From an uncultured bacterium (GTDB lineage Bacteria; Acidobacteriota; Thermoanaerobaculia; Multivoradales; JAHZIX01), in assembly GCA_965368975.1 (NCBI GenBank), contig CBDUPA010000012.1:96001-160000 (forward strand): a stretch of 64,000 bases of DNA. The letters are read 5' to 3'. The number at the start of each line of letters is the position of its first letter. The stretch's first letter is position 1. The position numbers were made by a program, and so were the translations under genes. A model generated the notes under the pieces. The model saw nothing but the letters and a program-made list of their open reading frames with translations. It ran no database searches and had not been told where the DNA came from. Positions 1 through 64,000 of the stretch are shown here, one piece after another.

Positions 1-13
1 GCCGGGAGCTGAC

Positions 14-709
14 GTGGCCGAGGCCGTGGCGCGCTGGAGCTGGGACCACGACCCGGCCGGGGTGCGCGCCCTGCTCGACGCCGGCGGCGTGCTGGCGATC
101 CCCAGCGAATCGAGCTACGGCCTGGCGGTCGAGCCGACGAGCGTCGCGGGCGTCGAGGCGGTGTACCGGCTCAAGCAGCGCGACGCCGGCAAGCCGCTGC
201 TGGTGGTGGTGGCGTCGCGGGCGCAGCTCGAAGCGCTCGGCGTCGCGGCACCCGCTCCGGCCTGGCGCGCGCTCGACGCCGCTTGGCCGGCACCCTTGAC
301 CGCCGTCTTGCCCCTGGCTCCCGAAGTCGCCGCCGGGAACAATCTTCCTGCCGCGGCCGGTTCTTCTAGCTTGGCGGTGCGCATCCCCGATCACCCGCGG
401 CTGCGCGCCTGGCTGGCCTGTGTCGGGCCGGTGACCGCCACCAGCGCAAACCTCAGCGGTGAACCTCCCGTACTCAGTGCGGACGGTGCCGCCGAGTTGC
501 TGGCCCGGCTGGCGCACAGCCCGGGGAACCACGTTCCCGTCGCAGTGATCGAAGGGGATGTGCCCGGCGGCCTCCCCTCGACGCTGATCGCCTGGGCGGG
601 CTCTGATTCTGATCACCACGATGCCCCCGCCTGGCGCCTGCTGCGCGCCGGGCGCTACGACCTGACTGACACGGACTTCCAACCATTCATGGTACCTTCC
701 CAGCGATGA
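14..709 (+). CDS. tsaC: L-threonylcarbamoyladenylate synthase (TsaC/YrdC/Sua5 family)
   Basis: Family motifs AIPSESSYGL, KQRDAGKPL, WPAPLTAVL, AVRIPDHP, TSANLSG, PSTLI. Confidence 0.9.
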   Translation: MAEAVARWSWDHDPAGVRALLDAGGVLAIPSESSYGLAVEPTSVAGVEAVYRLKQRDAGKPLLVVVASRAQLEALGVAAPAPAWRALDAAWPAPLTAVLPLAPEVAAGNNLPAAAGSSSLAVRIPDHPRLRAWLACVGPVTATSANLSGEPPVLSADGAAELLARLAHSPGNHVPVAVIEGDVPGGLPSTLIAWAGSDSDHHDAPAWRLLRAGRYDLTDTDFQPFMVPSQR

Positions 710-2814
710 ACCAACCTCCTGCTCGTTTCCCGCGTCGACGTCTTGCCACCTTCTTTCTCGGCCGCCGCGGTGCCGTGCTGCCGGTCTTGTGGGTCGCTGT
801 CGTGGCCACCTTGTTGGCCCCTTCCTGGGCGACCGGATCGGCGCTGGCGCAGGACGAGCTGTCTCGCGACGAGTTGCCCGCGCAGCCACCCGTGCCGCAC
901 GACGAGATCGAAATCTTCGAACTGCACGAGGCGCGCGCCGGCCAGACGGGCTACGGCCTGTCCGTCTTCCAGGGGCGTGAGCCGCAGCGCTTCGAGGTCG
1001 AAGTGATTGGCGTCATGGAAGACTCGTCCGGCCTCGGCGACGCCATCCTGGCGCACCTCAAGGGGCAGGGCCTGGAAGAGAGCGGCGTGCTCGGCGGCAT
1101 GAGCGGCAGCCCGGTGTACATCGAGGGTCGCCTGGCCGGTGCCGTCGCCTTCAGCTGGAATTTCAGCCGCGGCGCCATCGCCGGCATCACGCCGATCCGC
1201 GACATGCGCCGCTTGCGTGTCGAGCCGGTCGCGGAAGTACCCGCGGGCGAGATGGCGAGGTCGGACGCCTCGGTCTCGTCCTCAATCTCCACGACCACCC
1301 GGGAGGGCGCCGTGCCCGTTCCCAGCCTCGACGACCTGCTGCACCGGCGCTTCGACCAAGACCTGCTGCAGCAGCACCTCGCCGCGCTACGCCCGCCGAC
1401 AGTGAGGGGTGGTGGTGGTCCCGAGGCGGCGACGTCCAACGTTCAGTGGCTGGCCAGCGGCTTCAGTGACGGCGGCCGCCAGCTGCTGCGCTCGGCCCTC
1501 GGGCCCGTCACCTTTGGCGCGCCGATCCAGGAGCGGACCAGCGGCGCGGGACTGTTGGAAAGGGGGACACTGCTGGATCGTGGCGGCGACGATGGTGTCT
1601 CCGGCCTGCCCAGCGCGCGTCCGAACGCCCCCGATCTGACCGCGCTCTACGAGCCCGACTTCACCGACGTTGCCAAGCCGGGCGGTGCGGTGATGGCGGC
1701 ACTGGTCTTTGGCGACCTCAAGCTCGCCGCCGCTGGCACCGTCACCGACGTCCAGGGCAACGACGTGGTCGCCTTCGGCCATCCCTTCCTGGGCGCCGGC
1801 CCGGTGCGCCTGCCGATGGCTTCGGCCGACATCGTCACCACCGTCTCCAGCATCTTCAGCTCGTTCAAGGTCTCCAACATCGGCCGATTGGTCGGTACCG
1901 TGTGGCAGGACCGCTCCGCAGGCATCTACGGCCGCTTGGGCGAGGCGCCGCCGATCCTGCCTTTGACGGTGCGCTTGCATCCATCGGCCGGGCCGGGTGC
2001 TGACAGTGCGGAGGTCTACCAGATGTACCTGGCCGAAGCGCGCGACATCACGCCCGCTCTGCTCGGCACCGCCGCCGTCAGCATTCTCGACGTTGCCAGC
2101 CCGCGCCTGGGCGCCGGCAGCGTCGACCTGCGCGCCCGCTTCCAGATCGCTGGCCACGACGAACTGATCGTCGAGCAGAGCTTCGACGCGCCGCAGGCTG
2201 GCGTGCAAGCGATCATCACGACGCTCAGCTACGCCGCCTTCCTGATGCAGACACCGCAGGCGCCGCTCGACCTCGAAGCCATCGAGCTGGATTTCACCCT
2301 GCACCCGCGCCGCCGGCTGCAGACCCTGGTCGATGCCCACCCGCTGCGCACCGTCGTCAAGCCCGGCGAGCGTCTGCCGGTATTCCTCGAACTCGAGTCC
2401 TACACCGGCGGTCGCCAGCGTCGCACCGTCGAGGTGCCGCTACCCGAGCATCTCGACGACGGTACCTACGTGCTGCTGGTCGCCGACGGTGCCAGCGCCG
2501 ATGCGCTGCGCCTGGCGGTCGAGCCGCAAGACCCGACGTCGATCGACGACAGTCTGGCGATGCTGCGCGGCTTCCACTCCAACCGTGAAGTGCACGTCCT
2601 CGGCCTGGTGCCCGACCGCGGCCTGGTGCTCGGCGGCCAGGCCTTGCCGCGCGTGCCGGCGTCGATGCAGACCGTCTGGGGCCAGGCGCCGCCCGGCAGC
2701 ACGCAGCCGCTCAATCTGGCGCTGGTCGACGAGACCAGCTGGACCTGGGACGAACCCGTCGCCGGCCTCGTTCGCATCGATTTGACGGTTCGCCGAGGAA
2801 CCGGCCGTCGATGA
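706..2814 (+). CDS. SpoIVB peptidase S55 domain protein, exported
   Basis: Signal-like N-terminus; GMSGSPVYIEGRLAGAV and GTVT...AFGHPF motifs typical of S55 proteins; 4-nt overlaps with both neighbours. Confidence 0.8.
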   Translation: MNQPPARFPRRRLATFFLGRRGAVLPVLWVAVVATLLAPSWATGSALAQDELSRDELPAQPPVPHDEIEIFELHEARAGQTGYGLSVFQGREPQRFEVEVIGVMEDSSGLGDAILAHLKGQGLEESGVLGGMSGSPVYIEGRLAGAVAFSWNFSRGAIAGITPIRDMRRLRVEPVAEVPAGEMARSDASVSSSISTTTREGAVPVPSLDDLLHRRFDQDLLQQHLAALRPPTVRGGGGPEAATSNVQWLASGFSDGGRQLLRSALGPVTFGAPIQERTSGAGLLERGTLLDRGGDDGVSGLPSARPNAPDLTALYEPDFTDVAKPGGAVMAALVFGDLKLAAAGTVTDVQGNDVVAFGHPFLGAGPVRLPMASADIVTTVSSIFSSFKVSNIGRLVGTVWQDRSAGIYGRLGEAPPILPLTVRLHPSAGPGADSAEVYQMYLAEARDITPALLGTAAVSILDVASPRLGAGSVDLRARFQIAGHDELIVEQSFDAPQAGVQAIITTLSYAAFLMQTPQAPLDLEAIELDFTLHPRRRLQTLVDAHPLRTVVKPGERLPVFLELESYTGGRQRRTVEVPLPEHLDDGTYVLLVADGASADALRLAVEPQDPTSIDDSLAMLRGFHSNREVHVLGLVPDRGLVLGGQALPRVPASMQTVWGQAPPGSTQPLNLALVDETSWTWDEPVAGLVRIDLTVRRGTGRR

Positions 2815-5210
2815 TGTCGCCGCCGATGACACTTCTTCTTTCCACCTCGACCTCGAAGCCACGGAGACCGCTCGCCGCCATGACCCACTCCCCGCGTCCC
2901 CGCCCTGCGCGCCGCGCCTCACTGGCGCCGCTCACCGCCGCTCCGCTCACGGCTGCTCTGCTCACGACCGCCTTGCTGCTGTCTCCGGCCCTGGCACCGC
3001 CCGCGAGCGCCACCGAGGTCAAGATCTTCCGCACCGCCGACCGCGCCGGCTTCCTGGCTGGTGAGCTCGACGGCGTCAGCCTCGATCAGCTCGGCCGCCT
3101 GCGCCTGGCGGATCGCATCGAGCGCGTCAGCACCGTCGAGGAACCGTACCTGTACGCCGCCGCGGACTATCCGTCCGAGGATGGCGGCGGCTGGGTCGTC
3201 GGCACCGGTAGCGCCGGGCGTGTGTACCACGTGCGCCAGGACGGCACCTCCTCGCTGCTGTTCGAGGTCGCTGAGCCGCAGGTGCTGAGCGTGCTCAGCC
3301 ACGGCGGCGCCGTCTACGTCGGCACCGGTCCGACCCCCGGCGCCGAGGCCACCGGCAAGGTCTACCGCTACACGCCGCCAGCGTCCGGCAGCGACGAAGC
3401 GACGCTCGAAGTCTTGTTCGACAGCGGCGAGACCTATGTTTGGGCGCTGGCCATGCTGAGCGATGGTCGCCTGGCGGTCGGCACCGGTACGCAGGGCAAG
3501 CTGTTCGCCCTCGACCTGAAGCAGGATCTGGCCGAGCAGGAAGCCACCCTGCTGCACGACTCCACGGACATCCACATCCGCAGCCTGCTGGCGCTTCCCG
3601 AGGACGGCGACTTCGGTGGTGGCCTGCTCGCCGGCACCGCTGGCGAAGGCCTGCTGCTACACGTCGCCGCCAACGGCACCACGCGCACGCTCTACGACGC
3701 GGCGCAGCCCGAGATCACCGCGCTGACCGCCGGCCCGGACGCTAGCGGCTCCGGCGTGCGCGCGTATGCCGCCGCCATCGCCTCTGAAGCCTCCGGCGTC
3801 GACCTCGCACGCCGCGCCGCCCAGCAACAGCAGCAGCAAAGCCAGGAAGACCCGAGCAACGGCGACTCGCAGGCCGAGCTCGTCGCCCCGACACCCGACG
3901 GCACCGTCGGCTCGCGTCCCGGCAATTTCCGCGGCGGTCGCAGTGAGATCCTCACCATCGCCGCCGATGGCGTCGTCGAGAGCCTGTGGACGTTCCAGGA
4001 ACAGACCGTCTTCAGCCTGCTCTACCTGGATGACCGCCTGTGGCTCGGCACCGGCGTCGAGGGCGAGCTGTTCAGCTTCCGCGGCGGCGACATGGTGGTC
4101 GAGAAGCAGAGCGAGGAGCGGCAGGTGATGGCGCTGCTGGCGAGCGAAGACGGCCCCGTCCTGGCCACCACCAACGGCGCCGCCGTCTACCGCGCCAGCG
4201 GTGGTCGAGAATCGGCGGGCATCTACACCAGCAGCGTCTACGATGCCGAGGCCGTTTCGCGCTTCGGCAGCTTCCGCTGGTACGGCTCGCAGGCCGAGAA
4301 GGCTGCCAGCTTCTCCTTCCGCTCCGGCCTCTCCGCCTTCCCGGACGCCACCTGGTCCGACTGGACCGCACCCAAGAACGGCCACGAGATCGCCCTCGAC
4401 ACCCTGCCTGCCGGCCGCTACGTGCAGTGGCGCGCCGAGCTGAAGAATGGCGACGTGAGCCCGCGTCTCGACGCCGTCGAGCTGAGCTACCGGCAGCGCA
4501 ACGCCAAGCCGCGCATCCACGAGCTGAGCGTCCTGGAACCGGGGCAGATCCTGGTCCCCAGCACCTTCAACCCCAACGGCCAGACGTTCGAACCCGCGCA
4601 CCCCAACCGCGATGGCATCTTCACCACCCTGCAGCCTGCCGCGCGCGAGGATGCCCGCCTCAAGACGCTGTGGAAGCTTGGCTACCGCTCGCTGTCCTGG
4701 AAGACCGAAGATCCCAACCAGGACGACCTCGAGTACACGCTGTCGTTCCAGCGCCAAGCGGACGTGGCGCCGGCAGACGACTGGTTGCCGATGGTCGAGA
4801 AGCTCGACGACGACCACCTCAGCTTCGACGCCACCGTGCTGCCCGATGGCATCTACCGTTTCCGTCTCGAAGCCAGCGATGCCGAGGCCAACCTGCCCGG
4901 CGAAGGCCAGAGCGCCGAGCGCGTCAGTGAGCCGGTGGTGATCGACCACAGTGTGCCGGTGCTGGTCAAAGCCGAGCGCCAGGGCAGTACCCTGCAGGTC
5001 GAAGTGCGCGACGCCTGGAACCCCCTGCGCGAAGTCGTCTACAGCGTCGATGCCGGCGAATGGCAACGCGCTCCCACCGCCGATGCCCTGGTCGACGGTC
5101 GGCGCGAAGTGCTGCAGATTCCGATCCCCGAAGGCGCCAAGCTGCTGATCCTGCGCTGCACCGACGCTGCCCACAACGTCATTACCTTCGACTTGTCCGG
5201 AGAGCTGTGA
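2811..5210 (+). CDS. Exported beta-propeller/Ig-like protein
   Basis: Signal peptide; repeated blade-like motifs (VVGTGSAGRVY, YVGTGP..GKVY, AVGTGTQGKLF, LAGTAGEGLLL); C-terminal DGIYRFRLEASD FN3-like segment. Confidence 0.65.
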   Translation: MMSPPMTLLLSTSTSKPRRPLAAMTHSPRPRPARRASLAPLTAAPLTAALLTTALLLSPALAPPASATEVKIFRTADRAGFLAGELDGVSLDQLGRLRLADRIERVSTVEEPYLYAAADYPSEDGGGWVVGTGSAGRVYHVRQDGTSSLLFEVAEPQVLSVLSHGGAVYVGTGPTPGAEATGKVYRYTPPASGSDEATLEVLFDSGETYVWALAMLSDGRLAVGTGTQGKLFALDLKQDLAEQEATLLHDSTDIHIRSLLALPEDGDFGGGLLAGTAGEGLLLHVAANGTTRTLYDAAQPEITALTAGPDASGSGVRAYAAAIASEASGVDLARRAAQQQQQQSQEDPSNGDSQAELVAPTPDGTVGSRPGNFRGGRSEILTIAADGVVESLWTFQEQTVFSLLYLDDRLWLGTGVEGELFSFRGGDMVVEKQSEERQVMALLASEDGPVLATTNGAAVYRASGGRESAGIYTSSVYDAEAVSRFGSFRWYGSQAEKAASFSFRSGLSAFPDATWSDWTAPKNGHEIALDTLPAGRYVQWRAELKNGDVSPRLDAVELSYRQRNAKPRIHELSVLEPGQILVPSTFNPNGQTFEPAHPNRDGIFTTLQPAAREDARLKTLWKLGYRSLSWKTEDPNQDDLEYTLSFQRQADVAPADDWLPMVEKLDDDHLSFDATVLPDGIYRFRLEASDAEANLPGEGQSAERVSEPVVIDHSVPVLVKAERQGSTLQVEVRDAWNPLREVVYSVDAGEWQRAPTADALVDGRREVLQIPIPEGAKLLILRCTDAAHNVITFDLSGEL

Positions 5211-5710
5211 TGCCCCATCGACGTCCCCCCGGAGCCCCCCTCACTGCCGTCTACCCGGGCTCCTTCGACCCCATCCATCACGGCCATCTCGACCTGATCG
5301 AGCGCTGTAGCGTGCTGTTCGACGAAGTCATCGTCGGCGTGCTGCACAACGAAGCCAAGCAGCCGCTGTTCACCAGCGCCGAGCGCGTCGAGATGATCTC
5401 CGAGCAGGTCACCCCCTTCGGCAACTGCCGCGTCGAGGCCTTCTCCGGCCTGCTCGTCGACTTCGTCGAAGGCGCCGGCGCCTCCTGCGTCATCCGCGGC
5501 CTGCGCGCCGTCGCCGACTTCGAGTACGAGTTCCAGATGGCGCTGATGAACCGGCGTCTCAACCCGAGAGTCGAGACCATGTTCATGATGCCCAAGGAGG
5601 ACTACACCTTCCTGTCCAGCCGGACGGTGAAAGAAGTCTTCTTCCTCGGCGGCAACCTGGATGGCCTGGTGCCTGAGGGCGTGATCGAGCGGATGAAGGA
5701 GAAGTTGTAG
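5210..5710 (+). CDS. coaD: Pantetheine-phosphate adenylyltransferase
   Basis: YPGSFDPIHHGH, IRGLRAVADFEYE, LSSRTVKE; ATG at 5210 overlaps the upstream TGA. Confidence 0.96.
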   Translation: MPHRRPPGAPLTAVYPGSFDPIHHGHLDLIERCSVLFDEVIVGVLHNEAKQPLFTSAERVEMISEQVTPFGNCRVEAFSGLLVDFVEGAGASCVIRGLRAVADFEYEFQMALMNRRLNPRVETMFMMPKEDYTFLSSRTVKEVFFLGGNLDGLVPEGVIERMKEKL

Positions 5711-5723
5711 GGGTTCCAGGGGG

Positions 5724-5866
5724 AGGGCGCAATGCCTTGCGCCCCTACGACCCGCGCCCCCGCCCGAACGTTACGCATTCGGGAGATCCACCAGGCCGCG
5801 GAGTTCGTGCCGTGCGTAGCGTTCGGGGGAAGGGTGGTTCCGTAGGGGCGCAGGGGTCTGCGCCCT
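5724..5866. repeat. GTAG-type REP doublet (REPIN-like), copy 1
   Basis: AGGGCGCAATGCCTTGCGCCCCTAC (5724-5748) and GTAGGGGCGCAGGGGTCTGCGCCCT (5842-5866) in inverted orientation; internal CCCGAACG/CGTTCGGG pairing. Confidence 0.8.
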
Positions 5867-5872
5867 CTGGTG

Positions 5873-6892
5873 TCACAACATTCCCCGCAGCCACGCTCTC
5901 AGCCACAGAGGCCACCGCTTCCACCGCCCCGCCTCGACCGCCAGCTCCGCCGCCTCGACGCACAGGCGACGCCGCCAGTGCTCGCGCACCGCGTCGAACG
6001 TGTAGTCCTTCGCCCGCTCGCGCCCGTTCTCGACCATCGCCCGGTACAGCCCTGGCTCGGTGCGCAAGCGTCGGATCGCCGCTTTGGCGTCGTCCAGGCC
6101 CTCCACCTCGATGTAGTCCAGCTCCGAGCGGCGCAACTCGCGGTACGCCGCTTCCGGTCCCAGCAGCGCCGGAACCCCGGCGTGCCAGGCATTGACCAGC
6201 TTGGTGGCGGGCTTCTTCGAGTGCAACCGGCGATCCGGCGGACGGACGGCGAGGACGAGGTCGACGTCGCGGTAGTCGGGCCAGTGTGTCTCGGGCATCT
6301 CTTCCTTCTGGAAGGCGACCGAGTCGAGGTCCCAGGTCATGTCCTGGTCGTGCAGGAAGGTCGGCCACGAAGGGTCGTGGAACGCGGGGTGCAGGTTGCC
6401 GTGGAAGCCCTTGTACGCCAGGTGCTCGACACGCGTGCCGCGCTGCGGATCGCGCGCTTGCAGTCCTGCCTGCGGCCAGTGCGGCACGTGCACGCGTCGC
6501 TGACCCGCATGCAGTGAGTCGTCGGCATAGACCCCGTTCTGCAGGATCTCGAGATCCGCCAGCCGTGCCGGCTTGAGGTCGCCGCGCACGCCGACCAGGA
6601 CGAGATCGGCGTCTGTACCGCGACGCTGCAACTCCTTGCGCAGCGTGTGGCGGTGCTTGCTGTGGAAGACGACAACCTTGCTCTCCGGTGACACCGCGGG
6701 CAGCGCGTCCACCAGTTCCGCGTCCACCGGCGGCGACTGGCCCGCTCGCCGCAAGCGCAGGCAGGTTTGCAGGATCCAGGCATGCTCGCCGCGTCGGAAG
6801 GCGGTCCAGTCGCGGTCGGGGTCGAGGTGGAGGAGGGAGGGGAGCCCACTATGGGAAGACTCGTCTTGGTGGGGGAGGTAGAAGAGGATCAT
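5873..6892 (-). CDS. Putative GT-B fold glycosyltransferase-like protein
   Basis: C-terminal DLVLAVR...KPATKLVNAWHAGVPALLG resembles the nucleotide-sugar-binding half of GT-B enzymes. Confidence 0.55.
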   Translation of the reverse strand: MILFYLPHQDESSHSGLPSLLHLDPDRDWTAFRRGEHAWILQTCLRLRRAGQSPPVDAELVDALPAVSPESKVVVFHSKHRHTLRKELQRRGTDADLVLVGVRGDLKPARLADLEILQNGVYADDSLHAGQRRVHVPHWPQAGLQARDPQRGTRVEHLAYKGFHGNLHPAFHDPSWPTFLHDQDMTWDLDSVAFQKEEMPETHWPDYRDVDLVLAVRPPDRRLHSKKPATKLVNAWHAGVPALLGPEAAYRELRRSELDYIEVEGLDDAKAAIRRLRTEPGLYRAMVENGRERAKDYTFDAVREHWRRRLCVEAAELAVEAGRWKRWPLWLRAWLRGML

Positions 6893-6914
6893 GGGGAGCC
6901 CTCATCCGCCCCGG

Positions 6915-7042
6915 AGGGCGCAGACCCCTGCGCCCCTACAGACCCGCGCCGCCGCCCGAACGTTACGTGGTCCGAATCGTTCATGCCGTGCGTTCCGTTC
7001 GGGGGTTGGGGTGGGTCGTAGGGGCGCAAGGCATTGCGCCCT
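6915..7042. repeat. GTAG-type REP doublet (REPIN-like), copy 2
   Basis: AGGGCGCAGACCCCTGCGCCCCTAC (6915-6939) and GTAGGGGCGCAAGGCATTGCGCCCT (7018-7042); spacer similar to copy 1; overlaps the 3' end of dusA. Confidence 0.8.
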
Positions 7043-8048
7043 GGGTGGTGGTTGGCTCCGCCACCTTCCCCGCCGCCGCCACCAACACCTCGACGCCCGC
7101 ACCGTCGAGATGCGCCTTCTCGCTCAGGTACCGTCGCCATGCACGCGCCCCTGGCTGGCCGGCGAAGAGCCCCAGCAGGTGACGGCTGATCCGCTTCAGC
7201 GGCACCCCCGCCGCCAGCTGGCGCTCGACGTACGGAAAGAGCCCTTCGACGACCGCGCGGCGTGTTGGCACTTCACCGTCGTCGCCAAAGATCGCCGTGT
7301 CCACCGACGCGAGGAAGTACGGATCTTCGTACGCAGCCCGCCCGATCATGCAGGCGTCGACGTGACGCAGGTGCTCCTGGATCGCGTCCAGCGTGCGGAT
7401 ACCGCCGTTGATCTCGATGTGCAGGTGCGGGAACTCCCGCTTGAGCCGATACACGTCGTCATAGCGCAGCGGCGGAATCGTCCGGTTCTCCTTCGGGCTC
7501 AGCCCCGACAACCACGCCTTGCGCGCGTGCACCGTGAACCGATCCGCCCCGGCGCGCGCCACCACCTCCACGAAGCGCGCCATGTCCTCATAGCGGTCCA
7601 GGTCGTCAATGCCGATGCGATGCTTCACCGTCACCGGCAACGCTACCGCCCCGCGCATCGCCTCCACCGCCCGCGCCACCTTCTCCGGCTCGGCCATCAA
7701 GCAGGCGCCAAAGCTCCCTTTCTGCACCCGGTCGCTCGGGCAGCCGACGTTCAGGTTCACCTCGTCATAGCCCAGATCCGCCGCGATGCGCGCGCACTCG
7801 CTCAGCTCCGCCGGATCGTCGCCCCCCAGTTGCAGCGCCAGCGGATGCTCCACCTCGTCATAGCCGAGCAAGGCGTCGCGGTTCCCATGCAACACCGCTC
7901 CCGTCGTCACCATCTCCGTGTACAGCAGTGAGTGTCGTGTCAGCTGGCGCTGGAAGACGCGGAAGTGCCGGTCGCTGTGATCCATCATCGGGGCGATGGA
8001 GACGGACGGCGTCGAGGTGCGGGGAGTGGGGAGCGGCGTGGGCGTCAT
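6981..8048 (-). CDS. dusA: tRNA-dihydrouridine(20/20a) synthase DusA
   Basis: APMMDHSDRHFR, LYTEMV, QLGGDDP, NLNVGCPSDRVQKGSFGACLM, VHARKAWLSGLSPKENR, MIGRAAY. Confidence 0.95.
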   Translation of the reverse strand: MTPTPLPTPRTSTPSVSIAPMMDHSDRHFRVFQRQLTRHSLLYTEMVTTGAVLHGNRDALLGYDEVEHPLALQLGGDDPAELSECARIAADLGYDEVNLNVGCPSDRVQKGSFGACLMAEPEKVARAVEAMRGAVALPVTVKHRIGIDDLDRYEDMARFVEVVARAGADRFTVHARKAWLSGLSPKENRTIPPLRYDDVYRLKREFPHLHIEINGGIRTLDAIQEHLRHVDACMIGRAAYEDPYFLASVDTAIFGDDGEVPTRRAVVEGLFPYVERQLAAGVPLKRISRHLLGLFAGQPGARAWRRYLSEKAHLDGAGVEVLVAAAGKVAEPTTTQGAMPCAPTTHPNPRTERTA

Positions 8049-8109
8049 GGCGGGGGTATTCTACCGAGGTGGGGAGATGGGGGCGATGTGGTGCTTCCGA
8101 GGGGCCGGG

Positions 8110-9420
8110 TCAGAGCCGCCAGTAGAGGTGGTAGACGGGGAAGGGACGGCCGCCGGCTCGCTCGGCGCGCAGGACCTCGTGCAGCACCAGGCGGAGGTCC
8201 TGCAGCGTGAGATGTCCGCCAGAGGCTTGATTGCCGAACAGGCGTAGGGCGAGGGCGGCTTGGGGGCTGCACGTGAGATGGTCGGCGAGGGCGGCGATAC
8301 GACGTGCCAGGTCGAGGTCGACAGCTTGCTCGCCTTGGTGCCCCGCCCTGGCATCGGCCTTGCGGCTCAGCTTGCGGCCGGTCTTGCGAGCGGGTGCCAG
8401 TCGCAGCTGCAAGCCGTGGCTGAGAACGAGGACCGCTTCCAGCGCTCGACGGACCTGGACGAATTCGTCAGCCAGGTCGATCCAGGGGCGCGGGTCGGTG
8501 GCGTCGTCGACGTCGAGATCCCGGCCAGCGAAAGGGGAGCGCACGCCCAGGTCGTCGCCGTGCAGCAGGCACAGCCAGCGCAGGTGCGGCGGTGACGTGT
8601 CGAAGCCGGCGGTGTCGGCGGCACGCAGGCCTTCTTCGATCACTTCGCGGGCCCGCTCCCGGTGGCCGTGGTAGAGCAAGGCTCGTGCGGCCGCGGCGTG
8701 GGCGCTGTCGTCGACCAGGGACGGGGCGCTCAGGGCTTCCAGGTCACGCAGTAGGTTCCGCCGGCGCAGGCGATCTTGCCGCAGGTCGAGCATCATGCGT
8801 CCGAACAGTGCGCTGTGCCGCAGCGGGAAGGGGTCGGGCAGGCTGGCGGCAGGGTCGGAGTCTTCGGCTCTCCCCGTAAGCGCTATGGGTAGCCGGAAGG
8901 CCAGGTCGACGGCGGTCTCGACGTGGTCACGGGCGGCCGGCAGGTAGCCTTGCCAGCTGTTGTAACTGGCCAGGGCCCAGTGGATCAGCGTGCGGGTCGC
9001 GGGGTGCAGGGGCTGCTGGTCGGTGCTCAGGTCGAGCGCTTGGTGCAGTCGTCGATAGCCTTGGAGATGGTAGCCGGTGTAGCTGAGGAAGCGGCCCAAC
9101 TGGGCCAGTGCCAGCGCGTGCAGTTCGCGCGCGTCGCCGGCGAAGTGACGCGTCTGCCGCAGCTGCGCCGTGATCTCGACGGCAAGCCGGGTCAGCTGCG
9201 ACGCCGCGGCGGGGCTCTCGCGCACCACGGCCTCGGCGGCGGTGAACAGCATCGCGACGCTGCCGCTGGTGTGGTAACGGCTGTCCTTGCGTACGATGTC
9301 CACGCGCCGCTGGGGCGTCTCGCGCAGCAACCGGGCGAGCAGCGGCCGCACCTCGGCGATTTCGGGGCGTTGTAGGAGTTCTTGCAGGCTGGGTTCTTTG
9401 GATCTGCTGTCCTGAGGCAT
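8110..9420 (-). CDS. TPR-like all-helical protein (divergent paralog-like of 11164..12441)
   Basis: Long ORF with GAGGAG RBS; Ala/Leu-rich helical repeats (ELHALALAQLGRFL..., ALALRLF) loosely matching the downstream TPR protein. Confidence 0.55.
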   Translation of the reverse strand: MPQDSRSKEPSLQELLQRPEIAEVRPLLARLLRETPQRRVDIVRKDSRYHTSGSVAMLFTAAEAVVRESPAAASQLTRLAVEITAQLRQTRHFAGDARELHALALAQLGRFLSYTGYHLQGYRRLHQALDLSTDQQPLHPATRTLIHWALASYNSWQGYLPAARDHVETAVDLAFRLPIALTGRAEDSDPAASLPDPFPLRHSALFGRMMLDLRQDRLRRRNLLRDLEALSAPSLVDDSAHAAAARALLYHGHRERAREVIEEGLRAADTAGFDTSPPHLRWLCLLHGDDLGVRSPFAGRDLDVDDATDPRPWIDLADEFVQVRRALEAVLVLSHGLQLRLAPARKTGRKLSRKADARAGHQGEQAVDLDLARRIAALADHLTCSPQAALALRLFGNQASGGHLTLQDLRLVLHEVLRAERAGGRPFPVYHLYWRL

Positions 9421-9620
9421 GAGAGGGCTCCTCGTAGGCTGGAGAGACAGGATGCGGGCGGCAAACGACGGCGGCGGGAGGCGTCGAGGCTGCTGGCATC
9501 GACCCCGCCCGTCGCCCGTGGGGTCACGGTGGGTGGCTGTGTCGAGGCACCGTCAGCGCTGGCGAACCGGTGCGGGCCGCCTCGACTCGAGGGGGGCTCC
9601 TGAGCTCCAGGAGTGGCGGC

Positions 9621-10169
9621 CTACAGGGCTTCCGGCAGCGCGAGGCTGCGATCGACCCCCTCGAGACCAGCGGCCAGGTCGAGATCGAGACCGGTGACGC
9701 CGCGGCGCACAGCTGGGCTCGCCACCTCGACGCGGAGGCTCGGGCCGTCGATGCTCAGCCGCGGTGGGTGACGCAGCTTGCGAGCCACCGCGGCGATGGC
9801 GTTGGCGAAGGCGCAGGCGGCGGTGAAGTCCGGGAAGCGGTACTGCTTCTGCAACCCGCGTTCGCCTTCCTGCCAGCCCGGCAGGCGCTGTAGTTCGAGC
9901 GCCAGCTGCGCCGTCTCGACTTCGCCGACCTTGGTGTGCCCGGTACGGCTGGCTGTGGACAGTCGGCTGCAGCCACCGGTGGCGTCGACGGTGGTGCTGT
10001 CGGCTTGCCGCTCCGCATCGCTACCGATGCGTTCTGCTTTGAGCTTGTCGACGCTGCCGAGGCTTTCGATAGGGGGGCCTACACGCGCGGAGTCTGCGCT
10101 CGGGGAGCCCGCGCCGCGGCGAGTGTCGGTCGAGCGAGGGGAGCGTTGTCGTGCATGGGTTTTACTCAT
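9621..10169 (-). CDS. Pterin-4-alpha-carbinolamine dehydratase (PCD/DCoH)-like protein with degenerate active site
   Basis: LPGWQ...LQKQYRFPDFTAACAFANAIA...GVTGLDLDLA matches the PCD fold; canonical HHP and TH motifs are replaced (RHPP, ASP); start chosen at the ATG with AAGGA RBS. Confidence 0.7.
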   Translation of the reverse strand: MSKTHARQRSPRSTDTRRGAGSPSADSARVGPPIESLGSVDKLKAERIGSDAERQADSTTVDATGGCSRLSTASRTGHTKVGEVETAQLALELQRLPGWQEGERGLQKQYRFPDFTAACAFANAIAAVARKLRHPPRLSIDGPSLRVEVASPAVRRGVTGLDLDLAAGLEGVDRSLALPEAL

Positions 10170-10791
10170 GGTCGTGTCATCCTTGATGAAGTGGGTTCGA
10201 GGTGAGTTTCGGCGGTAGCGCGCATGAATTCCTGCTGCAATCTCCTTGGATTCGCGCTCATTGCAATGAAATTCATGCGCGATCTGGGGGCAGCTTAGGG
10301 ATGCGATGCTGGCTTTGTCAAGTCTTAGGCAACGCAAAGGCATAGATTTTTATGCGGCTGATGCCGATCTGGACTGGAGGAAGCGTGTTCAGGCGAGTTC
10401 CGAAGGGCACGGCGAATCGCACCTCGGCAAGGAGGTGGGGAGGGAGCGGTCTGGGTACTGCAGAGTTGCCTCAGATCAAAGGGAATATTTCTTCTGCAAG
10501 ATCAAATGTTCGCAGGAAGGGGGGGTGGCCCTGGGTTGTCGCCGCTGTGCGAGAGGCGTAGGATGGCCGTTTCGAGAAGCTGAGGAAGGGCGTAAGTAGT
10601 GCTAGAGGAACGAGTTGCGGGAGGAGGTCTACCGTCTCGGTGGCTGCTGGAGCAGCCCGCAAGAACGCCTGCGATAGTCTCTCTGGAGGCGACGGCTTGC
10701 TGAATGGGGCAAGTCGGCCTGAGTGTCTATATACATCTCAGTGGTATCCGTCATGAGGGCGGTGCCAAACATGGTGAAAAGGAGATGCGAA

Positions 10792-10890
10792 ATGCTGAAG
10801 TATGGTGAGGCGAAGAAGGCTGTCTACAGAGGATCGCTTATCGACCCGATCGGGTTTGATAGAGGGTCATTGATCGATCCCATCGGATAG
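10792..10890 (+). CDS. Unannotated 32-aa peptide MLKYGEAKKAVYRGSLIDPIGFDRGSLIDPIG
   Basis: AAGGAG RBS at 10779-10784; two identical RGSLIDPIG units encoded with several synonymous differences; hairpin downstream; below the ORF-track length cutoff. Confidence 0.75.
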   Translation: MLKYGEAKKAVYRGSLIDPIGFDRGSLIDPIG

Positions 10891-10953
10891 CCCCGCTGTC
10901 TCGGTCCTTCCGAGTCTAAACTGCTGAATCCCCCCCATCGTACTTCCCCATAT

Positions 10954-10978
10954 GGCCCCGGGTGGCAGGCCCGGGGCC
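10954..10978 (+). terminator. GC-rich stem-loop after the peptide gene
   Basis: GGCCCCGGG-tggcagg-CCCGGGGCC, perfect 9-bp stem, no clear U-tract. Confidence 0.45.
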
Positions 10979-11163
10979 TCGACTTGCGTCAGTTACCGAC
11001 CTCGACTACACTTTCGTCGATCCAGTAATATCTTTCCCGCAACCGGCTTGAATTCTGTCTTTCATGGATCACCGAATACTGGAAACGCCCGTGCGCTGTG
11101 ATCCGCAGGGCGACTGTTGACGCATTGGCACCATGCTACAGTGACCTAGGAGGACGAGACACC

Positions 11164-12441
11164 ATGACGGCATCCCATCCGGAACCGCTGCCGCTGACCT
11201 TGATTGCCGAGTATCTTGACGGATCCGCCGACGCCAACTCATTCTGGGACGATTGGGTGTCGGTTCTGCTGGAGAACCCGCGGTTCGCGGCCAGTTTCCA
11301 CCGCCTCTTGGGGCTGAGCGAAGAGTTCAGCTTGCCGCAGCTGAGCCGGGTCGCCTACGAGGGCCCGGAGGCACGCGAGCTATTGCAGCGTCTGCGCTGC
11401 TTGCCGCCAGCGAGGCAGTGGCGCGAGGCACGCAATGCCAGTTGGGTGGTCAATTGGTGTTTGGTGCGCCTCTTGCTGCGAGAGAATCTCCGCATCACTC
11501 CGCAGGACGTGCACGAGGGCGGCCGCCTGGCGCGTTTGGCCCTGATGCTGGTGCGACGCTTGCCGGCTGCAGTCTACGGCACTGAGCGCTTGGCCGAACT
11601 GAGGGCACTGGCCTGGGCCAATCTGGCCAATGTCTATCGCGTGCGCGGTGATCTCAAGCAGGCCGACGCTCTCATGCAGCGTGCACTGCGTCGCCTCGGA
11701 GGAGAGCCGCTGCAAGAGCCCGGTCTGCGAGCGGATCTGCACCTGATTCAGGGTTCCATGCTCTACGATCAGCGGCAACTCGGTGCCGCCCGGATGGCCT
11801 TCGAGCAAGGCTTGAATCTCTGTCAGCACCCGCTTCGGCAAGAAACGGCCGCTATGCTTCAGATGCGGCTGGCCGCTCTGGACTACGAGGTGGCACACCT
11901 AGACAGTGCAATTGAGAGGACCGAGGCGGCCCTACGACTCATCGGCAAGTCTGGGGCTACGCGGCTCTTTGTGCAAGCGAGCTTCAATCTTGCGGATCTG
12001 TTTGCCCGAGCGGGCCGCTTCGACGAGGCGATGGCGCAGCTGTCTCAGCATCGGCAAGCCCTGCAAGTCTATGGGACGCCGAGTGATCAGTGCCGCGCCA
12101 ACTGGTGCGAGGGGATCATCCACCAGGGGCTTGGCGAATTTGGCGCGGCAGTGAAATGCTACGCGCGCGCAAAAAAAGCTTTCCTTTCTCTGGATTTGTG
12201 GTACGATGCAGCCATTGTCACGCTGGAGTTGGCTAGCTTACTGCTCGAACACGGCAAAACAGCTGAAGTCAAGCAACTAGCGCTCGACACGCACAAGCTC
12301 TTTGAAATCCAGGACGTCGACCGCGAAGCTCTTGCAGCGCTAGAGCTCTTCCGCGAGGCAGCGACGCAGGAAGCCTTGTCGATCGAGATGCTGCAACGCA
12401 TCGAAGCCGACTTCCGGCAAGCCTGCCGTGTCTCCGCTTAG
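11164..12441 (+). CDS. Tetratricopeptide-repeat protein
   Basis: AGGAGG RBS before ATG 11164; TPR-like helices (ALAWANLANVYRVRGDLKQAD, SFNLADLFARAGRFDEA, GIIHQGLGEFGAAVKCYARA); no signal peptide. Confidence 0.75.
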   Translation: MTASHPEPLPLTLIAEYLDGSADANSFWDDWVSVLLENPRFAASFHRLLGLSEEFSLPQLSRVAYEGPEARELLQRLRCLPPARQWREARNASWVVNWCLVRLLLRENLRITPQDVHEGGRLARLALMLVRRLPAAVYGTERLAELRALAWANLANVYRVRGDLKQADALMQRALRRLGGEPLQEPGLRADLHLIQGSMLYDQRQLGAARMAFEQGLNLCQHPLRQETAAMLQMRLAALDYEVAHLDSAIERTEAALRLIGKSGATRLFVQASFNLADLFARAGRFDEAMAQLSQHRQALQVYGTPSDQCRANWCEGIIHQGLGEFGAAVKCYARAKKAFLSLDLWYDAAIVTLELASLLLEHGKTAEVKQLALDTHKLFEIQDVDREALAALELFREAATQEALSIEMLQRIEADFRQACRVSA

Positions 12442-12567
12442 GCCTTGCGCCTGGGCGTTGGAGATCGCCGCGACATTTCTGGATATCTACACTTGGTGCA
12501 CCAGCCTGGCGACCATCAGTAGCCTGATGGCCATCCTTCTGGTAGCTGGAACCTAAGAAATCGAGTT

Positions 12568-12646
12568 GGCCGGTGTAGGCGAACGGTCGGAGTTAAACCA
12601 GACTTCCGCCAAGTTTCCCGTTCGTCTACACCGGCCTTTAGTTTTT
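12568..12646 (+). terminator. Long inverted repeat with T-rich tail between convergent genes
   Basis: GGCCGGTGTAGGCGAACGG (12568-12586) pairs with CCGTTCGTCTACACCGGCC (12618-12636), one G-U pair; followed by TTTAGTTTTT. Confidence 0.6.
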
Positions 12647-12702
12647 GGGGCCTCGAGTTCTTAGGGCCCTCGGCTATTGAGCCCTTCAGTTCTGGGGAGA
12701 GC

Positions 12703-13260
12703 CTAGCGGAAGCAGGGGCGCTCCGGCCACGGGACGCGTTGCGGTAGATCTTGCGGTTCGGGAGTGGCCTGCAACTGACCCTGCAGAGCTGCCTCGACGG
12801 TCACACCGTCCGGCGCCAGCGGGTGATCCGGCAGCAGCTCGGCCAGGGGAAGCAGGGCGAACAGGCGTTGCTGGAGCCGTGGATGCGGCAGGGTGAGTTC
12901 CGGGCGCTGCAGGTGGGTGCTGCCGTAGAGCAGCAGATCGATGTCGAGAAGGCGCGCTGCGTTGCGCTGGCGCCGACGCCGGCCGGCGGCCAGCTCCAGC
13001 GCCTGGGTGACGGCCAGGACGGCCGTGGCCGGCAGTCGACAGTCGCCGGTCAGCACGGCGTTGAGGTAGGGAGGCTGGGTTGCAGTCAGGGGCTGGGCTG
13101 TGTCCGTGGACTCGGACTGGGGCAGCCACAGGGGGCTACGATAGAGGCCGGAGAGACGGGCGTGGCGCAGGCGCAGGCGATGCTGCAGAACGCGGGCAGC
13201 CTGCGCCAGGGTCGTTGCGACGTTGCCCAGGTTGGCACCCAGGCCCAGGGCCAGGACGAC
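12703..13260 (-). CDS. folK: 2-amino-4-hydroxy-6-hydroxymethyldihydropteridine diphosphokinase (start uncertain)
   Basis: In-frame ALGLGANLG, QPPYLNAV, RLLDIDLLLY, LTLPHPRLQQRLFALLPLAEL; frame is open upstream of the ORF-track start at 13056. Confidence 0.88.
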   Translation of the reverse strand, partial: VVLALGLGANLGNVATTLAQAARVLQHRLRLRHARLSGLYRSPLWLPQSESTDTAQPLTATQPPYLNAVLTGDCRLPATAVLAVTQALELAAGRRRRQRNAARLLDIDLLLYGSTHLQRPELTLPHPRLQQRLFALLPLAELLPDHPLAPDGVTVEAALQGQLQATPEPQDLPQRVPWPERPCFR

Positions 13261-13270
13261 GGCCGGGGAA

Positions 13271-13609
13271 TCAGTCGTCGTCGTCCTCGTCGTCGCTGTC
13301 GTCGTCGTCGCTCAGGTCGGCACCTTCGAGTTCGCTCTCGAGGTCGTCATCCTCGAGATCGTCGTCGTCCTCGTCGTCATCTTTGGCGCCGTCCTCGAGC
13401 AGGTCCGAGTTGTCCTTCTTCGGCGCCTTCTCTTTCTCGGTCTTGACGGCGACGGGCGGTGGCGGTGCCGCGGCAGGCTTGCTCTTGCCGCTCGCCGGCG
13501 CTACCGGGGTGGCGCACTTGGGACAGGCGGGTTGCGGTCGGCCCAGGTCGTAAAACTTGGTGCTGCACTCACTGCAGGTGTGCTTGGTGCCCAGCTTGTT
13601 TTCAGCCAT
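13271..13609 (-). CDS. TIGR02300/FYDLN-acid family zinc-ribbon protein
   Basis: LGTKHTCSECSTKFYDLGRPQPACPKC followed by a highly acidic tail. Confidence 0.9.
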   Translation of the reverse strand: MAENKLGTKHTCSECSTKFYDLGRPQPACPKCATPVAPASGKSKPAAAPPPPVAVKTEKEKAPKKDNSDLLEDGAKDDDEDDDDLEDDDLESELEGADLSDDDDSDDEDDDD

Positions 13610-13775
13610 GATGAAAATCAGCCCCGTAGATCGGTTCAGCCGTTGGATTCGTCCCACATGGGAATCTGTCGACGTGCCGCGAAGAGCGCTTGCCCCCGGC
13701 GCGGCGGGAAGATACCATGCCGCAGGTCCGCGCTGGGACCAGTTCGGCTGGAAGCAGCGCTTCTTATACCCCAAG

Positions 13776-14591
13776 ATGCGAATGTCGACAACGATTTCTA
13801 CTGCAAGTTCCCTGACGTCGTGGCTGGCCAATGTCGCCCGCTACGGGGCGATCGCGCTGCTGGCGCTGCTTCTGGCAGCTTCGCTGCTGGCGCCTGCGTT
13901 GATCGCTCAGGCGTCCGATGTACCCGATCCTTCCGAGCCCGGGCTGAGCGCTGACGAGCAACTGCGCCGGCTGCTGGCTCGTGTTCAGTACGAGCAGCGC
14001 AACACGCGCACGCTGCACGCCGACTTCCGGCTGCTGCAGCAGAGTGAGCTGCTGCTCGAGCCGCAAGAGTCGTCCGGCGAGCTGTTCTACCGTGCACCGG
14101 ACGAGGTGCGCTGGGAGTACAGTTCCCCTGAACCGATGACGGTGGTCATTCGCGAGGATCGTATGCTCACCTGGTACCGCGATCTGCATCGAGCCGAGCG
14201 GGCGCAGGTGGGCAGTTATTCCGAGCGGGTGATGAAGTATCTCAACGCTGCCAACTCCTTGGACGCGTTGCTCGAATACTTCGACGCCCGGGTCAGCTTC
14301 GCGCAGCTCGACCAGCCCTACCAGGTCAAGCTGGAGGCCAACAGCCCGCGCGTGGCGCGGCGTCTGAGTGGCATGACGCTGTGGATCGACCGCGAGCTGT
14401 ACCGGCCGGTGAAGATCATCGTCGAATCGGCGGACGGCGACGTGACGGAGTTCCAGTTCGAGAACTTCCGGGTCAACGGTGAGTTGCCCGAGGGCGTGTT
14501 CGACGTCGAGCTACCACCGGACGTCGAAGTGCGCGACGTCGAGCTGGGTAGTTCCAGCTCTGGAGCCGCCGCGAGCGGCGGTCACTTCTGA
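13776..14591 (+). CDS. lolA: LolA-like outer-membrane lipoprotein carrier protein
   Basis: Signal peptide; TLHADFRLLQ, SGELFYRAPDEVRWEYSSP, LWIDRE, FENFRVNGELPEGVF. Confidence 0.75.
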   Translation: MRMSTTISTASSLTSWLANVARYGAIALLALLLAASLLAPALIAQASDVPDPSEPGLSADEQLRRLLARVQYEQRNTRTLHADFRLLQQSELLLEPQESSGELFYRAPDEVRWEYSSPEPMTVVIREDRMLTWYRDLHRAERAQVGSYSERVMKYLNAANSLDALLEYFDARVSFAQLDQPYQVKLEANSPRVARRLSGMTLWIDRELYRPVKIIVESADGDVTEFQFENFRVNGELPEGVFDVELPPDVEVRDVELGSSSSGAAASGGHF

Positions 14592-14619
14592 GCCCTGGCC
14601 GCGAGCGGGGGGAGCTGCG

Positions 14620-16272
14620 ATGAGCGACGACCAGTTCAAGTGGCCGGTCTCGGACACGCCGCCTCCCAGGAGCATGCCGACGGGGAGCCGGCCGCCGGGT
14701 GGTTTCGACTTCCCGTCGCGCCGCGGCTTCCTGGGCCGACCGGGGGGCCGCTACCGTGCTGGCGTTTTCGCCTGTGGTGGCGGCGGGCTCGGCCCGATCC
14801 GTTTCGATCTCCTGCCGCCGGAGGAGGACGTCAAGGAGCCGCCGGAGTTCGCCACCTTCATCGGCCAGCGCTTCATGGGCATTCCGGTGGAGTGGGAGCA
14901 GACGCATCTGCCGACCCACATGCGCGAGCCACCGCGCGAGCTCGAGGAGAGCCCGAGTGCGGTTGCCGTGCGCGAAGGACGGCTGGAGCGGCGCGGTCGT
15001 CTGGGCCGCCTGGTGACGCCGCACGGTGCCATCTTCACGCCCGCCTTCATGCCGGTGGGCACGCTCGGTGCGGTCAAAGGCTTGCCGTCCTGGGAGCTCG
15101 AAGCCCTGGGCGCCAACGTCATGCTGAGCAACTTCTACCACCTGGCGGTGCGGCCCGGTCTCGAGCAGATCATCGCTGCCGGTGGTGTGCACGACTTCAC
15201 CGGCTGGCGTGGCCCGATTCTCACCGACAGCGGCGGCTACCAGATCTGGAGCCTGCCGGATCTGCGCAAGATCGACGACGACGGCGTCAGCTTCCGCAAC
15301 CATGTTGACGGCTCGCCGATGCGCCTGACGCCCGAGTCGGTGGTCGACGGCCAGTACTGGATCGGCGTCGACATCGCCATGGTGCTGGACGAATGCCCGC
15401 CGGCCGGCGGTAGCTACGAGGAAGTAGCGGCGTCCTGGAAGCGCACGCTGGCGTGGGCCGGCCGGGCGCGCGACGCCTGGGCGCGCCACGACGCCGAGGC
15501 CGGGCTGTTCGGCATCGTCCAGGGCGGTGTCTACGATGACCTGCGTCGGCGCGCGGCACGCGATCTCGAAGACCTCGACTTCGACGGCTACGCCATCGGT
15601 GGTGTCAGCGTCGGTGAGCCGGAGGCCGACCGCCGCCGCGTCGTCGAGGTGACGGCACCCGAGTTGCCCTTCGACAAACCGCGCTACCTGATGGGGGTCG
15701 GCTATCCGCTCGACATCGGTCACGCCGTGCTGCACGGTGTCGACCTGTTCGACTGCGTGCTGCCGTCGCGCAATGCTCGCCATGGCTTGCTGTTCCAGCG
15801 CGGCGGGGGTGTCGTCAAGATCAAGAACTCCCGCTACCAGCATGCCCACGGCCCGATCGACGCCGCCTGCGCCTGCCCGGTGTGCCAGCAACACACGCTG
15901 GCCTTCGTGCACCATCTCTTCCGCTGTGGCGACATCACAGGCCAGGTCTTGGCGACGGTGCACAATGTCTACCATTACCTTGACTTTATGTCGGAGCTTC
16001 GGCAAGCTATCGCGACCGGTGTGCTGGTGGAAACCATCGCCGACTGGTGTGGTGTCGATCCGGCTGAGCTGAACGTCAGCGAAGAAGAAGCCGAACTCGC
16101 CCGCCAGGGTGTGGCGCTTCGGGAGCGGGAACGCGAACGGTTCGAAGAAGAATCGATTCGCCCGACTGCCGAGGAGTGGGCCGCGTCGAAACGGTTGGCG
16201 ACACAAGCGGCGCAATACGCCGACGCCACAACCGCTCCGGCGCCCGCTCACAAGCCGAAGAGAAGGTCGTAG
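14620..16272 (+). CDS. tgt: Queuine tRNA-ribosyltransferase with N- and C-terminal extensions
   Basis: TPAFMPVGT, LTDSGGYQ, LDECP, GIVQGG, GGVSVGE, PRYLMGVG, FDCVLPSRNAR, Zn motif CACPVC...H; synteny with yajC-secDF. Confidence 0.95.
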   Translation: MSDDQFKWPVSDTPPPRSMPTGSRPPGGFDFPSRRGFLGRPGGRYRAGVFACGGGGLGPIRFDLLPPEEDVKEPPEFATFIGQRFMGIPVEWEQTHLPTHMREPPRELEESPSAVAVREGRLERRGRLGRLVTPHGAIFTPAFMPVGTLGAVKGLPSWELEALGANVMLSNFYHLAVRPGLEQIIAAGGVHDFTGWRGPILTDSGGYQIWSLPDLRKIDDDGVSFRNHVDGSPMRLTPESVVDGQYWIGVDIAMVLDECPPAGGSYEEVAASWKRTLAWAGRARDAWARHDAEAGLFGIVQGGVYDDLRRRAARDLEDLDFDGYAIGGVSVGEPEADRRRVVEVTAPELPFDKPRYLMGVGYPLDIGHAVLHGVDLFDCVLPSRNARHGLLFQRGGGVVKIKNSRYQHAHGPIDAACACPVCQQHTLAFVHHLFRCGDITGQVLATVHNVYHYLDFMSELRQAIATGVLVETIADWCGVDPAELNVSEEEAELARQGVALRERERERFEEESIRPTAEEWAASKRLATQAAQYADATTAPAPAHKPKRRS

Positions 16273-16471
16273 CCAAGATCTCGTGACGAGCTTCGTGACG
16301 GAGCGCGCTACGACAAGCCACAGACTGCCCTCCGCCGGCAACGTCCGCCGCTAGGAGCGAAACAACCCCCGAGTCAGAAGAATCCGCGAGCCGAGCGGTC
16401 ACGGTCCGTTTCGGGACCGTCGGAGAAGCGTCGCCTCGGTGCCCGCGGGGCAAAGTTTTCAGGAGCACAAC

Positions 16472-16873
16472 ATGTCGATTTCATGGCTGCCCACGTGGAT
16501 TGGGCCGCTCGCCACGGATGCTTTGGCTGGTCCTTTCAGCACGTTGGAAGGGCTGGGTAGGTTCTTGGCGCAGGCCGGCGGAGCGGGTGCAAGCGCGTTC
16601 GGTCAGCTGGCGCCGATCATCATCATCGTCGTCATCTTCTACATCATCGTCTTCCTGCCGCTGCGCAAGCAGCGCAAGCAGCACGCCACGATGTTGGAAG
16701 AACTACAGAAGGGCGACAAGGTGGTGACCAACGGCGGCCTTTACGCCGAAATCGTGTCGGTGGACGCGGACACCGTGATCGTCAAGGTGGCCGACAACGT
16801 CAAGCTCCGCATGATGAAGTCCGCGGTGGCGGGCAAGCAGGGTGAGGAACTCACCGGGAGCACGCAACAATGA
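16472..16873 (+). CDS. yajC: Preprotein translocase subunit YajC
   Basis: TM helix then LQKGDKVVTNGGLYAEIV; AGGAG RBS; located between tgt and secD. Confidence 0.93.
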   Translation: MSISWLPTWIGPLATDALAGPFSTLEGLGRFLAQAGGAGASAFGQLAPIIIIVVIFYIIVFLPLRKQRKQHATMLEELQKGDKVVTNGGLYAEIVSVDADTVIVKVADNVKLRMMKSAVAGKQGEELTGSTQQ

Positions 16874-18453
16874 ACAACAGTCTAGTGATTCGCGCCCTGG
16901 TGATCTTGGGCGTCTTGGTGTGGGCGGCGTTCTCCGCTTACCCGCCGCAGGAGAGCATCAACCTCGGCCTCGACCTGCGCGGCGGCATGCACTTGGTGCT
17001 GGAGGTCGAGACCAACGACGCTCTGCGCGCCGAGACCGACCAGGACATGGACACGATGCGGGGCCAGCTGGCCGAAGAGGGCATCACCGGTGTGGTGCTC
17101 GAACGCAGTGCCCCGGCGGCCGACGGTAGCGTCTTCGCTTTCACCCTCAGCGGTGTGCCCGCTGGCGAGGACGACACGGTCGATCAGATCCACACGGATT
17201 ACCTCGGCGACGATTGGGACATGAGCCGCAGCGGTGACACCTACCGCTTCAGCCTGACCGAGAGTGCCAAGCGCGACCTGCGCAGCCGCACCGTCGACCA
17301 GGCGCGGCGCACCATCGAGCGGCGTGTCGACGCGTACGGCGTCGCCGAGCCGGCGATCCAGCGTCAAGGTTTCGGCGACAGCGAGCGGCTGGTCGTCCAG
17401 CTCCCCGGTGTCGACGACCCGGAGCGCGTCAAGGACCTGATTCAGGACACCGCTTTCCTCGAGTTCCGCCTGCTCGATGAGCGCACTCCCAACGGCGCCG
17501 GCACGCGCGAGCAACTGCTGTCTCAGTTCGGCGGTACCCTGCCGGCCGACGTCGAGATCTTCCCCAGCGTGCTGGGACCCGAAGAGAGCGGCGAGCAGTT
17601 CTACGCCGTACAGGCCTCCAGCGTGCTCACCGGTCGCGACCTGCGCAACGCGTCGGTAGGAGCCGGCGAGTTCAACGAGCCGGTGGTGAACTTCCGTCTC
17701 AGCTACGAGAAGGGCACCCAGTTCGGCGAGATGACCTCGTCCAACATCGGTCGCCGCATGGCCATCATCCTCGACGGCCAGGTGCTGTCGGCGCCCTCGA
17801 TCAACGGTCGCATCAATGATCGCGGCATGATCGAAGGTGGCTTCGACCAGGCCGAGGCGCTCGACCTGTCGCTGGCCCTCAAGTCCGGTGCGCTGCCCGC
17901 CGGCATCACCACCCTGGAAGAGCGCACCGTTGGCCCGTCGCTGGGCCAGGACTCGATCGACCAGGGCCTCGAGGCTGGCCTCTACGGCGCCGGCTTGGTG
18001 GTGGTGCTGATGTTGGTCGTCTACCTGCTGTCGGGCATGAACGCCATCTTCGTGCTGGCGATGAACGTGGTGCTGGTGTTCGGCGCTCTGGCATCGCTCG
18101 GCGCCACGCTGACGCTGCCCGGTATCGCCGGCATCATCCTGACCATCGGCATGGCGGTCGACGCCAACGTGCTGATCTTCGAGCGCATCCGCGAAGAGCT
18201 GCGGATCAAGCCGGTGAAGGCGGCGGTCAAGGCCGGCTTCGAGAAGGCTTTCTCGTCGATCCTGGACGCCAACGTCACCACCCTGATCGCGGCGATCTTC
18301 CTGTTCCAGTTTGGCACCGGCCCGATCCGCGGCTTCGCCGTCACGCTCAGCGTCGGCATCTTCGCTTCGGTGTTCACCGCGGTCTTCGTGAGCCGCTTCC
18401 TCTTTGACCTGTGGCTCTCCCGCTCGACGGCGGTGGAATCGATCTCGATTTGA
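16870..18453 (+). CDS. secD: Protein translocase subunit SecD
   Basis: LGLDLRGG, GVAEPAIQ, VGPSLGQDSI, LTLPGIAGIILTIGMAVDANVLIFERIREE. Confidence 0.97.
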   Translation: MNNSLVIRALVILGVLVWAAFSAYPPQESINLGLDLRGGMHLVLEVETNDALRAETDQDMDTMRGQLAEEGITGVVLERSAPAADGSVFAFTLSGVPAGEDDTVDQIHTDYLGDDWDMSRSGDTYRFSLTESAKRDLRSRTVDQARRTIERRVDAYGVAEPAIQRQGFGDSERLVVQLPGVDDPERVKDLIQDTAFLEFRLLDERTPNGAGTREQLLSQFGGTLPADVEIFPSVLGPEESGEQFYAVQASSVLTGRDLRNASVGAGEFNEPVVNFRLSYEKGTQFGEMTSSNIGRRMAIILDGQVLSAPSINGRINDRGMIEGGFDQAEALDLSLALKSGALPAGITTLEERTVGPSLGQDSIDQGLEAGLYGAGLVVVLMLVVYLLSGMNAIFVLAMNVVLVFGALASLGATLTLPGIAGIILTIGMAVDANVLIFERIREELRIKPVKAAVKAGFEKAFSSILDANVTTLIAAIFLFQFGTGPIRGFAVTLSVGIFASVFTAVFVSRFLFDLWLSRSTAVESISI

Positions 18454-18470
18454 CGGAGGCGTAGCCTGAT

Positions 18471-19655
18471 ATGCGATTTCTCACCGATCCGAAAATCGAC
18501 TTCATGGGCATGCGAAAGGGCTTCATTGTCCTTTCCGTCGTGCTGGTGTTGTCGTCCCTGTCCTACCTTGTCTACGCCTACAGCAACGACGAGCTGAACG
18601 TCGGCATTGACTTTGCCGGCGGTACGCAGATCACCCTGCAATTCGGGGACACGCCCGATATCGATCAACTGCGCACGATCCTCAACGACGCCGGCATCGC
18701 CAAGCCGCAGATCCAGCGCTTCGGCCTCGCTGAGCGCAACGAGCTGTTGATTCGCACCGCCACCGTCGAAGGCAGTGAAGAAGGCGCTTCCGACGCCCTC
18801 TTCGCCGCGCTCGACGGCGCTTACAACCCCGGTTCCGGCGCCGGTGACGACCTCAACCGCATGGGCCCCGATGCCGTTGCCCGCCTGCTCACCGCGTCCA
18901 ACCCGCTCGGGCTGGATCTCATCCCCGGTGCTGTACCCGATGAGTACCGGCAGATCGGTGAAGCCGTCATCGCGCAGCGTCGCGACGTCGGCCTACTGGC
19001 CAGTTGGGACGACCTGGCGAACATCGACGGCATGAGTCCCGAGAAGCTGACGGCCCTGCAGGACTCCACGCACCTGGGTGCCTTCTCGCTGCTCAGCGTC
19101 GAGAACGTCGGTCCGCAGATCGGCAGCGAGCTGAAGTCCAAGGGTATCTGGGCGGTCGTCTTCTCGCTCGTCGGCATGCTGGCCTACATCGCCTTCCGTT
19201 TCCAGCTGCGCTTCGGTATCGGCGCCGTGGTCGCCATCTTCCACGACGTCCTGATCACGCTCGGCATCTATGCCTTCCTCGGCTTCGAGTTCAACCTCAC
19301 CCTGATCGCCGCCTTCCTGACGCTGGTCGGGTACTCGGTGAACGATACGGTGGTGGTTTTCGACCGTGTGCGTGAGAACATGCAACGCTTGCGCCGGGAG
19401 CCGTTGGTCGAGACGCTCAACAAGTCGCTCAACCAGACCCTCAGCCGTACGGTGATGACGTCCATGACCACCTTCCTGGTCGTGCTGACGCTCTTCGTCT
19501 TCGGTGGCCAGGTGATCCGCGGCTTCGCCTTCGTGCTCACCGCCGGTGTCGTGGTCGGCACTTACTCCTCCGTCTTCGTCGCCTCGCCGGTGGTGCTGGC
19601 GTGGGAAGCCCGCTTCAGCAAGGAAGCACGGACGCGGCGTAGAGAAAGCAAGTAG
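18471..19655 (+). CDS. secF: Protein translocase subunit SecF
   Basis: GIDFAGGT, VGPQIGSEL, HDV, GYSVNDTVVVFDRVREN, GTYSSVFVASP. Confidence 0.97.
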   Translation: MRFLTDPKIDFMGMRKGFIVLSVVLVLSSLSYLVYAYSNDELNVGIDFAGGTQITLQFGDTPDIDQLRTILNDAGIAKPQIQRFGLAERNELLIRTATVEGSEEGASDALFAALDGAYNPGSGAGDDLNRMGPDAVARLLTASNPLGLDLIPGAVPDEYRQIGEAVIAQRRDVGLLASWDDLANIDGMSPEKLTALQDSTHLGAFSLLSVENVGPQIGSELKSKGIWAVVFSLVGMLAYIAFRFQLRFGIGAVVAIFHDVLITLGIYAFLGFEFNLTLIAAFLTLVGYSVNDTVVVFDRVRENMQRLRREPLVETLNKSLNQTLSRTVMTSMTTFLVVLTLFVFGGQVIRGFAFVLTAGVVVGTYSSVFVASPVVLAWEARFSKEARTRRRESK

Positions 19656-19724
19656 GACGTACGTCGTTCCGTCCGAAATCCGGGTAGGGGCCGCCCTGCC
19701 GCGTCGCCACATCCCTGGATGCAT

Positions 19725-19756
19725 CAACCCCCGCCTCTTGGCGGGGGTTGGTGTTT
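19725..19756 (+). terminator. Probable intrinsic terminator after secF
   Basis: CAACCCCCGCC-tctt-GGCGGGGGTTG 11-bp stem followed by GTGTTT. Confidence 0.55.
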
Positions 19757-19922
19757 GCGGGCAAATTCCGTCGCTGTACCGGGATTCCCGGCAGGCAAGA
19801 AATGCGCGCCGCGCCGTGCCAGGATTGGCGCAAAAAGTTCCTCTGTCGTAGGACAAGCCCGGGATCACTTGTGCTCCGAGGCACGGCCGGCCGCCGTCGC
19901 CAAATCACAGAGTAAAAAGGGC

Positions 19923-19951
19923 TTGCGTCGATCCAGGGCGTGTTCTAGAAT
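19923..19951 (+). promoter_or_regulatory. Sigma70-type promoter, likely producing a leaderless mRNA
   Basis: TTGCGT-17 bp-TAGAAT, with the ATG 8 nt further downstream and no SD sequence. Confidence 0.55.
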
Positions 19952-19959
19952 TGGAACTA

Positions 19960-20787
19960 ATGCTCTCTCGAATCGCGCGCCACCGCTTCGTGGAATTGAT
20001 CCGCTCCCTGGACGCCAGAACCGACCTCGCCGAGGTTGCTTTGGTCGTGGCGGCCGAGACCACGCCCGGTCTGGATATCGAGGCCTACCTGCATCGTCTC
20101 GACTCCATGGCCGAAGAAGCGGATCGACGCACGCGTGCCGCCGAAGAGCCCCACCAGCGCATCGAGACGCTGAACCGCTACCTGTTCGAAGATCTCGGCT
20201 TCATCGGCGACGATGACGACTACTACAACCCGCGCAACAGCTTCCTCAACGAGGTTCTCGACCGCCGCTCCGGCATTCCCGTGACGCTGGCCCTGGTCTA
20301 CCTCAGCCTCACTCGCCGCCTCGGCTGGCCGGTGGTCGGTGTCGGTTTCCCGGCGCACTTCCTGGTCAAGTACACGCGGCCGCAGATCCTCGTCGACCCT
20401 TTCACCGGCGAAGTGATCAACAAGCGCGAGTGTCGCCGCCGCTTGCGCATCGCCTTGGGCGACAACGCCGAGTGGCGCGACGACTACCTCGATCCCGCCG
20501 CGCCCGTAGACATCGTCCTGCGTTTGCTCACCAACCTCAAGCACATCTACATCCAGAGCCAGCGTCACGAACTAGCGCTCAGCTGCTGCGAACGCCTACT
20601 CCTGCTGCTACCGGACTCGCCCAAAGAGCTGCGGGATCGCGGGCTGGTACTGCTCGAACTGGAATGCCGCGAGGAGGCCTACGCCGACTTCGAACGCTTC
20701 CTCGAACTGGCCCCCGAAGACCCCGCCGCCGAAGCCGTGCGCGATGTGCTGTCGATGGCACGGCAGCAGATTCCCCTGGTCAACTGA
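19960..20787 (+). CDS. SirB1/YchA family protein (transglutaminase-like core 2 + TPR)
   Basis: GFIGDDDDYYNPRNSFLNEVLDRRSGIPVTL, GVGFPAHFLV, DPF, RLLTNLK, ELRDRGL. Confidence 0.88.
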   Translation: MLSRIARHRFVELIRSLDARTDLAEVALVVAAETTPGLDIEAYLHRLDSMAEEADRRTRAAEEPHQRIETLNRYLFEDLGFIGDDDDYYNPRNSFLNEVLDRRSGIPVTLALVYLSLTRRLGWPVVGVGFPAHFLVKYTRPQILVDPFTGEVINKRECRRRLRIALGDNAEWRDDYLDPAAPVDIVLRLLTNLKHIYIQSQRHELALSCCERLLLLLPDSPKELRDRGLVLLELECREEAYADFERFLELAPEDPAAEAVRDVLSMARQQIPLVN

Positions 20788-20845
20788 GCCTCCTCCTCCG
20801 CCTCTGCCTGCGCCGGAACTGAATATTCAGAGAGATAATAAATCT

Positions 20846-20892
20846 TTGCAGCTAAGAGCTTATTTGACAGCGGCTGCAAGCCTGGTTACGAT
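20846..20892 (+). promoter_or_regulatory. Sigma70-type promoter for the RiPP precursor with an overlapping inverted repeat
   Basis: TTGACA (20864-20869)-17 bp-TACGAT (20887-20892); TTGCAGC (20846) / GCTGCAA (20873) inverted repeat brackets the -35 box. Confidence 0.7.
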
Positions 20893-21001
20893 TTCCCCAT
20901 ATTCTCCTATTGCGGGTCCTCTTCTCGAAGCCATTCGAATCACGGTCATCCGGAGCCCCAGCGGTTCCTTATCTCACCACGTGACCTTTGGAGGACACAT
21001 C

Positions 21002-21124
21002 ATGAACAAGAGCAAGAAGCCCGTCTCGCTGAACCTCGAACTCGAAACCGTCGAGTCCCGCTGCAAGCCGGGCTGTGGCAGCTCCACCACGCTGCCGCTG
21101 TGCACCTGTCCCATTTCTTGCTGA
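21002..21124 (+). CDS. RiPP precursor peptide, 40 aa (MNKSKKPVSLNLELETVESRCKPGCGSSTTLPLCTCPISC)
   Basis: GGAGGA RBS; leader-like N-terminus; Cys/Ser/Thr-rich C-terminus; directly upstream of LanB domains. Confidence 0.88.
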   Translation: MNKSKKPVSLNLELETVESRCKPGCGSSTTLPLCTCPISC

Positions 21125-21133
21125 GGCGATTTG

Positions 21134-21168
21134 GCTACCGGATCGGACCGTGAATCCGGTCCGGTAGC
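21134..21168 (+). terminator. Stem-loop after the precursor gene (attenuator or mRNA stabiliser)
   Basis: GCTACCGGATCGGA-ccgtgaa-TCCGGTCCGGTAGC 14-bp stem with one G-U pair. Confidence 0.65.
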
Positions 21169-21235
21169 GGTACTCCTGAGCACCGTTTTCGCCCCATCGC
21201 CTGGGCAGCCCCCTGCCCCGGTATACACTAGAGGC

Positions 21236-22234
21236 GTGAAACAACCCGAGTCTCCGGAATCTGAGCATCCGGACCGTGATCCGGTCCCCGTACCGCCGGC
21301 TTCTCTGCAGGCTACTGCCGAGACGGAAGGCAACTACCCCGACCTGTACCTGGTTGCCGAGTGCGGCGAGCAGGATCAAGAGAAATTGGTGCGCGAACTG
21401 GTGGCCCCGATCGTGGCCGAGATCCGGGATCATCCGGAACTCGAGTCGCTGTTCTTCGTGCGCATGAGCAAGCCTACCTGGCAAGTCCGCCTGCGTGTCG
21501 TCGGAGACTTGGAGTGGTTGCAGAACCGCTGCAGGCGCGTGATGTGCCTGCGTCTCGACGCCTTGCGCGGCCGGCGGGCGGTGCACGACTTCAGCCTGGG
21601 GCACTACGGGCGTGAGCTCGAGCGCTACGGCGGTGAAGGCGGCATGCGCATCGCCGAACAGCTGTACCACCACGACTCGCTCGCCTGCTTGGACCTGATC
21701 ACCGCCGAGGCCCGCGGCCTGCTCGAACGTTCGCGGCGTGAGCTGGCGCTGCTCTACAGCGAGCGGCTGGCCAATCGGTTGGGCCTGCATGGCGAAGACC
21801 GCTCGCGCTTTTACCGCTACGGCTACCAGTGGACCTTCCAGACCGAGACCTGGGACCAGAGCGATGCCGACGCACTAGAAGAACGGTTCGAGCAACTGGA
21901 GGCCGGGCTGCGCTCCCTCTTTCCGCTGGGTGGCAAGGCACCGCCCGAGACGGATCTCTGGGGCGGAGACGAGCCGGCGCGCGTTGGTGCCGGCCTGGCA
22001 GCGTCGCAAGAACCAGCGCTGGCACGGCTGCTCAAGGGGCACAGGGCGGGGCGCATCGGCGGTGATCTGGCCTACCTCGGCTGGTCCTACTGCCACCTCT
22101 TCTGCAACCGCCTGGGCATCGACCCGTCCGGCGAGGCGGTACAGCGCTACCTGATGCACCTGTACCACTACCGCGTCCGTGCCCAGGGCTCGCTGCCGGG
22201 GCCCTTGCTCACCGAAGCGGCCAGCGACACCTGA
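21236..22234 (+). CDS. Stand-alone LanB glutamate-elimination domain (Lant_dehydr_C / thiopeptide-type bacteriocin biosynthesis domain)
   Basis: FFVRM..PTWQVRLRV, YGRELERYGG, AEQLYHHDS, SYCHLFCNRLG; start chosen at GTG 21236 after AGAGG. Confidence 0.88.
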   Translation: MKQPESPESEHPDRDPVPVPPASLQATAETEGNYPDLYLVAECGEQDQEKLVRELVAPIVAEIRDHPELESLFFVRMSKPTWQVRLRVVGDLEWLQNRCRRVMCLRLDALRGRRAVHDFSLGHYGRELERYGGEGGMRIAEQLYHHDSLACLDLITAEARGLLERSRRELALLYSERLANRLGLHGEDRSRFYRYGYQWTFQTETWDQSDADALEERFEQLEAGLRSLFPLGGKAPPETDLWGGDEPARVGAGLAASQEPALARLLKGHRAGRIGGDLAYLGWSYCHLFCNRLGIDPSGEAVQRYLMHLYHYRVRAQGSLPGPLLTEAASDT

Positions 22235-22237
22235 ACG

Positions 22238-25003
22238 ATGGGGGACGGCTACCCCCGAGAGGCGGACTGCTGGCAGAGAGGGCCCCGCATCGCCCTCCTA
22301 CGACTGGCGTTGCAACCCTGGCAGCGTCTGCAGGCTCTGCGCGCCGACGCGACCGTCGGGCACCTGGCCGTGGCCCGCCAGGCACAGGCCGAGCTCGACG
22401 CCCTCGTGCCGACGCTCGAGGCCGCACTGTTCACCGCCGCCGGTCCCAAGCGTCCCGCCGCCGGTCCCGTGGAGGCAGCGCGACGCCTGGCGTGCGTCGC
22501 GCTACGGCGGGCGGTGCACAATGGTCGGGAGTTGGACGCCTCGACACTCGGGAGCAGTGACCGCGACGGTGATCTGCAAGGGCAGCTGCAGCGATATAGC
22601 GAGCTGAAGGCTACTGTCGAGCGTGCCCGTGCCGCGGCGTTGCAGGCCTGCCAGGCCGAGTTGCCGCGGGCACGTCAGCACGTTCTCGACGCCAGCGCTG
22701 AACCGCTCCAGGCGGCGGCGCTAGCACTGGTCAGCCGATCGCTGTTCCGCCGGCTGCAGCGTCTGCAGGCCGCAGCCGCACCCCATACTCAGGCCCGCGA
22801 CGCCCAGACCCACGATACGCGTCACACCGTCGCCAAACTGCTCGCCTACCTCGACCGTGCCGCCAGCAAGACCAGCCCCAACGGCCTTTTCTGCGCCACC
22901 GCCGTCGCAACCTGGGGCGAGCGCCTGAACGTCCACCGCCTCGCTACGCCGCCGCGTGTCGATCTGCGCCTCAACGTCACCGAAGCGCGCAAACTCACCG
23001 CCCACCTCGGCTTCGGCCCGCAGATGGATGCCCTCGTGCGACCCCGTGTCACCACGACGCTGCATCGCCAATCCGCGGAGTCCGGCGAAGTCCTGACCTT
23101 CTGGCGCACAGCCTCGCTGCGTCGACCTGAGGACGACGAAGCTCTCCAGCGCCTGGGCGCACAGCCGATCGTCGACCTCTTCGTGCAACTGGCGGATGGT
23201 CGTCGCTCCGTTCCCGAACTCCTCCTGGCCGTCGCCAGCGCGGCGGCAGAGCACGGCATGGAAGTCAGCGTCGAGCAATTGGAGCCCTTCTTCCGCCAGC
23301 TCGTCGACGCCGGCCTGCTGCACGCCGAGATCGAGCTGCCGTACGGCTGCGGCCGCCCCCTGCGCGCGTTTGCGCATCGAGTTGAGGAACCGGCTGTCGA
23401 CGGGGCCCCAAGGATTGCCGAGCTCGAAGCCATCGAAGCCGACCTCGACGCCGTCAACGCCACGCCCATCGAGGCCGCCGCTGCCGTCCGTCTGCCCGCC
23501 ATCCTCGACGACCTGGCACGGCGTCTCGACGCCCAGGCAGCCACCCTGCCCGAACTGGCCCGGCCGCTCGTGCGCGATGAACTCTTCCGTCTCGACGCGG
23601 CCCTCGACGCGGCACCCGGTCGGCAAACCACCCTGCCGTGTCCCTGGCGCGACGCCCTGCAGCCCACCGTCGACGGCTACGCGCGCCTGTTCGCCTCGAT
23701 GTACCCGTCGTCAAACTATCGTCAGCGCCTGGCGTCCGCCTTCCTGGAGCACTGGCCCGCGGACACCGACATCCCCCTGCTCGACCTCTACCATCACTTC
23801 CAACCACCACCCCCGGATTCCCGCGTACTCGACTTCCCGTGCCCGAGCAGCGATGTCGATAGCCAGCCGTACCAAGCCTGGCAGCAAGCCCGCGCCCTGC
23901 TCGTCGAGCTGGCCAGACAGGCCAGGGCGGCCGGGGAGCACGAAGTCCGTCTCGACGACACCGCCTGGCATGCCTTGACGCATCCGCTTTCCGACCCAAC
24001 CGGTCCTTCTGAGACGCTGAAGTGGACCGCCGGCGTTCTCTTCCAGCCCGTGCTCGCCAGTTCCGCGAACCGAAAGCAGCAGAACCGGCTCGTCCTCAAC
24101 GCCCTCTTCTCGGGCACCGGCGTTGCCTTCGCCCGCTTTGCCGACCTGCACCCCGAAGTCGAGCCTGAGCTGCGCCGGCAACTCCGTGCCTCGGACTCTG
24201 CCGAAACCGCCCAAGTCCCCATCGTCGCCGAGCTGACCTACAACCACTGGGGCCGCACCGCCAACGCCGGCCTGCGTCCACGACTCCACGAGTGGGAACT
24301 CGAACTCCCCGGTGACCGCGCCTCCGATGCTGGCTACGCCGCTGGCAAGGTCCTCACCCTCGCCGACCTCACCCTGCGCTACGACTCCACCGAGCAGCGC
24401 TTCCACCTGCGTCGCATCCAAGACGGTCGCCAGGTCCTCCCCGTTCTGTCGAGCGGCGTCAGCCCCGAAGGCCTGGTGGCGCTGCTGGTGGCGATCGGGC
24501 GTCAAGAGCAGCAGCCCCTTGGTCTGCTCCCCGGCTTCGCCTGGCCGGAAGAAGAGCTGGAACAAGACTTCCCAGACGGCGTTGAGACCTGGCCCCGCTT
24601 CGTCCGAGCTGTTTCTTCGGAGGCAGGCACTGACGAGATCGACCTCGAAATCGTCCTCTGGCGCCGCCGCTGGCGCTTCCCCCGCGCCACCATTCCCAAA
24701 CCCCCAAAGTCCCGCCCCGGCGACGACGCTGACCTCCACCTCGCTACCTACTTCGCAGCCGTCGACACCTGGCGCCACCACCACCTCCTTCCTCGCCACA
24801 TCTACCTCCACACCGCCACCGTCCGCAAGCCCACCCACGTCGATCTCGAATCCCCCCTCCACGTCGAGCTGCTGCGTCGACGCCTGGCGTCAGAGAAGGG
24901 AGATGTCTACGTCACCGAAGCGCTGCCGGGGCCAGAGGGTCTGTGGTGGGGCGGTGGAGACGAGCGCTCGAACGTCGAGGTGCTGGTGCAGTTGGGGGTG
25001 TGA
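22238..25003 (+). CDS. LanB-type glutamylation domain (Lant_dehydr_N)
   Basis: YLDRAASKTSPNGLF, FARF, WPRF...RRRW, LPRHIY...RKPTHVDLESPL...VTEALP. Confidence 0.85.
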   Translation: MGDGYPREADCWQRGPRIALLRLALQPWQRLQALRADATVGHLAVARQAQAELDALVPTLEAALFTAAGPKRPAAGPVEAARRLACVALRRAVHNGRELDASTLGSSDRDGDLQGQLQRYSELKATVERARAAALQACQAELPRARQHVLDASAEPLQAAALALVSRSLFRRLQRLQAAAAPHTQARDAQTHDTRHTVAKLLAYLDRAASKTSPNGLFCATAVATWGERLNVHRLATPPRVDLRLNVTEARKLTAHLGFGPQMDALVRPRVTTTLHRQSAESGEVLTFWRTASLRRPEDDEALQRLGAQPIVDLFVQLADGRRSVPELLLAVASAAAEHGMEVSVEQLEPFFRQLVDAGLLHAEIELPYGCGRPLRAFAHRVEEPAVDGAPRIAELEAIEADLDAVNATPIEAAAAVRLPAILDDLARRLDAQAATLPELARPLVRDELFRLDAALDAAPGRQTTLPCPWRDALQPTVDGYARLFASMYPSSNYRQRLASAFLEHWPADTDIPLLDLYHHFQPPPPDSRVLDFPCPSSDVDSQPYQAWQQARALLVELARQARAAGEHEVRLDDTAWHALTHPLSDPTGPSETLKWTAGVLFQPVLASSANRKQQNRLVLNALFSGTGVAFARFADLHPEVEPELRRQLRASDSAETAQVPIVAELTYNHWGRTANAGLRPRLHEWELELPGDRASDAGYAAGKVLTLADLTLRYDSTEQRFHLRRIQDGRQVLPVLSSGVSPEGLVALLVAIGRQEQQPLGLLPGFAWPEEELEQDFPDGVETWPRFVRAVSSEAGTDEIDLEIVLWRRRWRFPRATIPKPPKSRPGDDADLHLATYFAAVDTWRHHHLLPRHIYLHTATVRKPTHVDLESPLHVELLRRRLASEKGDVYVTEALPGPEGLWWGGGDERSNVEVLVQLGV

Positions 25004-25177
25004 GGGGGAGGTAGTTGCAGTCCAGGGCACTCGAGTCCTTGGTCTGCTTGACTGCGGTTTGCCGCGTACTAGATCAAGGGTTTCTTGTCTCTTTCGTAGT
25101 TGGGTAACGAGTGTCGCCGTCAATGAGTGACAGGGCAGCTCGAGTCACGAACCAGGTGACAAAAAGGGGATTGCATC

Positions 25178-27901
25178 GTGGTCGTATGTCTCTTGGAGAC
25201 AGTCGTTCGAAGAGCAGTGACAGCTGCTGCGATTCTGACGCTTGTCGTGGGACTGGGCTTACAGGCACAGTCAGGGTCTGCTAACGCCCCGAAAGGGGCC
25301 CAGTTTGTCTTCGTGATCGATGATTCTGGCAGCATGGGGCAGCCGGAACACGGGCTTACAGACCCCGATCGGCTGGCTGTGTTCGCGGTGCGTGCTCTAC
25401 TGGGTGTGCTCGACGACCGGGACTGGGCGACAGTTGTTCGTCTCAATGGCCCTCGCGAGGGTGAAGATCCGCTATCGCTGGCGCCTTTGGGAGATGCGCA
25501 CCGAACCCGGCTGATGGAGGTTCTGCAGCTGGACGCGGAACTGGCGCGATATGAGGGGGAGTACACGCCTTGCCGAAGGGCTCTACAGGCCGTCAAGCGG
25601 ATGCTCGAAGGGTCGGATAGGCAGAACATTTCCCAAGTCGTGATCTTCCTTTCGGATGGCAAGTGCACACCGGTAACGCAAGGGGAAGATCGTGTCCTTG
25701 ACTTTGCTGAAGGTTTGCGCTCGGCTCAGGGAGAGAATCCGCGCCTTCAGTTCTACTTTCTGCGATTCGAAGGGCAAGAGTACACTCCGGGGCTGGAGCA
25801 GCTGGCCGAGAACACCGGAGGTTCGGCGATCGAGGTCCGACAGGGGGATCCGACGCGGATCCTCTACACCTTTGCGCAAGCGCTGGCCCGCTCGCAGGGC
25901 TACGAACCTCTGATCCTCAGTCCGAGCGTGCGGCAGCTGCCGGCCTACCGGGGGGCCAACCGAGTCCGCTTGCTGGCAATTGCGCGCGGCGATCAGGGAG
26001 AGCCGTTGGCGGTGCGCGTCCGGCGTCGTCAAGGGGGCGGAGTCGATACGGTGCCGATCGAGCAGGGCACCCACAGATTCCCGGGGCAACAGGGGTATCG
26101 CTTCGCTTCGGTGCAGTATCGGCCGGTCGAGCAGCCGGTGGAGGTGGAGGTGGTCGGAGCCGGCGAGGATTGGGAGGTCGTTGCCTTGCCGGAATATCAC
26201 CTGGCGGTCAACCTGGCCTTGCGTCGTGGTGGCTGTGAGGAGGAAGGCGAGACCCTGGGTGGCGTCACGCCAGCCGGAAGCGGATTGTGTGCGGTGATCG
26301 AGCTAGTCAATGAGGAAGGGCGCGTGGTGGGCAAGGAGGTGACCACCGGGCAGTTACAGGCTTCCTTGCGTCAGACAGTCCCGGGTGGTTCCGAGCCTCG
26401 GCTGATTTCGGCAACGGAAGCTTCCTCGGATCTCGCCAGCTTCCGCTTGGATATACAAGGGCTCGAGAGCGGTCACCACGAGTTTCAGGGGCAGGTCCAG
26501 TTGGGGACCCAGGTTGACGATCCCCGAGTTCTGACGGGCACTGCGCGAACACTGCAAGCAGTAGATCTGGCGATCCGGCCGGTTCCGAGTGAGCTGCGAC
26601 TCGATCCAATCCAGCCCGGTGAGGTCAGCCGTCAGAGCCTGGAGATCCATGGCAACTTCGCGCCGTCGGAAGCCGTGGTCTCCTTGGAAGAGGGAGAGAA
26701 TCTGCCGAGCTGCGTGACCTTAAGCTTTGACGGCAAGGAGCTTGGAGAGACCATCTCGATTCGTCCAAAGCAGGGCTACTGGGTCGAATTTCGGGCGGCC
26801 AAAGCCTGCGGCGAGACGCAAGGTCGACAGGTCGATGCGCGCCTGCGCCTGGAGCTTGCGGGACTCGATTCGATTGCCATACCGGTAACCTTTCGCTTGG
26901 AGAACAACGCCCAACGCCGAGATCCGACAACAGTGGAATTGCGGGCAGGTACGACGAGAGAGGTCGATGTAGCAATCCCCGCGGCCTGGAATTCTTTCGA
27001 CGTACAAGCAACCGCCGCCGAGAATGCGCAGGGCGAAACCTATGAGTTGCTGCGCGCTGAGATTCTGAGCGAGCCTCCGATTCCCTCTGAAGACGGTGAA
27101 GCCTCAGGTCGCCAGCGAGTCGAGGGATTGACCGCTGAACAGGGACTGTCTCTGCAACTCGTAGCTTCGGGCTGTTGCAGGTCCGGGACCTACGCCCTCG
27201 ATGTCTACCTGTGGCCCAAGGTCGGTGCCACGACCATCGTACCGCTGGTCGTCGAAGTCGAGGCCAGCTGGTGGACCTGCTACGGCTCTTGGGTGCTCGC
27301 GGGGACCATCGGTCTCTTGGCTGGCTTGCTGGTGTTCTATGTCCTGAGCATGTTCAGTCATACCACCTTGCTCGACCGAGACCAGCTGAGCGCTCGTCTA
27401 GTGCCCTTACGCTGGCCTCGCCATCGCGGCGCACCGCAACCCGCCAGCAATCGCAGTAGTGACCGAGAAGAGGTCGAAGACATTGTGCACAGTGAAGTCT
27501 CTAGCCTGCAGCGGGTGCGGAGCTGGCTACGAGCCAATCCCCTGGTCTTTGGCTCGCCTGGGCGAGAGTACAGAGAGACGGCCGAACTCTTTTTGACCAC
27601 TGATCTCGGGCTAACCTCGATTTCCCTGGTATTGGAGCGGGATGTCGTCGACCGACTCCGGACGAGCGAGGAGATCGACACTTGGGAAGAGGGGAGGCTC
27701 TTCGCGCGCGCCGGCAATCCCGTCTCCTTCTTTGTCGTGCGCGGTCCGAGCAAGAAAGTTCAGCAGATGACTCCGGAAGGCTGGTTCGGCAAGGTCGATG
27801 ACCTGACTGTCGAGCAGGTTTCCAAAGGACAAAGATTCATTCGTCAGCTTTCCATCAAAGAGCGCAAAGAAGGCGCTGTGGCCGGGTGGGTTCTGGAATA
27901 G
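25178..27901 (+). CDS. Membrane-anchored von Willebrand factor A domain protein
   Basis: Signal peptide; MIDAS FVIDDSGSM / YTP / IFLSDG; beta-rich middle region; TM SWVLAGTIGLLAGLLVFYVLSMF; C-terminal tail. Confidence 0.85.
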   Translation: MVVCLLETVVRRAVTAAAILTLVVGLGLQAQSGSANAPKGAQFVFVIDDSGSMGQPEHGLTDPDRLAVFAVRALLGVLDDRDWATVVRLNGPREGEDPLSLAPLGDAHRTRLMEVLQLDAELARYEGEYTPCRRALQAVKRMLEGSDRQNISQVVIFLSDGKCTPVTQGEDRVLDFAEGLRSAQGENPRLQFYFLRFEGQEYTPGLEQLAENTGGSAIEVRQGDPTRILYTFAQALARSQGYEPLILSPSVRQLPAYRGANRVRLLAIARGDQGEPLAVRVRRRQGGGVDTVPIEQGTHRFPGQQGYRFASVQYRPVEQPVEVEVVGAGEDWEVVALPEYHLAVNLALRRGGCEEEGETLGGVTPAGSGLCAVIELVNEEGRVVGKEVTTGQLQASLRQTVPGGSEPRLISATEASSDLASFRLDIQGLESGHHEFQGQVQLGTQVDDPRVLTGTARTLQAVDLAIRPVPSELRLDPIQPGEVSRQSLEIHGNFAPSEAVVSLEEGENLPSCVTLSFDGKELGETISIRPKQGYWVEFRAAKACGETQGRQVDARLRLELAGLDSIAIPVTFRLENNAQRRDPTTVELRAGTTREVDVAIPAAWNSFDVQATAAENAQGETYELLRAEILSEPPIPSEDGEASGRQRVEGLTAEQGLSLQLVASGCCRSGTYALDVYLWPKVGATTIVPLVVEVEASWWTCYGSWVLAGTIGLLAGLLVFYVLSMFSHTTLLDRDQLSARLVPLRWPRHRGAPQPASNRSSDREEVEDIVHSEVSSLQRVRSWLRANPLVFGSPGREYRETAELFLTTDLGLTSISLVLERDVVDRLRTSEEIDTWEEGRLFARAGNPVSFFVVRGPSKKVQQMTPEGWFGKVDDLTVEQVSKGQRFIRQLSIKERKEGAVAGWVLE

Positions 27902-27947
27902 AGCTCGAGGCCGGTCCGAAAACAAAAGCAAAATTGCGAGGTTGAAC

Positions 27948-30900
27948 ATGGCCAGAGATCGTAAGTTGATCGTCGAAGAACTCCTGACCAAGCCCAGCGG
28001 CGTGTGTCCGATGCTGTTCGTTGGTATGGGAGGAGCGGGTTGCAGGATGGTGGAGCGGATCGCCGGTCATCTCCGAGGTCGACCGGATTATAAAGAACGC
28101 TTCAAAGATCTGGTCAAGTTCGCCATGATCGACAGCAATGTCAATGATCTGGAAGGGTATCGAGAAGTGGCCAATGCAACCTTCCTGATCAGTGACTTCG
28201 AGAAGGAGGAGTACGCCAATCTGGCCTCTGGCAAGAAGTTCCTGGAACCGCAGCAGTACTTTACACAGTGGGTGCCGTCGGACTATCGCTTCCGCTCCGG
28301 AGATACCTCGGGGGCTGGCCAGATTCGCATCGAATCTCGTCTGGGTGTTTACTACCAGATGAAGCACAAACAATTCGTGCCCAGATTCCGCAGTCTCTTG
28401 GAGAGTCTGAAGTCGCACGAGAACGGACATCGGAGGTTGGACTCCGACGAGATCCGGATCGTACTCTGCTATTCCGTCGCCGGCGGAACCGGCTCCGGTT
28501 GTCATCTGCCAGTGGCCTATATGTTGCGGGATCAGGCCGACGACCTGGGCAAGCCGACTTTGATCGGTGTTGCGGTGTTGCCGGCGGTCTTCGAGGACAA
28601 GGTCGGCGTCAATAAGGATGGTGTTTTTGCCAACGGTTATGCAGCTCTGAAGGAAACCGAGCATTTGATGAAGCTCGGTGCCCCGGATTCTCGGTTCTTT
28701 CCCGAGAAGGGGATCGAGTTTCACTACAACCCCGCCGATGAATCGAAGCGAACGGTTCACGCGCGTCCCTTCGACTTCCTTTATCTGATCGACAAACCCG
28801 AGTCGTTCAGCGTTCCCGAGCCGGTGGATGCTGCGGCGGACGGACTCTATCTGCAGTTCTTCTCGCCCCTCTACGGGGCCCAGCTCTCCGACTACGACAA
28901 CTACACGCAGTACCAGAGGTTCTTGGTACCGGAAGACTTCGAAGAGGGAGGCATTCCGGGCTTCTCGACCTTCTATGGCTCCTACGGTTGCGCAGTGCTC
29001 CTGGTGCCGGTTCCCGGCCTGGTGGAGTATTGCAGCCAGGCTGCCGCCCTGGCGTTGATTCGGGCCAGCTTCATGGGGGATATCCCAGCGGATCCGATGT
29101 ACGAGCCCTTGCGCATCGACAGCGACCGCTTCTATGAAGTCAAGGAGCGCGACGACGAGGATGCGCAGCTCTTCCAGGCTGCGGATATCCCCAGTCAGCC
29201 TCAGAAAGAGCGTCGCCGAAGGTTGTTCGATCGGCTTTTTGCCAAGCGGGTGCGCCTGCTGGCGGCGTGTGAGTACCGGGCTGACCGCGACGGCCGGTTC
29301 CGCGGCATCTTCCGGCACGGCCACTATCTCGGAACCATCCCGAAGCTCGACGGTAGCGCCGTCATGGACATGGAGCGGTTCGACGAAGAGGCCGAGCGCG
29401 AGCGCGAGCTGGTCGGTGGCAAGCTCAGCGTTTCGATCGGCGGCATCATCCTGCCCGCCTTGGTCGGACTGCCGGGGGACGACCCCGGACTCCTGCAACG
29501 GGCGCACCAAGCGATCAAGAACTTCAAGGTCGACAAGCCGCGTCGTGACATGCGGGTCAACGAACTACGAGCGCGCGGCGACGCGTGGCGGACGATGTTG
29601 AGGGATGAGGGGCGTCAACGCCTGCGCGATGGCTACAGCGATGGCACGGTGCAGGTGCCTGGCATGGAGAGCCTGGTGCAAATGGACTTCCTGCGCCGGG
29701 AGGCGGGAGAGGTCGAGCTGGCGGCCAAGCGCTACGCGGTGCTCTCTCTGCTCGACGCGGTGGATTGGGAACAAGCGCCGGAAGACGAGGCCGAGTCCAA
29801 CTTCGATGTCCAGGAGAAGAAGCCCACGGCCAAGGCCGACGATGCCTTGATCGAGCACGTAATCAACCAGGCTCGGGATCTGGCCTTCCGCGACATCCGC
29901 CGCGAGTTCCTGTCCCAATTGGGCGAGTTGCGCGAGGCGCTGGAGAGCATCGCCGACGAGATGCGGGAGCTGGAGCAGGGGTCGACCAACCTGGAGCGCG
30001 AGTACGGTCGTCGCCTGGAGCGCCTGCAGTTCCAGGGCGAGGAGTCGGCCAATCAGTACATCCTGGACGCCGAGGCGTTGCAAGGGGAAGACAATCGACG
30101 CTTCTGGGACTTCTACTTCGAGGACAAAATCGCAGCTCTGCCCGAGTTGTCGCTGAGCAATGCTCGCGTGCAACAAATCCTGAGTGACACCGTCATCGAG
30201 CTATCGCAGCGTACGGGCCGCAGCACGAGCACGTCACGCCTGGAGAAACTGTTCACCGCGTTGCGCAAGTATGCCCAGGACTTCCTCGACAAGCGGATCG
30301 GCGGTGATCGTCACTCACCGGACCTGGAACGTCGCGAAGGGTTGACGCTGTCGGATGCGCTGGAGCTGGAGATCACCTACCGAGCGCTCTATCGCAGCTA
30401 CGCCGAAGCGATCCAGGGGCAGGGGGACAAGGTCATTCGTCGCATTCTCTCCGAATACCGCGCCCTGCCCGACGAGAAGCAGATCGATTTCGCGGAGCCC
30501 AAGCACCAGGACTATCTGCGCGACAAGATCAAGCGGGTAGTGCAGGAGAAGGCATCCCTGCTCTGTGTCTACAACCACTCACGCGATCAGCATGGTGGCG
30601 TGCGGCCAAACCATATCTTCCTGGCCGCGATTGATGAGAACTTCAAGAACAGCAACATCGAACAGGCGCTGAAAGATGCCGACATCGATGATCTCAAGTG
30701 GGTGTCCGGCAGCTGGCACAACGCCAAAGAGATCGTCTTCTACCGCGCGGTGTTGAATGTTCCGCTTTACACCTTCGGTCGGCTCGACCAGATGAAGCAC
30801 CACTATGAAAGCTTCCGCAGTCTGAGGCGGCGCTCGAAGGTGCTGCACATCGACAAGAACTGGGAGGGTGACCAGCTCTGTGACCTGGATCCGGGCACGC

Positions 30901-31817
30901 TCAAAGAAGTGCATCGTCAACTAACCGTGCGCGACCAGATCATCAACTTCACCTCGCTGCTGAGCAGCAAGCATCCGCGCATCGATGAGAAGGGGGCTAC
31001 CTGCATCTTGCGTCGGCGCGGGCGCTACTATCTGCTGGATCCGACCCTCAGCAAGATACCCGATGAGCACGATCCTGGTTCGACCTTGTTGGGCGACGCC
31101 CTGGCCCGAGCCATCGAACGCTTGCCCGAGGTGCTCGATGCCGAGCGCGTGAACTTCAGCGAGTACCGGGATTCGCTGCACGGTGTACGCAATGGCATGG
31201 CCCCGTGGCTGCTGGGCAAGATCTGCAGGTTACCTTTCCAGTGGCGCCTGCAATACGAAGATTTGAGCAACCACTATGGGCATCAGCGTTCGATCGAGCA
31301 GCAAGAGATTCTGCGTGATCTGAAAAACTCCTACGAGAAGCTCAATGAAGCGCTGGACTCTCTGCTCGCGGAACTGCGCAATCGTCGACTCGAGAGTCGG
31401 ACCCGCAAGGAGGACTTCACGGTCTACGCTCGCCGCTTGACCGCCCAGCAGGCCAAGGATGCACTGGATCAGAGCATCAAGGTGCTGGCCAACTACAGCG
31501 AGGCCTGGAGCAAGGTCGAGGACAGCTCGCAGGTCCCGGATACCCCCGAGTCGTTCGTGGATCTCTTCCAGCCTCTGGACCATGGCAAGTTGCAGAGCAT
31601 GCTCGACAAGTTGCACAAGCCGATCCTTGATGACGATGATGACGATGAGGAAGGCGATGGCCCCGGCCCAGCCAAGCCCCCAGCGGAGCCGGTCAAGCGC
31701 CCAGCGGAGCCAGACAAGCCCTCAGCGGAGCCAGACAAAGACTCGGCGGAGCCAGACGAAGACTCTGCCACTGAAGAGCCTTCGGAACCAGATCCCACTG
31801 AAACCGAAGGGTCATGA
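27948..31817 (+). CDS. Tubulin/FtsZ-like GTPase (Tubulin_2 / FtsZ-like 1 family) with a long helical C-terminus
   Basis: FVGMGGAG (T1), GAGQIRIESR (T3), YSVAGGTGSG (signature loop), ANGYAALKE; GAGG RBS. Confidence 0.88.
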   Translation: MARDRKLIVEELLTKPSGVCPMLFVGMGGAGCRMVERIAGHLRGRPDYKERFKDLVKFAMIDSNVNDLEGYREVANATFLISDFEKEEYANLASGKKFLEPQQYFTQWVPSDYRFRSGDTSGAGQIRIESRLGVYYQMKHKQFVPRFRSLLESLKSHENGHRRLDSDEIRIVLCYSVAGGTGSGCHLPVAYMLRDQADDLGKPTLIGVAVLPAVFEDKVGVNKDGVFANGYAALKETEHLMKLGAPDSRFFPEKGIEFHYNPADESKRTVHARPFDFLYLIDKPESFSVPEPVDAAADGLYLQFFSPLYGAQLSDYDNYTQYQRFLVPEDFEEGGIPGFSTFYGSYGCAVLLVPVPGLVEYCSQAAALALIRASFMGDIPADPMYEPLRIDSDRFYEVKERDDEDAQLFQAADIPSQPQKERRRRLFDRLFAKRVRLLAACEYRADRDGRFRGIFRHGHYLGTIPKLDGSAVMDMERFDEEAERERELVGGKLSVSIGGIILPALVGLPGDDPGLLQRAHQAIKNFKVDKPRRDMRVNELRARGDAWRTMLRDEGRQRLRDGYSDGTVQVPGMESLVQMDFLRREAGEVELAAKRYAVLSLLDAVDWEQAPEDEAESNFDVQEKKPTAKADDALIEHVINQARDLAFRDIRREFLSQLGELREALESIADEMRELEQGSTNLEREYGRRLERLQFQGEESANQYILDAEALQGEDNRRFWDFYFEDKIAALPELSLSNARVQQILSDTVIELSQRTGRSTSTSRLEKLFTALRKYAQDFLDKRIGGDRHSPDLERREGLTLSDALELEITYRALYRSYAEAIQGQGDKVIRRILSEYRALPDEKQIDFAEPKHQDYLRDKIKRVVQEKASLLCVYNHSRDQHGGVRPNHIFLAAIDENFKNSNIEQALKDADIDDLKWVSGSWHNAKEIVFYRAVLNVPLYTFGRLDQMKHHYESFRSLRRRSKVLHIDKNWEGDQLCDLDPGTLKEVHRQLTVRDQIINFTSLLSSKHPRIDEKGATCILRRRGRYYLLDPTLSKIPDEHDPGSTLLGDALARAIERLPEVLDAERVNFSEYRDSLHGVRNGMAPWLLGKICRLPFQWRLQYEDLSNHYGHQRSIEQQEILRDLKNSYEKLNEALDSLLAELRNRRLESRTRKEDFTVYARRLTAQQAKDALDQSIKVLANYSEAWSKVEDSSQVPDTPESFVDLFQPLDHGKLQSMLDKLHKPILDDDDDDEEGDGPGPAKPPAEPVKRPAEPDKPSAEPDKDSAEPDEDSATEEPSEPDPTETEGS
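31681..31764 (+). repeat. 4 x 21-bp coding tandem repeat (AEPxKxx)
   Basis: C(A/G)GCGGAGCC units start at 31681, 31702, 31723 and 31744. Confidence 0.8.
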
Positions 31818-34800
31818 CCAACCTGGTGTATCCGGCTCCGGGTATCGTTGTGGGCGTTGGCCGCTTTGGGCTGGCGGTCCTCGAAAAGCTCGGCGAGGAT
31901 TGGCAACAGCTGAAGCTATCGGGGGCCGGGCCGTCGTGCGAGAACCTACGCCTGTTTTGGGTCCATCCAGAGCAGGACGACGAGGGCTGTTGGCGGGAAA
32001 TCGAGCTGCCCGAGCTGAACACCGCCAATTACAGTGAAGATGGCGACTGGCCGTCGATCGTGCTCGACTTCGTGCTCTTGCGCACCATGGGATTGATCCG
32101 CTATCGCCATGGCATCTACCAGGTGGCTTCGCCGCGCGATTGCGGCCCGGTGCGAACGGCCGATCTCGAGTATCCGGAGACCAAAGACAAAGAAGATCCT
32201 GAAGCAGAAGAAGCCAAGAAGGATCGCGAAGAAGATAAGCGACTGGTGCGCCGCCGCTTCTTCGACTGGCTCGACCTGGCTCCCGACCCCGTCGAGGCCG
32301 CGGAGCGACTGAAGAAGAAGGCCGAGCGTGAGCCGGTATTGCACCTCTTCATCTCTCCCTTGCTGCACCGGGTGCGGCAGGGCCACAGCCCGTGGATCTT
32401 GATGGCTGCGATCCTGCGCTGTAGTTGCTTGCGCGCCGGTCGAGACCCTTCGCCGTGGCGCTGGGTTCGCGAACAGGAGGCGCAAGGCAAGATCGACCAG
32501 GAGGCCATCCAGACGGTATGCGAGGACCGTGACAGGTTTCTCGACCGTTTCGCGCCAGCACCCCTGAAGCCCTCACCACAGCCCGAGGTCGATGAGGGGG
32601 AAGTCGAGGGGAGAAAGACGGACGTCTGGAAGTTCGAAGAGACGGAGATCGTCATTCCCAAGATCTTTCGGCCCCAGGAGGGAGATCCGGAGCCGCCGAT
32701 CGATACCTTTCACCTGCTGCGTGAGAACTGGCAGGTATCCGGCTGGGCGACCGATCTCGAGACGCAGAAACAGCAGGGTTTCAAACCGCTGCAGGTGAGC
32801 CATTTCCGCCTGGGTCTTTTTGACCACTGTCAACACCGGGAGTCGAGAGAGCCCGAGTTGACAAAGGCCTTCGAGAAGCGACTCAAGTGCACGTCCAGGC
32901 TCTTGCATCGGGGGCTGGTTCGGTTGTGGGTCGATCTCAAGCGCGAGCAGGTAGAAGAGCAGGCTCTCGCCACCGGTGAGCGCCGCCATCGCCTGCTCGA
33001 TGAAGCACTACAGCAAAGCTTGAAGATCCTGGAGAAGTTGGTCGTGGATCCGCTGAAGGACGCTCCCGGCAAGGAGAAAGAGGGCGAGTGCTTGAGCGAT
33101 CTCTTGCGCTGTCCGGTCGACTTGCCGGACCAGCCGACCCAGTTTCTGCGCAACCAGTGCTTCGATCCTGACTCGCGGTGGTTGCGGGACAGCGCCTTGG
33201 AACGACGCCTGGTAGCTCTCGGGCTGGGAGACCCGTGGCGCGCCGCGCCGCGACGGCGGGGATTGTTCCAGGAGGTGATCCTCGAGAAGCAAGCCGAGGG
33301 CGGCTGCGCTCCAGGCGAGAGCGATGATCGCCCCCGATGCACGGAGATCGCCAAAGAGCCCAAGTCCGCTGGCGAAGGCCGGGGTCGATTCCGCAAGCAG
33401 CTGAACCAGACGGTCCGAGAGTTGTTGGACTTTTCCTACCTGGGAAGGTACCGCGAGCGCTTGACTCGCACACCGCCACGTCTGACGGTCTTTGTCGTCG
33501 GTGACATGAGCGAGCCCTTTACGCGCATCAAGATGCAGCAAGTCCTCAAGGACGTTCACTCGGAACTGCTGCGGGCCTTCAGCTCCGTGTTCGAACTGAA
33601 CCGGGATGGCTTCGATCGTGCCTTGTCCGTCATGCCGATTCTCTGGATGCCGCATCCGGCGGATCCGTTCGGTGGTGAGGAGCCACTGAAGACACGCCTG
33701 GAGGAGGCGGTGATCATCGATGCGGTGCACGGTATTCGACGCTGGGTCGAGGCGGTGTTACCCGGTGCGCGGCGCCGGATCTCGCAGATTTTCATCAACA
33801 GCAGGGTCACGGACAACGCGGTCTTGAGCATGGACGACAGCGTCAACCAGACGCGCGACTTCCTATCCTTCCAACTGCGCAATGACCTATCGCGCGATGA
33901 CTGGCTGCGTCGGACCGCGGTGGGTCCGGGGGGCGACGACTACTTCGCCTCGTTCGCCTGCTGCGAGATCGAGTTCCCGGCGGAGAGGGCGCGCGAATAC
34001 CTGGCCAATCGCATCGCTCGCGACTGCTTGCGTCAGCTGCAGGTGGAAGCTGAATGGCGGGGGCGCGAGGCGGTCAAGGTACCCGATCCCTCATCCATGG
34101 AAGAGCTGGTCGGAGAGGCGAGTTCGCGTCTGCAGCAGGAGACGGAAAGGGAGGCGAAGGGTCTGACGGACGCCATCTGGAATGCCCTGCCGCAGGGCGA
34201 GAGCTCCCGGCGCTGCATGCCGCGCAAGGAGATCCTGAGCCACTTCTCGGAGCGTTTCGAAAGCCGACTGTGGGCGGACATCACGCGACTGTGGCGACAG
34301 CTGACCCAGCGTCGAGGTCACATGGATGACTTTGTCGATTCCTTGCGACACCAGATCTCCCGGCAGCTGCATGGTGCGCTGCCCGACATCCGGCGTCAGA
34401 GTGACGACGAGGTGTACCAGGCCAGTGGGCAAGGTATCCAGGCGGCACTCTCGCGCCTGCAGGAACGCCGCTGGCAAGCCTTCAAGCAGCTGCAGGAGGC
34501 GGAGGAAGAACGTCTCCAGGCCGAGGAGGCCTGCCAGCAGAATCAGCGGCCGAACCGTGGCAGGCTGTCGCGGGCCCGTCTGGCAGTCACGGAGGCAGCG
34601 AAAGCCAAGCCGGATTGTGGTCCGCAGCGCTTCGGTCTTCTCGCCTGGGGCCTGTTGGCTCCGATCACCGCGGTGTTGCCCGCTCGTTTGTTGGAGTCCG
34701 AACTGGGCTGGTGGGCGTTGCCTTTGGTGATTGTTTTGCTGATCGTATTGGCGGGTGTCTCGCTCTGGGCCTTGACGCGCCATCGGTATCGTCAGCTGCA

Positions 34801-35869
34801 GGCCGCGATCGAGACGATGGCATCGGCCGTTCATCGCATGGTGTCCGGCGGCAGTGACTCTAGCCTGGTGGCGGCCGGGGCGTCCTTGCGTTCCTTCCTG
34901 GAGACCCGCCTGCGCCTGACCGCGGCGCTGGCCCGGCGCGGCTTTTCGCTCCACGTATTCGAGCAAGCGGCGGTGGATGAAGCTCTGGGTCTGCGCTTGC
35001 GCGAGAGCGTCGACATCCAGCTGCACAAGATGATGCGCCGAGCCGAGAGCCTCAAGGTACGTCCCGGCGGAGCCAGTGGCAACGAGCGCGATGATCTGCG
35101 AGATCTCTTTGTGCGGCGCGCCGGAGAACGCGTCGAGAAGCTGATCGATCCCGACCACCTGCTCGAGTACTACCACACCCGCGTGCGTCCGGACGACGTA
35201 CCGGTGCAGGAGTTCATCGAGCAGGTCGGTGGTCTCCAAGATTGGCGCCGAACCGCGTGCCTGTCCGATTCCACGGCGGTCATGGCATGGGGACAGGAAC
35301 TCTTCACTACCCTGGTCGACAAACCGATCACGGAACTCGACTACTTCACCGAGGCGGTGGGGGAGCAGTTGCGGCGATTCGTCCTGCGCAATTACTCGAA
35401 TATCGGTTTCGGGGCCAAGTTCCTGGGCTACGAAGGGCTGGATCCGGATGGCATCCGCCTGGTCGCCGATGCTTCCCTGGTGGCCGACCAGGCCTTGCTG
35501 CATGCCTATGCCTGGGCCGTGGAGCAGCAGGAAGACCATGCCCGTCGCAACCGTGAGGTGAGTCGCGCGGCGCGCACGCTGGAGACGATCGCGGCCAAGG
35601 TCCGACCCAATGCCGCCTACATGCTCTCCTTGGTCCAGGGCGTGCGAGCCCACAGCGTACACAACCTGAAGCGCTTCGAGTCGTTCCATGATCGACCCGA
35701 GGGTCCGGACTCGGACGCGATCCACTACCTGACGGGCTATGAAGAGAAAGCCAAAGAGTTTTACCAGTGGATCAGCGCCGAGGATGCCGCGCCGCGCGCA
35801 CGGCAGGACGAAAATACTACGACTGCCAGCTCTGGGGAGATAGAAGATCATGGACCCGACGTGGATTGA
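31814..35869 (+). CDS. Degenerate tubulin-like protein with coiled coils and two TM helices
   Basis: N-terminal GIVVGVGRFGLAVL resembles the T1 loop; VFVVGDMSEP sits where GGTGSG is expected; hydrophobic pair at about 34630-34780; 4-nt overlap with the upstream gene. Confidence 0.55.
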   Translation: MTNLVYPAPGIVVGVGRFGLAVLEKLGEDWQQLKLSGAGPSCENLRLFWVHPEQDDEGCWREIELPELNTANYSEDGDWPSIVLDFVLLRTMGLIRYRHGIYQVASPRDCGPVRTADLEYPETKDKEDPEAEEAKKDREEDKRLVRRRFFDWLDLAPDPVEAAERLKKKAEREPVLHLFISPLLHRVRQGHSPWILMAAILRCSCLRAGRDPSPWRWVREQEAQGKIDQEAIQTVCEDRDRFLDRFAPAPLKPSPQPEVDEGEVEGRKTDVWKFEETEIVIPKIFRPQEGDPEPPIDTFHLLRENWQVSGWATDLETQKQQGFKPLQVSHFRLGLFDHCQHRESREPELTKAFEKRLKCTSRLLHRGLVRLWVDLKREQVEEQALATGERRHRLLDEALQQSLKILEKLVVDPLKDAPGKEKEGECLSDLLRCPVDLPDQPTQFLRNQCFDPDSRWLRDSALERRLVALGLGDPWRAAPRRRGLFQEVILEKQAEGGCAPGESDDRPRCTEIAKEPKSAGEGRGRFRKQLNQTVRELLDFSYLGRYRERLTRTPPRLTVFVVGDMSEPFTRIKMQQVLKDVHSELLRAFSSVFELNRDGFDRALSVMPILWMPHPADPFGGEEPLKTRLEEAVIIDAVHGIRRWVEAVLPGARRRISQIFINSRVTDNAVLSMDDSVNQTRDFLSFQLRNDLSRDDWLRRTAVGPGGDDYFASFACCEIEFPAERAREYLANRIARDCLRQLQVEAEWRGREAVKVPDPSSMEELVGEASSRLQQETEREAKGLTDAIWNALPQGESSRRCMPRKEILSHFSERFESRLWADITRLWRQLTQRRGHMDDFVDSLRHQISRQLHGALPDIRRQSDDEVYQASGQGIQAALSRLQERRWQAFKQLQEAEEERLQAEEACQQNQRPNRGRLSRARLAVTEAAKAKPDCGPQRFGLLAWGLLAPITAVLPARLLESELGWWALPLVIVLLIVLAGVSLWALTRHRYRQLQAAIETMASAVHRMVSGGSDSSLVAAGASLRSFLETRLRLTAALARRGFSLHVFEQAAVDEALGLRLRESVDIQLHKMMRRAESLKVRPGGASGNERDDLRDLFVRRAGERVEKLIDPDHLLEYYHTRVRPDDVPVQEFIEQVGGLQDWRRTACLSDSTAVMAWGQELFTTLVDKPITELDYFTEAVGEQLRRFVLRNYSNIGFGAKFLGYEGLDPDGIRLVADASLVADQALLHAYAWAVEQQEDHARRNREVSRAARTLETIAAKVRPNAAYMLSLVQGVRAHSVHNLKRFESFHDRPEGPDSDAIHYLTGYEEKAKEFYQWISAEDAAPRARQDENTTTASSGEIEDHGPDVD

Positions 35870-38800
35870 TGTTGCCTGGCAGGTGATCTGGCAGGCCATT
35901 GCCGGCGTCTTGGTCTGGCTCGATAGCCAGTCGCTCTATGTGATCCTCGGCTGTGTGGGCGGCCTGCTGAGCTTTGTCTATGGTTTGGCATATGGCCTGC
36001 AATGGCGGCTCGTCAAGTTTCTCGAGCCGCGACCGGAACAGACAGCGCCGCTGGGACGTTGGGAGGCCATGTCTTCCCTCTTGGCACCGGTGACGGTCGT
36101 ATTCTTCGTGCTGGAGGGCATCACCCGCTCGCTGCATCGCCGGGTGCGAGGTTCGAAGGAACCAGACTGGAAGGTCAAGCACTCGAGTTCCGCCAAGAAC
36201 CATGGCAAGCCGATCTTGATCGCGACCTTGGGGCCGACCTTTCTGCTCGCCGGTGTCTTCACTGCTGTGGTCTACTGGTTGGCCCGTCTCGGCGAGCCTC
36301 TGTTCGCCGAAGCGTTCTCTCATGCGGGTCCATATCCTTTCTGGGAGTCCAAGCTGCTCAGTGCCTTGTTGGTCCTCGAAGCTCCGCCAGACATCTTCCC
36401 GTTGGCGAGCCATCCCAAGGTATCGCTGGTCCTGAGCTTGCTCTTCTGGACAGCTCTCTGGTGGACGTGCGGCAATCTGCTGCGAGGCTTCGTCTATCGA
36501 ACCGACTTGCAGCGCAACCTGGCGGGCCGCCGCGATACAGCCTTGCCGCTGTGGACCTCCTGGTTCGGGGTCAAGAAGCTGACCGAGGCCGGTGAGGCCT
36601 ACCGGGGTTGGGCCGCCTGGCTGGTGACGGCGGTCATCCTGCTGACCGTCGGTGCTGGCATGACGCTGAACCCGGCTCCCGGCTCTACCACTGCCGGTGT
36701 TGTTGATGGCCTGGAGCCAGCAGTCCAGGTTTCGCCGTCCGCGCTCGCCGTCGCCTTGATCCTCGCCTTGTCTTGGGTGCTGCACCTGCACCTCAAAGGC
36801 AAGCATTTTGAGCCGGAGCCCAAGTCCCGAAGGGAAGCGATCGTGCCGTCGGAAGGCCTGCCGGGATGGCAGCGTGTCGTGGCCAAGTTGGAGGAACGGT
36901 ATCGCCTGACGCCGCCGGAGTTTCGCGGCGAGCGACCGTTGCTGGCCCCCGCGTTCACCGTACCTACAACGGCTCTCCAGGTGCTCTCGCCCCTGGTTCC
37001 TGAACTCCTGCAGGAGCCGGAGCAGAGTCCGGAAATCCGGCAGACACCGCCGCTGAACGTGATGCAGGCGAAGGTGCTCGAAAGTCTTTCGCTGTTTGGC
37101 TATGTCCACCTGCAGCCCCCCACCACCGGCGATGTCCTGGAACTTTCGAGTAGTGGTCCAGGAGCGGTCGAGGACCGTAGTGGGTTATCTGAGCGCCACC
37201 AGATCGTGCTGGCCCCCGAGGGCAGTGGCAAGACGACTCTGGCCATACTCGCCGCCGCCAACAATACCCTCGTGCATGCCCGAGCGACGCTGCTGATCAC
37301 GCGGTCGGGGGAACAAGCGGACGAACTCCAGCTCAAGTTCCAGGAGGTCGTCGAGCCCTCCACGGTGCGCTGGAACCTGCGGTTTCGCCGCATGGGCCAA
37401 GACTTCGCGTCAGACCTCAGTCGCGACATCGTGCCCGACATCGTGATCTCGAGCCTGCACGAACTCACCACCGGCATGCTCGACAACGCGGAGGTCTATG
37501 CCGACTTCCTGCGCAACGTCGGGCTCGTGGTAGTGGACGATGTAGAGTCCTTCGCCGGAGCCGTCGAGATTCACGCCCAGCTGGCCTTCCGCCGTCTCCG
37601 CCTGCTCTTCCGGCAAGTTTCCGAGGTCGAACAGCTCGGTGAGGCCAACGCACCGTTGATGCTGATCCTGGGCGTCGATTCGATGAAAGAAATGGCTGCC
37701 TGGGCCAAGAGTCTGTGCGGTGTCCAGGCCGTGGTGCGGAACTTTCCCGCCGCCATGGCGGAGACCGACCAGTCGAAAGACAGCGCATCAGAGGGCAGTC
37801 CATCAGGGGACAGGTCATCAGGGGACAGTACATCAGGGGATAGAGCCTCCGAGGAGGGCGCGCGACAGCAGAAATGGCTTCCGTTCAGCGCCCTGCAAAG
37901 CCACCAGGGGCGGCAACTGACCGTGCCGGAGGTCGTCGCCGCCTGTGAAGCCGCTGGCGTGCCCTGGTGCTATCGACCCTGCGGTGACGGTCGTCGGCAT
38001 CGAGGCCGTGGTCCGCTACTCCTGGAGCAGGAGCCCGAGCACGCCACGGCATCGCCACGGGATGCCTGTGTGATCTTCTTGGATGGTCGATGGAGCGAGG
38101 TACGCAGAGAGCTGCAGCGGAGTCCGTGGGCCGGGTACCAATCGAGACGGCAAGAGGTCATCTTCCTCGTCCTGGTCGATCCCGAGGAGGCGCTGGCCTG
38201 CGGCGAACTCGACCCGGACCTGGGTTTCGAGGCCTCGCACGATCACGTGCGTCCAGACTTGGCGGAGGAACTCGTGACCTTGCCGCTGCCGGTCGTGCGC
38301 CCGCCATCGAGCCACGTCTTGCAGTCTCACCTGCTCTCCGATCTCGTGCAGAGTTGGTTCGAAGTCAAGGACCTGGTGGATACCTTCGAAGTCCCCGTGG
38401 CGCATCGTCTACGCTATTTGCAGTCGCAGGGCATGTTGCTGATGGAGGAGCGAAGCGACGTCCAGGCCGCACTGAAGGAGTACGAAGCCAAAGTTTACGT
38501 ACGTGCCCTTGCAGCCTCCCTGGCCATCGACGAGGCCGGAGGCAGCGCCAACGACGGCATCATCGAGTATCCGCCCCTGGACAAGGTGCGACAAGTCGAG
38601 CTGGTGGCCAGGTCGGCGGTGACGATCCGCAATCGAGCCGATCACACGCTGCTGCGCACGGTCGAGGCCGATAGCGCGGCCTGGATCTACTACCCGGGGC
38701 GCATCTTCGAGGACTCTCGCGGCCGCTTCGTCGTGGTCGGCCGAGTCCGTCGAGGAGATCGACTGGGTGCCATCGAGGTCGAGCCCGTATTGCACGACAA

Positions 38801-39797
38801 CTTTTCCAGTCCACGGCGTTGGTTCGAGCGCATCGAGCCGGAGACCTCGAGCCGAGAGAAACTCTCCGTCGCCGCCGACTCCGACTCGTCGGCGCACTGC
38901 GAGGCGCACGGCTATGCTCTGTATGAAAAGGAACCGGTTCTGCTGGGGCGGCACAGCATCGAACTCGGCCTGGTCGCGATCGAACTGAAGCTACATTCGT
39001 TGGCGGTCTTCCGACTCGACAGGTCGACCTTCGAGGTGCGCGCGCGGGAGATTCACGCGCAGCGAGCGCAGAGCGAGTTTCCGCCGGCAGAACTGCAGAC
39101 AATCGCGGTCTCGTTGCACCCCAATCCCCAGGAATCGAGCCCATCTGCTCCGAAGCTGCACCTGGCGGCAGCGCGCTTGCTCACCGCGCTGTTGCGCTTT
39201 GTGCTGCCGCTGATCTATCGCAACGTCCAGGATCGCTTGGAGGTCGCGTTGATCTTCCCGGGGGAGGACGGCGACAAGAGGTTCACAGCACCGTGGGATT
39301 CGGAGCTGGAGTCCGAGGCGGCCCTCTACCTCTTCGACCTGCACCAGGGGGGAGATGGCACTGCGCGGGCTCTGTACCGGGATGGCGTCGAGCTACCGCT
39401 GCGCTTCTGCCGACACTTCCTGGCCACGGACGTGGACGTGGAGCGGATCTTCCGGCTCCATGGGCACGAGAGTAGCTTGCAGGAGGTCAAGGTAACCCAT
39501 GGAGGTCCCGAGGCGGTTGGGAACGATGCTGAGCCAGAGGACGAGATACTGGAAGCGTGGCCTTGGCAAGAGATCCGTGCTGGGTTGCTGGCCTGGTTGG
39601 ATAGTCGTCTTCATCCGGAGTCCGTCTCCTGGGCCGAGGCCGAAGCGTCGGCTGCTGAGGAGGTTACGGAGGATACTGAACTAGAGGCAGAAGACCTGGA
39701 GGCAAGTGCCCCGGGCGATCACGCACAGACCGCTGAAAGTTCCACCGTCGAAGAAGCCACCGCCGAAGAGTCCACTGCTGAGACGGAAGAGGCTTGA
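35850..39797 (+). CDS. Multi-TM protein fused to a degenerate YprA/MrfA-like SF2 helicase
   Basis: About 6-7 N-terminal hydrophobic helices; APEGSGKT; VVVDDVESFAG...AFRRL; YYPGRIF; LYLFDLHQGGDG (DUF1998-like, without the Cys cluster). Confidence 0.7.
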   Translation: MDPTWIDVAWQVIWQAIAGVLVWLDSQSLYVILGCVGGLLSFVYGLAYGLQWRLVKFLEPRPEQTAPLGRWEAMSSLLAPVTVVFFVLEGITRSLHRRVRGSKEPDWKVKHSSSAKNHGKPILIATLGPTFLLAGVFTAVVYWLARLGEPLFAEAFSHAGPYPFWESKLLSALLVLEAPPDIFPLASHPKVSLVLSLLFWTALWWTCGNLLRGFVYRTDLQRNLAGRRDTALPLWTSWFGVKKLTEAGEAYRGWAAWLVTAVILLTVGAGMTLNPAPGSTTAGVVDGLEPAVQVSPSALAVALILALSWVLHLHLKGKHFEPEPKSRREAIVPSEGLPGWQRVVAKLEERYRLTPPEFRGERPLLAPAFTVPTTALQVLSPLVPELLQEPEQSPEIRQTPPLNVMQAKVLESLSLFGYVHLQPPTTGDVLELSSSGPGAVEDRSGLSERHQIVLAPEGSGKTTLAILAAANNTLVHARATLLITRSGEQADELQLKFQEVVEPSTVRWNLRFRRMGQDFASDLSRDIVPDIVISSLHELTTGMLDNAEVYADFLRNVGLVVVDDVESFAGAVEIHAQLAFRRLRLLFRQVSEVEQLGEANAPLMLILGVDSMKEMAAWAKSLCGVQAVVRNFPAAMAETDQSKDSASEGSPSGDRSSGDSTSGDRASEEGARQQKWLPFSALQSHQGRQLTVPEVVAACEAAGVPWCYRPCGDGRRHRGRGPLLLEQEPEHATASPRDACVIFLDGRWSEVRRELQRSPWAGYQSRRQEVIFLVLVDPEEALACGELDPDLGFEASHDHVRPDLAEELVTLPLPVVRPPSSHVLQSHLLSDLVQSWFEVKDLVDTFEVPVAHRLRYLQSQGMLLMEERSDVQAALKEYEAKVYVRALAASLAIDEAGGSANDGIIEYPPLDKVRQVELVARSAVTIRNRADHTLLRTVEADSAAWIYYPGRIFEDSRGRFVVVGRVRRGDRLGAIEVEPVLHDNFSSPRRWFERIEPETSSREKLSVAADSDSSAHCEAHGYALYEKEPVLLGRHSIELGLVAIELKLHSLAVFRLDRSTFEVRAREIHAQRAQSEFPPAELQTIAVSLHPNPQESSPSAPKLHLAAARLLTALLRFVLPLIYRNVQDRLEVALIFPGEDGDKRFTAPWDSELESEAALYLFDLHQGGDGTARALYRDGVELPLRFCRHFLATDVDVERIFRLHGHESSLQEVKVTHGGPEAVGNDAEPEDEILEAWPWQEIRAGLLAWLDSRLHPESVSWAEAEASAAEEVTEDTELEAEDLEASAPGDHAQTAESSTVEEATAEESTAETEEA
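37786..37845 (+). repeat. 4 x 15-bp coding tandem repeat (SGDxx linker)
   Basis: CATCAG(A/G)GG units at 37786, 37801, 37816 and 37831. Confidence 0.7.
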
Positions 39798-39801
39798 AGA
39801 G

Positions 39802-40623
39802 TCAAGAATGCGGACGCAAGTGGAACTCGTTCAAAGAGTAGTTCGCAATCGGAACCTCGAGGTAATCGTTTTCGTACAAGTGTTTGCGTAGGAGTCTTGA
39901 GAGTGCTTCTGGCGAGTCGATGTTGATCTTCTCCAAGACAGCGACGAGCATTACATTCCTTTGTTCCCGTGTTTTATCGGCACCTTTTCTTGAGCAGTCG
40001 GGATCCTTAAAGCGCCCGAGGTTTACGGAATACAGTTTCCTGCCGCCAGACAGGTCGGCAATGGTGCGTACCCAAGAGATCAGCTGGTCCGCTCTGGAGC
40101 GCGCGCGCTCTTCTTCCAGATGGTGGATGGCCGCGATCTCACAGGAGGCCATGCCAATGGCAATAATGTCGGTGGCCTGTTCAACACTCGCTTGTAGTCC
40201 GGTAGAATTCAGGAACGCAAAGACATCTGCTTCTTTATTTCCAGCATTCATGATGACATCAGCCCGCCCGATGGGCCAGTAGTGTTCGCGGTCCAGAATG
40301 GCGATGTCCATCCAAACTTCCTCACCATTGGGGCCGTTCGCCTGGACGCGTCTTGTGTCCGTTCCCTCAGTAGGAAGATGTCCTGGTTCAAAACAAGGAG
40401 AGGGACAGGGACGTGGAAGCTCAGGGCCGTCGATATCGGGAGGATCATCGCTGCCAACATCGTTATCTAGAAGATCATTGATAACCACTGGAGGGTCTTG
40501 GGGTCCGGCTGCAAACTGGCTGCTGTACTTTTCTAGGTAAGGCTCGACTGTTACAGACAGGACCAGTGAGAAGAAGGCGCTTACAGAGGCCCATAATAGA
40601 TCCTTCTTTGTAAAGAAACTCAT
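39802..40623 (-). CDS. Membrane-anchored hypothetical protein, possible OmpA-C-like domain
   Basis: N-terminal TM, Pro/Asp linker, then IIAIGMASCE...EEERARSRADQL...EQRNVMLV; AT-richer than flanks. Confidence 0.5.
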   Translation of the reverse strand: MSFFTKKDLLWASVSAFFSLVLSVTVEPYLEKYSSQFAAGPQDPPVVINDLLDNDVGSDDPPDIDGPELPRPCPSPCFEPGHLPTEGTDTRRVQANGPNGEEVWMDIAILDREHYWPIGRADVIMNAGNKEADVFAFLNSTGLQASVEQATDIIAIGMASCEIAAIHHLEEERARSRADQLISWVRTIADLSGGRKLYSVNLGRFKDPDCSRKGADKTREQRNVMLVAVLEKINIDSPEALSRLLRKHLYENDYLEVPIANYSLNEFHLRPHS

Positions 40624-40633
40624 TATCTGATTC

Positions 40634-41188
40634 CTATGAAATGACGGTGATAAGTCCAACCAGTAGGCCACCAACACCGACGAACAAGCTGGCAGAGGAA
40701 ATCCATTTTTCACGCTTGCGCTGTGCAGATTGCTCTTGCATCTGTTGTTTTAGATGCTGTGTTAGGGGCTGCAAGAGATGGTTATTGCTCGGCAGATTCT
40801 CGTCCAGACGTTTGAGGTGTAATTGAATGTCTTTGGGCAATCCTTGAAACGGCTCTTCTGACTCCAGCTGTTTTAGGAAATCTTCGATTCTGTCTAGGAA
40901 GGTCGAAGGAGTCTCATCCATCTCACCTGTGATCACTCTGCTGAGAAGACTCTCGAGGGAGTGCTTGAGGCCGACGGTATTAACGTCATGTGTCCGGGCA
41001 AGGCTTCGAACTCGAGACCAGGTCACATCTTCGTGACTCAATGCTTTGGTGAGATCTTCTCTGAAGTTTGCCAACTCTTTGGGGCGTTCGTTGCGTTCCT
41101 TCACTTCTGAGAGAAAAGCGACCATACCAACAGAACTGCCGATAGCAGTCCCGAGCAAGACGAGAATTAGGATATAGGTAATTTCCAT
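40634..41188 (-). CDS. Hypothetical protein with N- and C-terminal TM helices
   Basis: 184-aa ORF with hydrophobic termini and a helical middle; AT-rich. Confidence 0.6.
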   Translation of the reverse strand: MEITYILILVLLGTAIGSSVGMVAFLSEVKERNERPKELANFREDLTKALSHEDVTWSRVRSLARTHDVNTVGLKHSLESLLSRVITGEMDETPSTFLDRIEDFLKQLESEEPFQGLPKDIQLHLKRLDENLPSNNHLLQPLTQHLKQQMQEQSAQRKREKWISSASLFVGVGGLLVGLITVIS

Positions 41189-41340
41189 AGATCTGTAGAT
41201 TTCTGTGCTGGATTTCCGGGAATGGCTCCACTAAGAAGAAACGCGAGAACACGTCGATTCCCGGACCAACGGCTGTACTCAATCTCGGCGGAAAAATTCA
41301 GCTTGGCTTTCTGAGTGGCTTAGATCATGAAGACGGGCCC

Positions 41341-43503
41341 TCAAACCCGCGACGCCACCCACTCGCTGATCCTCCCGTGCGCAGTCACCAGCGCCGACTT
41401 GCGGGCACGCGTCAGCGCGACGTAGAGGAGGGCGCGTTCCATGAGTTCGGTTTCGCGCTGGATGGCTCGGTCTTTGGAGTAGCGCACGCGGGTGCGCCAG
41501 GGCATGTTGTCGTCGCTCAGGCCGGCGACGATCATGTGGTCGTACTCTAGGCCTTTGACGCGGTGCATGGTGGCGACGCGTAGGCCGGGTTTGTCGGCGT
41601 CGTCGCTGGTGTCGCGGCCCAGACGCAGGGTGGGGACGCCTCGGTCTTCTAGGGCTTCGGCGTAGCGGTCGGCGAGGGCGTTGGTGCGGGCGACGAGGCA
41701 GGCGTGGGTGGTCTCGCGGTCGGTGAGCCATTGGGCGATGGCTTCGACTTCGTCGTCGAAGGTGGGTAGTTCGAGGGTTTGGGGGACCGCGCCGTGGGTG
41801 AGGGAGCGGTAGCCTTGACGCGAGTCGGCGGTGCCGTCGAGGTCGTCGAATTCTTGGTTCTCGAGCACGGCGACGGCGTAGCGGCGGATTTCGTCGGTGG
41901 TGCGGTAGTTGATGCGCAGGCGGCGGCCGCGACCGCGGATGTTGACGCCAGCGTGGGAGAGCACGACGCGCTTACGGTAGATGCGCTGGTGGCCATCGCC
42001 GACCAGGAAGAGGTCGTCCGGCTTTTCGGGGACGGCGGCGCGCAGCAGGCGGAAGGCGTTGGTGCTCATGTCTTGCGCTTCGTCGACGACGATGGAGCGT
42101 AGCGCCAGCTGTACGCGGCCGGCTTCGAGCAGCACGCAGGCGTCGAGCAGGGCGTCTTCGGGTTCGCGCAGGCCGTGCTTGTCGAGCTGGTGGCGGTATT
42201 CTTCGAATACCGGCCAGATCGCCTTGCGCTGGGCGCGACTGAGGCGCTCACCGCGACCGGCGCGGCTGGCTCGCTTGTAGTCTTTCCAGCTCTGGCAGCC
42301 TTGCGCCTGCACCACGGCTTCCCACTCGTCGCGGTAGAAGGACTCGGAGACTTCGAGGTGGGTTGCGGGATCGGATGCGCTGCTGGGCGCCAGCGTGAGG
42401 GCGGAGTCCCAGGAGTCCTTCAGCGGGCCACGGCTCGGATCCCAGTACTTGATCCGGTATTCGTAGCCGGCGCGCAGCAGCAGGTCACGCACCCATTTGT
42501 CGATGTTGACGACATCGATGCGTCGCAGCGCTTCGGGTGGGCACAGGCGCGCCAGGTTGGCGCGGATGTCGTTGGCCAGGTTCTTGGTGAAGGTGGTGAA
42601 GAGGATGCGATCGCCGGGGGCGACGAAGACGTTCTGCGCCAGGTAGGCGGCGCGATGCATGGCGACGACGGTCTTGCCGGTACCGGCGCCGCCGAGCACG
42701 CGCACGGGACCGTTCCAGCTACGCTCGACCAGTTTGCGCTGGCTCGGGTGCAGGAAGGTGCGCCACTTTTCGAGCGGCGCGTCGAGCATCGCCTGCAGGC
42801 TGGCGTCGTCCTCGACGACCACGAAACGCCGCTTGGTGGCGTCGCGTTCGAGGGCGCGGTCGATGTCCGAGGTGTCGATGTCGGGCTCGGCGGACACCGC
42901 CATGGCCTGTTCGACTTCTTCCAGCGACTCGCCCTCGCTGAGCCAGTAGAGGGCTTCGAAAGCCTCGGGCGGCAGCTGCGCGGAAAGGGCCTCCAGTTCG
43001 TGGGCCCTGCGCAGCGCGCGCACCTCGTCGAGCTGGGGCTCGGGGACGCCGAGGCGCAGGAGTTCGCGGTCGCGGATGGCGTCGAAGAGGCGCGTTTCGA
43101 CGGTGCCGGCACTTGCTGCCGGCGTCTCTGCCCCGTCCCGGGGCGACGCCGTCGCTTGGCGGCTGAAGACCTGCAGGGCGCCGGTTTCCGGGTGCACCGA
43201 GACGCTCTTGTGCTCGGCCCAGCGCATGGCTTTGTCGTGGTGGTCGATCCACAACAGCAGGTAGGTGTTGCCCTTCTCGGGCTGACGTACGATGGCTCGG
43301 TACTCCAGGTCGATGCGCACGGTGCGTAGACGCGGATCGGAGAAGGTGCTGATGGGCTCGTAGTTGATGCTGGACTGCGTGGGGTCCTGACGGAATTTGC
43401 GCAGGAACTTGCTCACCTTCTTCTGCTGTGCGCGCGGGATGAGCGCGAAGGCATCGAAGAATTCCTCGTAGATCGCGACTTTGAAGGTTTGCTCGTAGGC
43501 CAT
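41341..43503 (-). CDS. UvrD/Rep-like SF1 helicase with an N-terminal RelE/ParE-like domain
   Basis: GGAGTGKT, VVDEAQD, GDGHQRIY, NYRT, TMHRVKGLEYD, LYVALTRARK; N-terminal ~95 aa ending TVRIDLEYRAIV...LLWIDHHD. Confidence 0.88.
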   Translation of the reverse strand: MAYEQTFKVAIYEEFFDAFALIPRAQQKKVSKFLRKFRQDPTQSSINYEPISTFSDPRLRTVRIDLEYRAIVRQPEKGNTYLLLWIDHHDKAMRWAEHKSVSVHPETGALQVFSRQATASPRDGAETPAASAGTVETRLFDAIRDRELLRLGVPEPQLDEVRALRRAHELEALSAQLPPEAFEALYWLSEGESLEEVEQAMAVSAEPDIDTSDIDRALERDATKRRFVVVEDDASLQAMLDAPLEKWRTFLHPSQRKLVERSWNGPVRVLGGAGTGKTVVAMHRAAYLAQNVFVAPGDRILFTTFTKNLANDIRANLARLCPPEALRRIDVVNIDKWVRDLLLRAGYEYRIKYWDPSRGPLKDSWDSALTLAPSSASDPATHLEVSESFYRDEWEAVVQAQGCQSWKDYKRASRAGRGERLSRAQRKAIWPVFEEYRHQLDKHGLREPEDALLDACVLLEAGRVQLALRSIVVDEAQDMSTNAFRLLRAAVPEKPDDLFLVGDGHQRIYRKRVVLSHAGVNIRGRGRRLRINYRTTDEIRRYAVAVLENQEFDDLDGTADSRQGYRSLTHGAVPQTLELPTFDDEVEAIAQWLTDRETTHACLVARTNALADRYAEALEDRGVPTLRLGRDTSDDADKPGLRVATMHRVKGLEYDHMIVAGLSDDNMPWRTRVRYSKDRAIQRETELMERALLYVALTRARKSALVTAHGRISEWVASRV

Positions 43504-46500
43504 CACTCAGTCTCCTCTGCTAGCGCCTCTGCTAGTACCTCGGCCAGCGGCGAGACGTCGACCGTCCCGTCGGGCTCGAGCGCCAGGTCTTCCAGGTAGA
43601 AAAGTCTCCAGTCCGCCGCCGGCTCGCCGACGGCCCAGGCGCTGTCGGCGTACGAGGTGAGCGCGACGCGCGCGGTGTGCCACACCAGTTCGGCCTCGCT
43701 CCACACGGTATCGCGCTGGTTCGGTATGTCGTCACCGACCACCGGCTCCACGATGCCCGCGGCGATCATGGCCTCGGCGGCGCCTCGGTAGGCGTCCTCG
43801 ATCTCGTCGAGCTGTGTCCAGATTGCATCCTCGCCTTCCGGGCCGTGCTCGGCGAGGCTGCGCAGCTGAGCGATGCCGCTGTAGTCGCCGACGTCCGATG
43901 TGGTGACGAAGACGATGTCGTCGATCGCGCGCAGCCACTGGAAGAGACGCAGGAAGCCACGCCACGCCCGGTGCATCTGCGGCAGTTCGCGCCGATCTTC
44001 GCGGTCGTCGAGTTCGCGGTCGTCGAGGCGGGCGAGCACGGTCACTCGCTGACCATCGTGGGCGGCCATCCACTCGATCTGCCGCGGCTCGCCCCAGGTG
44101 CCGCTGGCGAGGGCGCGGGGCCTCGTCGCGGCGAGCTGGTCGCGTAGGGCTTCCGGTGCCGCTTGCCGCGCGAACTCGGTCCAGGCGCGTTGCTGACTCG
44201 GCAGCGTGGCTTCGAGTCGAGGTACCAGCGCCGCCGCCGCCAGGTCGCGCCACGGCAAGCCGTTGGCATCTTGGAGGTCCTGCAAGAGCCAGCGGAAGGT
44301 CGACTGTTGCGGCAGGTCGGTGAACTGGGTGAGGCCCAGCTGCTGGAGAGCCTTCTTGAAGTCACCCAGGTCGAGCGCCGCCAGTTCGGGCGCGGGCTCG
44401 ACCTCGGTGGATCTCGTCAGCTCGGCTTCCAGATCGTCCCAGGTGAAGGTCCACACGTCCCAGCCCGCGGCCAGCAGTGCCTGGCGCTGGCGCAGGTCCT
44501 GCCCCAAGCGATCTTGGTGGAACTGCCAGCCGTCGAGGAAGATGGCCAGACGACGATCGGTGGCGGCGCTGGCCGGTCGCAGCACGAAGTCGATCGAGAC
44601 GCCGATGCCGCCGGTCTCGGCCCTCGGCGGTTCGACCTGCGGCTCGATACGCCATTGGGCGTCGCCCAGCGTCCACAGCCAAGCATCTTTGATGCCGATC
44701 GGGATCCGCTTCAGCTGGGCTGGGTGCTGTTCGTTGCCGGCGCGTAGTAGGGCTTCGAGGAAGCGGGCTTCGAGGGCACTGTCGAGCAGGCCGGAGTGGC
44801 TGATGTCGCCCAGGCGTTCGATTTCCTGCACGCTGTCGGCGCGCGCCAGGATGCGGCGCAGGATCTCGGAGGCCGTGCGCGCCGAGGTGTCGCGCATCTC
44901 GCGACTGTTGCGGTAGCCGAAGAGGCAGCGATAGCAGCCTTCCACCAGCTTGCCGGCTCGGTTCGTGGTGCCCCAGCAGGCGCAGCCCTCGATCCGTTGC
45001 AGGCTCGCCTCGAGAGCTCGGAACAGGGGTATCGTGGCATCGGCATCGGGCGTGACCAGCTGTTTCAGAAAGCCGGTGCCGCCGGGCACGGAGTCGAAGA
45101 GCACCAGGTACTGGCGGCGCAGCGTGCTGTCGGGAGTCGGTTCGGAGTAGACGGTGGTGCGCAGGTGGTCGACGCTGCCGGCGAAGTAGCTCTCCAGCCC
45201 CAGCTGCAGGGCGGCGGTGAACGAGTTGAGCTGGCGCGTGCCGGCGAAGTCGGTGATCGGCAGCAGCAGGCGCAGGGCCTCGGACTCGAGCTGGCGGTAG
45301 AGATAGACGCAGGACTCGATCTGCTCGTCCGTGTCCTTGCGTCGCGACGGGCAGGACAGCAGGTGGTCGGTCTTCTCACCCTTGCGCGTCGCCTGCACCT
45401 TGCCGCAGCGTGCGCACAGCTCGAAACCCTGGCGCACCATGGCTCGGCCGGCGATGGTGTTGCGCGCGCCCAGGTCGGAGGGTTCGCCGAAGTTGATGTC
45501 GCGAAAGGTCACCCGTGCGCAGTACTCGAAGCCGAAGGGGTGACGGTCGTCGTCCAGCCGCCAGGCGCGCGAGGAACTGCGAGTGTCGAAGGTGGGCAGG
45601 ATGTCGCGCTCGAAGAAGCGCGGCTGGCGTTCGTCGCGATCGTCGCGAATCCGGGAGTTGCGGTCGGATTCTCTGGCGAATACTTGCTCCAGCTTCAGCA
45701 GGCGCTGGGTCTGGCCGCTGTCGCGCCAGTCGGCGGCGCCGCAAACCGGGCAGGCCGTGTGCGCATCGCCGGTGTCGATCGACTCGGCGTGGCTGCACTC
45801 GGGGCAGAAGCGCCAGGTCTCGAGCTTGGAGGACGAGAGATCGACGGCGTCGATGCCCACGCGTCGTCCCGAAGCGTAGAACTCGGCGCCAGGCGCCAGC
45901 TCGGCCAGGGCGCTCGACGGCGAGCGCTTGTACTCGTAGGTCCAGGTTTCGTAAGGACTCCCCTGGGCTGGAGGGTGCTTCTTGCGCCGCCAGATCACCG
46001 AGCGCAGTCGCACCGCCGACTCCGGGAAGGCGTAGTTGGGCAGCAGGCCCTGGTCGGTGAGGAATTCGAGCGTCGAGCGCTGGTTGATCGCCTTGATCAG
46101 GCCGATCAGGGCCTCTTTCTCGGCTTCGCGCTCGTCGATCTGCTCCTGGTGGTCCTTGTCGCGGGCCTCGGTGGCGCGTAGCACTTTGAGTTGCTTGCGC
46201 AGGGTCTCTACGTTGGCGCGGTGTGCTTCGCGCTGCTTGCGTTCCTTGTGCAGGGTGTCGAGCAGGCGGCTTTCGAGGGTCGCCTCGATGTGGTGCAGGG
46301 CATCTCGAGCTTGCGCCTTCTCGGGCTGCTCGCTGTCGAGTTCAGCTTTGGCCTCCGCGCCGAGCAGGAAGCGCTCCAGGTGGGCGGCGGTGGGCGGTCC
46401 GATCTCGTCCTCGAACATCTCGAGGAATTCTCGCAGCAGGCGCGGACGCTCCTGCTTCACGAAGGCGAGCAGGTTGCTCGGGAACCGCTCGACGTCCGGC

Positions 46501-49500
46501 TGGTTGCCTTGGTTGAGCACGCTGCGCAGCTGCGGCGGTAACTCGGCACGGTCACCCTCGACGCCGACCCAGCGATCGATGCAGAAGGCGGTGAGCTGGC
46601 GTTCGAGCACGGCTCCGGTGTCGAGAAAGACACCGGGCGGCGGCACGTCACCGGCGATCATCTCGTGCGGCTGGGCGAAGAAGTAGAGGTCGTGCGGCTT
46701 CGCCGCGGCGACGGTGAGCACGAAGGCGTTGCCATCGCGCCGGCCGGCGCGGCCGATGCGCTGCAGGTAGCTGGCCTGGCCGGGTGGTACCGAGCACAGG
46801 ATGGCGCTCGACAGGTCGCCGATGTCGATGCCCATCTCCAGCGTCGGCGTGCAAGAGAGCAGGTTCGGGTACCACGGCCGCCGCGCCTCGGGATCGTCCA
46901 GCTCCGGCGACGGTTCGAATGCTTTGAACTCGATCTCGATGCGCTCGCGCTCGGCGCGCTCCAGCAGGCCGGTATGCTCCTGGGCAAAGATGCGCTGCAG
47001 GTGACCGCTGCGGTAGAGATGGCCGAAGTAGTCGTGTGCCGGCGCGGCGTCCGGACGGTAGACGCCGGCACAGCCCGTGCGCAGGCAGGGTACGCCGTGC
47101 CAGCGTTCGGCCAGCGCGCGGCTGGCGTGGGTGCGGTGACCGCAGACGTGGCAAGCCAAGGCTGCACTGTGCGGGCTGATGACCAGCGCTTCTTCGCGCA
47201 GACCCCAGATCTGCTCACCCTTGGATGCACTGCGCTCGTCGAGCAGGCCGACTCGCACCAGCGCGCTCAGCACCACCGGGTACAGCGAGCCGGCGTCGGC
47301 GACCAGGCCGGGGCCACCCAGGAAGCAGGCATCGGCCCAGCGTGCATACCAGGATTCCCCGCCCCGTCCGGTGCGGCTCCAGGTGTCGAAGCGACGGCCG
47401 GTGCGGTCGGTCAGGAAGCTGGGCAGGCGCGAGCTGCTCTTGTAGCCGGGCAACGCCGGTTGCCGGGAGAAGGCATGGACATCCTTGCCGCAGCTCTCGA
47501 TATAGGCGCCCGGCAGGCTGCGTGCCAGGATGCCGCCGCGCAGGCGCAGGTGTTGTAGCAGTCCGAGCACGAACGCCTCGACGCGCCGCGCTTCGACCTG
47601 GCGCAGGCCGGGCACCTCGTTGCGCACCACCTCCACCAAGGCCGCCACCGCGGTCTCTACATCGCCCGGCCGCAGGTCGGCGACGGCGCAGCCGGTGCGG
47701 GTCAGTGAGCGGCCGATCTCCGCCTGCAGCGAGAACTCGGTCAGCACCTCGAAGGCCAGGCGCTGGTCGATGAGGTCCGGCAGGTCGGAGGCGCGCGGTA
47801 GCTCGCCGTCGCGACGCAAGGCGTCCCAATCGTGCAGCCAGGCCATGTTGGGCGCCAGGAAGGTGGCGACGAAGGTCGCCTCGTCGTGCGCCTGCCGAGC
47901 CCACGGGCCGAGCCCGTCGGCCAGCTCGCGCAGCGTGGTTTCGCCCAGGGGCTCGAGCGCTTGCAGCATCGCGATGCGCAGGTTGGTACGCCAGGTGCGA
48001 GCGGCAAAGAAGCCGGCCCGGTGCGCCGCGTCTTGCACGCTGTCGGAGAAGGTGAGCAGCTTCTTGTCGTCGTTGAAGCGCGAGGCGAAGAGCTGGTCGA
48101 TGTGCACGCTGGTCAGCGTGGCGGCGCGGAAGCCGACGATGGCCAGGCTCTCGCGTGCGCGGCAGAAGGGGCAGTCGCGCACCAGGGCTTGCCGGCTGGC
48201 GGTGGACTGAGCTTCGAAGATTTCGATCACCCGCAGCGTCTCGTCGGCGTGCTCCGCGTCGACCTTGATCAGGTTCTTCACGTCGAGCTCGAAGGCGCTG
48301 TGCTGGAGCCGGTCGTCGGCGGGCCAGGCGTTGGCGGGGAACAGGAAGCGTACGCGGCTGCTGCGCCCGAAGTAGGCGTCGTAGAAGCGCCGCGGCAGGC
48401 AGCGATAGAGGTACGGCCGATCGCGTTCCACCACAGTGCCCCAGCCCAGGGCGCCGCATTCGCGGCAGTGGATCATCGGCAGGTGGCGGTCTTGCTCCTC
48501 CTCGTCGAGGTCGTCGGAGTGCCGCAGGTGCGGCTGCGGTCCAACGTTGGCGACCAGGCGTCGCAGCTCGCGTTGCCACAGCTGCACGCGCACCTCCAGC
48601 AGCGGCGCCGCCGGTCTCGGTCGCCCCTCGGCGCGCCGCCGCTCGGCCACTTCGGGCAACTCGTGACGCCAGGCGCGAGCCTCGGAGACCAGGCCCAGCA
48701 GGCTGAGCACGGCGAGGCGGGCGAACTGGGCGTCCCGGTGCCAAGCGTCGCGCCTGCGCCGCATCTCGTGCACGGCGTCGTCCAGCGTCGTGGCCTGGCC
48801 ATCGAGGGCGCGCAGCAGGTCGTGGAAGGCGGCATGGTGGCGCAACTGCCGCCCCAACTCGACGCTGCGCTCGAACGATTCAGGCCCAGTGAGTTCGCCC
48901 TCACCGTCGGCGCCGATCGTCGCCGCTACGTCTGCCGGGAACCACAGGGCGAGCTGCGCCGCCAGCCAGGCGTGCGGGTCCGGGGCCTGCGCCGCGTCGA
49001 GTCGCTCCAGGTCTTCAGCGTCCGGTTCCTCGGTGTAGCGGATCTCGCAGCCGTGCAAGAACTGCTCCACACTCTGCCGCGTCTCGCCGATGATGGCGTC
49101 GGCGTCGAAGGGTTCGCCGAAGACCTTACGCGCATAGTCCCGCAGCTGTTCTCGCGCCGCCTCGCCGCCCAGCGTGGCGCTGGTGCCGATGCAGGCCAGC
49201 GAGCCGTCGTCCACGTCGAGACGCCGCTTGAGGCGTCGCAGCAGGCAGGCCAGGTCGGTGCCCTGGGCGCCGTCGAAGGTGTGGATCTCGTCGACCACCA
49301 GGAAGCGCAGCGTGCCCTTCACGTTGTGCTGCCAGATGCGCTGATCGCGTGGACGCAGCAGCAGGTAGTCGAGCATCTTGTAGTTGGTGAGCAGGATGTC
49401 CGGCGGCGCTTCTTGCAGGGTGGCGCGATCGGTGATCACGTGGTCCGCCCCCATGCGCGTCTCGCCGTGTGCCGACCCACGACGCTTGCCCTTGCCACCG

Positions 49501-50000
49501 CTACCCCCGTCCCCCACGTAGAGCCCCGCCGTCACGCGGCCGCGCAGCTTGTGGTTGTCATAGATCCGCCGCGCGATGCGCGCCGCCTGGTCGCTGGCCA
49601 GCGCGTTCATGGGGTAGATCAAGATCGCCTTGACGCCCGGCTCGTGCGCCGTCTGCAGGCAGTGGTCGAGAATCGGAAGCAGGAAGCTCTCGGTCTTGCC
49701 GGAGCCGGTGCCGGTGGCCAGCAGGGTGCTCTGCTTGCGTCGACCGCCGAGGCGGGCGAACACTTGTTCCTGGTGGTGATGGGGAGGAAACCCGAGCGGT
49801 ACGTCGGGGAAGACGTCTGGGGTCTCGCCGCTCAGGAAGGGCATCTTGACGGAGAGGTAGGGCCCCTTGAACAGCATGCCGTCGTCCGCGAGCAGGTGTT
49901 CGACGACGTTCTCCATGCCCGGCGTGGAGGACCAGAAGGAGAAGCGCAGGAAGTCTTGCAAGCCCTGTTCGAGCTGGCGGTGGATGGCGGAGGGGATCAA
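43503..50000 (-). CDS. Large YprA-family DExH helicase with DUF1998 and a C-terminal nuclease-like domain
   Basis: TGTGSGKTE, YPMNALASDQ, TNYKMLD, DEIH, SAT, FSDSVQDAA, TPTLEMGIDIG, QRIGRAGR, several CxxC pairs, FDSVPGGTG...CAC...GCYRCL, IDFVL...IFLDGWQFH. Confidence 0.9.
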   Translation of the reverse strand: MIPSAIHRQLEQGLQDFLRFSFWSSTPGMENVVEHLLADDGMLFKGPYLSVKMPFLSGETPDVFPDVPLGFPPHHHQEQVFARLGGRRKQSTLLATGTGSGKTESFLLPILDHCLQTAHEPGVKAILIYPMNALASDQAARIARRIYDNHKLRGRVTAGLYVGDGGSGGKGKRRGSAHGETRMGADHVITDRATLQEAPPDILLTNYKMLDYLLLRPRDQRIWQHNVKGTLRFLVVDEIHTFDGAQGTDLACLLRRLKRRLDVDDGSLACIGTSATLGGEAAREQLRDYARKVFGEPFDADAIIGETRQSVEQFLHGCEIRYTEEPDAEDLERLDAAQAPDPHAWLAAQLALWFPADVAATIGADGEGELTGPESFERSVELGRQLRHHAAFHDLLRALDGQATTLDDAVHEMRRRRDAWHRDAQFARLAVLSLLGLVSEARAWRHELPEVAERRRAEGRPRPAAPLLEVRVQLWQRELRRLVANVGPQPHLRHSDDLDEEEQDRHLPMIHCRECGALGWGTVVERDRPYLYRCLPRRFYDAYFGRSSRVRFLFPANAWPADDRLQHSAFELDVKNLIKVDAEHADETLRVIEIFEAQSTASRQALVRDCPFCRARESLAIVGFRAATLTSVHIDQLFASRFNDDKKLLTFSDSVQDAAHRAGFFAARTWRTNLRIAMLQALEPLGETTLRELADGLGPWARQAHDEATFVATFLAPNMAWLHDWDALRRDGELPRASDLPDLIDQRLAFEVLTEFSLQAEIGRSLTRTGCAVADLRPGDVETAVAALVEVVRNEVPGLRQVEARRVEAFVLGLLQHLRLRGGILARSLPGAYIESCGKDVHAFSRQPALPGYKSSSRLPSFLTDRTGRRFDTWSRTGRGGESWYARWADACFLGGPGLVADAGSLYPVVLSALVRVGLLDERSASKGEQIWGLREEALVISPHSAALACHVCGHRTHASRALAERWHGVPCLRTGCAGVYRPDAAPAHDYFGHLYRSGHLQRIFAQEHTGLLERAERERIEIEFKAFEPSPELDDPEARRPWYPNLLSCTPTLEMGIDIGDLSSAILCSVPPGQASYLQRIGRAGRRDGNAFVLTVAAAKPHDLYFFAQPHEMIAGDVPPPGVFLDTGAVLERQLTAFCIDRWVGVEGDRAELPPQLRSVLNQGNQPDVERFPSNLLAFVKQERPRLLREFLEMFEDEIGPPTAAHLERFLLGAEAKAELDSEQPEKAQARDALHHIEATLESRLLDTLHKERKQREAHRANVETLRKQLKVLRATEARDKDHQEQIDEREAEKEALIGLIKAINQRSTLEFLTDQGLLPNYAFPESAVRLRSVIWRRKKHPPAQGSPYETWTYEYKRSPSSALAELAPGAEFYASGRRVGIDAVDLSSSKLETWRFCPECSHAESIDTGDAHTACPVCGAADWRDSGQTQRLLKLEQVFARESDRNSRIRDDRDERQPRFFERDILPTFDTRSSSRAWRLDDDRHPFGFEYCARVTFRDINFGEPSDLGARNTIAGRAMVRQGFELCARCGKVQATRKGEKTDHLLSCPSRRKDTDEQIESCVYLYRQLESEALRLLLPITDFAGTRQLNSFTAALQLGLESYFAGSVDHLRTTVYSEPTPDSTLRRQYLVLFDSVPGGTGFLKQLVTPDADATIPLFRALEASLQRIEGCACWGTTNRAGKLVEGCYRCLFGYRNSREMRDTSARTASEILRRILARADSVQEIERLGDISHSGLLDSALEARFLEALLRAGNEQHPAQLKRIPIGIKDAWLWTLGDAQWRIEPQVEPPRAETGGIGVSIDFVLRPASAATDRRLAIFLDGWQFHQDRLGQDLRQRQALLAAGWDVWTFTWDDLEAELTRSTEVEPAPELAALDLGDFKKALQQLGLTQFTDLPQQSTFRWLLQDLQDANGLPWRDLAAAALVPRLEATLPSQQRAWTEFARQAAPEALRDQLAATRPRALASGTWGEPRQIEWMAAHDGQRVTVLARLDDRELDDREDRRELPQMHRAWRGFLRLFQWLRAIDDIVFVTTSDVGDYSGIAQLRSLAEHGPEGEDAIWTQLDEIEDAYRGAAEAMIAAGIVEPVVGDDIPNQRDTVWSEAELVWHTARVALTSYADSAWAVGEPAADWRLFYLEDLALEPDGTVDVSPLAEVLAEALAEETE

Positions 50001-53000
50001 GCGCGGTCCTTCCCGTCAGCGAGCGGACGGCCTTGTTCGGCGAATCTTTTGGTGAAATGTTCCCAGGCGACCGCGTAGTCCTTCTCGCGGTCGCAGCGCA
50101 CCCACGGCGCCTGGTACACGATCGTCTTCTCGCGCGGGCCGCCGGGCAGAGTGTCGTCCATCACGACCTGGGTCACGGTCTCGTTGCCGGTGTAGCCGGC
50201 TTCTTCGGACATGTGTTGGACGTCGTTCCAGCAGGGGTTCGGATCTTTCTTGCTGGTGGTGCGGTTCAGGCCGACACCCACCAGGCCGCGCGAGTTGGTG
50301 AAGACGATGCGGCCGTTGCGGTCGTACCAGGTGTCGGCTTCGTAGGAGCGCAGGACGGGGAATTGGACGCGGTAGATGGTCTGGAGTTGTTCGAGGGTGA
50401 GGCCGAGGGCCATGGAGATCAGGACGTCGATTTCTACCAGCACGGCGCGGCGGGCGGCGTCGGGGCGGATGGCGGAGTCGCGGGTCCAAGACTGGTCGCT
50501 CGATGCGAAGGGCTGTTCCAGGAATTGAGAGAGGAAAGGTGTCGCTTCTGTACTCCACTCCCGCCTGGATCGGCGATTCCAGAGATCTGCGAAGTGGGTG
50601 GTGAGGCAAACGAGGCTACAGACTCGGGCGACGAGAGCTTCCTGGATCTTGGACTCGGGGATGATCGGTAGGCGCCGCGCCAGGTTTGGTCGGAAGTCTC
50701 CAGAGCCGCTCGATTTGATCAGGAAGTCAATCGGTAAAGACATCCACGTCCCAGCTACAGCTACAGCCTGAGTCTCATTCGAAAAACAATAACTGTAGAC
50801 ACCGTCGATGTGCGCTGTGCCTGGTGGTGAGATGGCCGGTTGCAGTGTGCGCTCACTTGTCGGGCCCAGACCTCTGTTCACCACGAGTCGAAAGTAGTCC
50901 AGTACCGCGTTCGGGGCATCATCCGAGGCCCAAGGGACTTTGGGCGATCGCGTCCGATAGTCTGAGGGCTCGGCATTGGGCAGATAGATCGAGCGCGGCA
51001 GATAGTCTTCTGGTAGCTCCGTCAGGTCCAGTACGTCATAGCAGCTGTTGTTCGTGACCTCTGCGCGCGGAGTCTTGTAGAACGGATTACCGACGTGGAA
51101 GTGCGGTCCGGAAATAATCCATTCGTGTACATCTTGCGGGAACCTCACCTCCTTTCGGATGGTTCCATCCCGCTGAGACCGGGACTCGTGCCACATTTCT
51201 GCCGACTTGTAGCAGTCTGCCGGCAGATCGCCCAGTTTCAATGGACTGACAGCGAACGCTTCGAGCGCCTGAAGCAAGGTCGCAGAATGGAGCGCCGGAA
51301 GCTTGGCCTCCGTTGCCGGAGTGTCCGGTTCGTCATAGAGACGAGCAAAGAGTTCCAGCTCCGTCTCCGTGATGCGCAGAATCCGATCACGATGACCGCG
51401 CGTCTCCCAGCTGTTCTCGTCGTCCTTGATCCCGGGCACCGGGCCGTAGCCATCGTGGGCATGACACTCGTCGATGGTTGCGGGGACGAAGAGATTTGCC
51501 AGGTGCGTGAAGTCCGGAGTGCTTCTTTGGGCTCCATAGACGTTGAATGCATAGGCGGTCGAATGGTGCACCTCCGGGAACAAATCACGCTCATTGATGA
51601 ACCCATAGTGCCTGCGCAGCCGCGGATACACAGCCCGCCGAGCACCGCCTCCCTTCGGATCCTCGTAGAGCCCATCCGGATGAATCAGCGCCTGCACACC
51701 GTTGCCGGACGCCACCGTCCAGACCACAGGCAAAAAAGCCTTATAAAGATTCACCTTCACCCCAACCAACTGCGGATAGTTCCCGCCAGCGGAAAGAAAC
51801 GCCTGCGTCCCCGCCGCATCCTCGTGCGCCGCCAGGAAGCGCTCGCGTTGCCCCTCCCGCACCAGCGCCGCCTCGCGCCGTTCCGCCGTCTGCTTGGCCG
51901 ACAGCTTGCCGATGACGAAACTCGGGTCGTCGTCACCCAGCACATCCGCTTCCTTCCACTGCACGGGAACCCAGGGCGGATTCCCCAAAATCAAATCAAA
52001 CCCACCCCGCTCCAAGAACACATCCGCAAATTCCAACTCCCAATGATGAAAGCGATACCGCCGCGCCAACTCATCCGCCAACCGCAGCCGCGGCCACTTC
52101 TCGATCAGCTTCTCGACATCCGCGTAGCCATACTCCTCCACCATCTCCCGCGCCGCCTCCGCCGGCATCGTGGACGGAAACAGCTCGCGTTGCCCCGACG
52201 CCCCCTCCCCACCCAGCGACGGCAGCACGTCGCGGTCCAGCAGCAAAGCCAGGTCGGTCAGCCACTCGTCGCGATCCGGTAGCAACTCCGCGTGCTCGAT
52301 CGGCCAGAACCACAGCGCGCACCAATAATCCATCGCCAGCTTCAAGCGCCGATACGGACTCGACGCGCGCACCTGCCGGCTCGCCATCTCCTGGCGCCAG
52401 ATCTCGTCCTTCTCGCGCGTCGACGTCGGTCGCTTGCCCGCCAAGGGGTGCTCGTGGCCATAGACGCGCTGCGGGTCCGTCGTGCGCTCGCGGATCTGCG
52501 CCAGCAGTTCGGCATGCTTGCTCCACAGGCGGTCGGCGGCGGTGGACAGGCGGGCCAGGGCGTCGCGGTCGGCGTTCGAGAGGGGTTTGCACACCTCGTC
52601 GCGCCAGGTCTTGATCGTTTGCAACTCCTGCGCGCACATCTCGCGGATCGGCTTGCCCTCCGTGCCCTGGCCGTACACCGCCATGCCGCGATCCGGCAGC
52701 AGGAAGTGCAGCACCGAGCCGTCCGGGGGGCTCTGGCCCAAGGGGATACGTTCCGGGACCGCGTCGAGCCAGGGACTGGAGGTGCCGCGACGGCCGGCGT
52801 CGAGCTGCGACGGCGGGAAGACCTTGCGCCAGGCGCCCACCAGGCTGTTGCCCACGCACAGCTGACCGCCGAACCAGGGCACGAAAACCTGGCGCGAGCG
52901 GCCGGTATCGCGGGTGTAGATGGCGTTCAACCACAGGCTGACCTCCGCCAGCTCGGCCGCCACCGGGTTGAGGTCGACGCCGAAGACGTTGTTGTCCGCG

Positions 53001-55012
53001 ATGTACATCCGCACCTGCTGCAGTTCCTGGGCGTAGCGATCATGCGGGATGCGCTCGCCCAGCTCTTGCTGGCGGCGGCTCAGGTAGCGCTCGGCGAGCT
53101 GGTTGATCGCCTCGTTCAAGAACGCCGCGCTGCCCATGGCCGGCTCGCAGATGGTGAGGTGCAGCAGGTCTTCGGCCTGCGCGTGCTTGGGCGAGCCGTC
53201 CTCGTCTTCGAGCAGCTCCTGCAAGGCGTACTTGACCAGGCAGCGGGTGAGGATCTCGGGCGTGTAGTACGACGCCGACTTCTGGCGGTCGCGGCCGGCC
53301 ATGCGGTAGATGAAGGTGCCGGGCTCGTAGCGGCGCAGCACGCCTCTTGCCAGCTGGGGATCCTCGTCGGATACGTCCTCCGGGGTGGACACAGGCACCC
53401 TGTCGAACACGCGTTCTTTGTCGGAATACTGCCCCAGCTCCGCCTCGGTGACGAAGAAGGCCGCGTGCCGCACCGCGTCCGGATGTTCGAGCTTGGCTTC
53501 CTTGACCTCGAACAGCGTTTCCTCGGCGAAGAAGCCGCGGAACGAGAGCAGGGCTTCATAGACCGCGCCCAACTGGTTGATGCCCAGGGTCGCGTAGCTG
53601 ATGCGACCGCGTCGACGGGCCTTGCCCCTGCCGGTGGTCTTGCTCGGGGCCTTGGACAGGCTCATCGAGCGGATCACCCGCAGCAGCACCTCGTTGCGCA
53701 GCTGCACGCGGTTCAGGAACGGCGTTCGTTGCGGGTCGAAGAGGTGACTCTTCAGGGGTTCGAGGCGAAAGCCGGCGGTGATCGAGGTGTCGTCCGCTTC
53801 TGTGCTGTCGGGGGAGCGCAGGTCCAGGCTCGACTGGGCGGCCGCCTCCGGAGTGCCGTGGTAGATCAGCTCGAAGAGACGCTTCAACCACAGGTGCAAG
53901 GTGTAGCCCTGGCGCGCTTCCTCGGTTTCGAGTTCCAGCAGTTCCAGGTCGCGCAGGCGTTCGAAGCTGTAGCCGAGGCGGTAGGCATCCGAGCCCATCG
54001 GGGCGTAGCCGAGTTCGGGACGCGCCTCGATGTAGAGCACGAAGAGCAAGCGGTACATGTAGCGGATGCACTCGATGGCCAGGTCCGGACCGTCGATCTC
54101 TTCGCCGAAGACTTTCTTCTTGCTCACCTCGCGGCGATAGCGGATCGCTTCGTTGCCGATTGCCTCGATCGACGCCTGCAGCGCGTACTTGAGGTCTTCG
54201 CTGACCTCGTAGGCGTGCTTGTGCGAGCTGTCGTCGAAGGTGTCGACCAGGCTACTGCCGGACGCCGGCGCCAGGGCCTCGCGGTGCAGCAGAGCGGTCA
54301 CGGCTTCGAGCGTCGCCGGGTCGCGGCGGCCCAGGATCTCCGGCCAATCGAAGCGCAGCAGCCGCTGCTCGGGCCACTTGCCACGGTCGAGCAGCAGCCA
54401 CTCGCGGTCGCCCAGCAGGAGCACGAAGCGCGGCGGTTCGGGCAGCTGGAATATCTCGCCGACCAGATCTTCGTAGCTGTGGCGGGTCAGGGCGCGCAGG
54501 CTGGTATCGTCGATGCCGGGTTCGTCGGAGCCCTGTCTCACCGAGACCCCAGCTTCGATCAGGGCGCGCAGGGGCGAGGCCGCCAGCACACCGCCTTCGA
54601 CCGCCTCGTCGTCGCGCGGCAGGGGTGCCGGCAGCAGCCAGAGCAGGGGCTCGCCGTTGGCGCGTTCGAGCACGTCGAGTACCGGTAACACGGTGCGGTC
54701 GAGCTGGCGCAGGCCAGCGCGCGGCGTGTAACCCAGAGCGTCGAGTAACTGCGACGTCATACGTCGGTGCAGCTGTACCCGCTCCTCGGGTGCGCGCGTG
54801 CGCTGCAAGATCTCGAGATGACGGAAGTAGTCGCGTTGCAAGGTGGCGAGGCGGCGCCAGGGCGTCGAGGCGTCTTCGGGGGAGGTGCTGGCGTCCGAAG
54901 CCCTGGTGTCCGAAGCACGGAAGCGCTGCAGGTGCCCACGCACCTCGCCTTCCAGAATGGCGGCCAGATAGTGGTGCGTGTAGAACTCGTTGACGTTCTC
55001 GATGCCGATCAT
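49997..55012 (-). CDS. Large N6-adenine DNA methyltransferase (type IIG / DrmMI-like)
   Basis: LGAVYEALL, RQKSASYYTP, motif I CEPAMGSAAFL, GVDLNP, motif IV GNPPW, C-terminal target-recognition region. Confidence 0.9.
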   Translation of the reverse strand: MIGIENVNEFYTHHYLAAILEGEVRGHLQRFRASDTRASDASTSPEDASTPWRRLATLQRDYFRHLEILQRTRAPEERVQLHRRMTSQLLDALGYTPRAGLRQLDRTVLPVLDVLERANGEPLLWLLPAPLPRDDEAVEGGVLAASPLRALIEAGVSVRQGSDEPGIDDTSLRALTRHSYEDLVGEIFQLPEPPRFVLLLGDREWLLLDRGKWPEQRLLRFDWPEILGRRDPATLEAVTALLHREALAPASGSSLVDTFDDSSHKHAYEVSEDLKYALQASIEAIGNEAIRYRREVSKKKVFGEEIDGPDLAIECIRYMYRLLFVLYIEARPELGYAPMGSDAYRLGYSFERLRDLELLELETEEARQGYTLHLWLKRLFELIYHGTPEAAAQSSLDLRSPDSTEADDTSITAGFRLEPLKSHLFDPQRTPFLNRVQLRNEVLLRVIRSMSLSKAPSKTTGRGKARRRGRISYATLGINQLGAVYEALLSFRGFFAEETLFEVKEAKLEHPDAVRHAAFFVTEAELGQYSDKERVFDRVPVSTPEDVSDEDPQLARGVLRRYEPGTFIYRMAGRDRQKSASYYTPEILTRCLVKYALQELLEDEDGSPKHAQAEDLLHLTICEPAMGSAAFLNEAINQLAERYLSRRQQELGERIPHDRYAQELQQVRMYIADNNVFGVDLNPVAAELAEVSLWLNAIYTRDTGRSRQVFVPWFGGQLCVGNSLVGAWRKVFPPSQLDAGRRGTSSPWLDAVPERIPLGQSPPDGSVLHFLLPDRGMAVYGQGTEGKPIREMCAQELQTIKTWRDEVCKPLSNADRDALARLSTAADRLWSKHAELLAQIRERTTDPQRVYGHEHPLAGKRPTSTREKDEIWRQEMASRQVRASSPYRRLKLAMDYWCALWFWPIEHAELLPDRDEWLTDLALLLDRDVLPSLGGEGASGQRELFPSTMPAEAAREMVEEYGYADVEKLIEKWPRLRLADELARRYRFHHWELEFADVFLERGGFDLILGNPPWVPVQWKEADVLGDDDPSFVIGKLSAKQTAERREAALVREGQRERFLAAHEDAAGTQAFLSAGGNYPQLVGVKVNLYKAFLPVVWTVASGNGVQALIHPDGLYEDPKGGGARRAVYPRLRRHYGFINERDLFPEVHHSTAYAFNVYGAQRSTPDFTHLANLFVPATIDECHAHDGYGPVPGIKDDENSWETRGHRDRILRITETELELFARLYDEPDTPATEAKLPALHSATLLQALEAFAVSPLKLGDLPADCYKSAEMWHESRSQRDGTIRKEVRFPQDVHEWIISGPHFHVGNPFYKTPRAEVTNNSCYDVLDLTELPEDYLPRSIYLPNAEPSDYRTRSPKVPWASDDAPNAVLDYFRLVVNRGLGPTSERTLQPAISPPGTAHIDGVYSYCFSNETQAVAVAGTWMSLPIDFLIKSSGSGDFRPNLARRLPIIPESKIQEALVARVCSLVCLTTHFADLWNRRSRREWSTEATPFLSQFLEQPFASSDQSWTRDSAIRPDAARRAVLVEIDVLISMALGLTLEQLQTIYRVQFPVLRSYEADTWYDRNGRIVFTNSRGLVGVGLNRTTSKKDPNPCWNDVQHMSEEAGYTGNETVTQVVMDDTLPGGPREKTIVYQAPWVRCDREKDYAVAWEHFTKRFAEQGRPLADGKDRA

Positions 55013-57933
55013 GCATCCATCCCGGTAAAGGCCGCGATCACTTGCAGGAAAGGAGTATCCGCCGTCGTCATGGTTTCTTGGATCCAGGTCTCGTAGCGCT
55101 CGAAGAGGGTTCGTACCCGCCGTTCCCGCTTCGCTCGGCGCTGGGTGGCGAGCGGGTCCCGGCGCTGCGCGAAGAGCTGGTCGATCAAGTCGAGTTGCCG
55201 CCCTTCGAGTCGCTGCAGGCGTTCGAGTTCTTCATTGAGCTGGGGTAGGACGTCGGCGCGGAAGCGGTCGCGGTCGGCGATCACGTGGCGCTCCACCGCT
55301 TCGAGGGCGTCGGGCAGCAGCTGTTGCAGCGCCTCGGCGTCGCTGTCGTCATCAGGAACATAGTTGGGCAGGGGCTGGCGCCCCAGGTCGGTGGCGTCGA
55401 GGAAGGCTGCGAAGCGTTCGACGCCCTCGGGACGCCCGGTGCGGAAGCGGGCGACGTACCAGCGGTGCACCAGCGGCTGACCTCGGCGGTTGGGTAACAG
55501 GCCCGAGACGACGATGGCGGCGCGCTTGGCATCGCCCAGGGTCGGCAGGGTCAGCACCGGCGCCTGGTGGCGGCCGAAGGCGGCGCGGGCGCGATCCTGC
55601 AGCCAGCTCAGCACCGGGCTGTTGGCCCACAGGTAGTGGTGTTCCGGCCAGGCGTTCTCTTCGCGTCGCGCCTCGGTCAGCGCTCGCTGCATGCGCTGCG
55701 GGTCGGCGGTGAGCAGTAGCACGCCGTCGGCGGGGCGCACTTCGGTGGGCAGGCGACGGAAGCGGCGGTGCAGGTCTTCGGGCGCCGTCAACTCGATCAA
55801 GCGGCGCTGCGGATCGACCCTGGCTTTCAGGGGTTCACCGGCTTCGCGCAGACCCTCGATGCCGGTGGCGAAGAAGTCGAAGTCGGAGGCGAAGAGCGAC
55901 GGTGGGGCACAGGTCGGCGGTATCTCGCCTTTCTTGCTGGCGGCCGCGTCGAGCAGCAGGGCGAAGGGATCCTGCAGGCCGGCGTCGAGCTCGGCTTCGA
56001 AGGCTTCGGGCGACTTGTCCTCGATTGCCGCGGCGGTCAGCGCTTCCTCGTCTCGCGCGTCGTAGACCCCCATGAACACCGACGGATCGCCCAGGTTCTC
56101 GCGCGCCTGCTCGGCCTTGCGCTTCAGCACGTCGAGAATGCGGTTGTCGCCCTGGATCTGCGCGTTGCCGGAGTCGGTACGCAGGTAGACGATCTGCGGG
56201 CTGCTCGTCTGGCCGTAGCGGTCGACGCGGCCGTTGCGCTGCTGGAAGACCATCAGCGACCATGGCATGTCGAAGTGCACCAGGCGGTGGCACAGGTAGT
56301 GCAAGTTGAGACCCTCGGAGGCGACGTCGGAAGCCAGCAGCAGGCGCAGCGGCGAGGCTTCCTTGCCGAAGTCCTCGACGATGCGTTGCTGGTCGACGTC
56401 CGAGAGCTGACCGTGCAGCACCGCCCAGTGTCCCTCGCGCAGGCCGAGATCGGCGCTCAGCCGCTGCTCGAGCAAGCGCAGCGTCTCGTGGCGCTCGGTG
56501 AAGATCACCAAGCGGTCGTCTTTGGCGTTGCGTGCCTTCCAGCCCAGGCGGTCGAGCGTCGCGAGGAGTTGCTGGTACTTGCTGAAGCGTTCCGGCGTGA
56601 TCGCCTCCAGCGCCCGCGCCAGCTCGGCCAGCGCCTGGAACTCGACACGCAGCTTTGCGTCCTCGATCCGATCAGCGGCTTGCTCCAGGGCCTCGCGCGG
56701 ACTCAGCTTGCGACCGCGCAACAGTTCGCGGTCGGCTGCCGGCAGGGCGTCCTGGACGGCCTTGCGACGCAGCGGCGAGCGCAGCTGTTCGAGGCAGGCC
56801 CACGGACTCGAGAACAGCGCCTTGACCAGCCCGGTGCGGAACAGCAGGCCACCGCGACCGCCAGCGTCGAGTTCCGGCAGTTCGAGGTCGGTGAGCAGGT
56901 CGAAAGCACGTTCCTCGGCCGCCGACGCCGTGGCGCGTGCCTCCAGGATGGTCGGTTCGGGTACCCGCTCTATCAGCTGGTCGGCGACATTCCCCTTGAA
57001 GCGACGCACATACAGCCCCTGGATGTCGTCCTCGGTGTAGTTCGACGGATCGGCGATCGCCGTCGGGTCGAGCATGTGCATCAGGCTGGCGAAGCTCTCG
57101 GCCTTGCCGTCGTGTGGCGTCGCCGACAGCAGCACCAGGCTGTCGCAGTTGCGCGCCACGACGCCCGCGATCGACGCCCTCTGCGAGTCCCGGCCGCCGC
57201 GCGTCGCCACATTGTGCGCCTCGTCGATCACCACCACGTCCCAGTGCGCCTGCTCGACGTGGGTACGGAACCAGTTGTTCTGCTTCAGCGTGTCGATCGA
57301 GATGATGGTGCGGTCGAAGTAGTAGAAGGGGTTGTGGTGGCTCGGGACCTCGGCGCGGATGCGCGCCAGGCCCACCGAGTCCAGGCGCACCAGCGGAATG
57401 GTGAAGCGTGCCCACATCTCTTTCTGGAACTGCGTCAACATCGACTTGGTTGTCGCCACCAGGATGCGCCGCGCGCGTCCACGCCGGATCAGCTCGGAGA
57501 GCAGAATGCCGGCTTCCAGCGTCTTGCCCAAACCCACCGCGTCGGCGATCAAGATGCGCTGGCGTGGCCGCTGCAACGCCATCCAGGTCGGCTCGAGCTG
57601 GAAGTCGAGTGCGTCCATGGCGGCTCGATGGCCGACGTACAGTCCGTCGAAGGGCGGTGGTACGTCGCGCAGCAGGCTCTCGACGTAGAGCAAGCCGGCC
57701 CGGTGCTGGCTGGACGTGTCGCGCACCAGTTTGGTGTTTCGCGGATCGAGCACCCGCACCTCTGGCTCCAGCTCCTGTAGGAACACCGCCTCCAGGTCCC
57801 GCACGATCTCCGACACGCCGACGCAACGCCAGACGTGCCGATCCTGCGACGCGACGTCCACCCGCTGGACTCGCCAGACGGCGTCGCGTAGCTCGATGAG
57901 GGCGCCCGGGGCGATGGAATCAGCTTGCGGCAT
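55009..57933 (-). CDS. SNF2-family helicase (DrmD-like)
   Basis: IADAVGLGKT, IDEAH, LSATPH, SEGLNL, QRNGRVDRYGQ. Confidence 0.9.
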   Translation of the reverse strand: MPQADSIAPGALIELRDAVWRVQRVDVASQDRHVWRCVGVSEIVRDLEAVFLQELEPEVRVLDPRNTKLVRDTSSQHRAGLLYVESLLRDVPPPFDGLYVGHRAAMDALDFQLEPTWMALQRPRQRILIADAVGLGKTLEAGILLSELIRRGRARRILVATTKSMLTQFQKEMWARFTIPLVRLDSVGLARIRAEVPSHHNPFYYFDRTIISIDTLKQNNWFRTHVEQAHWDVVVIDEAHNVATRGGRDSQRASIAGVVARNCDSLVLLSATPHDGKAESFASLMHMLDPTAIADPSNYTEDDIQGLYVRRFKGNVADQLIERVPEPTILEARATASAAEERAFDLLTDLELPELDAGGRGGLLFRTGLVKALFSSPWACLEQLRSPLRRKAVQDALPAADRELLRGRKLSPREALEQAADRIEDAKLRVEFQALAELARALEAITPERFSKYQQLLATLDRLGWKARNAKDDRLVIFTERHETLRLLEQRLSADLGLREGHWAVLHGQLSDVDQQRIVEDFGKEASPLRLLLASDVASEGLNLHYLCHRLVHFDMPWSLMVFQQRNGRVDRYGQTSSPQIVYLRTDSGNAQIQGDNRILDVLKRKAEQARENLGDPSVFMGVYDARDEEALTAAAIEDKSPEAFEAELDAGLQDPFALLLDAAASKKGEIPPTCAPPSLFASDFDFFATGIEGLREAGEPLKARVDPQRRLIELTAPEDLHRRFRRLPTEVRPADGVLLLTADPQRMQRALTEARREENAWPEHHYLWANSPVLSWLQDRARAAFGRHQAPVLTLPTLGDAKRAAIVVSGLLPNRRGQPLVHRWYVARFRTGRPEGVERFAAFLDATDLGRQPLPNYVPDDDSDAEALQQLLPDALEAVERHVIADRDRFRADVLPQLNEELERLQRLEGRQLDLIDQLFAQRRDPLATQRRAKRERRVRTLFERYETWIQETMTTADTPFLQVIAAFTGMDA

Positions 57934-58203
57934 GAGATCAAGAACTTTGCAGCTTCGAGTTTAGCCCAAGGTTGGATGGGGCGGGTAGCAACCCTCCGGT
58001 TATGGAGCGTGGCTTCCCGTCGTGCCAACAACATTTCCGGGCGACCCGAGTCCGTAGTTGCGACAGCTGAAGTGTGCTGTCTTCAGCTGGTGTGAATTAG
58101 GACTCAGCGGAGGAGGGAAGTCTATGAAGACCGGACTTGGACTTGATGTGATCCTGCAGTGTGATGCGATAGCTATCTGCGTCCTGCTCCAAGGCCTGTA
58201 CCT

Positions 58204-59403
58204 ATGAGCCAGTCCGAGGAAACGGCTCTCCGGCCTTCGGAAGTCGATGTAGACCTTCTGTTTGCAGAGGCGATCCATCACCGCATATTCGGTCGCGAGG
58301 CAGAGGCGCTTTCCTGTCTTCGACAACTTCTGGATCTCGAGTCGACACACTTGCGCGCTCTCAATGAGCTTGGCTTGGTGCAGCTTGCCAAGGGTGAACT
58401 CGAGGTAGCCGCGGAGTGTTTCGAGAGGATTCTCATCGCGGATCCGAAGGATCCCTATGCGCTCAACTACTTGAGCATGATCTACCTGGAGCAAGGAGAA
58501 CTCGAGGCAGCTCACGAAGGGTTGTTGCGGGGCCTCAAGGTCAATCCACACAACCCCCACCTCCTTACACAGCGAGCCCTTGTTGCCCACAGGATGGGTA
58601 CAACCGACGAGGCTGCAGAGTCGCTCAGGAGAGCTCGCAGGCATCGCAACCTGGGCAATCAGATCGCGCAGCAGGCTCAGACTCTGACTCGCTACATGGC
58701 TCCGGGCATCGTCATCGCCGGACTCTCGCATGAGATCAAGAACGTTCTGGAGAGTACGAACATAGCTCTCGAACTGCTGCGGGATGATCTATCCGACTTG
58801 CTCGCCGACCCGTCAGCCAGAGAGAAGACAGAGCCCCGCCTCGATCGACTCGAAGCCAATATGGAGCGCATCTTCAAGCTGGTGAGGCATTTCCGAGAGG
58901 CGATCGGTGAGGGTCGCTCAGAGCTGCGTGTTCTCCAGGTTTCGGAGCTGGTCAACTTCGCCTTCGAGCTCCTGGGTACCAAGTTCGAGAACTCGGGCAT
59001 CCGGTGGGCAGTTGTCGAAGATCTGCCGGGCGACATGGCTCCGATTCTTGCCAACCGGCTCGAGCTGGAGCAGGTCTTCATCAATCTGATCTCCAACGCC
59101 TACGACGCCCTCCTGGAAGCGGAGACGGAAGAACCGAGCATTCGAGTCGAGATCTCTTCCGAGTCCGATGGCCGCGGGATCTTCGTACGAGTCGCGGACA
59201 ACGGTCCCGGGATTCGTGAGGACATCGCAACCAGGTTGTTCGAGCTGGCTGCGACGAGCAAGCCGTCGGGTACTGGTGTCGGTCTGTGGTTCTGCTCGTT
59301 TGCGGTGGAGCGCGCTGACGGACGGATCGAGTTGGAGTCGACGGGGCCGAAGGGCACCGTCTTCAGAATGTACTTCCCAACCGCAGGAGACCAGGATGAC
59401 TGA
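58204..59403 (+). CDS. Cytoplasmic TPR-sensor histidine kinase
   Basis: N-terminal TPRs; H box GLSHEIKN, N box QVFINLISNAYDA, DNGPGI, GTGVGL; no TM helix. Confidence 0.9.
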   Translation: MSQSEETALRPSEVDVDLLFAEAIHHRIFGREAEALSCLRQLLDLESTHLRALNELGLVQLAKGELEVAAECFERILIADPKDPYALNYLSMIYLEQGELEAAHEGLLRGLKVNPHNPHLLTQRALVAHRMGTTDEAAESLRRARRHRNLGNQIAQQAQTLTRYMAPGIVIAGLSHEIKNVLESTNIALELLRDDLSDLLADPSAREKTEPRLDRLEANMERIFKLVRHFREAIGEGRSELRVLQVSELVNFAFELLGTKFENSGIRWAVVEDLPGDMAPILANRLELEQVFINLISNAYDALLEAETEEPSIRVEISSESDGRGIFVRVADNGPGIREDIATRLFELAATSKPSGTGVGLWFCSFAVERADGRIELESTGPKGTVFRMYFPTAGDQDD

Positions 59404-60631
59404 CCGCAGAGTCTTGATCGTTGAAGACGACCCCGATATTCGTCAGGGGCGAGCAGAGCTTCTCACCCGTAGCGGCTACGAGGTCTCCGCCGCCGGTGGC
59501 GTCGATGAGGCTCTCGCCTTGTTTCGGCAAGCTCCAGTTCCGGTCGTCGTGACGGACCTTCGGATGGACGGGGAGGAGGATGGCCTCGAGGTGGCACGTG
59601 AGATTCGGGCCATCAATCCGGATACCAAAGTCATTATCGTGACGGCTACCGAGCATAACAAGGCGGCCGTGGACGGCTACCGGGTCAACGTCTTCGCCTA
59701 CGTCGAGAAGGGCATGCGCAAGGGGCAGGACTCTCTCCAGCAGGCCATTGATAGGGCCTTCGAAGAGTCTCAGGAGCACAAGGTTCGACGGTACATGCTG
59801 TCCTTCCTGACCCACACGATGAGAAATACCTTCGCGGGTGCGGGACCGGCCCTCGAGGACGTGCTGGAAAGAAGCTCTGTGCTGGCGCAGAGATTGGACA
59901 GTGATCGGCAGGTCTACCAGATGATCTCGGATCTTGCGTTCTTGAAGACAGCCCTGTCCACCGTGGACGCGATGCTCGACGCCTACAAGCTCTTGGTGCG
60001 GGAGCCGGAGAATCTGCGCAGCGCCTGGCAGGCCGATGACGGAACAGACGCGTCGCTGCACGACGTCTTGGATGCCGCACTGGCGGCCAGCTTGAGTCGG
60101 GTCTTCTGCCAGGAAGCGCAGATCTCGACCCTCAAGCGGATCGCCGCAGCCCAGGGAGTGAAGGAACCACGAGTTCTCAAACAGCGTTTCTTCGCGGACC
60201 TTCTCCTGGCTCCAGCTGAGAAGCAAGCTTCGGCAACGAACTGGATCGCGGCCCACATTCCGCAGTTCGTCACCGTACAAGGGCGCCAGCCGAAGGTTGG
60301 GCTCGGTCGCAGTGGCCTGCGCTTCAGCCTGCTCTTCGCCATCGTTTCCGAACTCTGCTTCAACGCATTCAAGTACTCCGACGGGCGCCAGCCGATCCAG
60401 TTCCGTTGGAAGACGAACAAGGGTGCCTACGAGCTGACACTCATCAACACCTTCGACCGCTCCAGGTCGACTCAGATTGGCTCCAAGGAGGGCAGGAATT
60501 TCATCCGAGCCCTGCTGAACTCCTTGGATGGTATCGCCGTGAACTACGACGGAGAGGAGGAGCAGCAAGGCCGTTTCGAAGCGAAGCTGACGGTAGACAA
60601 GACATTCCTGAAGGGAGAGACAGAACCATGA
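59396..60631 (+). CDS. Receiver domain fused to a divergent histidine kinase-like domain
   Basis: VLIVEDD, VTDLRM, VEK; FLTHTMRN (H-box-like), ELCFNAFKYS (N box); G boxes are degenerate. Confidence 0.8.
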   Translation: MTDRRVLIVEDDPDIRQGRAELLTRSGYEVSAAGGVDEALALFRQAPVPVVVTDLRMDGEEDGLEVAREIRAINPDTKVIIVTATEHNKAAVDGYRVNVFAYVEKGMRKGQDSLQQAIDRAFEESQEHKVRRYMLSFLTHTMRNTFAGAGPALEDVLERSSVLAQRLDSDRQVYQMISDLAFLKTALSTVDAMLDAYKLLVREPENLRSAWQADDGTDASLHDVLDAALAASLSRVFCQEAQISTLKRIAAAQGVKEPRVLKQRFFADLLLAPAEKQASATNWIAAHIPQFVTVQGRQPKVGLGRSGLRFSLLFAIVSELCFNAFKYSDGRQPIQFRWKTNKGAYELTLINTFDRSRSTQIGSKEGRNFIRALLNSLDGIAVNYDGEEEQQGRFEAKLTVDKTFLKGETEP

Positions 60632-62046
60632 AGATTCTCTGGGTAGAAGACGGGGGTGCGAGCCTCCAGCCGAGCAAGGTCGCCAAAGCCATGTTCAGCG
60701 GACTGTTGTCGAAGGGTGCCTTTGACCAATACGACACCGAGGAGGAGTTCCAGACGGAATTGCCTCGCTTGTTCGCTGCCAGCGGTCGTGGCGGGAGCCA
60801 GCACGAGATCGTCGTCTGTCGCTCCTTCGACGACTGGCTCGACGTGAGCGAGGCAGAGGCGCTCGACTTCGATGCAGCGCTGCTCGATATCAACCTGGAA
60901 GGGCAGAAGGTCGCGAAACCACCGATCCAGGTCAGTGACTTCGAGCGTCGAGCGGGTCTCTACATCTACCACCAACTCCGCGAACAGCACGGGATGGCAC
61001 CGGAGCACATCGCCTTCTTCAGCGGCGAAGGGGCGACCATGTCGGTCTTCCAGACGGCTTGTTCCGAGGCGATGCTGAAACCTCCGGCCAACCTCTTCGA
61101 GAAGAAGCAAGGCGACTTCAAGAAGGTGGATGCATGGCTGCGCAGCATCGCCGAGTGCCCCTACCAGCAATTGCGCCGTGCCGTTCTGGATGGCTGCTCG
61201 GAGCTGACGTCCCGGCTGCGTGGCTTCGAGGAGGTTGACCTCGCGGCGCAGTTTGCCCTGTTCCGCCCGGCCAATCCCGCGTTCAGTGAGCATTGGGAAG
61301 CCTACCGGGACGGCATGGAACGGTACTTCCAGCGTCTGCGGCAGGCCCTGCCGATGCAGCGGCCCCTGGACCTCGGACACTACTACCTCAGCCTGGTCCA
61401 GGAGCTGACGCAGCCGTGGCAGGGCGACGGTGACTTGCCACCGGTCTGTGTTCCCGAGCAGGTCTCGACAGCGGACCACTTCTTTGCCCGCAACGCACCT
61501 GGGGTCCTGCGCCTGTGGAATGACTGGGTGACTCGGGATCTGCTCTCCGATGCCCTCGAGACCGAAGATGTTGCCTATCTCGCGCTGCTCACGGCACGCA
61601 GCTGGGGTCCCTGGCGCACCGCCACCCCTCTACCCTTCGAGAGTTCGCTGCTCGATCTGCTGCCGGCTCCTGTCTCGTCCACGAAACTCCGCTCTCGTCT
61701 CACCAAGGAGGTCGAAGAGTGCCTCGCGGAGTCTCTGGAGGTACTGGCACAAGTTCTTCCTCACGGTGAAGACGTGCGAGGTGCCGGAGACTTCATGAGC
61801 GTCTGCGAAGCGGTGACGCGGGCTCTGCAGCAGCTGGAGCCGTCCGAGCTGGCTGACGCCTACGCGCAAGTTCGCTCGAACTCTCTGGTCTTCTTGCACC
61901 AGGCCTTCTGGCATGCACTGACTCCGGCATCGCAAGAGCCCCTGCTCTTTTTCCGAGTTCAAGATTTGACGGCAGGCAGCCTCCTCGAGGAGGTCGGCAG
62001 GCGGATCTATGCCAAGTCGTTTCCCGTCGATCCAGAGACCTCGTAG
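60628..62046 (+). CDS. Atypical receiver-domain protein with an unknown helical C-terminus
   Basis: MKILWVED, LLDINL, FFSG, FEKK receiver-like motifs with insertions; 4-nt overlap. Confidence 0.6.
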   Translation: MKILWVEDGGASLQPSKVAKAMFSGLLSKGAFDQYDTEEEFQTELPRLFAASGRGGSQHEIVVCRSFDDWLDVSEAEALDFDAALLDINLEGQKVAKPPIQVSDFERRAGLYIYHQLREQHGMAPEHIAFFSGEGATMSVFQTACSEAMLKPPANLFEKKQGDFKKVDAWLRSIAECPYQQLRRAVLDGCSELTSRLRGFEEVDLAAQFALFRPANPAFSEHWEAYRDGMERYFQRLRQALPMQRPLDLGHYYLSLVQELTQPWQGDGDLPPVCVPEQVSTADHFFARNAPGVLRLWNDWVTRDLLSDALETEDVAYLALLTARSWGPWRTATPLPFESSLLDLLPAPVSSTKLRSRLTKEVEECLAESLEVLAQVLPHGEDVRGAGDFMSVCEAVTRALQQLEPSELADAYAQVRSNSLVFLHQAFWHALTPASQEPLLFFRVQDLTAGSLLEEVGRRIYAKSFPVDPETS

Positions 62047-62130
62047 TGCCGCCAGAAGCGGACGAAAGAGCAGTAACCCGAGCGCGCCACCTCCCGAGCG
62101 AGGCGCTCTCCCAGGCAGTTGGAGACAGAG

Positions 62131-63462
62131 ATGAGTGAACCAGCAGTTCGAAATAGCGACAACAAAGAAGTCGTCGACGGCACCGTGTATGGGTTGTTCC
62201 CGGAGAGCAGTCGTCGACTCTACGAAGAGTGCATTGCCGACCTCGCCGCAGAGCGGAAGGTGAAGATATCCAGCAGCCTCGATACCAAGGTCACCGACAT
62301 TGCCGAGCAGGTGTGGAAGAAGATCCGCACCGCCGAGGTCGTGATGGCGGACATTACCGGGTTCGACCTGCAAGTGGTGTGCGAGATCGGCATGGCGCGC
62401 GGCCTGAAGGACTCGAAGAAGCTCATCCTCTTGTGCTCTCGGGAGGCCTTCGAGGACCAAGAATCCAAGCTGCCTCTCGACTTGCGCAGCCTGGACATCC
62501 AGCTCTACGACGAGACGAACTTCGTGCAGCTTCGCCAGAATCTCGCCGCGTCGCTGAACGACTCGTTGAAGAATCGCGCACCGGTGGAACCGATCGAGGA
62601 TCTCAACATCCGGCAGCTGGTGCAGCGGGCGATCAAGAACATCCAGGGCAGAGACTTCATCACCGCGGAGGTGCTGTTCCGAAGGGCTGACGAGAAGTTG
62701 CCCGATCACTGGTATATCCACCTGCAGTGGGGTGTCATGCTGCGTGAGAAGGGAGATCTGACCGAGGCCCGTGACTACTTTGGCAAGGCGGAACAGCAAG
62801 CAGAGTTCGACGAGAACCGCGCCGAAGTCTATATCGAGCAGGCCATCTTGGAGTTCCGAGACAAGGAGGCTTCGCGGGCCGAAGGGCTGTTCGAACGTGC
62901 CCGCAGTATCGACAAGAAGAACCGCAGGTTGTACATCGTGTGGGCGGACATCATGGACCAGCTAGGGGTGCCGGTGAAGGCGCTCGGCTGTGTTGCCGCG
63001 CTGATGGAAGCTGTCGGGACAGATGACGAGACCACGCTGCTGACACAGTACTACTCGAATCGCCTGGCCAACCCGGCCTTTACCATGAGCCTGGAGGAGT
63101 TCAAGAAGCAGCGGCAGGTCGTGGAAACGCGCAGTCCGCGTCGTGATCCCCCCCCGGCTCGACCTGAAGGACGACCAGCACGCCCACCTTCAGGCCCCCG
63201 GAAGTCGATCCCCAACAAGATCTCCTGGACGGAGTTCAAGAGAGACTTCACCGGCGCCCGAGTCGAGGGTGTCGTCAAGAACGCACATCCGGGATTCGGG
63301 GTCTTCGTCTATCTTGGGGACTTCAAGGGCTTGATTCACAAGCAGCATCTCGGTGATGGCTTTGCGAGTGAGTACAACCAGGGCGACAGGGTGACGGTCT
63401 GGATCAGGAGCTGCTACCTTCTGCCCGATCAGAAGCAGGCGATCGAACTCGTACCGGCTTGA
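62131..63462 (+). CDS. Nucleoside 2-deoxyribosyltransferase-like domain + TPR + S1 domain protein
   Basis: IRTAEVVMADITG...VVCEIGMARGL...LPLDL; central TPRs; C-terminal VEGVVKN..PGFGVFVYLGDFKGLIH...GDRVTV (S1/OB fold). Confidence 0.7.
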   Translation: MSEPAVRNSDNKEVVDGTVYGLFPESSRRLYEECIADLAAERKVKISSSLDTKVTDIAEQVWKKIRTAEVVMADITGFDLQVVCEIGMARGLKDSKKLILLCSREAFEDQESKLPLDLRSLDIQLYDETNFVQLRQNLAASLNDSLKNRAPVEPIEDLNIRQLVQRAIKNIQGRDFITAEVLFRRADEKLPDHWYIHLQWGVMLREKGDLTEARDYFGKAEQQAEFDENRAEVYIEQAILEFRDKEASRAEGLFERARSIDKKNRRLYIVWADIMDQLGVPVKALGCVAALMEAVGTDDETTLLTQYYSNRLANPAFTMSLEEFKKQRQVVETRSPRRDPPPARPEGRPARPPSGPRKSIPNKISWTEFKRDFTGARVEGVVKNAHPGFGVFVYLGDFKGLIHKQHLGDGFASEYNQGDRVTVWIRSCYLLPDQKQAIELVPA

Positions 63463-63522
63463 ACTGGGAGCCTCGAGTTCCACTGGGCAATGCTGACGTC
63501 CGGTGGAACTCGGGGAGTGCCG

Positions 63523-64000
63523 ATGACCACTCGATACCTCGAAATCTCGTTCACGCCTACACCAGGCATGCCAGATGGACCCAGCATCTACAGCGTGACG
63601 GCTCGAGATTCTCAGGACCGCCTCGCCACCGAACGGGTCGTGGTGAACCTCGAAGAGCTAGTCCGTCGAGAAGAGCAGCTTCATCTGGCCAGCAAAGGCA
63701 CCAAAGCTGGGACCCGCCAGCTGGAGGAGCTGACCGAGGAGCTTGGGCAAGGGCTCTTCGATGCCTTCTTCGCCCGTACCGTCCGAGACCTCCTGTTCTT
63801 CGCTTTCGGTGCTGTGAACCCGGATCAGACGTCACTTCAGGTGCGCCTCCGCTTCTGTGACCAAGTGTCCGAGCTGGCAGCTCTCTCCTGGGAGTATCTC
63901 TACTGGCCTGCCGGTCACCGCTTCTGGGCGCTCACCGATGGCCTTTCGATCGTCAGATGTCTGGACCTGCCGGATGATGGCGGTTCACTTCGCAGGGAGT
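63523..64000 (+). CDS. CHAT (caspase-like) domain protein, truncated by the window end
   Basis: Own translation: MTTRYLEISF...LGQGLFDAFF...VRLRF...ELAALSWEYLY...ALTDGLSIVR; GGGGAG RBS; catalytic His/Cys not within the window. Confidence 0.72.
   Translation, partial: MTTRYLEISFTPTPGMPDGPSIYSVTARDSQDRLATERVVVNLEELVRREEQLHLASKGTKAGTRQLEELTEELGQGLFDAFFARTVRDLLFFAFGAVNPDQTSLQVRLRFCDQVSELAALSWEYLYWPAGHRFWALTDGLSIVRCLDLPDDGGSLRRE

What the first reader, a model, noticed from the sequence alone, without database searches (positions are those of the whole stretch)
10792..10890. Unannotated micro-ORF with an exact internal peptide duplication maintained by synonymous changes
Seen: AGA GGA TCG CTT ATC GAC CCG ATC GGG versus AGA GGG TCA TTG ATC GAT CCC ATC GGA. 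Six of nine codons differ, yet both encode RGSLIDPIG, which is a strong sign of selection at the peptide level. Good RBS (AAGGAG), and the second copy ends exactly at the stop codon. Inference: a multi-core precursor releasing a short signal or RiPP-like peptide, possibly cut at Arg.
Basis: seen in the sequence. Interest (0 to 1): 0.7.

Follow-up and report, generated by a model that had tools for sequence, protein, structure and literature searches.

The report
Multi-copy IDPxG peptide beside TPR regulator
The tiny gene is real and is a stripped-down member of a large, undescribed family of small bacterial proteins that carry one to eighteen copies of a short "IDPNG"-type peptide and sit next to a regulator that probably senses them.

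Summary
Window 10792-10890 (+) encodes MLKYGEAKKAVYRGSLIDPIGFDRGSLIDPIG*. The two RGSLIDPIG copies differ at 7 bases in 6 codons, all synonymous (simulation P about 3e-5).

It is not an orphan. In this genome 8 of 14 paralogs of the downstream TPR gene have a small same-strand ORF ending in [ILVMFYW]DP.G within 1.5 kb upstream (0.18 expected). One locus encodes 18 units. In named relatives, which are Thermoanaerobaculia (Acidobacteriota) MAGs, 42 of 74 usable loci show the same pairing. A profile of the small proteins finds 2,692 cluster representatives. Pfam and NCBIfam hold no family for them.

Typical members have a signal-peptide-like N-terminus, a Trp-rich helix, and 1-5 units [DK]-E-G-x-[ST]-I-D-P-[ND]-G, often ending at the stop codon. 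The partner is a soluble protein with a ChrR-like zinc anti-sigma domain plus a TPR solenoid. An ECF sigma gene sometimes lies between the two.

Best reading, inferred and not shown: a multi-copy pro-peptide whose units are ligands of the adjacent TPR anti-sigma-like regulator.

The window copy is atypical. It has no signal peptide, its partner has no zinc motif, and no sigma gene is nearby. No modifying enzymes recur beside the cassettes, so a RiPP role is not supported.

The parts
10779..10784 (+). Shine-Dalgarno-like AAGGAG, 7 nt upstream of the ATG of the micro-ORF
   Evidence: Read directly. Comparable GGAG/GAGG boxes precede most of the likely starts of paralogous peptide ORFs.
10792..10890 (+). 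Micro-ORF, 32 codons plus TAG: MLKYGEAKKAVYRGSLIDPIGFDRGSLIDPIG. A leaderless, two-unit member of the IDPxG small-protein family.
   Evidence: Family membership by motif and by position upstream of a TPR paralog. No N-terminal hydrophobic segment (maximum 12-mer Kyte-Doolittle mean 0.61, against at least 2.0 in 48 of 52 longer relatives).
10828..10854 (+). Unit 1: RGSLIDPIG (AGA GGA TCG CTT ATC GAC CCG ATC GGG)
10861..10887 (+). Unit 2: RGSLIDPIG (AGA GGG TCA TTG ATC GAT CCC ATC GGA), ending at the stop codon
   Evidence: 7 nucleotide differences from unit 1, all synonymous.
10954..10978 (+). Perfect 10-bp G+C hairpin (GGCCCCGGGU / GCCCGGGGCC, 5-nt loop) between the micro-ORF and the TPR gene, with no U-tail. 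Possibly an intercistronic stabiliser or attenuator; function not shown.
   Evidence: MFE and centroid both keep it; whole-region z-score only -1.3. The terminator scan found none. No Rfam match at E up to 1.
11148..11153 (+). AGGAGG, 10 nt upstream of the ATG of the TPR gene
   Evidence: Read
11164..12441 (+). 425-aa soluble TPR protein; the likely partner or receptor. Residues about 57-425 form an all-helical TPR solenoid. The N-terminal roughly 55 residues align with the anti-sigma domain of relatives but lack its H-x3-C-x2-C.
   Evidence: Pfam TPR_MalT 9.6e-12 and several TPR families. AF2 mean pLDDT 85, pTM 0.81. Foldseek hits to LGN/Pins, Rap proteins and MalT domain III. Alignment A1. 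Motif check.
8110..9420 (-). 436-aa remote member of the same TPR family, on the opposite strand upstream of the micro-ORF
   Evidence: hhalign against A1: probability 96.5%, E 7e-10, residues 22-292. Also found by the family profile (C12:104899-105363, E 6e-13).

Best explanation
The micro-ORF is a genuine coding gene. It is a minimal member (32 aa, no signal peptide, two units) of a large, undescribed family of small proteins of Thermoanaerobaculia (Acidobacteriota). These proteins carry 1-18 copies of a 9-10-residue unit ending in [I/L/M]-D-P-[N/D/I]-G, usually at or within two residues of the C-terminus. They are encoded next to a much-expanded family of soluble regulators built from a ChrR-like anti-sigma domain and a TPR solenoid. 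An ECF sigma-like gene lies in the same cassette in part of the loci.

Proposed mechanism (inferred): the small protein is a multi-copy pro-peptide. Its units are released, or exposed as a free C-terminus, and bind the TPR domain of the neighbouring regulator. This changes how the regulator's N-terminal domain holds a sigma factor, so peptide level is turned into transcription.

In typical members the pro-peptide has a signal-peptide-like N-terminus. The signal would then be extracellular and autoinducer-like, and would have to re-enter the cell. The window copy lacks that N-terminus, its partner lacks the zinc site, and no sigma gene is near. It would therefore need another export route or act inside the cell.

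Shown: the ORF, selection on the peptide, the family, and the genetic linkage to the TPR/anti-sigma-like family. Inferred: processing, binding, and the effect on a sigma factor.

Odds: real coding gene of this family, about 0.9. Ligand of the adjacent TPR regulator, about 0.45-0.5. The confidence given (0.5) is for the whole statement including the ligand mechanism.
For: 1. Peptide-level selection.
- Seven of 7 differences between the two window units are synonymous (P about 3e-5).
- The 18 units of the own-genome C7 ORF keep x-S-x-x-I-D-P-[ND]-G although the 27-nt units are on average only 64% identical. D, P and G each use 2-4 codons. Tandem Repeats Finder sees only 3.1 copies at DNA level.
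- Between two species the last 17 codons of a leaderless ...SLMIDPIG peptide have pN/pS 0.076/0.35, against 0.47/0.65 for the first 33 codons.

2. Linkage to the TPR family in the own genome.
- tblastn finds 13 paralogs of the window TPR gene.
- Nine terminal-motif ORFs lie within 1.5 kb upstream, on the same strand, of 8 of 14 loci. Expected 0.18; Poisson P 5e-13.
- With the profile search, by my reading, about 14-15 of 19 family loci have a motif peptide within 2 kb in some orientation.

3. Linkage in relatives.
- 42 of 74 usable loci from named MAGs have the upstream peptide; 6 of 80 were dropped for lack of upstream DNA.
- Most of the 30 loci from unnamed relatives also have it.

4. Architecture.
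- 48 of 52 precursors of at least 40 aa have a K/R-preceded hydrophobic N-terminus, and 42 of 60 have Trp within 30 aa before the first unit.
- Unit logo: [DK]-E-G-x-[ST]-I-D-P-[ND]-G. After the final G of a unit comes a stop 33 times, one or two residues then a stop 22 times, and further sequence 51 times.
- A conserved motif at the very C-terminus beside a TPR protein fits C-terminal peptide recognition by TPR domains. That is established knowledge recalled by me, not tested here.

5. The partner.
- The window protein folds as a confident TPR solenoid. It resembles peptide-binding TPRs, including Rap receptors crystallised with pheromones.
- A profile of the relatives' N-termini matches anti-sigma factor ChrR (2q1z_B, E 6.6e-4). 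H6, H31, C35 and C38 are invariant.
- A recurrent ORF cluster between peptide and TPR gene matched Sigma70_r2 in 2 of 3 members scanned.
- In the own genome, cassette C2 reads peptide 252706-253008, Sigma70_r2 at 253128-253322 (E 8e-13), TPR 253822-254979.

6. Family size and naming.
- 2,692 representatives at E up to 1e-3 and 426 at E up to 1e-10.
- No Pfam or NCBIfam family. Atlas clusters are labelled 'hypothetical protein', Acidobacteriota.
Against: - No experimental or expression evidence of any kind is available.
- The core I-D-P-N-G is nearly invariant across up to about 40 paralogous cassettes per genome. That leaves few variable positions to give each pair its own specificity. It could mean the motif serves a shared processing, export or chemical step rather than receptor binding.
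- Typical precursors look exported while the TPR protein shows no signal peptide or membrane segment (by inspection of A1). Binding therefore requires re-import across two membranes, which is not documented for this group.
- 32 of 74 loci showed no upstream motif ORF under my criteria, and 38 of 109 loci had neither a peptide nor a sigma-like ORF.
- Gene order (peptide upstream, sometimes convergent) differs from RRNPP cassettes.
- The window pair is atypical: no leader on the peptide, no H-x3-C-x2-C in the partner, and no Sigma70_r2 match on the whole 247-kb contig.
- Pfam zf-HC2 was hit by only 1 of 10 N-terminal fragments, and below threshold (16.5 against 22.2 bits).
- A 783-aa protein (P0122) carries dozens of units inside a larger protein. 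This shows the unit can also occur in a non-precursor setting.
Confidence: 0.5

Rival explanations
1. Regulated output, not ligand. The small secreted proteins are the product that the neighbouring sigma/anti-sigma-like module switches on, for example a surface, adhesive, metal-binding or antimicrobial peptide. They are co-located only because they are co-regulated, and they never touch the TPR protein.
For: ECF modules commonly sit beside the genes they control (established knowledge). Typical members look exported, while the TPR protein looks cytoplasmic. The invariant core across paralogs fits a shared physico-chemical role. Some units are flanked by two Cys, as in secreted disulfide-looped peptides (4 of 60 precursors; P0022 and P0143).
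Against: The pairing also holds where no sigma gene is present: 39 of 109 loci have a peptide and a TPR gene only. It holds in upstream and convergent orientations. It also holds for leaderless peptides of 25-50 aa. The expansion to dozens of peptide/TPR pairs per genome is typical of cognate pairs rather than of one effector type.
Confidence: 0.2
2. Cytoplasmic, secretion-coupled partner. The full-length small protein binds the TPR regulator inside the cell before export (or permanently, for leaderless forms such as the window copy). Regulation then follows the balance between synthesis and export, as with the export of the anti-sigma factor FlgM (recalled analogy).
For: This removes the topological problem of re-import. 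Leaderless members exist (window; own-genome C6, C27; L026-L028). The conserved C-terminal position of the unit suits recognition of an unprocessed tail.
Against: Multi-copy arrays of up to 18 units and Cys-flanked units are hard to explain for a cytoplasmic 1:1 partner. No evidence bears on export kinetics.
Confidence: 0.08
3. Structural repeat. The units are strand-turn modules of a folded, perhaps calcium-binding, beta-roll or beta-meander protein (an analogue of RTX nonapeptide repeats), not separate peptides.
For: In this genome the units are contiguous 9-mers (C7 x18, C23 x4, C6 x3). D-P-N-G is a strong turn former (established knowledge). AF2 places a short strand before every DPNG in the 18-unit protein. 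A 783-aa protein has dozens of units.
Against: That AF2 model is of low confidence (mean pLDDT 40.5, pTM 0.19, single sequence). Most family members have only 1 or 2 units: 55 of 63. The units are separated by variable Pro/Gly/Thr-rich linkers (A3), which cannot build a solenoid. The unit does not fit the RTX consensus GGxGxDxUx (recalled). This reading does not explain the linkage to TPR regulators.
Confidence: 0.08
4. RiPP precursor. The units are cores of a ribosomally made, post-translationally modified natural product, and the TPR protein acts as a scaffold or regulator of the pathway.
For: Multi-core precursors with a conserved leader-like helix (the Trp-rich segment) are typical of RiPPs.
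Against: All-against-all clustering of every ORF of at least 90 aa in 109 loci gave only the TPR protein, its shadow frames, the sigma-like ORF and lineage-specific neighbours. The neighbours scanned were an AMP-binding enzyme, a PilZ protein and four ORFs with no Pfam match at E up to 0.01. No radical-SAM, YcaO, lanthionine, ATP-grasp or peptidase family was seen among the clusters scanned. The flanks were only 1.5-2 kb, so enzymes further away are not excluded.
Confidence: 0.06
5. The window copy is a decaying relic of a longer precursor and no longer does anything. Only the family is functional.
For: It lacks the signal-like N-terminus and the Trp helix. Its partner has lost the zinc ligands. 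The cassette lies in a stretch of lower G+C (55-60% against 65% for the genome). No close ortholog of its TPR gene was found in 40 relatives or in the metagenome scan.
Against: The two units have diverged only synonymously. The ATG has a good AAGGAG. The upstream frames show no remnant of a leader (ORF list, by inspection). The TPR gene is intact and folds confidently. Other leaderless members are conserved between species under purifying selection on the unit.
Confidence: 0.05

Closest known systems
RRNPP peptide quorum sensing of Bacillota (Rap/Phr, NprR/NprX, PlcR/PapR, PrgX, AimR/AimP, Rgg/SHP)
   Same: A small gene for a pro-peptide sits beside a gene for a soluble TPR receptor of about 400-450 aa. 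The active part lies at the C-terminus of the pro-peptide. There are exported and leaderless forms. Many paralogous cassettes occur per genome. The fold resembles Rap proteins solved with their pheromones. Passages read in PMC10075063 describe RRNPP as two adjacent genes and as a feature of Bacillota.
   Different: The phylum is different and diderm (Acidobacteriota). The effector domain is a ChrR-like anti-sigma domain, not an HTH or Rap-type bundle. The peptide gene is upstream or convergent, not downstream. The peptide core is nearly invariant (IDPNG) and is often repeated 2-18 times. Binding is not shown.
Zinc-binding anti-sigma factors of ECF sigma factors (ChrR, RsrA/RshA type)
   Same: Relatives of the window protein have an N-terminal domain matching ChrR (E 6.6e-4) with H, H-x3-C-x2-C invariant. 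A Sigma70_r2 gene is adjacent in part of the loci. The proteins are soluble, like the 'soluble anti-sigma factors' reviewed in PMC8999054 (passages read).
   Different: The sensor domain is a TPR solenoid of about 350 residues and is linked to a co-encoded small protein. The passages read list conformational change (redox), partner switching and mechanosensing as the known mechanisms for soluble anti-sigma factors, and none involves a peptide ligand. The window copy has lost the zinc ligands and has no sigma gene on its contig.
ECF42-type sigma factors with a C-terminal TPR extension
   Same: TPR repeats are used as the regulatory module of an ECF system (passages in PMC7826278 and PMC8999054).
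   Different: There the TPR is fused to the sigma factor itself and no anti-sigma factor is present. Here it is fused to an anti-sigma-like domain.
Multi-core precursors (cyanobactin-type RiPPs; polyprotein pheromone precursors such as yeast alpha-factor). Recalled, not looked up.
   Same: Several copies of one short peptide lie in one translation product, conserved at peptide level while the DNA drifts.
   Different: No modifying or dedicated processing enzyme was found beside the cassettes. No flanking recognition sequences are known.
C-terminal peptide sensing: TPR 'carboxylate clamp' (Hop-EEVD, PEX5-SKL) and OMP C-termini activating DegS in the sigma-E pathway. Recalled.
   Same: A conserved motif at the extreme C-terminus (33 of 63 precursors stop right after the final G) is paired with a TPR protein and with an ECF-type pathway.
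   Different: Sequences, topology and domain types are different. Nothing here was tested beyond the position of the motif.
RTX nonapeptide repeats (recalled consensus GGxGxDxUx)
   Same: 9-residue period with Asp and Gly in tandem arrays in a few members.
   Different: The consensus does not match. Most members have 1-2 units separated by linkers.

Membership tests
RRNPP receptor/pro-peptide systems | Soluble receptor whose ligand-binding part is a TPR-type solenoid | tested here: met
   Pfam TPR families. AF2 all-helical solenoid, pLDDT 85. Foldseek to RapH 3q15_B, Rap 8rst_A/4gyo_A/6t46_E, E 8.5e-6 to 7e-5. No signal peptide or membrane stretch seen by inspection of A1; no dedicated predictor was run.
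RRNPP receptor/pro-peptide systems | N-terminal HTH DNA-binding domain or Rap-type helical effector domain | tested here: not met
   No HTH family in Pfam or NCBIfam. The N-terminus of relatives matches the anti-sigma factor ChrR instead.
RRNPP receptor/pro-peptide systems | Adjacent small gene for an exported pro-peptide with the mature signal in its C-terminal part | tested here: inconclusive
   Adjacency and a conserved C-terminal unit are met for the family. A signal-like N-terminus occurs in 48 of 52 longer relatives but not in the window peptide. Maturation is not known.
RRNPP receptor/pro-peptide systems | Mature peptide binds the TPR groove of its own receptor | not testable with these tools
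   Needs binding assays or a structure; see Tried and rejected.
RRNPP receptor/pro-peptide systems | Sequence homology to known RRNPP receptors | tested here: not met
   No Rap/NprR/PlcR family in Pfam or NCBIfam. The best PDB sequence matches of the family profile are kinesin light chain and OGT TPRs.
Zinc anti-sigma factors (ChrR-like ASD, Pfam zf-HC2) | H-x3-C-x2-C zinc motif near the N-terminus | tested here: not met
   This row is for the window protein: the motif is absent. For relatives it is met: H6, H31, C35, C38 are invariant in 12 of 12 aligned N-termini, and it is present in 5 of 14 own-genome paralogs.
Zinc anti-sigma factors (ChrR-like ASD, Pfam zf-HC2) | Significant sequence match to a known anti-sigma domain | tested here: inconclusive
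   The N-terminal profile (A4) matches ChrR 2q1z_B at E 6.6e-4 and DdvA 8rlz_A at E 0.35. Pfam zf-HC2 was hit by 1 of 10 fragments, at 16.5 bits, below the 22.2 cut-off. The window fragment had no hit.
Zinc anti-sigma factors (ChrR-like ASD, Pfam zf-HC2) | Co-encoded ECF sigma factor | tested here: not met
   This row is for the window: none of the 37 Sigma70_r2 matches at E up to 0.01 in the genome lies on contig C12. For the family it is partly met: a sigma-like ORF cluster occurs in 32 of 109 loci, and 2 of 3 members scanned match Sigma70_r2. Own-genome cassette C2 has one.
Zinc anti-sigma factors (ChrR-like ASD, Pfam zf-HC2) | Binds and inhibits its sigma factor | not testable with these tools
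   Needs pull-down or a transcription assay.
RiPP precursor peptides | Modifying enzyme(s) encoded in the same cluster | tested here: not met
   No recurrent enzyme family was seen among the ORFs of 109 loci with 1.5-2 kb flanks. Longer flanks were not examined.
RTX-type beta-roll repeats | Contiguous nonapeptides fitting GGxGxDxUx (recalled) that fold as a beta-roll | tested here: not met
   The unit logo is [DK]EGx[ST]IDP[ND]G. 55 of 63 precursors have 1-2 units, separated by linkers. The AF2 model of the 18-unit protein is of low confidence.

The most novel reading that the evidence does not exclude
Thermoanaerobaculia (diderm Acidobacteria) run a peptide-pheromone network that nobody has described. 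Exported pro-peptides release multiple copies of an IDPNG-type turn peptide. These peptides re-enter the cell and directly gate soluble TPR anti-sigma factors, freeing ECF sigma factors. With up to about 40 cassettes per genome, this would be a functional counterpart of Rap-Phr/RRNPP signalling that arose independently outside the Bacillota. It would also be a fourth way of controlling soluble anti-sigma factors, by peptide ligand. The window's leaderless two-unit gene would be a derived member of that network.
Probability: 0.3. Interest if true: 0.9.

Novelty: new variant of a known kind. Interest (0 to 1): 0.78.

Why it matters
Genetically encoded peptide signals sensed by cytoplasmic TPR receptors are regarded as a hallmark of Bacillota and their phages; the RRNPP literature I read frames them that way. 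Soluble anti-sigma factors are known to respond to redox change, partner switching or mechanical cues.

This case shows a large family: at least 2,692 sequence clusters and dozens of cassettes in single genomes. Small, mostly exported proteins with a conserved and often multiplied terminal peptide are tied to an anti-sigma-domain-TPR regulator, in a poorly known soil and sediment phylum with almost no cultured members.

If the peptides are the ligands, this gives a testable, simple two- or three-gene signalling module in diderm bacteria. It also gives a new input type for ECF sigma factors, and a reason why these genomes carry so many paralogs of one TPR protein.

Even if the peptides are only outputs, two things remain unrecorded in Pfam and NCBIfam: the small-protein family has no model there, and the regulator matches only generic TPR models. 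Genes as short as the window's 32 codons are easily missed by annotation.

Practically, the motif ([ILM]DP[ND]G at a stop codon beside the TPR gene) is a ready search key for annotating such micro-ORFs.

Tried and rejected
**Complex prediction.** Window TPR protein (alignment A1) with the 32-aa peptide. Verdict 'no answer'; scores 0.15 and 0.08, under the mark of 0.32; controls were not run. This is neither support nor evidence against binding.

**RNA and DNA runs.** No run could be listed for window 10300-12500, so there is no RNA holder and no information on expression.

**Metagenome scan with the window TPR protein.** 81 pattern matches, none a relative by tblastn. No ortholog of this particular cassette was obtained, so conservation of the micro-ORF at an orthologous locus could not be tested. 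Among 40 relatives the best TPR matches were only about 25-36% identical.

**Word-based homolog search with one canonical precursor.** Only 2 proteins were found, which was uninformative. The profile search replaced it.

**Phylum-wide six-frame search with precursor profile A3.**
- 0 of 201 genomes at E up to 1e-5, including the window's own genome, so this profile misses the short, divergent forms.
- The same profile found 17, 26, 12, 1 and 4 matches in 5 of 5 chosen relatives (E up to 1e-3, with more candidates scored).
- The phylum sample held few genomes of the families in which the TPR gene is expanded. I draw no conclusion on range beyond 'not found in those searched with this profile'.

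**Promoter search.**
- The sigma-70 and terminator scan of 10250-11250 found nothing on the + strand.
- Generic ECF-like dyads are not enriched upstream of 70 precursor genes.
- A dyad count found only a block conserved within one orthologous group (see Noticed in passing).

**Other checks.**
- Rfam on 10200-11300: no match at E up to 1.
- AF2 of the 18-unit protein: low confidence, no conclusion.
- A remnant of a lost leader upstream of the micro-ORF: none was seen in the + strand ORFs of 10300-10800 (by inspection).
- Specificity by the +3 residue: the two own-genome IDPIG cassettes (C12 and C2) do not have the most similar TPR proteins (28.8% against 31-33% for others). There is therefore no simple peptide/receptor co-clustering. 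No formal covariation test was done.

**Literature.**
- 'IDPNG' anywhere in the text: 10 papers, none bacterial by title.
- Thermoanaerobaculia + sigma factor + peptide: 0 papers.
- zf-HC2 + TPR + anti-sigma: 0 papers.
- anti-sigma factor + tetratricopeptide + ECF + Acidobacteria: 4 papers. I read passages of PMC7826278 and PMC8999054.
- RRNPP searches. I read passages of PMC10075063.
- soluble anti-sigma factor + TPR: 2 papers.
- None of the listings or passages describes this family. Supplementary tables, for example of the ECF classification, were closed and may list such groups.

Full report
**The observation.** Window 10792-10890 (+) is an open frame of 32 codons plus TAG. It encodes MLKYGEAKKAVYRGSLIDPIGFDRGSLIDPIG. 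AAGGAG lies at 10779-10784, 7 nt before the ATG. The two RGSLIDPIG copies are at 10828-10854 and 10861-10887, and the second ends at the stop codon. They differ at 7 nucleotides in 6 of 9 codons, and every difference is synonymous. With 7.2 synonymous against 19.8 non-synonymous sites, 7 random substitutions leave the peptide unchanged in a fraction of 3e-5 of 200,000 simulations.

**It is one of a family in its own genome.**
- The window is C12:96001-160000 of a 7.13-Mb, 59-contig assembly with 65.4% G+C.
- 274 nt downstream of the micro-ORF begins a 425-aa TPR protein at 11164-12441 (Pfam TPR_MalT and other TPR families).
- tblastn finds 13 paralogs of it in the genome.
- Beside most of them lies a small ORF with [ILVM]DP.G near its end. 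Examples: (RSAMIDPNG)x4-stop on C23; (RGAALDPNG)x3-SP-stop on C6...KGVYIDPIGNS-stop on C2...ERGSVIDPNGAVPP-stop on C26...GPTLDPNG-stop on C21; and others.
- Genome-wide, 116 six-frame ORFs end within 15 residues after such a motif. Nine of them lie within 1.5 kb upstream, on the same strand, of 8 of the 14 TPR loci, where 0.18 are expected (Poisson P 5e-13).
- A profile search raises the family to about 19 full-length loci. By my reading, about 14-15 of these have a motif peptide within 2 kb, some in convergent orientation.
- One of them (contig C7, locus L112) is extreme. A 199-aa ORF carries 18 units x-S-x-x-I-D-P-[ND]-G plus one degenerate unit. It is followed by a second small ORF ending ...AAIDPDG-stop and faces a TPR gene that matches the family profile (hhalign 98.5%, E 1.5e-15).
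- The 27-nt units of that ORF are on average only 64% identical. The invariant D, P and G use 2, 3 and 4 different codons. Tandem Repeats Finder recognises only 3.1 copies.
- This is the window's signature, peptide kept while DNA drifts, on a larger scale.

**Relatives.**
- The TPR protein has matches at E up to 1e-10 in 33 of 41 genomes of the same order, the window's own included, with up to 43 matches per genome.
- Named records fetched with a family alignment are almost all 'Thermoanaerobaculia bacterium' or 'Acidobacteriota bacterium' MAGs, plus one Holophagales and one 'Deltaproteobacteria' label. I place the window's genome in that class by this kinship.
- Of the 80 named loci, 6 lacked upstream DNA. 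Of the other 74, 42 have a same-strand ORF that stops between 900 nt upstream and 150 nt downstream of the estimated TPR start and has the motif within 25 residues of its end. The 30 loci from unnamed relatives show the same in most cases.

**Unit and precursor architecture.**
- From 63 non-redundant precursors the unit logo is [DK]-E-G-x-[ST]-I-D-P-[ND]-G. G at -3 occurs in 77%, I in 72%, and D, P and G in 100% by construction of the search.
- Thirty precursors have 1 unit, 25 have 2, 7 have 3 and one has 5.
- After a unit's final G comes a stop 33 times, one or two residues then a stop 22 times, and more sequence 51 times.
- 48 of 52 precursors of at least 40 aa start with a K/R-preceded hydrophobic stretch typical of Sec signal peptides. 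This is my own hydrophobicity criterion, not a trained predictor.
- 42 of 60 have Trp within 30 residues before the first unit, and 4 of 60 have Cys on both sides of a unit.
- The alignment of 29 canonical members shows the order: signal-like segment, variable stretch, 'LWxxLxxLW'-type helix, first unit, Pro/Gly/Thr-rich linker, last unit.

**Family size and naming.**
- A profile of the 29-member alignment finds 2,692 representatives of 50%-identity clusters at E up to 1e-3 and 426 at E up to 1e-10. Nearly all are 74-170 aa.
- Eight of these were read. They include forms with C-x-IDPxG-x-C units and one 783-aa protein with dozens of units.
- Pfam and NCBIfam have no family for the window peptide or for 8 canonical precursors.
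- The protein atlas places one precursor in clusters called 'hypothetical protein', Acidobacteriota.

**The partner protein.**
- AF2 models the window protein as an all-helical solenoid: mean pLDDT 85, pTM 0.81, with residues 1-55 poorly defined.
- Foldseek returns peptide- and protein-binding TPRs (TSK, LGN/Pins, BtubC), Rap proteins including structures with bound pheromone, and MalT domain III (E 4e-6 to 1e-4). By sequence the family profile hits kinesin light chain and OGT TPRs. These matches say 'TPR scaffold that binds extended peptides' and no more.
- In relatives the N-terminal roughly 50 residues carry an invariant H ... H-x3-C-x2-C.
- A profile of this part matches the zinc anti-sigma factor ChrR (2q1z_B, E 6.6e-4), with those four residues aligned to ChrR's, and weakly matches the anti-sigma factor DdvA (E 0.35). 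That these are ChrR's zinc ligands is my recollection, not a tool result.
- Pfam's zf-HC2 model was reached by only 1 of 10 fragments, and below its cut-off.
- Clustering all ORFs of at least 90 aa from 109 loci gives one recurrent neighbour besides the TPR gene and its shadow frames: 47 ORFs in 32 loci. Two of three members scanned match Sigma70_r2, and one also matches r4_2 weakly.
- By my counts, 18 loci have peptide and sigma-like ORF, 39 have the peptide only, 14 have the sigma-like ORF only, and 38 have neither. Short overlapping hits make these numbers approximate.
- The own genome has one complete three-gene cassette on C2: peptide, Sigma70_r2 (E 8e-13), TPR.
- The family partner is therefore best described as a soluble anti-sigma-domain-TPR protein.

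**How the window copy differs.**
- Its peptide is 32 aa with no hydrophobic N-terminus and no Trp helix.
- Its TPR protein and its two nearest paralogs (C1:309606, and C44, which has an internal stop) lack the H-x3-C-x2-C. Five of 14 paralogs have it.
- None of the 37 Sigma70_r2 matches at E up to 0.01 in the genome is on contig C12.
- The cassette lies in a 2.7-kb stretch of 55-60% G+C.
- No ortholog turned up in 40 relatives or in the metagenome scan.
- Leaderless members do exist elsewhere: own-genome C6, C27 and C21. Three genomes of another family of the order carry peptides of 32-50 aa with a ...SLMIDPIG unit, at the C-terminus in two of them and six residues before the stop in the third. 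Each is placed convergently to its TPR gene. Between two of these genomes the last 17 codons have pN/pS 0.076/0.35, against 0.47/0.65 for the first 33 codons.
- A second, remote family member (8110-9420, minus strand) flanks the micro-ORF on the other side.

**Mechanism.**
- The evidence shows three things. There is a peptide unit under purifying selection, multiplied within precursors. Its preferred position is at the free C-terminus. It has a tight and statistically strong genetic link to a TPR/anti-sigma-like regulator.
- The simplest mechanism joining these is that the unit is the ligand of the TPR domain and thereby controls the sigma-binding N-terminal domain. In effect this is RRNPP logic wired to an ECF sigma factor instead of to DNA binding.
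- I give this about 0.45-0.5. Steps not shown: translation, export, cleavage (after G and before R/K or D/K-E-G?), re-import, binding, sigma release.
- The main weaknesses are the near-invariant core across paralogs, which leaves little room for private channels, and the topology (exported peptide, cytoplasmic receptor, two membranes).
- Rivals: regulated output without binding (0.2); cytoplasmic or secretion-coupled partner (0.08); structural strand-turn repeat (0.08); RiPP precursor (0.06, no enzymes within 1.5-2 kb); relic status for the window copy alone (0.05).

**Comparison with what is known.**
- It works like RRNPP in gene pairing, receptor fold class and C-terminal signal. It is not a member: there is no HTH or Rap-type effector domain, no sequence homology, and the phylum differs.
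- Relatives of the partner pass a sequence test for a ChrR-like anti-sigma domain, but the window protein fails the zinc-motif and sigma-adjacency tests.
- The passages I read in an ECF classification paper and in a review of non-canonical ECF regulation list redox or conformational change, partner switching and mechanosensing for soluble anti-sigma factors, and TPRs only as extensions of ECF42 sigma factors.
- RRNPP surveys treat the system as one of Bacillota.
- My searches found no description of IDPNG-type peptides or of anti-sigma-TPR fusions with co-encoded peptides. Supplementary tables were closed.

**Verdict.** The finding is real and more interesting than a lone micro-ORF. It is the visible tip of a large, unnamed family of small proteins coupled to a TPR regulator in Thermoanaerobaculia. 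I rate novelty as a new variant of known kinds (peptide/TPR signalling combined with anti-sigma control), with a 0.3 chance that it is a truly new signalling architecture. Interest: 0.78.

Noticed in passing
window 8110-9420 (-): A 436-aa ORF with no Pfam family above threshold is a remote member of the same TPR family (hhalign 96.5%, E 7e-10, residues 22-292). The micro-ORF therefore sits between two family members on opposite strands.
   Followed up: partly
window 10000-12700: G+C drops to 55-60%, against about 68-72% in the flanks and 65.4% genome-wide. The dip covers the micro-ORF, its long upstream spacer and the TPR gene. It could mark a fast-evolving or recently acquired segment.
   Followed up: no
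window 10954-10978 (+): A perfect 10-bp G+C hairpin lies 64 nt after the micro-ORF stop, without a U-tail. There is no Rfam match and it was not called as a terminator.
   Followed up: partly
window 9621-10343 (-): In this ORF a pterin-4a-carbinolamine dehydratase domain occupies only residues 143-228 of 240. The 140-residue N-terminal part matches nothing, so the true start may be later.
   Followed up: no
L112 (G000:C7:250500-257000) 4170-4769 (-), 3892-4098 (-), 2486-3895 (+): A 199-aa ORF carries 18 IDP[ND]G units. It is followed by a 68-aa ORF ending AAIDPDG. Both are convergent with a 469-aa TPR family member.
   Followed up: yes
proteins P0022, P0143; L011:724-1053; L047:1238-1540; L102:1565-1882: Some precursors flank each unit with two Cys (for example G-C-R-IDPDG-R-C). 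This suggests disulfide-closed loops presenting the DPNG turn, as expected for extracellular peptides.
   Followed up: partly
protein P0122 (783 aa): A large protein with a signal-like N-terminus, a domain of about 200 aa, dozens of x-x-DP[ND]G-[RK] units and a C-terminal domain. The unit is thus not confined to small precursors.
   Followed up: no
L053, L081, L082, L088, L089, L092, L095, L096, L105, L106, L110: about 55-100 nt upstream of the precursor start: Eleven orthologous cassettes from different MAGs share a conserved block, AGCGC-N16-GCAACCTT, followed about 16 nt later by (G)CTCCGCCGGC. This is a candidate promoter or operator, and GCAACCTT resembles ECF -35 boxes (recalled). It is not present upstream of the window micro-ORF.
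   Followed up: partly
G000:C44:5124-6413: One of the two nearest paralogs of the window TPR gene has an in-frame TAA and no motif peptide nearby. It is possibly a pseudogene.
   Followed up: no
L036, L048, L049, L051, L064, L067: Several loci carry two or three sigma-like ORFs in tandem just downstream of the TPR gene, in addition to the upstream one. The cassettes are clustered in arrays in some genomes.
   Followed up: no

What the first reader, a model, noticed from the sequence alone, without database searches (positions are those of the whole stretch)
20846..25003. Minimal RiPP cluster: Cys-rich precursor plus split LanB, with no cyclase, YcaO, protease or transporter
Seen: a near-consensus promoter, a 40-aa precursor (putative core GCGSSTTLPLCTCPISC with 4 Cys, 3 Ser, 3 Thr), a hairpin, then a separate elimination-domain gene placed before the glutamylation-domain gene. 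Key motifs appear intact (YxxRxxxKTSP; FFVR, RYGG, H..CNRL). The flanking genes are unrelated. Known: class I lanthipeptides use a fused LanB plus LanC; split LanBs occur in thiopeptide and goadsporin-type clusters together with YcaO; PEARLs lack the elimination domain. This locus fits none of these. Inference: a new class of dehydroamino-acid peptide with cyclase-independent (methyl)lanthionines or disulfides, or a PF14028 protein that doubles as cyclase (thiopeptide pyridine synthases are homologs of this domain), or a cyclase acting in trans.
Basis: partly seen in the sequence, partly recalled or inferred. Interest (0 to 1): 0.85.

Follow-up and report, generated by a model that had tools for sequence, protein, structure and literature searches.

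The report
Cyclase-free split-dehydratase peptide cassette
A small three-gene unit (a cysteine-rich peptide plus a two-part dehydrating enzyme) is real, intact and repeated in more than a hundred soil-bacterial DNA stretches, almost always without the ring-closing enzyme such peptides normally need, which makes it a good candidate for an undescribed kind of modified peptide.

Summary
Window 20864-25003 (+) holds a promoter-like site, a 40-aa precursor, a strong hairpin, a stand-alone PF14028 glutamate lyase (GL) and a PF04738 glutamyl-transferase (GT).

It is not a decayed cluster. The same cassette recurs in 48 genome loci and 66 non-redundant metagenome loci, mostly Thermoanaerobaculia (Acidobacteriota). 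It comes with a precursor family that no Pfam or NCBIfam model matches in the 10 precursors tested. The leader reads LxLE(V/I)xx(L/I/V)E. The core is C-x(1-2)-[ST]4-x3-C-T-C, usually followed by P.

Only the two enzymes, and in most loci the precursor, are shared between loci. A LanC-like ORF lies within the flanks of 1 of 48 and 1 of 66 loci; YcaO lies in none. Fifteen of 44 cassette-bearing assemblies have no LanC hit at all, yet keep the Cys triad wherever a precursor was found.

The GL keeps the Arg/Tyr signature of anti-eliminating lyases. The GT profile is closest to TbtB and has no extra domain.

Most likely it makes a tRNA-Glu-dependent, leader-guided dehydrated peptide whose cysteines react without a dedicated cyclase. 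This is chemically unproven. The closest known systems are the pyritide and thiopeptide split LanBs. In this genome a trans-acting orphan LanC cannot be excluded.

The parts
20864..20892 (+). sigma-70-like promoter TTGACA-17-TACGAT
   Evidence: 10 of 12 matches; 1 site found against 0.2 expected from shuffles. This is a consensus match only; function is not shown.
20990..20995 (+). Shine-Dalgarno GGAGGA, 6 nt before the precursor ATG
   Evidence: sequence read directly.
21002..21124 (+). 40-aa precursor peptide. Leader motif LNLELETVE; core CGSSTTLPLCTCPISC
   Evidence: It belongs to a family of 68 + 49 precursors that share invariant L10 L12 E13 E18 G24 S28 T30 C34 T35 C36. None of 10 tested precursors reached a curated Pfam or NCBIfam cut-off.
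21134..21168 (+). 14-bp hairpin between the precursor and the enzyme genes (likely attenuator or transcript stabiliser)
   Evidence: -37.8 kcal/mol, z -5.66. A comparable hairpin follows many precursor stops in homologous loci, by eye mostly the last one before the lyase gene. 29 of 68 windows after precursor stops have z < -2.
21236..22234 (+). Stand-alone glutamate lyase (LanB elimination domain, PF14028), 332 aa. The alternative start TTG 21131 gives 367 aa
   Evidence: The model has pLDDT 89. Best PDB matches are MadB, MibB and NisB elimination domains. The ERYGG Arg and Tyr are kept.
22238..25003 (+). Glutamyl-tRNA-dependent Ser/Thr glutamyl-transferase (split LanB, PF04738), 921 aa
   Evidence: It aligns over residues 17-919 with homologues. 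The family profile hits TbtB 6ec7 at 9.4e-38, including the N-terminal 220 positions.

Best explanation
This is an intact, self-contained RiPP cassette of a conserved but undescribed family, found mainly in Thermoanaerobaculia.

Proposed mechanism:
1. The precursor is transcribed from its own promoter. A hairpin after its stop codon probably keeps precursor mRNA in excess over enzyme mRNA (inferred).
2. The 921-aa TbtB/MroB-like transferase recognises the LxLE(V/I)xx(L/I/V)E leader. It transfers glutamate from Glu-tRNA(Glu) to the Ser/Thr block of the core (SSTT, and probably the Thr of CTC) (inferred from homology).
3. The stand-alone lyase removes the glutamate by anti-elimination, giving Dha and (Z)-Dhb (inferred from homology and from the Arg/Tyr signature).
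4. The three invariant cysteines then add to these dehydro residues to form (methyl)lanthionine-type thioethers without a dedicated LanC. This would happen either spontaneously under substrate control or on the dehydratase (inferred; the least certain step).
5. Export and leader removal use unlinked functions in this genome. Some relatives carry an adjacent C39-ABC exporter or MFS pump. In other lineages a SAM methyltransferase joins the cassette.
For: Anatomy and domain hits.

Conservation of the cassette:
- The lyase was searched in 61 genomes (own plus 60 relatives). Three besides the window's own carry a stand-alone orthologue at 44-49% identity, in other families of the same order.
- 75 stand-alone homologues were found at E <= 1e-10.
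- 25 clusters at 50% identity were found at E <= 1e-30, 19 of them 262-296 aa and 6 shorter pieces of 176-229 aa. No fused LanB scored above 90 bits.
- 46 genome loci and 80 metagenome loci were fetched; 66 of the 80 remain after dropping 14 near-identical ones.
- The transferase gene is adjacent in 43 of 48 loci.

Precursors:
- 68 in 42 of 48 loci and 49 in 38 of 66 loci carry the core C-x(1-2)-[ST]4-x3-C-[ST]-C.
- Invariant columns are given.

No other shared gene:
- 3503 ORFs from 48 loci were clustered. Only the enzyme cluster and its antisense shadow occur in all 48. The next clusters occur in 11 and 8 loci.

Cyclase absence:
- A LanC HMM hit 1 of 48 loci. That hit (L047) is at the locus edge, 8.4 kb away behind a 2035-aa gene.
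- It hit 1 of 66 metagenome loci (L128, an 822-aa protein).
- YcaO hit 0 of 48 and 0 of 66.
- No PF05147 hit lies on the cassette contigs of G030 and G056. The nearest in G021 is about 1 Mb away.
- 15 of 44 cassette-bearing assemblies have no PF05147 hit at all. In 12 of these a precursor was found, and it keeps the Cys triad.

Enzyme type:
- The ERYGG Arg and Tyr are kept. PMC9486935 section 9 gives this as the anti-lyase signature.
- Foldseek scores LanB elimination domains at 1.7e-10 to 1.8e-7, against 1.4e-6 to 5.8e-5 for TsrL and the pyridine synthases.
- The transferase profile is closest to TbtB, then MibB, GodF and MadB.

Leader binding:
- Predicted transferase-precursor complex scored 0.44 (runs 0.37, 0.46, 0.44); best control 0.03; the tool's verdict was 'weak support'.
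- The mark was reached by 58 of 80 solved complexes and 2 of 110 mismatches. At 0.60 or under it was reached by only 7 of those 80 and by both mismatches.
- The runs agree in at least 57% of contacts, and the partner's pLDDT is at least 50.
- A like complex (NisB with the NisA leader) is solved, so the pass may come from memory.
Against: - No product, dehydration or ring has been observed. No RNA-holding run was listed, so expression is unknown.
- The own genome has a stand-alone LanC with WCYG and GLCHG motifs and no adjacent dehydratase on contig C1. It also has two LanCs in a canonical cluster on C13. Any of these could act in trans.
- 29 of 44 cassette-bearing assemblies do have LanC-like genes, often 10 or more.
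- The 15 assemblies without LanC are metagenome-assembled genomes of 2.5-5.0 Mb with unknown completeness.
- The window's precursor lacks the ...TT(G/A)SLFTA(K/R)T.. tail of most Thermoanaerobaculia members and ends in an extra Cys.
- In 5 of 48 loci no whole transferase gene was found beside the lyase. One locus is cut by the contig end, one holds only a fragment, and three have none within the flanks.
- YcaO was sought in the loci with a single-sequence phmmer only, which is a weak test.
- Dhb is much less reactive than Dha towards uncatalysed thiol addition (recalled chemistry, not tested here).
Confidence: 0.55

Rival explanations
1. Same dehydration chemistry, but the rings are closed by a LanC encoded elsewhere in the genome. 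Candidates are the orphan LanC on contig C1 and the two LanCs of the class I cluster on C13.
For: - There are 9 PF05147 matches in the own genome.
- The C1 protein (481 aa) has the GLAHG, WCYG and GLCHG motifs and no dehydratase beside it. A small Cys-rich ORF lies just upstream of it.
- 29 of 44 cassette-bearing assemblies have LanC-like genes.
Against: - 15 of 44 cassette-bearing assemblies have none, yet keep the Cys triad where a precursor was found.
- Homologues of the C1 LanC do not track the cassette. G021 (100% complete, 3 contigs, cassette present) has no match at E <= 1e-20. Where the neighbourhood could be compared (G020, G052), the closest homologues sit beside fused LanBs.
- The other stand-alone LanC-like protein (C13:186 kb) lacks the Zn-ligand motifs.
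- LanC lies within the flanks in only 1 of 48 and 1 of 66 loci.
Confidence: 0.2
2. The product is a linear dehydro-peptide. Its cysteines are not thioether partners; they stay as thiols, form disulfides, bind metal, or are S-methylated in the lineages that carry a methyltransferase.
For: - No cyclase is present.
- A CxxxC spacing (C-N/K-P-G-C) precedes the core in most Thermoanaerobaculia members.
- In 8 of 48 loci a SAM methyltransferase directly follows the transferase gene, or in L048 the lyase gene. One member of that cluster (the L056 protein) was scanned and gives a TPMT (thiopurine S-methyltransferase) match at 1.3e-6, 28.7 bits against a cut-off of 26.
- Two loci (L078, L087) carry a Cys-free small ORF with the same leader beside the lyase.
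Against: - Free thiols next to four consecutive dehydro residues would be expected to react (recalled chemistry).
- The fixed spacing of the Ser/Thr block to CTC (x3) is what ring formation would constrain.
- L078 and L087 lack a transferase gene in their flanks, so they may be a different system.
Confidence: 0.17
3. A pyritide-like product: the single PF14028 protein both eliminates glutamate and performs a [4+2] or other cyclisation.
For: - PF14028 includes pyridine synthases, which are among the fold matches.
- The leader resembles the pyritide leader.
- Relatives L068, L071 and L084 carry extra PF14028 paralogues with a degenerate ERYGG, so the fold has been recruited again within this family.
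Against: - The window has one PF14028 gene with the full lyase signature.
- It is closer to LanB elimination domains than to pyridine synthases.
- The invariant Cys triad is not explained by pyridine formation.
Confidence: 0.05
4. A decayed or silent remnant of a larger lanthipeptide or thiopeptide cluster.
For: The cassette is missing from the 5 same-family genomes searched; only one weak hit at 7e-8 was found. No RNA evidence is available.
Against: - All three ORFs are intact and align end to end with homologues.
- The same minimal set recurs in over 100 loci with different neighbours.
- The core motif is invariant.
Confidence: 0.03

Closest known systems
Pyritide pathway MroA/MroB/MroC/MroD (Micromonospora rosaria; PMC9247985, passages read)
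   Same: A YcaO-free split LanB pair (glutamyl-transferase plus lyase) that dehydrates an unmodified, leader-bearing peptide. The leader has an acidic LDLxVxEEL-type motif. The gene set is very small.
   Different: Pyritides need a second PF14028 protein (MroD) for the [4+2] step; the window has none. Pyritide cores as printed have two reacting Ser and no Cys. Here there are four consecutive Ser/Thr and an invariant Cys triad. Here the lyase gene precedes the transferase gene.
Thiopeptide and goadsporin split LanBs (TbtB/TbtC, LazB/LazF, GodF/GodG)
   Same: The best solved relative of the transferase profile is TbtB (6ec7, 9.4e-38), and GodF (9jhq) also matches. Length and N-terminal region are shared. 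NCBIfam names the lyase 'thiopeptide-type bacteriocin biosynthesis protein'.
   Different: No YcaO or azole machinery and no pyridine synthase were found in any of the 48 + 66 loci.
Class I lanthipeptides with split LanB (pinensin; SapT SptBa/SptBb/SptC; PMC7268733 passage and PMC9890492 passages)
   Same: The precursor has Ser/Thr and Cys, an FNLD-like (LNLE) leader box, and tRNA-Glu-dependent split dehydration.
   Different: Those clusters encode a LanC cyclase; this family does not. SptBb is a syn-lyase that lacks the Arg; this lyase keeps the Arg and Tyr of anti-lyases.
PEARLs (peptide aminoacyl-tRNA ligases; bioRxiv 10.1101/2024.03.12.584671, passages read)
   Same: A PF04738-type tRNA-dependent domain acting on a peptide.
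   Different: PEARLs have no elimination partner. Here a lyase gene with intact motifs is translationally adjacent. The own genome has separate PF04738-only genes on contig C9.

Membership tests
Split LanB dehydratase (glutamyl-transferase + glutamate lyase) | PF04738 protein and a separate PF14028 protein encoded side by side | tested here: met
   The pair is adjacent in 43 of 48 loci.
Split LanB dehydratase (glutamyl-transferase + glutamate lyase) | Anti-type lyase active-site signature (the Arg equivalent to NisB Arg826, and a Tyr rather than Lys) | tested here: met
   ERYGG aligns with the MibB and NisB ERYGG. R130 and Y131 are invariant in 33 sequences. The criterion is taken from PMC9486935 section 9.
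Split LanB dehydratase (glutamyl-transferase + glutamate lyase) | Glu-tRNA-dependent dehydration of Ser/Thr demonstrated | not testable with these tools
   Needs reconstitution and mass spectrometry.
Class I lanthipeptide gene cluster | LanC cyclase (PF05147) in the cluster | tested here: not met
   None is in the window's contig region. It lies within the flanks in 1 of 48 and 1 of 66 homologous loci.
Class I lanthipeptide gene cluster | Precursor with Ser/Thr and Cys in the core and a leader box | tested here: met
Class I lanthipeptide gene cluster | (Methyl)lanthionine in the product | not testable with these tools
   Needs MS/MS and amino-acid analysis.
Thiopeptide gene cluster | YcaO/azoline-forming machinery in the cluster | tested here: not met
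   The own genome's only YcaO is on contig C27. phmmer with it found 0 of 48 and 0 of 66 loci; a single-sequence search is a weak test. Clustering found no further family in more than 11 of 48 loci, and the clusters in 11 and 8 loci that were inspected are not YcaO.
Thiopeptide / pyritide gene cluster | A second PF14028 protein acting as [4+2] pyridine synthase | tested here: not met
   PF14028 occurs at only two places in the own genome: this gene and the fused LanB on C13. Extra paralogues were seen in L068, L071 and L084, the three of 48 loci with more than one lyase match.
PEARL | PF04738-type enzyme without an elimination partner | tested here: not met
   The lyase gene ends 3 nt before the transferase start.

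The most novel reading that the evidence does not exclude
This would be a new RiPP class, widespread in Acidobacteriota and neighbouring soil phyla. A two-protein split LanB alone would turn a C-x-[ST]4-x3-CTC core into a polycyclic thioether peptide. No dedicated cyclase would be involved: ring closure would be substrate-programmed or carried out on the dehydratase itself. The cassette may also be a portable module that lands beside defence genes. The window has a DruE / type IIG / DrmD-like island 16 kb downstream, and some relatives have TIR-STAND or nSTAND neighbours.
Probability: 0.3. Interest if true: 0.85.

Novelty: new variant of a known kind. Interest (0 to 1): 0.65.

Why it matters
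Lanthipeptide dogma pairs every class I dehydratase with a LanC cyclase. Mining rules as I recall them (for example antiSMASH's class I rule, not checked here) demand both, so clusters like this one may go uncalled.

This family offers three things:
- a conserved precursor motif that no tested Pfam or NCBIfam model matches;
- more than 100 natural sequence variants;
- members in assemblies with no LanC hit at all.

Together these make the question 'can defined thioether rings be made without a cyclase?' directly testable with three genes. If the answer is yes, this is the smallest known enzyme set for lanthionine-type macrocycles and a compact tool for peptide engineering. If the answer is no, the cassette still defines a new family of dehydro-amino-acid peptides from poorly cultured Acidobacteriota.

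Tried and rejected
- Decayed-cluster idea: rejected on conservation.
- Extra cyclase domain in the 921-aa transferase: rejected. Its N-terminal 220 profile positions align with TbtB residues 15-228, and total length matches TbtB (861 aa) and GodF (867 aa). A single-sequence phmmer against the PDB found nothing at E <= 0.01, so the profile was needed.
- Zn site in the lyase: there is no invariant Cys among 33 sequences.
- Synteny test for insertion: the upstream transglutaminase/TPR gene has no orthologue in the 5 same-family genomes, only weak TPR hits. No empty site could be compared.
- Expression: no RNA holder was listed. The one DNA run holds 0.05 of the sampled words.
- Cys-free small ORFs in L078 and L087 looked at first like proof of cyclase-free use. 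Those loci have no PF04738 gene in their flanks, so I give them little weight.
- Literature: six full-text searches found no paper on this family. The terms covered split LanB, LanC-free wordings, Thermoanaerobaculia, Acidobacteriota, and glutamylation/elimination domain. One search was spoiled by 'lanc' matching plant names.
- The glutamate-lyase network of PMC9486935 (its Table S6) may already contain this group among 'other RiPPs'. Supplements are closed, so I could not check.
- A defence-island association across loci was not quantified.

Full report
WHAT IS THERE

Window 20864-25003 (+) holds, in order:
- a sigma-70-like site, TTGACA-17-TACGAT (20864-20892). It is the only such site in 4.8 kb, against 0.2 expected from shuffles;
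- a GGAGGA ribosome-binding site;
- a 40-aa ORF (21002-21124) reading MNKSKKPVSLNLELETVESRCKPGCGSSTTLPLCTCPISC;
- a perfect 14-bp hairpin at 21134-21168, at -37.8 kcal/mol and z -5.66;
- a PF14028/TIGR03891 protein in ORF 21131-22234;
- a PF04738 protein of 921 aa at 22238-25003, starting 3 nt after the previous stop.

The TTG at 21131 lies 3 nt upstream of the hairpin stem. GTG 21236 gives the 332-aa form that the protein database holds and is the more likely start.

The flanking genes are SecD, SecF and a transglutaminase-like/TPR protein upstream, and a VWA protein and a PF13809 tubulin-like protein downstream.

THE REST OF THE GENOME

The window is G000:C12:96001-160000. The assembly is 7.1 Mb and 99.3% complete.
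- PF05147 (LanC) matches 9 places, all on other contigs: C18, C1 (two), C13 (three), C22, C41, and a weak hit on C11.
- The single YcaO is on C27.
- PF14028 occurs at only two places: this gene and a fused 1167-aa LanB on C13. That LanB sits beside two LanCs, forming a canonical class I cluster.
- PF04738-only genes (PEARL-like) lie on C9.

Two LanC-like proteins stand alone.
- The C1 protein (481 aa) has GLAHG, WCYG and GLCHG motifs and no dehydratase nearby. A small Cys-rich ORF lies just upstream of it.
- The protein at C13:186 kb lacks the Zn-ligand motifs.

IS IT A DECAYED CLUSTER? NO.

The lyase protein was searched in 61 genomes (own plus 60 relatives). It finds stand-alone orthologues at 44-49% identity in three genomes of other families of the same order: G021, G030 and G056. 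It finds none in the 5 same-family genomes, where there is only one weak hit at 7e-8.

In all three orthologous loci the lyase gene is preceded by one or two small ORFs and followed by a PF04738 gene. In G056 only its N-terminal part is seen, because the contig ends there. The neighbours differ from locus to locus:
- in G021, an NRPS module and a sigma-54 activator;
- in G030, DnaB and alanine racemase upstream, and a TIR-NB-ARC-TPR protein and a Uma2 nuclease downstream;
- in G056, a sigma-54 activator and a hybrid kinase.

No PF05147 hit lies on the cassette contigs of G030 and G056. In G021 the nearest is about 1 Mb away.

Wider searches gave:
- 75 stand-alone homologues at E <= 1e-10 among the 8000 candidates scored;
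- 25 clusters at 50% identity at E <= 1e-30 among 1.84 billion representatives, 19 of them 262-296 aa and 6 shorter pieces of 176-229 aa, with no fused LanB above 90 bits;
- 46 loci in species-representative genomes. Most are titled Thermoanaerobaculia or Acidobacteriota. Some are Polarisedimenticolia, Eisenbacteria, Rokuibacteriota, Binatia, Planctomycetota, Verrucomicrobiia, Omnitrophota, and one is labelled Patescibacteria;
- 80 metagenome loci. I dropped 14 as near-identical (9 to genome loci, 5 to each other), which leaves 66.

WHAT IS CONSERVED

I clustered 3503 ORFs of at least 70 aa from 48 loci: the 46 genome loci, G021 and the window.
- Only the enzyme cluster and its antisense shadow are present in all 48. 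The next clusters are in 11 and 8 loci.
- The transferase gene is adjacent in 43 of 48 loci. In the other five, L080 is cut by the contig end, L048 has only a fragment, and L078, L084 and L087 have none within their flanks.

Accessory genes are lineage-specific.
- A SAM methyltransferase directly follows the transferase gene, or in L048 the lyase gene, in 8 loci. One member of that cluster (the L056 protein) was scanned; it has a marginal TPMT match.
- An MFS pump follows the transferase gene in 5 loci. The precursor was found just after it in L069, L070, L085 and L088; L066 ends inside the MFS gene.
- A C39-ABC exporter was verified by Pfam only in L060. A cluster of ABC-type homologues spans 7 loci.

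THE PRECURSOR FAMILY

A leader-pattern scan gave 70 hits. Two are spurious. The other 68 are precursors, in 42 of 48 loci.
- Of the six loci without one, L075 and L086 are cut upstream and L066 and L080 are cut downstream.
- L078 and L087 instead carry a Cys-free small ORF with the same leader.
- The 66 metagenome loci, many only 1-3 kb long, gave 53 hits. Of these, 49 have the full core motif (in 38 loci), one is a near variant, and 3 are spurious.

In an alignment of 23 precursors, L10, L12, E13, E18, G24, S28, T30, C34, T35 and C36 are invariant. C25 and P37 are at or above 90%. The family signature is:
- leader LxLE(V/I)xx(L/I/V)E;
- core C-x(1-2)-[ST]4-x3-C-T-C, usually followed by P.

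None of 10 precursors reaches any curated Pfam or NCBIfam cut-off at E <= 10. Many Thermoanaerobaculia members carry a further ...TT(G/A)SLFTA(K/R)T.. tail. The window's precursor lacks that tail and ends in ..PISC.

A hairpin follows many precursor stops, by eye mostly the last one before the lyase gene. 29 of 68 windows after precursor stops have z < -2, and 16 have z < -3.

CYCLASE AND YcaO

I built a LanC HMM from the eight own-genome LanC stretches.
- It hit 1 of 48 loci. That hit (L047) is at the locus edge, 8.4 kb upstream, behind a 2035-aa gene. It also serves as an internal positive control.
- It hit 1 of 66 metagenome loci: L128, an 822-aa convergent protein.
- phmmer with the own YcaO hit none. 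This is a weak test, but the clustering shows no further shared family.

Flank coverage:
- 29 of 46 genome loci have at least 3 kb on both sides of the cassette, and 42 of 46 have it on at least one side.
- 7 of 66 metagenome loci have it on both sides, and 17 of 66 on at least one.
- About 592 kb and 213 kb of flank were examined in total.

Genome-wide, 29 of 44 cassette-bearing assemblies have PF05147 hits and 15 of 44 have none. Those 15 are assemblies of 2.5-5.0 Mb with unknown completeness. A precursor was found in 12 of them, and all of those keep the Cys triad. If a LanC were required, missing it in all 15 by incompleteness alone is unlikely (inference).

Homologues of the own genome's competent orphan LanC do not follow the cassette. 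G021 has no match at E <= 1e-20. Where the neighbourhood could be compared (G020, G052), the closest homologues sit beside fused LanBs.

WHAT KIND OF ENZYMES

The lyase:
- The AlphaFold model has pLDDT 89 and pTM 0.85.
- It matches the elimination domains of MadB, MibB and NisB best, at 1.7e-10 to 1.8e-7. TsrL and the pyridine synthases PbtD and TbtD follow at 1.4e-6 to 5.8e-5.
- Its FFVR...VRLRV...ERYGG...HxxCNRL motifs align with MibB, MadB and NisB and are conserved across the family.
- PMC9486935 (section 9 read) states that anti-eliminating lyases keep the Arg equivalent to NisB Arg826 and a Tyr. Syn-lyases replace the Arg by a hydrophobic residue and the Tyr by Lys. This family has the invariant Arg-Tyr of ERYGG, so (Z)-Dhb is expected.

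The transferase:
- Homologues align over residues 17-919.
- A 15-sequence profile hits TbtB (6ec7, 9.4e-38; profile positions 1-220 against TbtB residues 15-228), then MibB, GodF and MadB.
- There is therefore no spare domain that could hide a cyclase.

Leader binding:
- A predicted transferase-precursor complex gave 'weak support'. The score was 0.44 (runs 0.37, 0.46, 0.44), and the best control was 0.03.
- The mark was reached by 58 of 80 solved complexes and 2 of 110 mismatched pairs. At 0.60 or under it was reached by only 7 of those 80 and by both mismatches.
- The runs agree in at least 57% of contacts, and the partner's pLDDT is at least 50.
- A like complex (NisB with the NisA leader) is solved, so the pass may be from memory.

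MECHANISM

Shown by homology and conservation:
- a leader-bearing substrate;
- a tRNA-Glu-type glutamyl-transferase;
- an anti-type glutamate lyase;
- co-inheritance of the three genes.

Inferred:
- dehydration of the [ST]4 block and of the Thr in CTC;
- the hairpin sets the precursor-to-enzyme transcript ratio.

Least certain is the fate of the three invariant cysteines. The fixed x3 spacing between the Ser/Thr block and CTC is what ring formation would constrain, as is their retention in assemblies without LanC. I therefore favour thioether formation without a dedicated cyclase (0.55 for the whole reading). The rivals are a trans-acting LanC (0.20), a linear dehydro-peptide with free, oxidised or methylated thiols (0.17), a bifunctional PF14028 protein (0.05), and a remnant (0.03).

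COMPARISON WITH KNOWN SYSTEMS

The closest is the pyritide pathway (PMC9247985, passages read). MroB and MroC are a YcaO-free split LanB that dehydrates unmodified peptides, and the MroA leader contains LDLAVDEEL. Pyritides, however, need the second PF14028 enzyme MroD, and their printed cores have no Cys.
- Thiopeptide and goadsporin split LanBs share the enzyme type but come with YcaO machinery.
- Split-LanB class I lanthipeptides (pinensin, SapT) come with LanC.
- PEARLs lack the lyase partner.

Six full-text searches found no description of this family. The supplementary tables of PMC9486935, which might list it among 'other RiPPs', could not be opened.

VERDICT

This is a real, intact and conserved minimal RiPP cassette. 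The enzymes are of a known kind. What is new is the precursor family and a cyclase-free architecture that recurs in more than 100 loci. It is a new variant of a known kind, with a 0.3 chance of being a genuinely cyclase-independent thioether peptide class.

Noticed in passing
window 41341-57933 (-): A defence-island-like run of genes, 16 kb downstream of the cassette: a UvrD-type helicase (721 aa), a 2165-aa DruE-like helicase with an MrfA Zn-binding domain (PADLOC DruE 3.6e-99), a 1671-aa type IIG restriction-methylase/DrmMI-like protein (1e-240), and a 974-aa DrmD-like SNF2 helicase (7.9e-98).
   Followed up: partly
window 25178-39797 (+): A four-gene same-strand block directly after the cassette: a VWA protein (907 aa), a PF13809 tubulin-like protein (1291 aa), a 1351-aa protein with no Pfam hit, and a 1315-aa protein with a DEAD helicase domain. 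None has a PADLOC hit. Function unknown.
   Followed up: partly
L089:7301-8879 (= G000:C1, about 561.3-562.9 kb): An orphan LanC (481 aa; GLAHG, WCYG and GLCHG present) with no dehydratase nearby. A 76-aa ORF with a Cys-rich tail precedes and overlaps its start. This mirrors the window's dehydratase without a cyclase.
   Followed up: partly
G000:C13:45-52 kb and G000:C9:118-128 kb: The same genome holds a canonical class I cluster (fused 1167-aa LanB plus two LanCs) and a run of PF04738-only (PEARL-like) genes without PF14028.
   Followed up: no
L068:9164-12135; L071:10193-11044 (-); L084:10819-11697 (-): Some relatives carry extra PF14028 paralogues with degenerate catalytic motifs. Examples are DKW(V/I)GG in place of ERYGG, or loss of the RxR. 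Their precursors end in CTC(M/P/A)C. These could be non-lyase (cyclase-like or syn-type) recruits of the fold.
   Followed up: partly
L078:~9700-10903 and L087:~9700-10903: A Cys-free small ORF with the family leader (LRLEVREVE) lies upstream of a lyase gene, but no PF04738 gene is in the 10-kb flanks.
   Followed up: partly
L048, L055, L056, L064, L068, L074, L083, L086: A ~250-aa SAM methyltransferase directly follows the transferase gene, or in L048 the lyase gene. Only the L056 member of this cluster was scanned; it has a marginal thiopurine S-methyltransferase match (1.3e-6; 28.7 bits against a cut-off of 26). Six of these 8 loci are in assemblies without any LanC hit.
   Followed up: partly
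L041:4158-6512 (-) (G030); L061:12545-16984 (+): Defence-type neighbours of the cassette in relatives: a TIR-NB-ARC-TPR STAND protein with a Uma2 nuclease, and a 1480-aa nSTAND3/helicase protein whose relatives lie downstream in 5 loci. Actinobacterial class I 'lanthiphage' clusters are reported in defence islands (bioRxiv 10.1101/2024.06.26.600839, abstract read). The association was not quantified here.
   Followed up: no
L044:9656-9856; L103:9066, 10377, 10765: A precursor sub-type with paired cysteines (..CCGSSTT...CTCPI.LT.CC..), giving 6 Cys. L103 has three copies, two of them after the lyase gene.
   Followed up: no

What the first reader, a model, noticed from the sequence alone, without database searches (positions are those of the whole stretch)
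25178..39797. vWA + tubulin-like GTPase + degenerate tubulin + membrane-anchored degenerate YprA helicase operon
Seen: four very large co-oriented genes, the last three overlapping: an exported vWA protein with intact MIDAS and a TM anchor, a ~1290-aa tubulin-like protein with GTP-binding loops, a 1351-aa paralog-like protein with lost signature and 2 TMs, and a multi-TM SF2 helicase-like protein. Known: FtsZ-like 1 (Tubulin_2) loci with vWA partners and inactive paralogs were described computationally as putative membrane-remodelling systems; their function is essentially untested. I do not recognise the helicase partner from those descriptions. Inference: a trans-envelope sensing and polymerising machine. 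Its position next to a defence operon suggests an anti-phage or inter-cell conflict role.
Basis: partly seen in the sequence, partly recalled or inferred. Interest (0 to 1): 0.78.

Follow-up and report, generated by a model that had tools for sequence, protein, structure and literature searches.

The report
Tubulin-like pair with membrane helicase cassette
Four large neighbouring genes encode a surface receptor-like protein, a tubulin-like GTPase, its inactive membrane-bound twin and a membrane-embedded DNA-helicase-like motor; they travel together between bacterial phyla as one unit whose job is still unknown.

Summary
Window 25178-39797 carries four co-oriented ORFs (907, 1291, 1351 and 1315 aa). 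They encode an exported vWA/MIDAS protein with a TM anchor, an FtsZl1/Tubulin_2 GTPase, a TM-hairpin protein and a polytopic membrane protein. The cytoplasmic part of the fourth protein folds like the DUF1998 helicase MrfA (Foldseek E 5e-23). The third protein is a degenerate tubulin by a two-step profile link (E 4.5e-43, then 3.9e-10; controls 0.58-0.92).

The genes are a true unit. Among 39 related loci, the tubulin gene was present in 35 of 35 assessable loci, the helicase in 33 of 33 and the vWA gene in 28 of 32, always in the same order. No flanking gene of the window is shared except one small ORF. The helicase and the pseudo-tubulin occur in the same 5 of 40 related genomes.

The cassette occurs in Thermoanaerobaculia and Bradymonadales/Myxococcota. 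Its GC3 is lower than that of its neighbours.

The adjacency to a defence operon is not conserved in other genomes. The window's copy also lacks a fifth gene, a predicted lipoprotein present in 26 of 27 assessable relatives.

Function is inferred only. I read it as an envelope-spanning, GTPase-controlled machine that handles DNA at the membrane. It is a new variant of the computationally described, untested FtsZl1-vWA systems.

The parts
25178..27901 (+). Gene 1. Exported vWA/MIDAS protein: signal-like N-terminus, vWA domain at about 44-215, a beta-rich middle, a TM at 706-724 and a conserved cytoplasmic tail of about 180 aa.
   Evidence: Pfam VWA_2 E 1.4e-5 and VWA E 1.1e-3, both just under their cut-offs. 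MIDAS DDSGS and the SDG motif are conserved in 29 orthologues. Hydropathy. Present in 28 of 32 assessable related loci.
27942..31817 (+). Gene 2. FtsZl1/Tubulin_2 GTPase (domain 25-373) with a long helical extension and an acidic, proline-rich tail; no TM.
   Evidence: PF13809 E 8.8e-41. T1 and T4 motifs are invariant. It is the most conserved gene of the cassette, 45-80% identity. Present in 35 of 35 assessable loci.
31814..35869 (+). Gene 3. Degenerate Tubulin_2 paralogue (pseudo-tubulin). N-terminal strand and G-box at 8-30; an insert of about 490 aa where T2-H3 would lie; core at 545-760 with DMSEPF in place of GGTGSG; coiled coil; TM hairpin at 942-987; conserved C-terminal domain at 1000-1351.
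   Evidence: hhalign: core vs the insert-less relatives E 4.5e-43; those relatives vs the Tubulin_2 domain E 3.9e-10, prob 96.7%; controls E 0.58-0.92. Weak Pfam Tubulin_2 match in 14 of 36 orthologues. The nearest named ESM Atlas clusters are Tubulin_2 at score 0.82, a lead only. Foldseek on the AF2 model found nothing at E<=0.001.
35850..39797 (+). Gene 4. Polytopic membrane domain (about 1-320) fused to an MrfA/YprA-like SF2 ATPase with a C-terminal MZB-like domain. Walker A is kept, Walker B is DDVE, SAT is replaced, and there is no conserved four-Cys cluster.
   Evidence: AF2 pLDDT 82.6. Foldseek MrfA 6znp_A E 5.1e-23; Hel308, Brr2 and PolQ at about 1e-8. Motif conservation in a 47-sequence alignment. 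Present in 33 of 33 assessable loci. Found in the same 5 of 40 relatives as gene 3.
39802..40713 (-). Loosely associated small membrane protein (303 aa, one TM, no Pfam family). It is convergent with gene 4 and ends 5 nt after it.
   Evidence: Relatives lie within 10 kb of the cassette in 12 of 39 loci, either downstream on the opposite strand or upstream between a small vWA paralogue and gene 1. GC3 is 0.55 against 0.68-0.77 for the cassette.

Best explanation
The region is one horizontally mobile module that builds a complex at and across the cytoplasmic membrane.

Shown:
- Domain identities of the four proteins.
- Predicted topology.
- Strict co-occurrence and gene order.
- Overlapping stop and start codons of genes 2-4.
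- A pseudo-tubulin gene directly downstream of a Tubulin_2 gene in 8 of 8 more distant Myxococcota loci as well.

Inferred mechanism:
1. The integrin-like gene-1 protein binds a ligand through its periplasmic vWA/MIDAS domain and relays this through its single TM helix and conserved cytoplasmic tail.
2. The GTP-binding FtsZl1 protein pairs with its GTP-dead, hairpin-anchored paralogue. This would resemble an active/inactive tubulin pair or a membrane tether. The pair forms a GTP-controlled assembly on the inner face of the membrane.
3. That assembly positions or gates the membrane-embedded MrfA-type ATPase, which engages single-stranded or entering DNA next to the membrane.

The role I think most likely is interception of foreign DNA at the envelope, that is, a conflict system. 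In most relatives a periplasmic lipoprotein, missing here, completes the machine.

Roughly 0.9 that this is one functional unit with these domains. Roughly 0.35-0.4 for the mechanism and role as stated.
For: Unit:
- 35/35, 33/33 and 28/32 assessable loci keep genes 2, 4 and 1 next to gene 3 in the same order.
- Identical presence and absence of genes 3 and 4 in 40 relatives, 5 with both and 35 with neither.
- No shared flanking genes.
- Overlaps of 4 nt and 20 nt.

Pairing:
- A pseudo-tubulin lies directly downstream of Tubulin_2 in 8 of 8 distant loci.
- Homology chain E 4.5e-43 and 3.9e-10, with clean controls.

DNA motor:
- Whole-length MrfA-like fold.
- Walker A, the DD Walker B and the post-Walker-B 'F.G....A..LRRL' stretch are shared with the neighbouring DrmA-like helicase.
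- More distant versions keep the TM helices plus a P-loop and VDD.

Membrane and envelope:
- TM segments in three of the four proteins.
- A lipobox in the fifth gene of relatives.

Mobility and accessory nature:
- 5 of 40 relatives carry it.
- It occurs in two phyla.
- GC3 is 0.68-0.77 against 0.79-0.89 in neighbouring genes.
- The Acidobacteriota copies form one starred clade nested among Bradymonadales copies (rooted on long branches, so tentative).
Against: - No experiment exists, and no RNA data were listed.
- Defence context is not conserved: 123 + 9 flanking ORFs show no recurrent defence family. There is no convincing PADLOC match, and no relatives were found in viral contigs.
- The helicase motifs are atypical: DDVE instead of DExH, SAT lost, no obvious motif VI arginine pair after the last RecA2 strand, and no Zn cluster (and my reading of the model). 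Unwinding activity, and even DNA binding, are therefore uncertain.
- FtsZl1 proteins lack recognisable T6-H7 elements, so filament formation is uncertain (paper passages).
- The window's copy lacks the lipoprotein gene found in 26 of 27 relatives. It may be a reduced or impaired version.
- The vWA gene is missing next to the cassette in 4 of 32 assessable loci.
Confidence: 0.38

Rival explanations
1. A membrane-remodelling, adhesion or cytoskeletal machine with no role in DNA. This is the original FtsZl1 hypothesis. The vWA receptor anchors the cell surface to an internal FtsZl1 scaffold. The helicase-like protein is a degenerate ATPase used as a mechanical or regulatory membrane subunit.
For: Three of the four proteins are membrane-anchored, and relatives add a lipoprotein. 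FtsZl1-vWA operons were proposed to remodel membranes (paper passages). The helicase motifs are eroded. The flanks of other loci are housekeeping genes. The cassette is frequent in Bradymonadales, which I recall to be predatory bacteria; that is not from a call.
Against: The complete MrfA architecture, including the MZB-like domain, is retained at high model confidence. Walker A and Walker B are nearly invariant across 47 sequences. That is hard to explain for a mere scaffold.
Confidence: 0.27
2. A DNA traffic device for uptake, export or cell-to-cell transfer. The polytopic domain of protein 4 forms a conduit and its MrfA-like motor pulls single-stranded DNA through it. This would be analogous in logic to the ComEC/ComFA pair (recalled). 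The vWA receptor and the tubulin pair place or trigger it.
For: A fusion of 5-6 TM helices to an SF2 motor is kept in 76 family members and in more distant versions. The extracytoplasmic vWA and the lipoprotein are partners. No defence context was found.
Against: No competence, conjugation or secretion genes recur next to the cassette among the ORFs scanned. The membrane domain has no Pfam family. The patchy distribution (5 of 40 relatives) is unusual for a core uptake pathway.
Confidence: 0.15
3. The four genes are not one machine, or the window's copy is a decaying remnant.
For: The window lacks the fifth gene and the C-terminal helicase extension seen in many relatives. The complex-prediction job gave no verdict, so it offers nothing either way.
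Against: All four ORFs are intact and full length. Their order is conserved across two phyla. Genes 3 and 4 co-occur perfectly. The closest relatives (L008-L010) also lack the extension.
Confidence: 0.04

Closest known systems
FtsZl1 (Tubulin_2)-vWA operons of Makarova & Koonin 2010 (PMC2875224; passages read)
   Same: An FtsZl1 protein with an N-terminal GTPase domain plus a coiled-coil/helical extension. An adjacent vWA protein with intact MIDAS and membrane anchoring. Patchy distribution. Function untested: no experimental paper was found with the terms.
   Different: A fixed four- to five-gene cassette with a membrane-anchored, GTP-dead paralogue and a membrane-embedded MrfA-like helicase. 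'Helicase' does not occur in the paper's main text. The partners listed there (protein kinases, P-loop GTPases, OmpA-like proteins) were not seen in this cassette. The paper's supplementary operon tables could not be read.
MrfA/YprA DUF1998 helicase (PDB 6znp, 6znq, 6zns)
   Same: Best structural match over nearly the whole cytoplasmic part (E 5.1e-23). Walker A is shared, as is the YprA-type stretch after Walker B.
   Different: Fused to 5-6 TM helices. DDVE instead of DExH. SAT replaced by G-x-D-S-M. No Pfam MZB match and no conserved Cys cluster. No sequence-level PDB hit to MrfA even with a profile.
DISARM DrmA/DrmB and other defence helicases with DUF1998 (recalled; a DISARM-like operon lies at 41341-57933)
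   Same: Same broad helicase lineage. Weak RecA1 alignment to the neighbouring 2165-aa DEAD+MZB protein (E 0.0012).
   Different: No methylase or SNF2 partner inside the cassette. No PADLOC match. Not a recent duplicate of the neighbour. The adjacency is not conserved elsewhere.
Active/inactive tubulin pairs and membrane tethers of FtsZ (alpha/beta-tubulin, BtubA/B, FtsA/ZipA; recalled, used as an analogy only)
   Same: A GTP-binding family member is always encoded next to a paralogue that has lost the nucleotide signature. The paralogue carries the membrane anchor.
   Different: No evidence here of a heterodimer or a filament. The FtsZl1 family lacks recognisable T7/C-terminal domain elements.
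Zorya-type envelope-sensing defence (recalled, analogy only)
   Same: The logic of a membrane complex with a long cytoplasmic helical part coupled to an SF2-type DNA enzyme.
   Different: No MotAB-like stator. The components are different. No homology was tested or claimed.

Membership tests
FtsZl1 / Tubulin_2 (PF13809), protein 2 | Profile match above the curated cut-off | tested here: met
   140.8 bits against a cut-off of 27; E 8.8e-41; profile positions 1-355 of 356.
FtsZl1 / Tubulin_2 (PF13809), protein 2 | GTP-binding loops T1 (GGxG) and T4 (GGTGSG) intact | tested here: met
   FVGMGGAGC and AGGTGSG are invariant or nearly so in 33 sequences.
FtsZl1 / Tubulin_2 (PF13809), protein 2 | GTP-dependent polymerisation | not testable with these tools
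   Needs biochemistry. The family lacks recognisable T6-H7 elements (paper passage).
FtsZl1-vWA operon (Makarova & Koonin 2010) | vWA gene with intact MIDAS in the same predicted operon | tested here: met
   Gene 1 lies 40 nt upstream. DDSGS is conserved. Present in 28 of 32 assessable loci.
FtsZl1-vWA operon (Makarova & Koonin 2010) | Frequent partners: Ser/Thr kinase, divergent P-loop GTPase, OmpA-like protein | tested here: not met
   None among the four proteins. One flanking kinase was seen in one related locus only.
Tubulin/FtsZ superfamily, protein 3 | Sequence homology to a tubulin-family GTPase domain | tested here: met
   Transitive link: P0003 core vs insert-less relatives E 4.5e-43; those vs the Tubulin_2 domain prob 96.7%, E 3.9e-10 over 254 columns. 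Reversed, five shuffled and unrelated controls gave E 0.58-0.92. The direct comparison is weak.
Tubulin/FtsZ superfamily, protein 3 | Nucleotide-binding signature | tested here: not met
   GDMSEPF replaces GGTGSG and GVGRFG replaces GGxG. It is therefore filed as an inactive paralogue.
Tubulin/FtsZ superfamily, protein 3 | Tubulin fold of a 3D model | tested here: inconclusive
   AF2 pLDDT 76.3. Foldseek PDB gave nothing at E<=0.001; TubZ ranked 6th (E 1.7) and FtsZ 36th. The VIA-align libraries were not available.
MrfA/YprA DUF1998 helicase, protein 4 | Two RecA-like domains plus accessory and C-terminal domains arranged as in MrfA | tested here: met
   6znp_A E 5.1e-23, 963 columns, TM-score 0.45/0.57. 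The next families score about 1e-8.
MrfA/YprA DUF1998 helicase, protein 4 | DExH Walker B and SAT motif III | tested here: not met
   DDVE and G-x-D-S-M, both conserved in 47 sequences.
MrfA/YprA DUF1998 helicase, protein 4 | MZB (PF09369) Zn-binding four-Cys cluster | tested here: not met
   No PF09369 hit. No conserved Cys cluster in the C-terminal third. The neighbouring 2165-aa helicase does hit MZB.
Known anti-phage defence systems (PADLOC-DB v2) | Match to a defence protein model | tested here: not met
   Best hit is LeoBC at E 3.8e-5 in a coiled-coil/TM stretch of protein 3. The others are at E 5.6e-4 or weaker.
Known anti-phage defence systems (PADLOC-DB v2) | Recurrent location in defence islands | tested here: not met
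   Of 123 flanking ORFs, no PADLOC family is found in more than 2. Pfam shows housekeeping and varied genes. 10 of the 19 larger flanking ORFs were not scanned.

The most novel reading that the evidence does not exclude
This is the first recognisable output module for the enigmatic FtsZl1 branch of the tubulin superfamily. An active/inactive tubulin-like pair would couple an integrin-like surface receptor to a membrane-embedded helicase. That would make a new kind of envelope-spanning machine that senses events outside the cell and acts on DNA at the membrane, either for immunity or for DNA traffic.
Probability: 0.25. Interest if true: 0.85.

Novelty: new variant of a known kind. Interest (0 to 1): 0.62.

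Why it matters
FtsZl1/Tubulin_2 proteins have been known from sequence since 2010. No experimental function turned up in my literature searches.

This cassette gives the family a fixed and testable set of partners:
- an inactive, membrane-anchored paralogue, found beside the tubulin gene in all 35 assessable cassette loci and in 8 of 8 more distant loci checked in Myxococcota;
- a membrane-embedded MrfA-like ATPase.

If the pair forms a heterodimer or filament that controls a DNA motor, this would be a new use of tubulin-family proteins in bacteria and a new architecture for SF2 helicases.

The module also occurs in records named after cultured species (Lujinxingia vulgaris strain TMQ2; Bradymonas sediminis), so genetics should be possible.

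Tried and rejected
- Direct BLASTP and hhalign of protein 3 against protein 2 gave only short, weak, colinear pieces. The link needed the insert-less relatives.
- A profile of the helicase family against PDB sequences gave only a P-loop match to Brr2 at E 0.013. PDB sequence searches with A2, P0002 and P0001 found nothing useful.
- Foldseek of the protein-3 model against PDB and BFVD gave no hit at E<=0.001. The pdb_via and pdb_via_wide libraries were not on the machine.
- ESM Atlas search with the C-terminal domain of protein 3 gave no usable hit.
- The 25 distant relatives of protein 3 have no Pfam Tubulin_2 hit at E<=0.01.
- Complex prediction on the tubulin domain and the pseudo-tubulin N-terminus of locus L072 gave no verdict (score 0.01). 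The window's own pair exceeds the size limit.
- No RNA holder was listed for the stretch.
- No relatives of genes 3 or 4 were found in viral contigs.
- No tRNA gene was found in the window.
- The PADLOC LeoBC hit of protein 3 was rejected as coiled-coil/TM composition.
- The idea that protein 4 is a recent duplicate of the neighbouring DrmA-like helicase was rejected: only E 0.0012 over RecA1.
- ORFs on the opposite strand inside the cassette appear 'conserved', but they were treated as shadows of the real genes.
Full report
WHAT IS THERE

The window is GC-rich (0.65). At 25178-39797 it carries four co-oriented ORFs of 907, 1291, 1351 and 1315 aa. Genes 2/3 overlap by 4 nt and genes 3/4 by 20 nt. 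Gene 2 most likely starts at the ATG at 27948, behind a GAGG.

Upstream lie housekeeping genes (TGT, SecD, SecF), a transglutaminase-TPR gene and a split LanB-type dehydratase.

Downstream, on the other strand, lie:
- two small low-GC membrane-protein genes;
- a UvrD-type helicase;
- a 2165-aa DEAD+Helicase_C+MZB+REase protein;
- a 1671-aa Eco57I-type methylase;
- an SNF2 protein.

I call this downstream set DISARM-like from its domain content only. It was not checked with PADLOC models.

THE FOUR PROTEINS

Protein 1
- Its vWA domain scores just under the Pfam cut-offs (VWA_2 E 1.4e-5).
- The DDSGS MIDAS motif is conserved in 29 orthologues.
- It has a signal-like N-terminus, one TM helix at 706-724 and a conserved cytoplasmic tail of about 180 aa.
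- This is an integrin-like layout.

Protein 2
- It is a clear FtsZl1/Tubulin_2 protein (E 8.8e-41) with invariant T1 and T4 GTP-binding motifs.
- It has a long helical extension, as described for the family (paper passages).

Protein 4
- It has five to six hydrophobic helices in its first ~320 residues and a DEAD-domain match (E 2.7e-7).
- An AF2 model of residues 330-1315, built on a 47-sequence alignment, is confident (pLDDT 82.6, pTM 0.85).
- Its best PDB match by far is the DUF1998 helicase MrfA (6znp_A, E 5.1e-23, 963 aligned columns). Hel308, Brr2 and Pol-theta helicases follow at about 1e-8.
- The family keeps Walker A (APEGxGKT) and an invariant Asp-Asp Walker B (DDVE rather than DExH).
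- It has G-x-D-S-M where SAT should be, and no conserved cysteine cluster. It has no Pfam MZB hit.
Whether the protein still unwinds DNA cannot be told from sequence.
- It is not a recent copy of the neighbouring DrmA-like helicase (E 0.0012 over RecA1). However, it shares that lineage's stretch after Walker B.

Protein 3
This was the hard case.
- Direct comparisons with protein 2 gave only weak, colinear pieces.
- The Pfam Tubulin_2 model matches weakly in 14 of 36 orthologues (best E 0.006).
- The nearest named ESM Atlas clusters are Tubulin_2 at 0.82, a lead only.
- Foldseek on the AF2 model (pLDDT 76.3) found nothing at E<=0.001, with TubZ at rank 6.

The decisive step came from an exhaustive profile search.
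- It found 114 proteins at E<=0.001. Among them were shorter relatives (about 620-1130 aa) that lack the ~490-aa insert of protein 3.
- The core of protein 3 (545-760) matches the N-terminal profile of these relatives at E 4.5e-43. Its first 60 residues match at E 2.5e-7.
- That insert-less profile matches a diverse Tubulin_2-domain alignment over 254 columns, covering almost the whole domain, with probability 96.7% and E 3.9e-10.
- The same comparison against the reversed alignment, five column-shuffled alignments and an unrelated alpha/beta domain gave E 0.58-0.92.
- The alignment puts DMSEPF/DLGEP where the tubulin signature GGTGSG lies.

Protein 3 is therefore an inactive Tubulin_2 paralogue. 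It has a large insert in place of the T2-H3 region, followed by a coiled coil, a TM hairpin (942-987) and a conserved C-terminal domain of unknown fold.

IS IT A UNIT?

- Protein 3 has relatives in 5 of 40 related genomes. All five loci keep the four genes in order.
- A scan of one genome per species found 39 loci. With simple flank-length rules for what can be assessed, gene 2 is present in 35 of 35 loci, gene 4 in 33 of 33 and gene 1 in 28 of 32.
- The four misses of gene 1 (L027, L029, L034, L044) are all Myxococcota/Bradymonadales records.
- Two loci carry an unrelated ~7-kb insertion inside the cassette.
- The reciprocal search with the helicase part hit the same 5 of 40 genomes, only at the cassette.
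- None of the window's other genes is shared with any of the 39 loci, apart from the small ORF at 39802-40713 (12 loci, in two different positions) and its neighbour (2 loci).
- The pairing is older than the cassette. In 8 of 8 more distant Myxococcota loci, an insert-less pseudo-tubulin sits directly downstream of a Tubulin_2 gene. A vWA gene lies upstream in 3 of them, and a TM-plus-P-loop 'VDD' protein lies downstream in 2.

DISTRIBUTION AND ORIGIN

- Named records are Thermoanaerobaculia/Acidobacteriota and Bradymonadales/Myxococcota (Lujinxingia, Persicimonas, Bradymonas), plus one MAG labelled Pseudomonadota.
- Tubulin_2 itself is rare in the window's phylum: 10 of 201 sampled genomes, G000 included.
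- The cassette's GC3 (0.68-0.77) is below that of neighbouring genes (0.79-0.89).
- In a quick tree of the tubulin domain (41 rows), the 23 Acidobacteriota rows plus the Pseudomonadota-labelled row form one starred clade nested among Bradymonadales rows. The tree is rooted on the short-system tubulins. This suggests transfer from Myxococcota, but the root sits on long branches, so the direction is tentative.
- No relatives were found in viral contigs.

- Most relatives have a fifth gene directly after the helicase gene. It encodes a ~350-450-aa protein with a signal peptide and an LAGGC lipobox, so it is a predicted lipoprotein. It is present in 26 of 27 assessable loci.
- The window lacks this gene. 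The convergent small ORF ends 5 nt after gene 4. A family HMM finds no copy among all six-frame ORFs of at least 80 aa in the 99.3%-complete genome.
- Fifteen of 27 assessable loci also have a ~300-aa C-terminal extension on the helicase. It is absent here and in the three closest relatives.
- Some loci add a small vWA paralogue upstream.

DEFENCE OR NOT?

For:
- patchy distribution, cross-phylum spread and lower GC3;
- a helicase lineage that I recall as common in defence systems;
- the DISARM-like neighbour in this genome.

Against:
- The neighbourhood is not conserved.
- 123 flanking ORFs of up to 700 aa show no Pfam or PADLOC family that recurs in a defence-like way. TPR, TonB receptor, HlyD, CTP synthase, urocanase, TatC and similar genes dominate.
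- Nine of the 19 larger flanking ORFs are a TopoIII-RecQ fusion, a kinase-TPR protein, a CHAT-FGE protein, a PKS and unknowns.
- The four proteins match no PADLOC model convincingly.

The defence idea survives only as one of several readings.

MECHANISM (inferred)

A periplasmic MIDAS receptor and, usually, a lipoprotein would report to a membrane-tethered active/inactive FtsZl1 pair. That pair would control a membrane-embedded MrfA-type ATPase acting on DNA at the inner face of the membrane.

- I put about 0.38 on this with a conflict role.
- About 0.27 on a DNA-independent membrane or adhesion machine.
- About 0.15 on DNA traffic.
- About 0.04 on 'not a unit or decaying'.
- The rest is unassigned.

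COMPARISON WITH PRINT

- Makarova & Koonin 2010 described FtsZl1 and its vWA, kinase, GTPase and OmpA partners, and proposed membrane remodelling (passages). 'Helicase' does not occur in the main text. The supplements are closed.
- A 2023 survey treats Tubulin_2 proteins only as a divergent outgroup (passages).
- Searches for FtsZl1 spellings and PF13809 (15 papers), for DUF1998 with tubulin (2 unrelated papers) and for tubulin-like, defence system, vWA and phage (64 papers, 15 listed) showed no description of this cassette and no experiment on the family.

I therefore rate it a new variant of a known, computationally defined kind.

Noticed in passing
window 41341-57933 (- strand): A DISARM-like operon by Pfam content: SNF2 helicase (974 aa), Eco57I/MmeI-type methylase (1671 aa), a 2165-aa DEAD+Helicase_C+MZB+REase_MTES_1575 fusion and a UvrD-type helicase (721 aa). 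It was not checked against PADLOC models.
   Followed up: partly
window 21131-25003 (+ strand): Split LanB-type lantibiotic dehydratase: the C-terminal-domain protein (367 aa) comes first, followed by the N-terminal-domain protein (921 aa). It lies directly upstream of the cassette. No precursor peptide was looked for.
   Followed up: no
window 39802-41188 (- strand): Two small membrane-protein genes (303 and 184 aa) with much lower GC3 (0.55 and 0.52) than anything around them. Relatives of the first lie near the cassette in 12 of 39 loci, in two different positions. Relatives of the second lie near it in 2 loci.
   Followed up: partly
related loci, e.g. L008:17690-18976, L026:17721-18923, L011:18731-19831: A fifth cassette gene encoding a predicted lipoprotein (LAGGC lipobox), present in 26 of 27 assessable relatives. 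It is absent from the window and was not found in its genome.
   Followed up: yes
G000 contig C6, 214500-234499 (L047): A second Tubulin_2 gene (1256 aa, E 4.8e-58) sits in a different neighbourhood: Hsp70-like, DUF4350/GIFT-like and transglutaminase-like proteins, and several large proteins without a Pfam family. No pseudo-tubulin or helicase of the cassette type is present. A 477-aa ORF next to it weakly matches the C-terminal extension of the long helicase homologues (E 2e-4).
   Followed up: partly
L041:3111-10001 and L034:10551-17693: Unrelated insertions of about 7 kb split the cassette, between genes 2 and 3 in L041 and between genes 3 and 4 in L034. They are possibly mobile elements. 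Their content was not identified.
   Followed up: partly
G181 contig C154 (L050, L058) and G079 contig C47 (L057, L059): Other Acidobacteriota genomes carry two Tubulin_2-matching genes a few kb apart, one strong and one weaker. These are possibly further active/diverged pairs.
   Followed up: no
proteins P0216, P0219, P0220, P0222, P0224: Relatives of protein 3 of 1800-2050 aa, in which the match starts only around residue 800-1000. They carry a large unexplored N-terminal addition, possibly a fusion.
   Followed up: no
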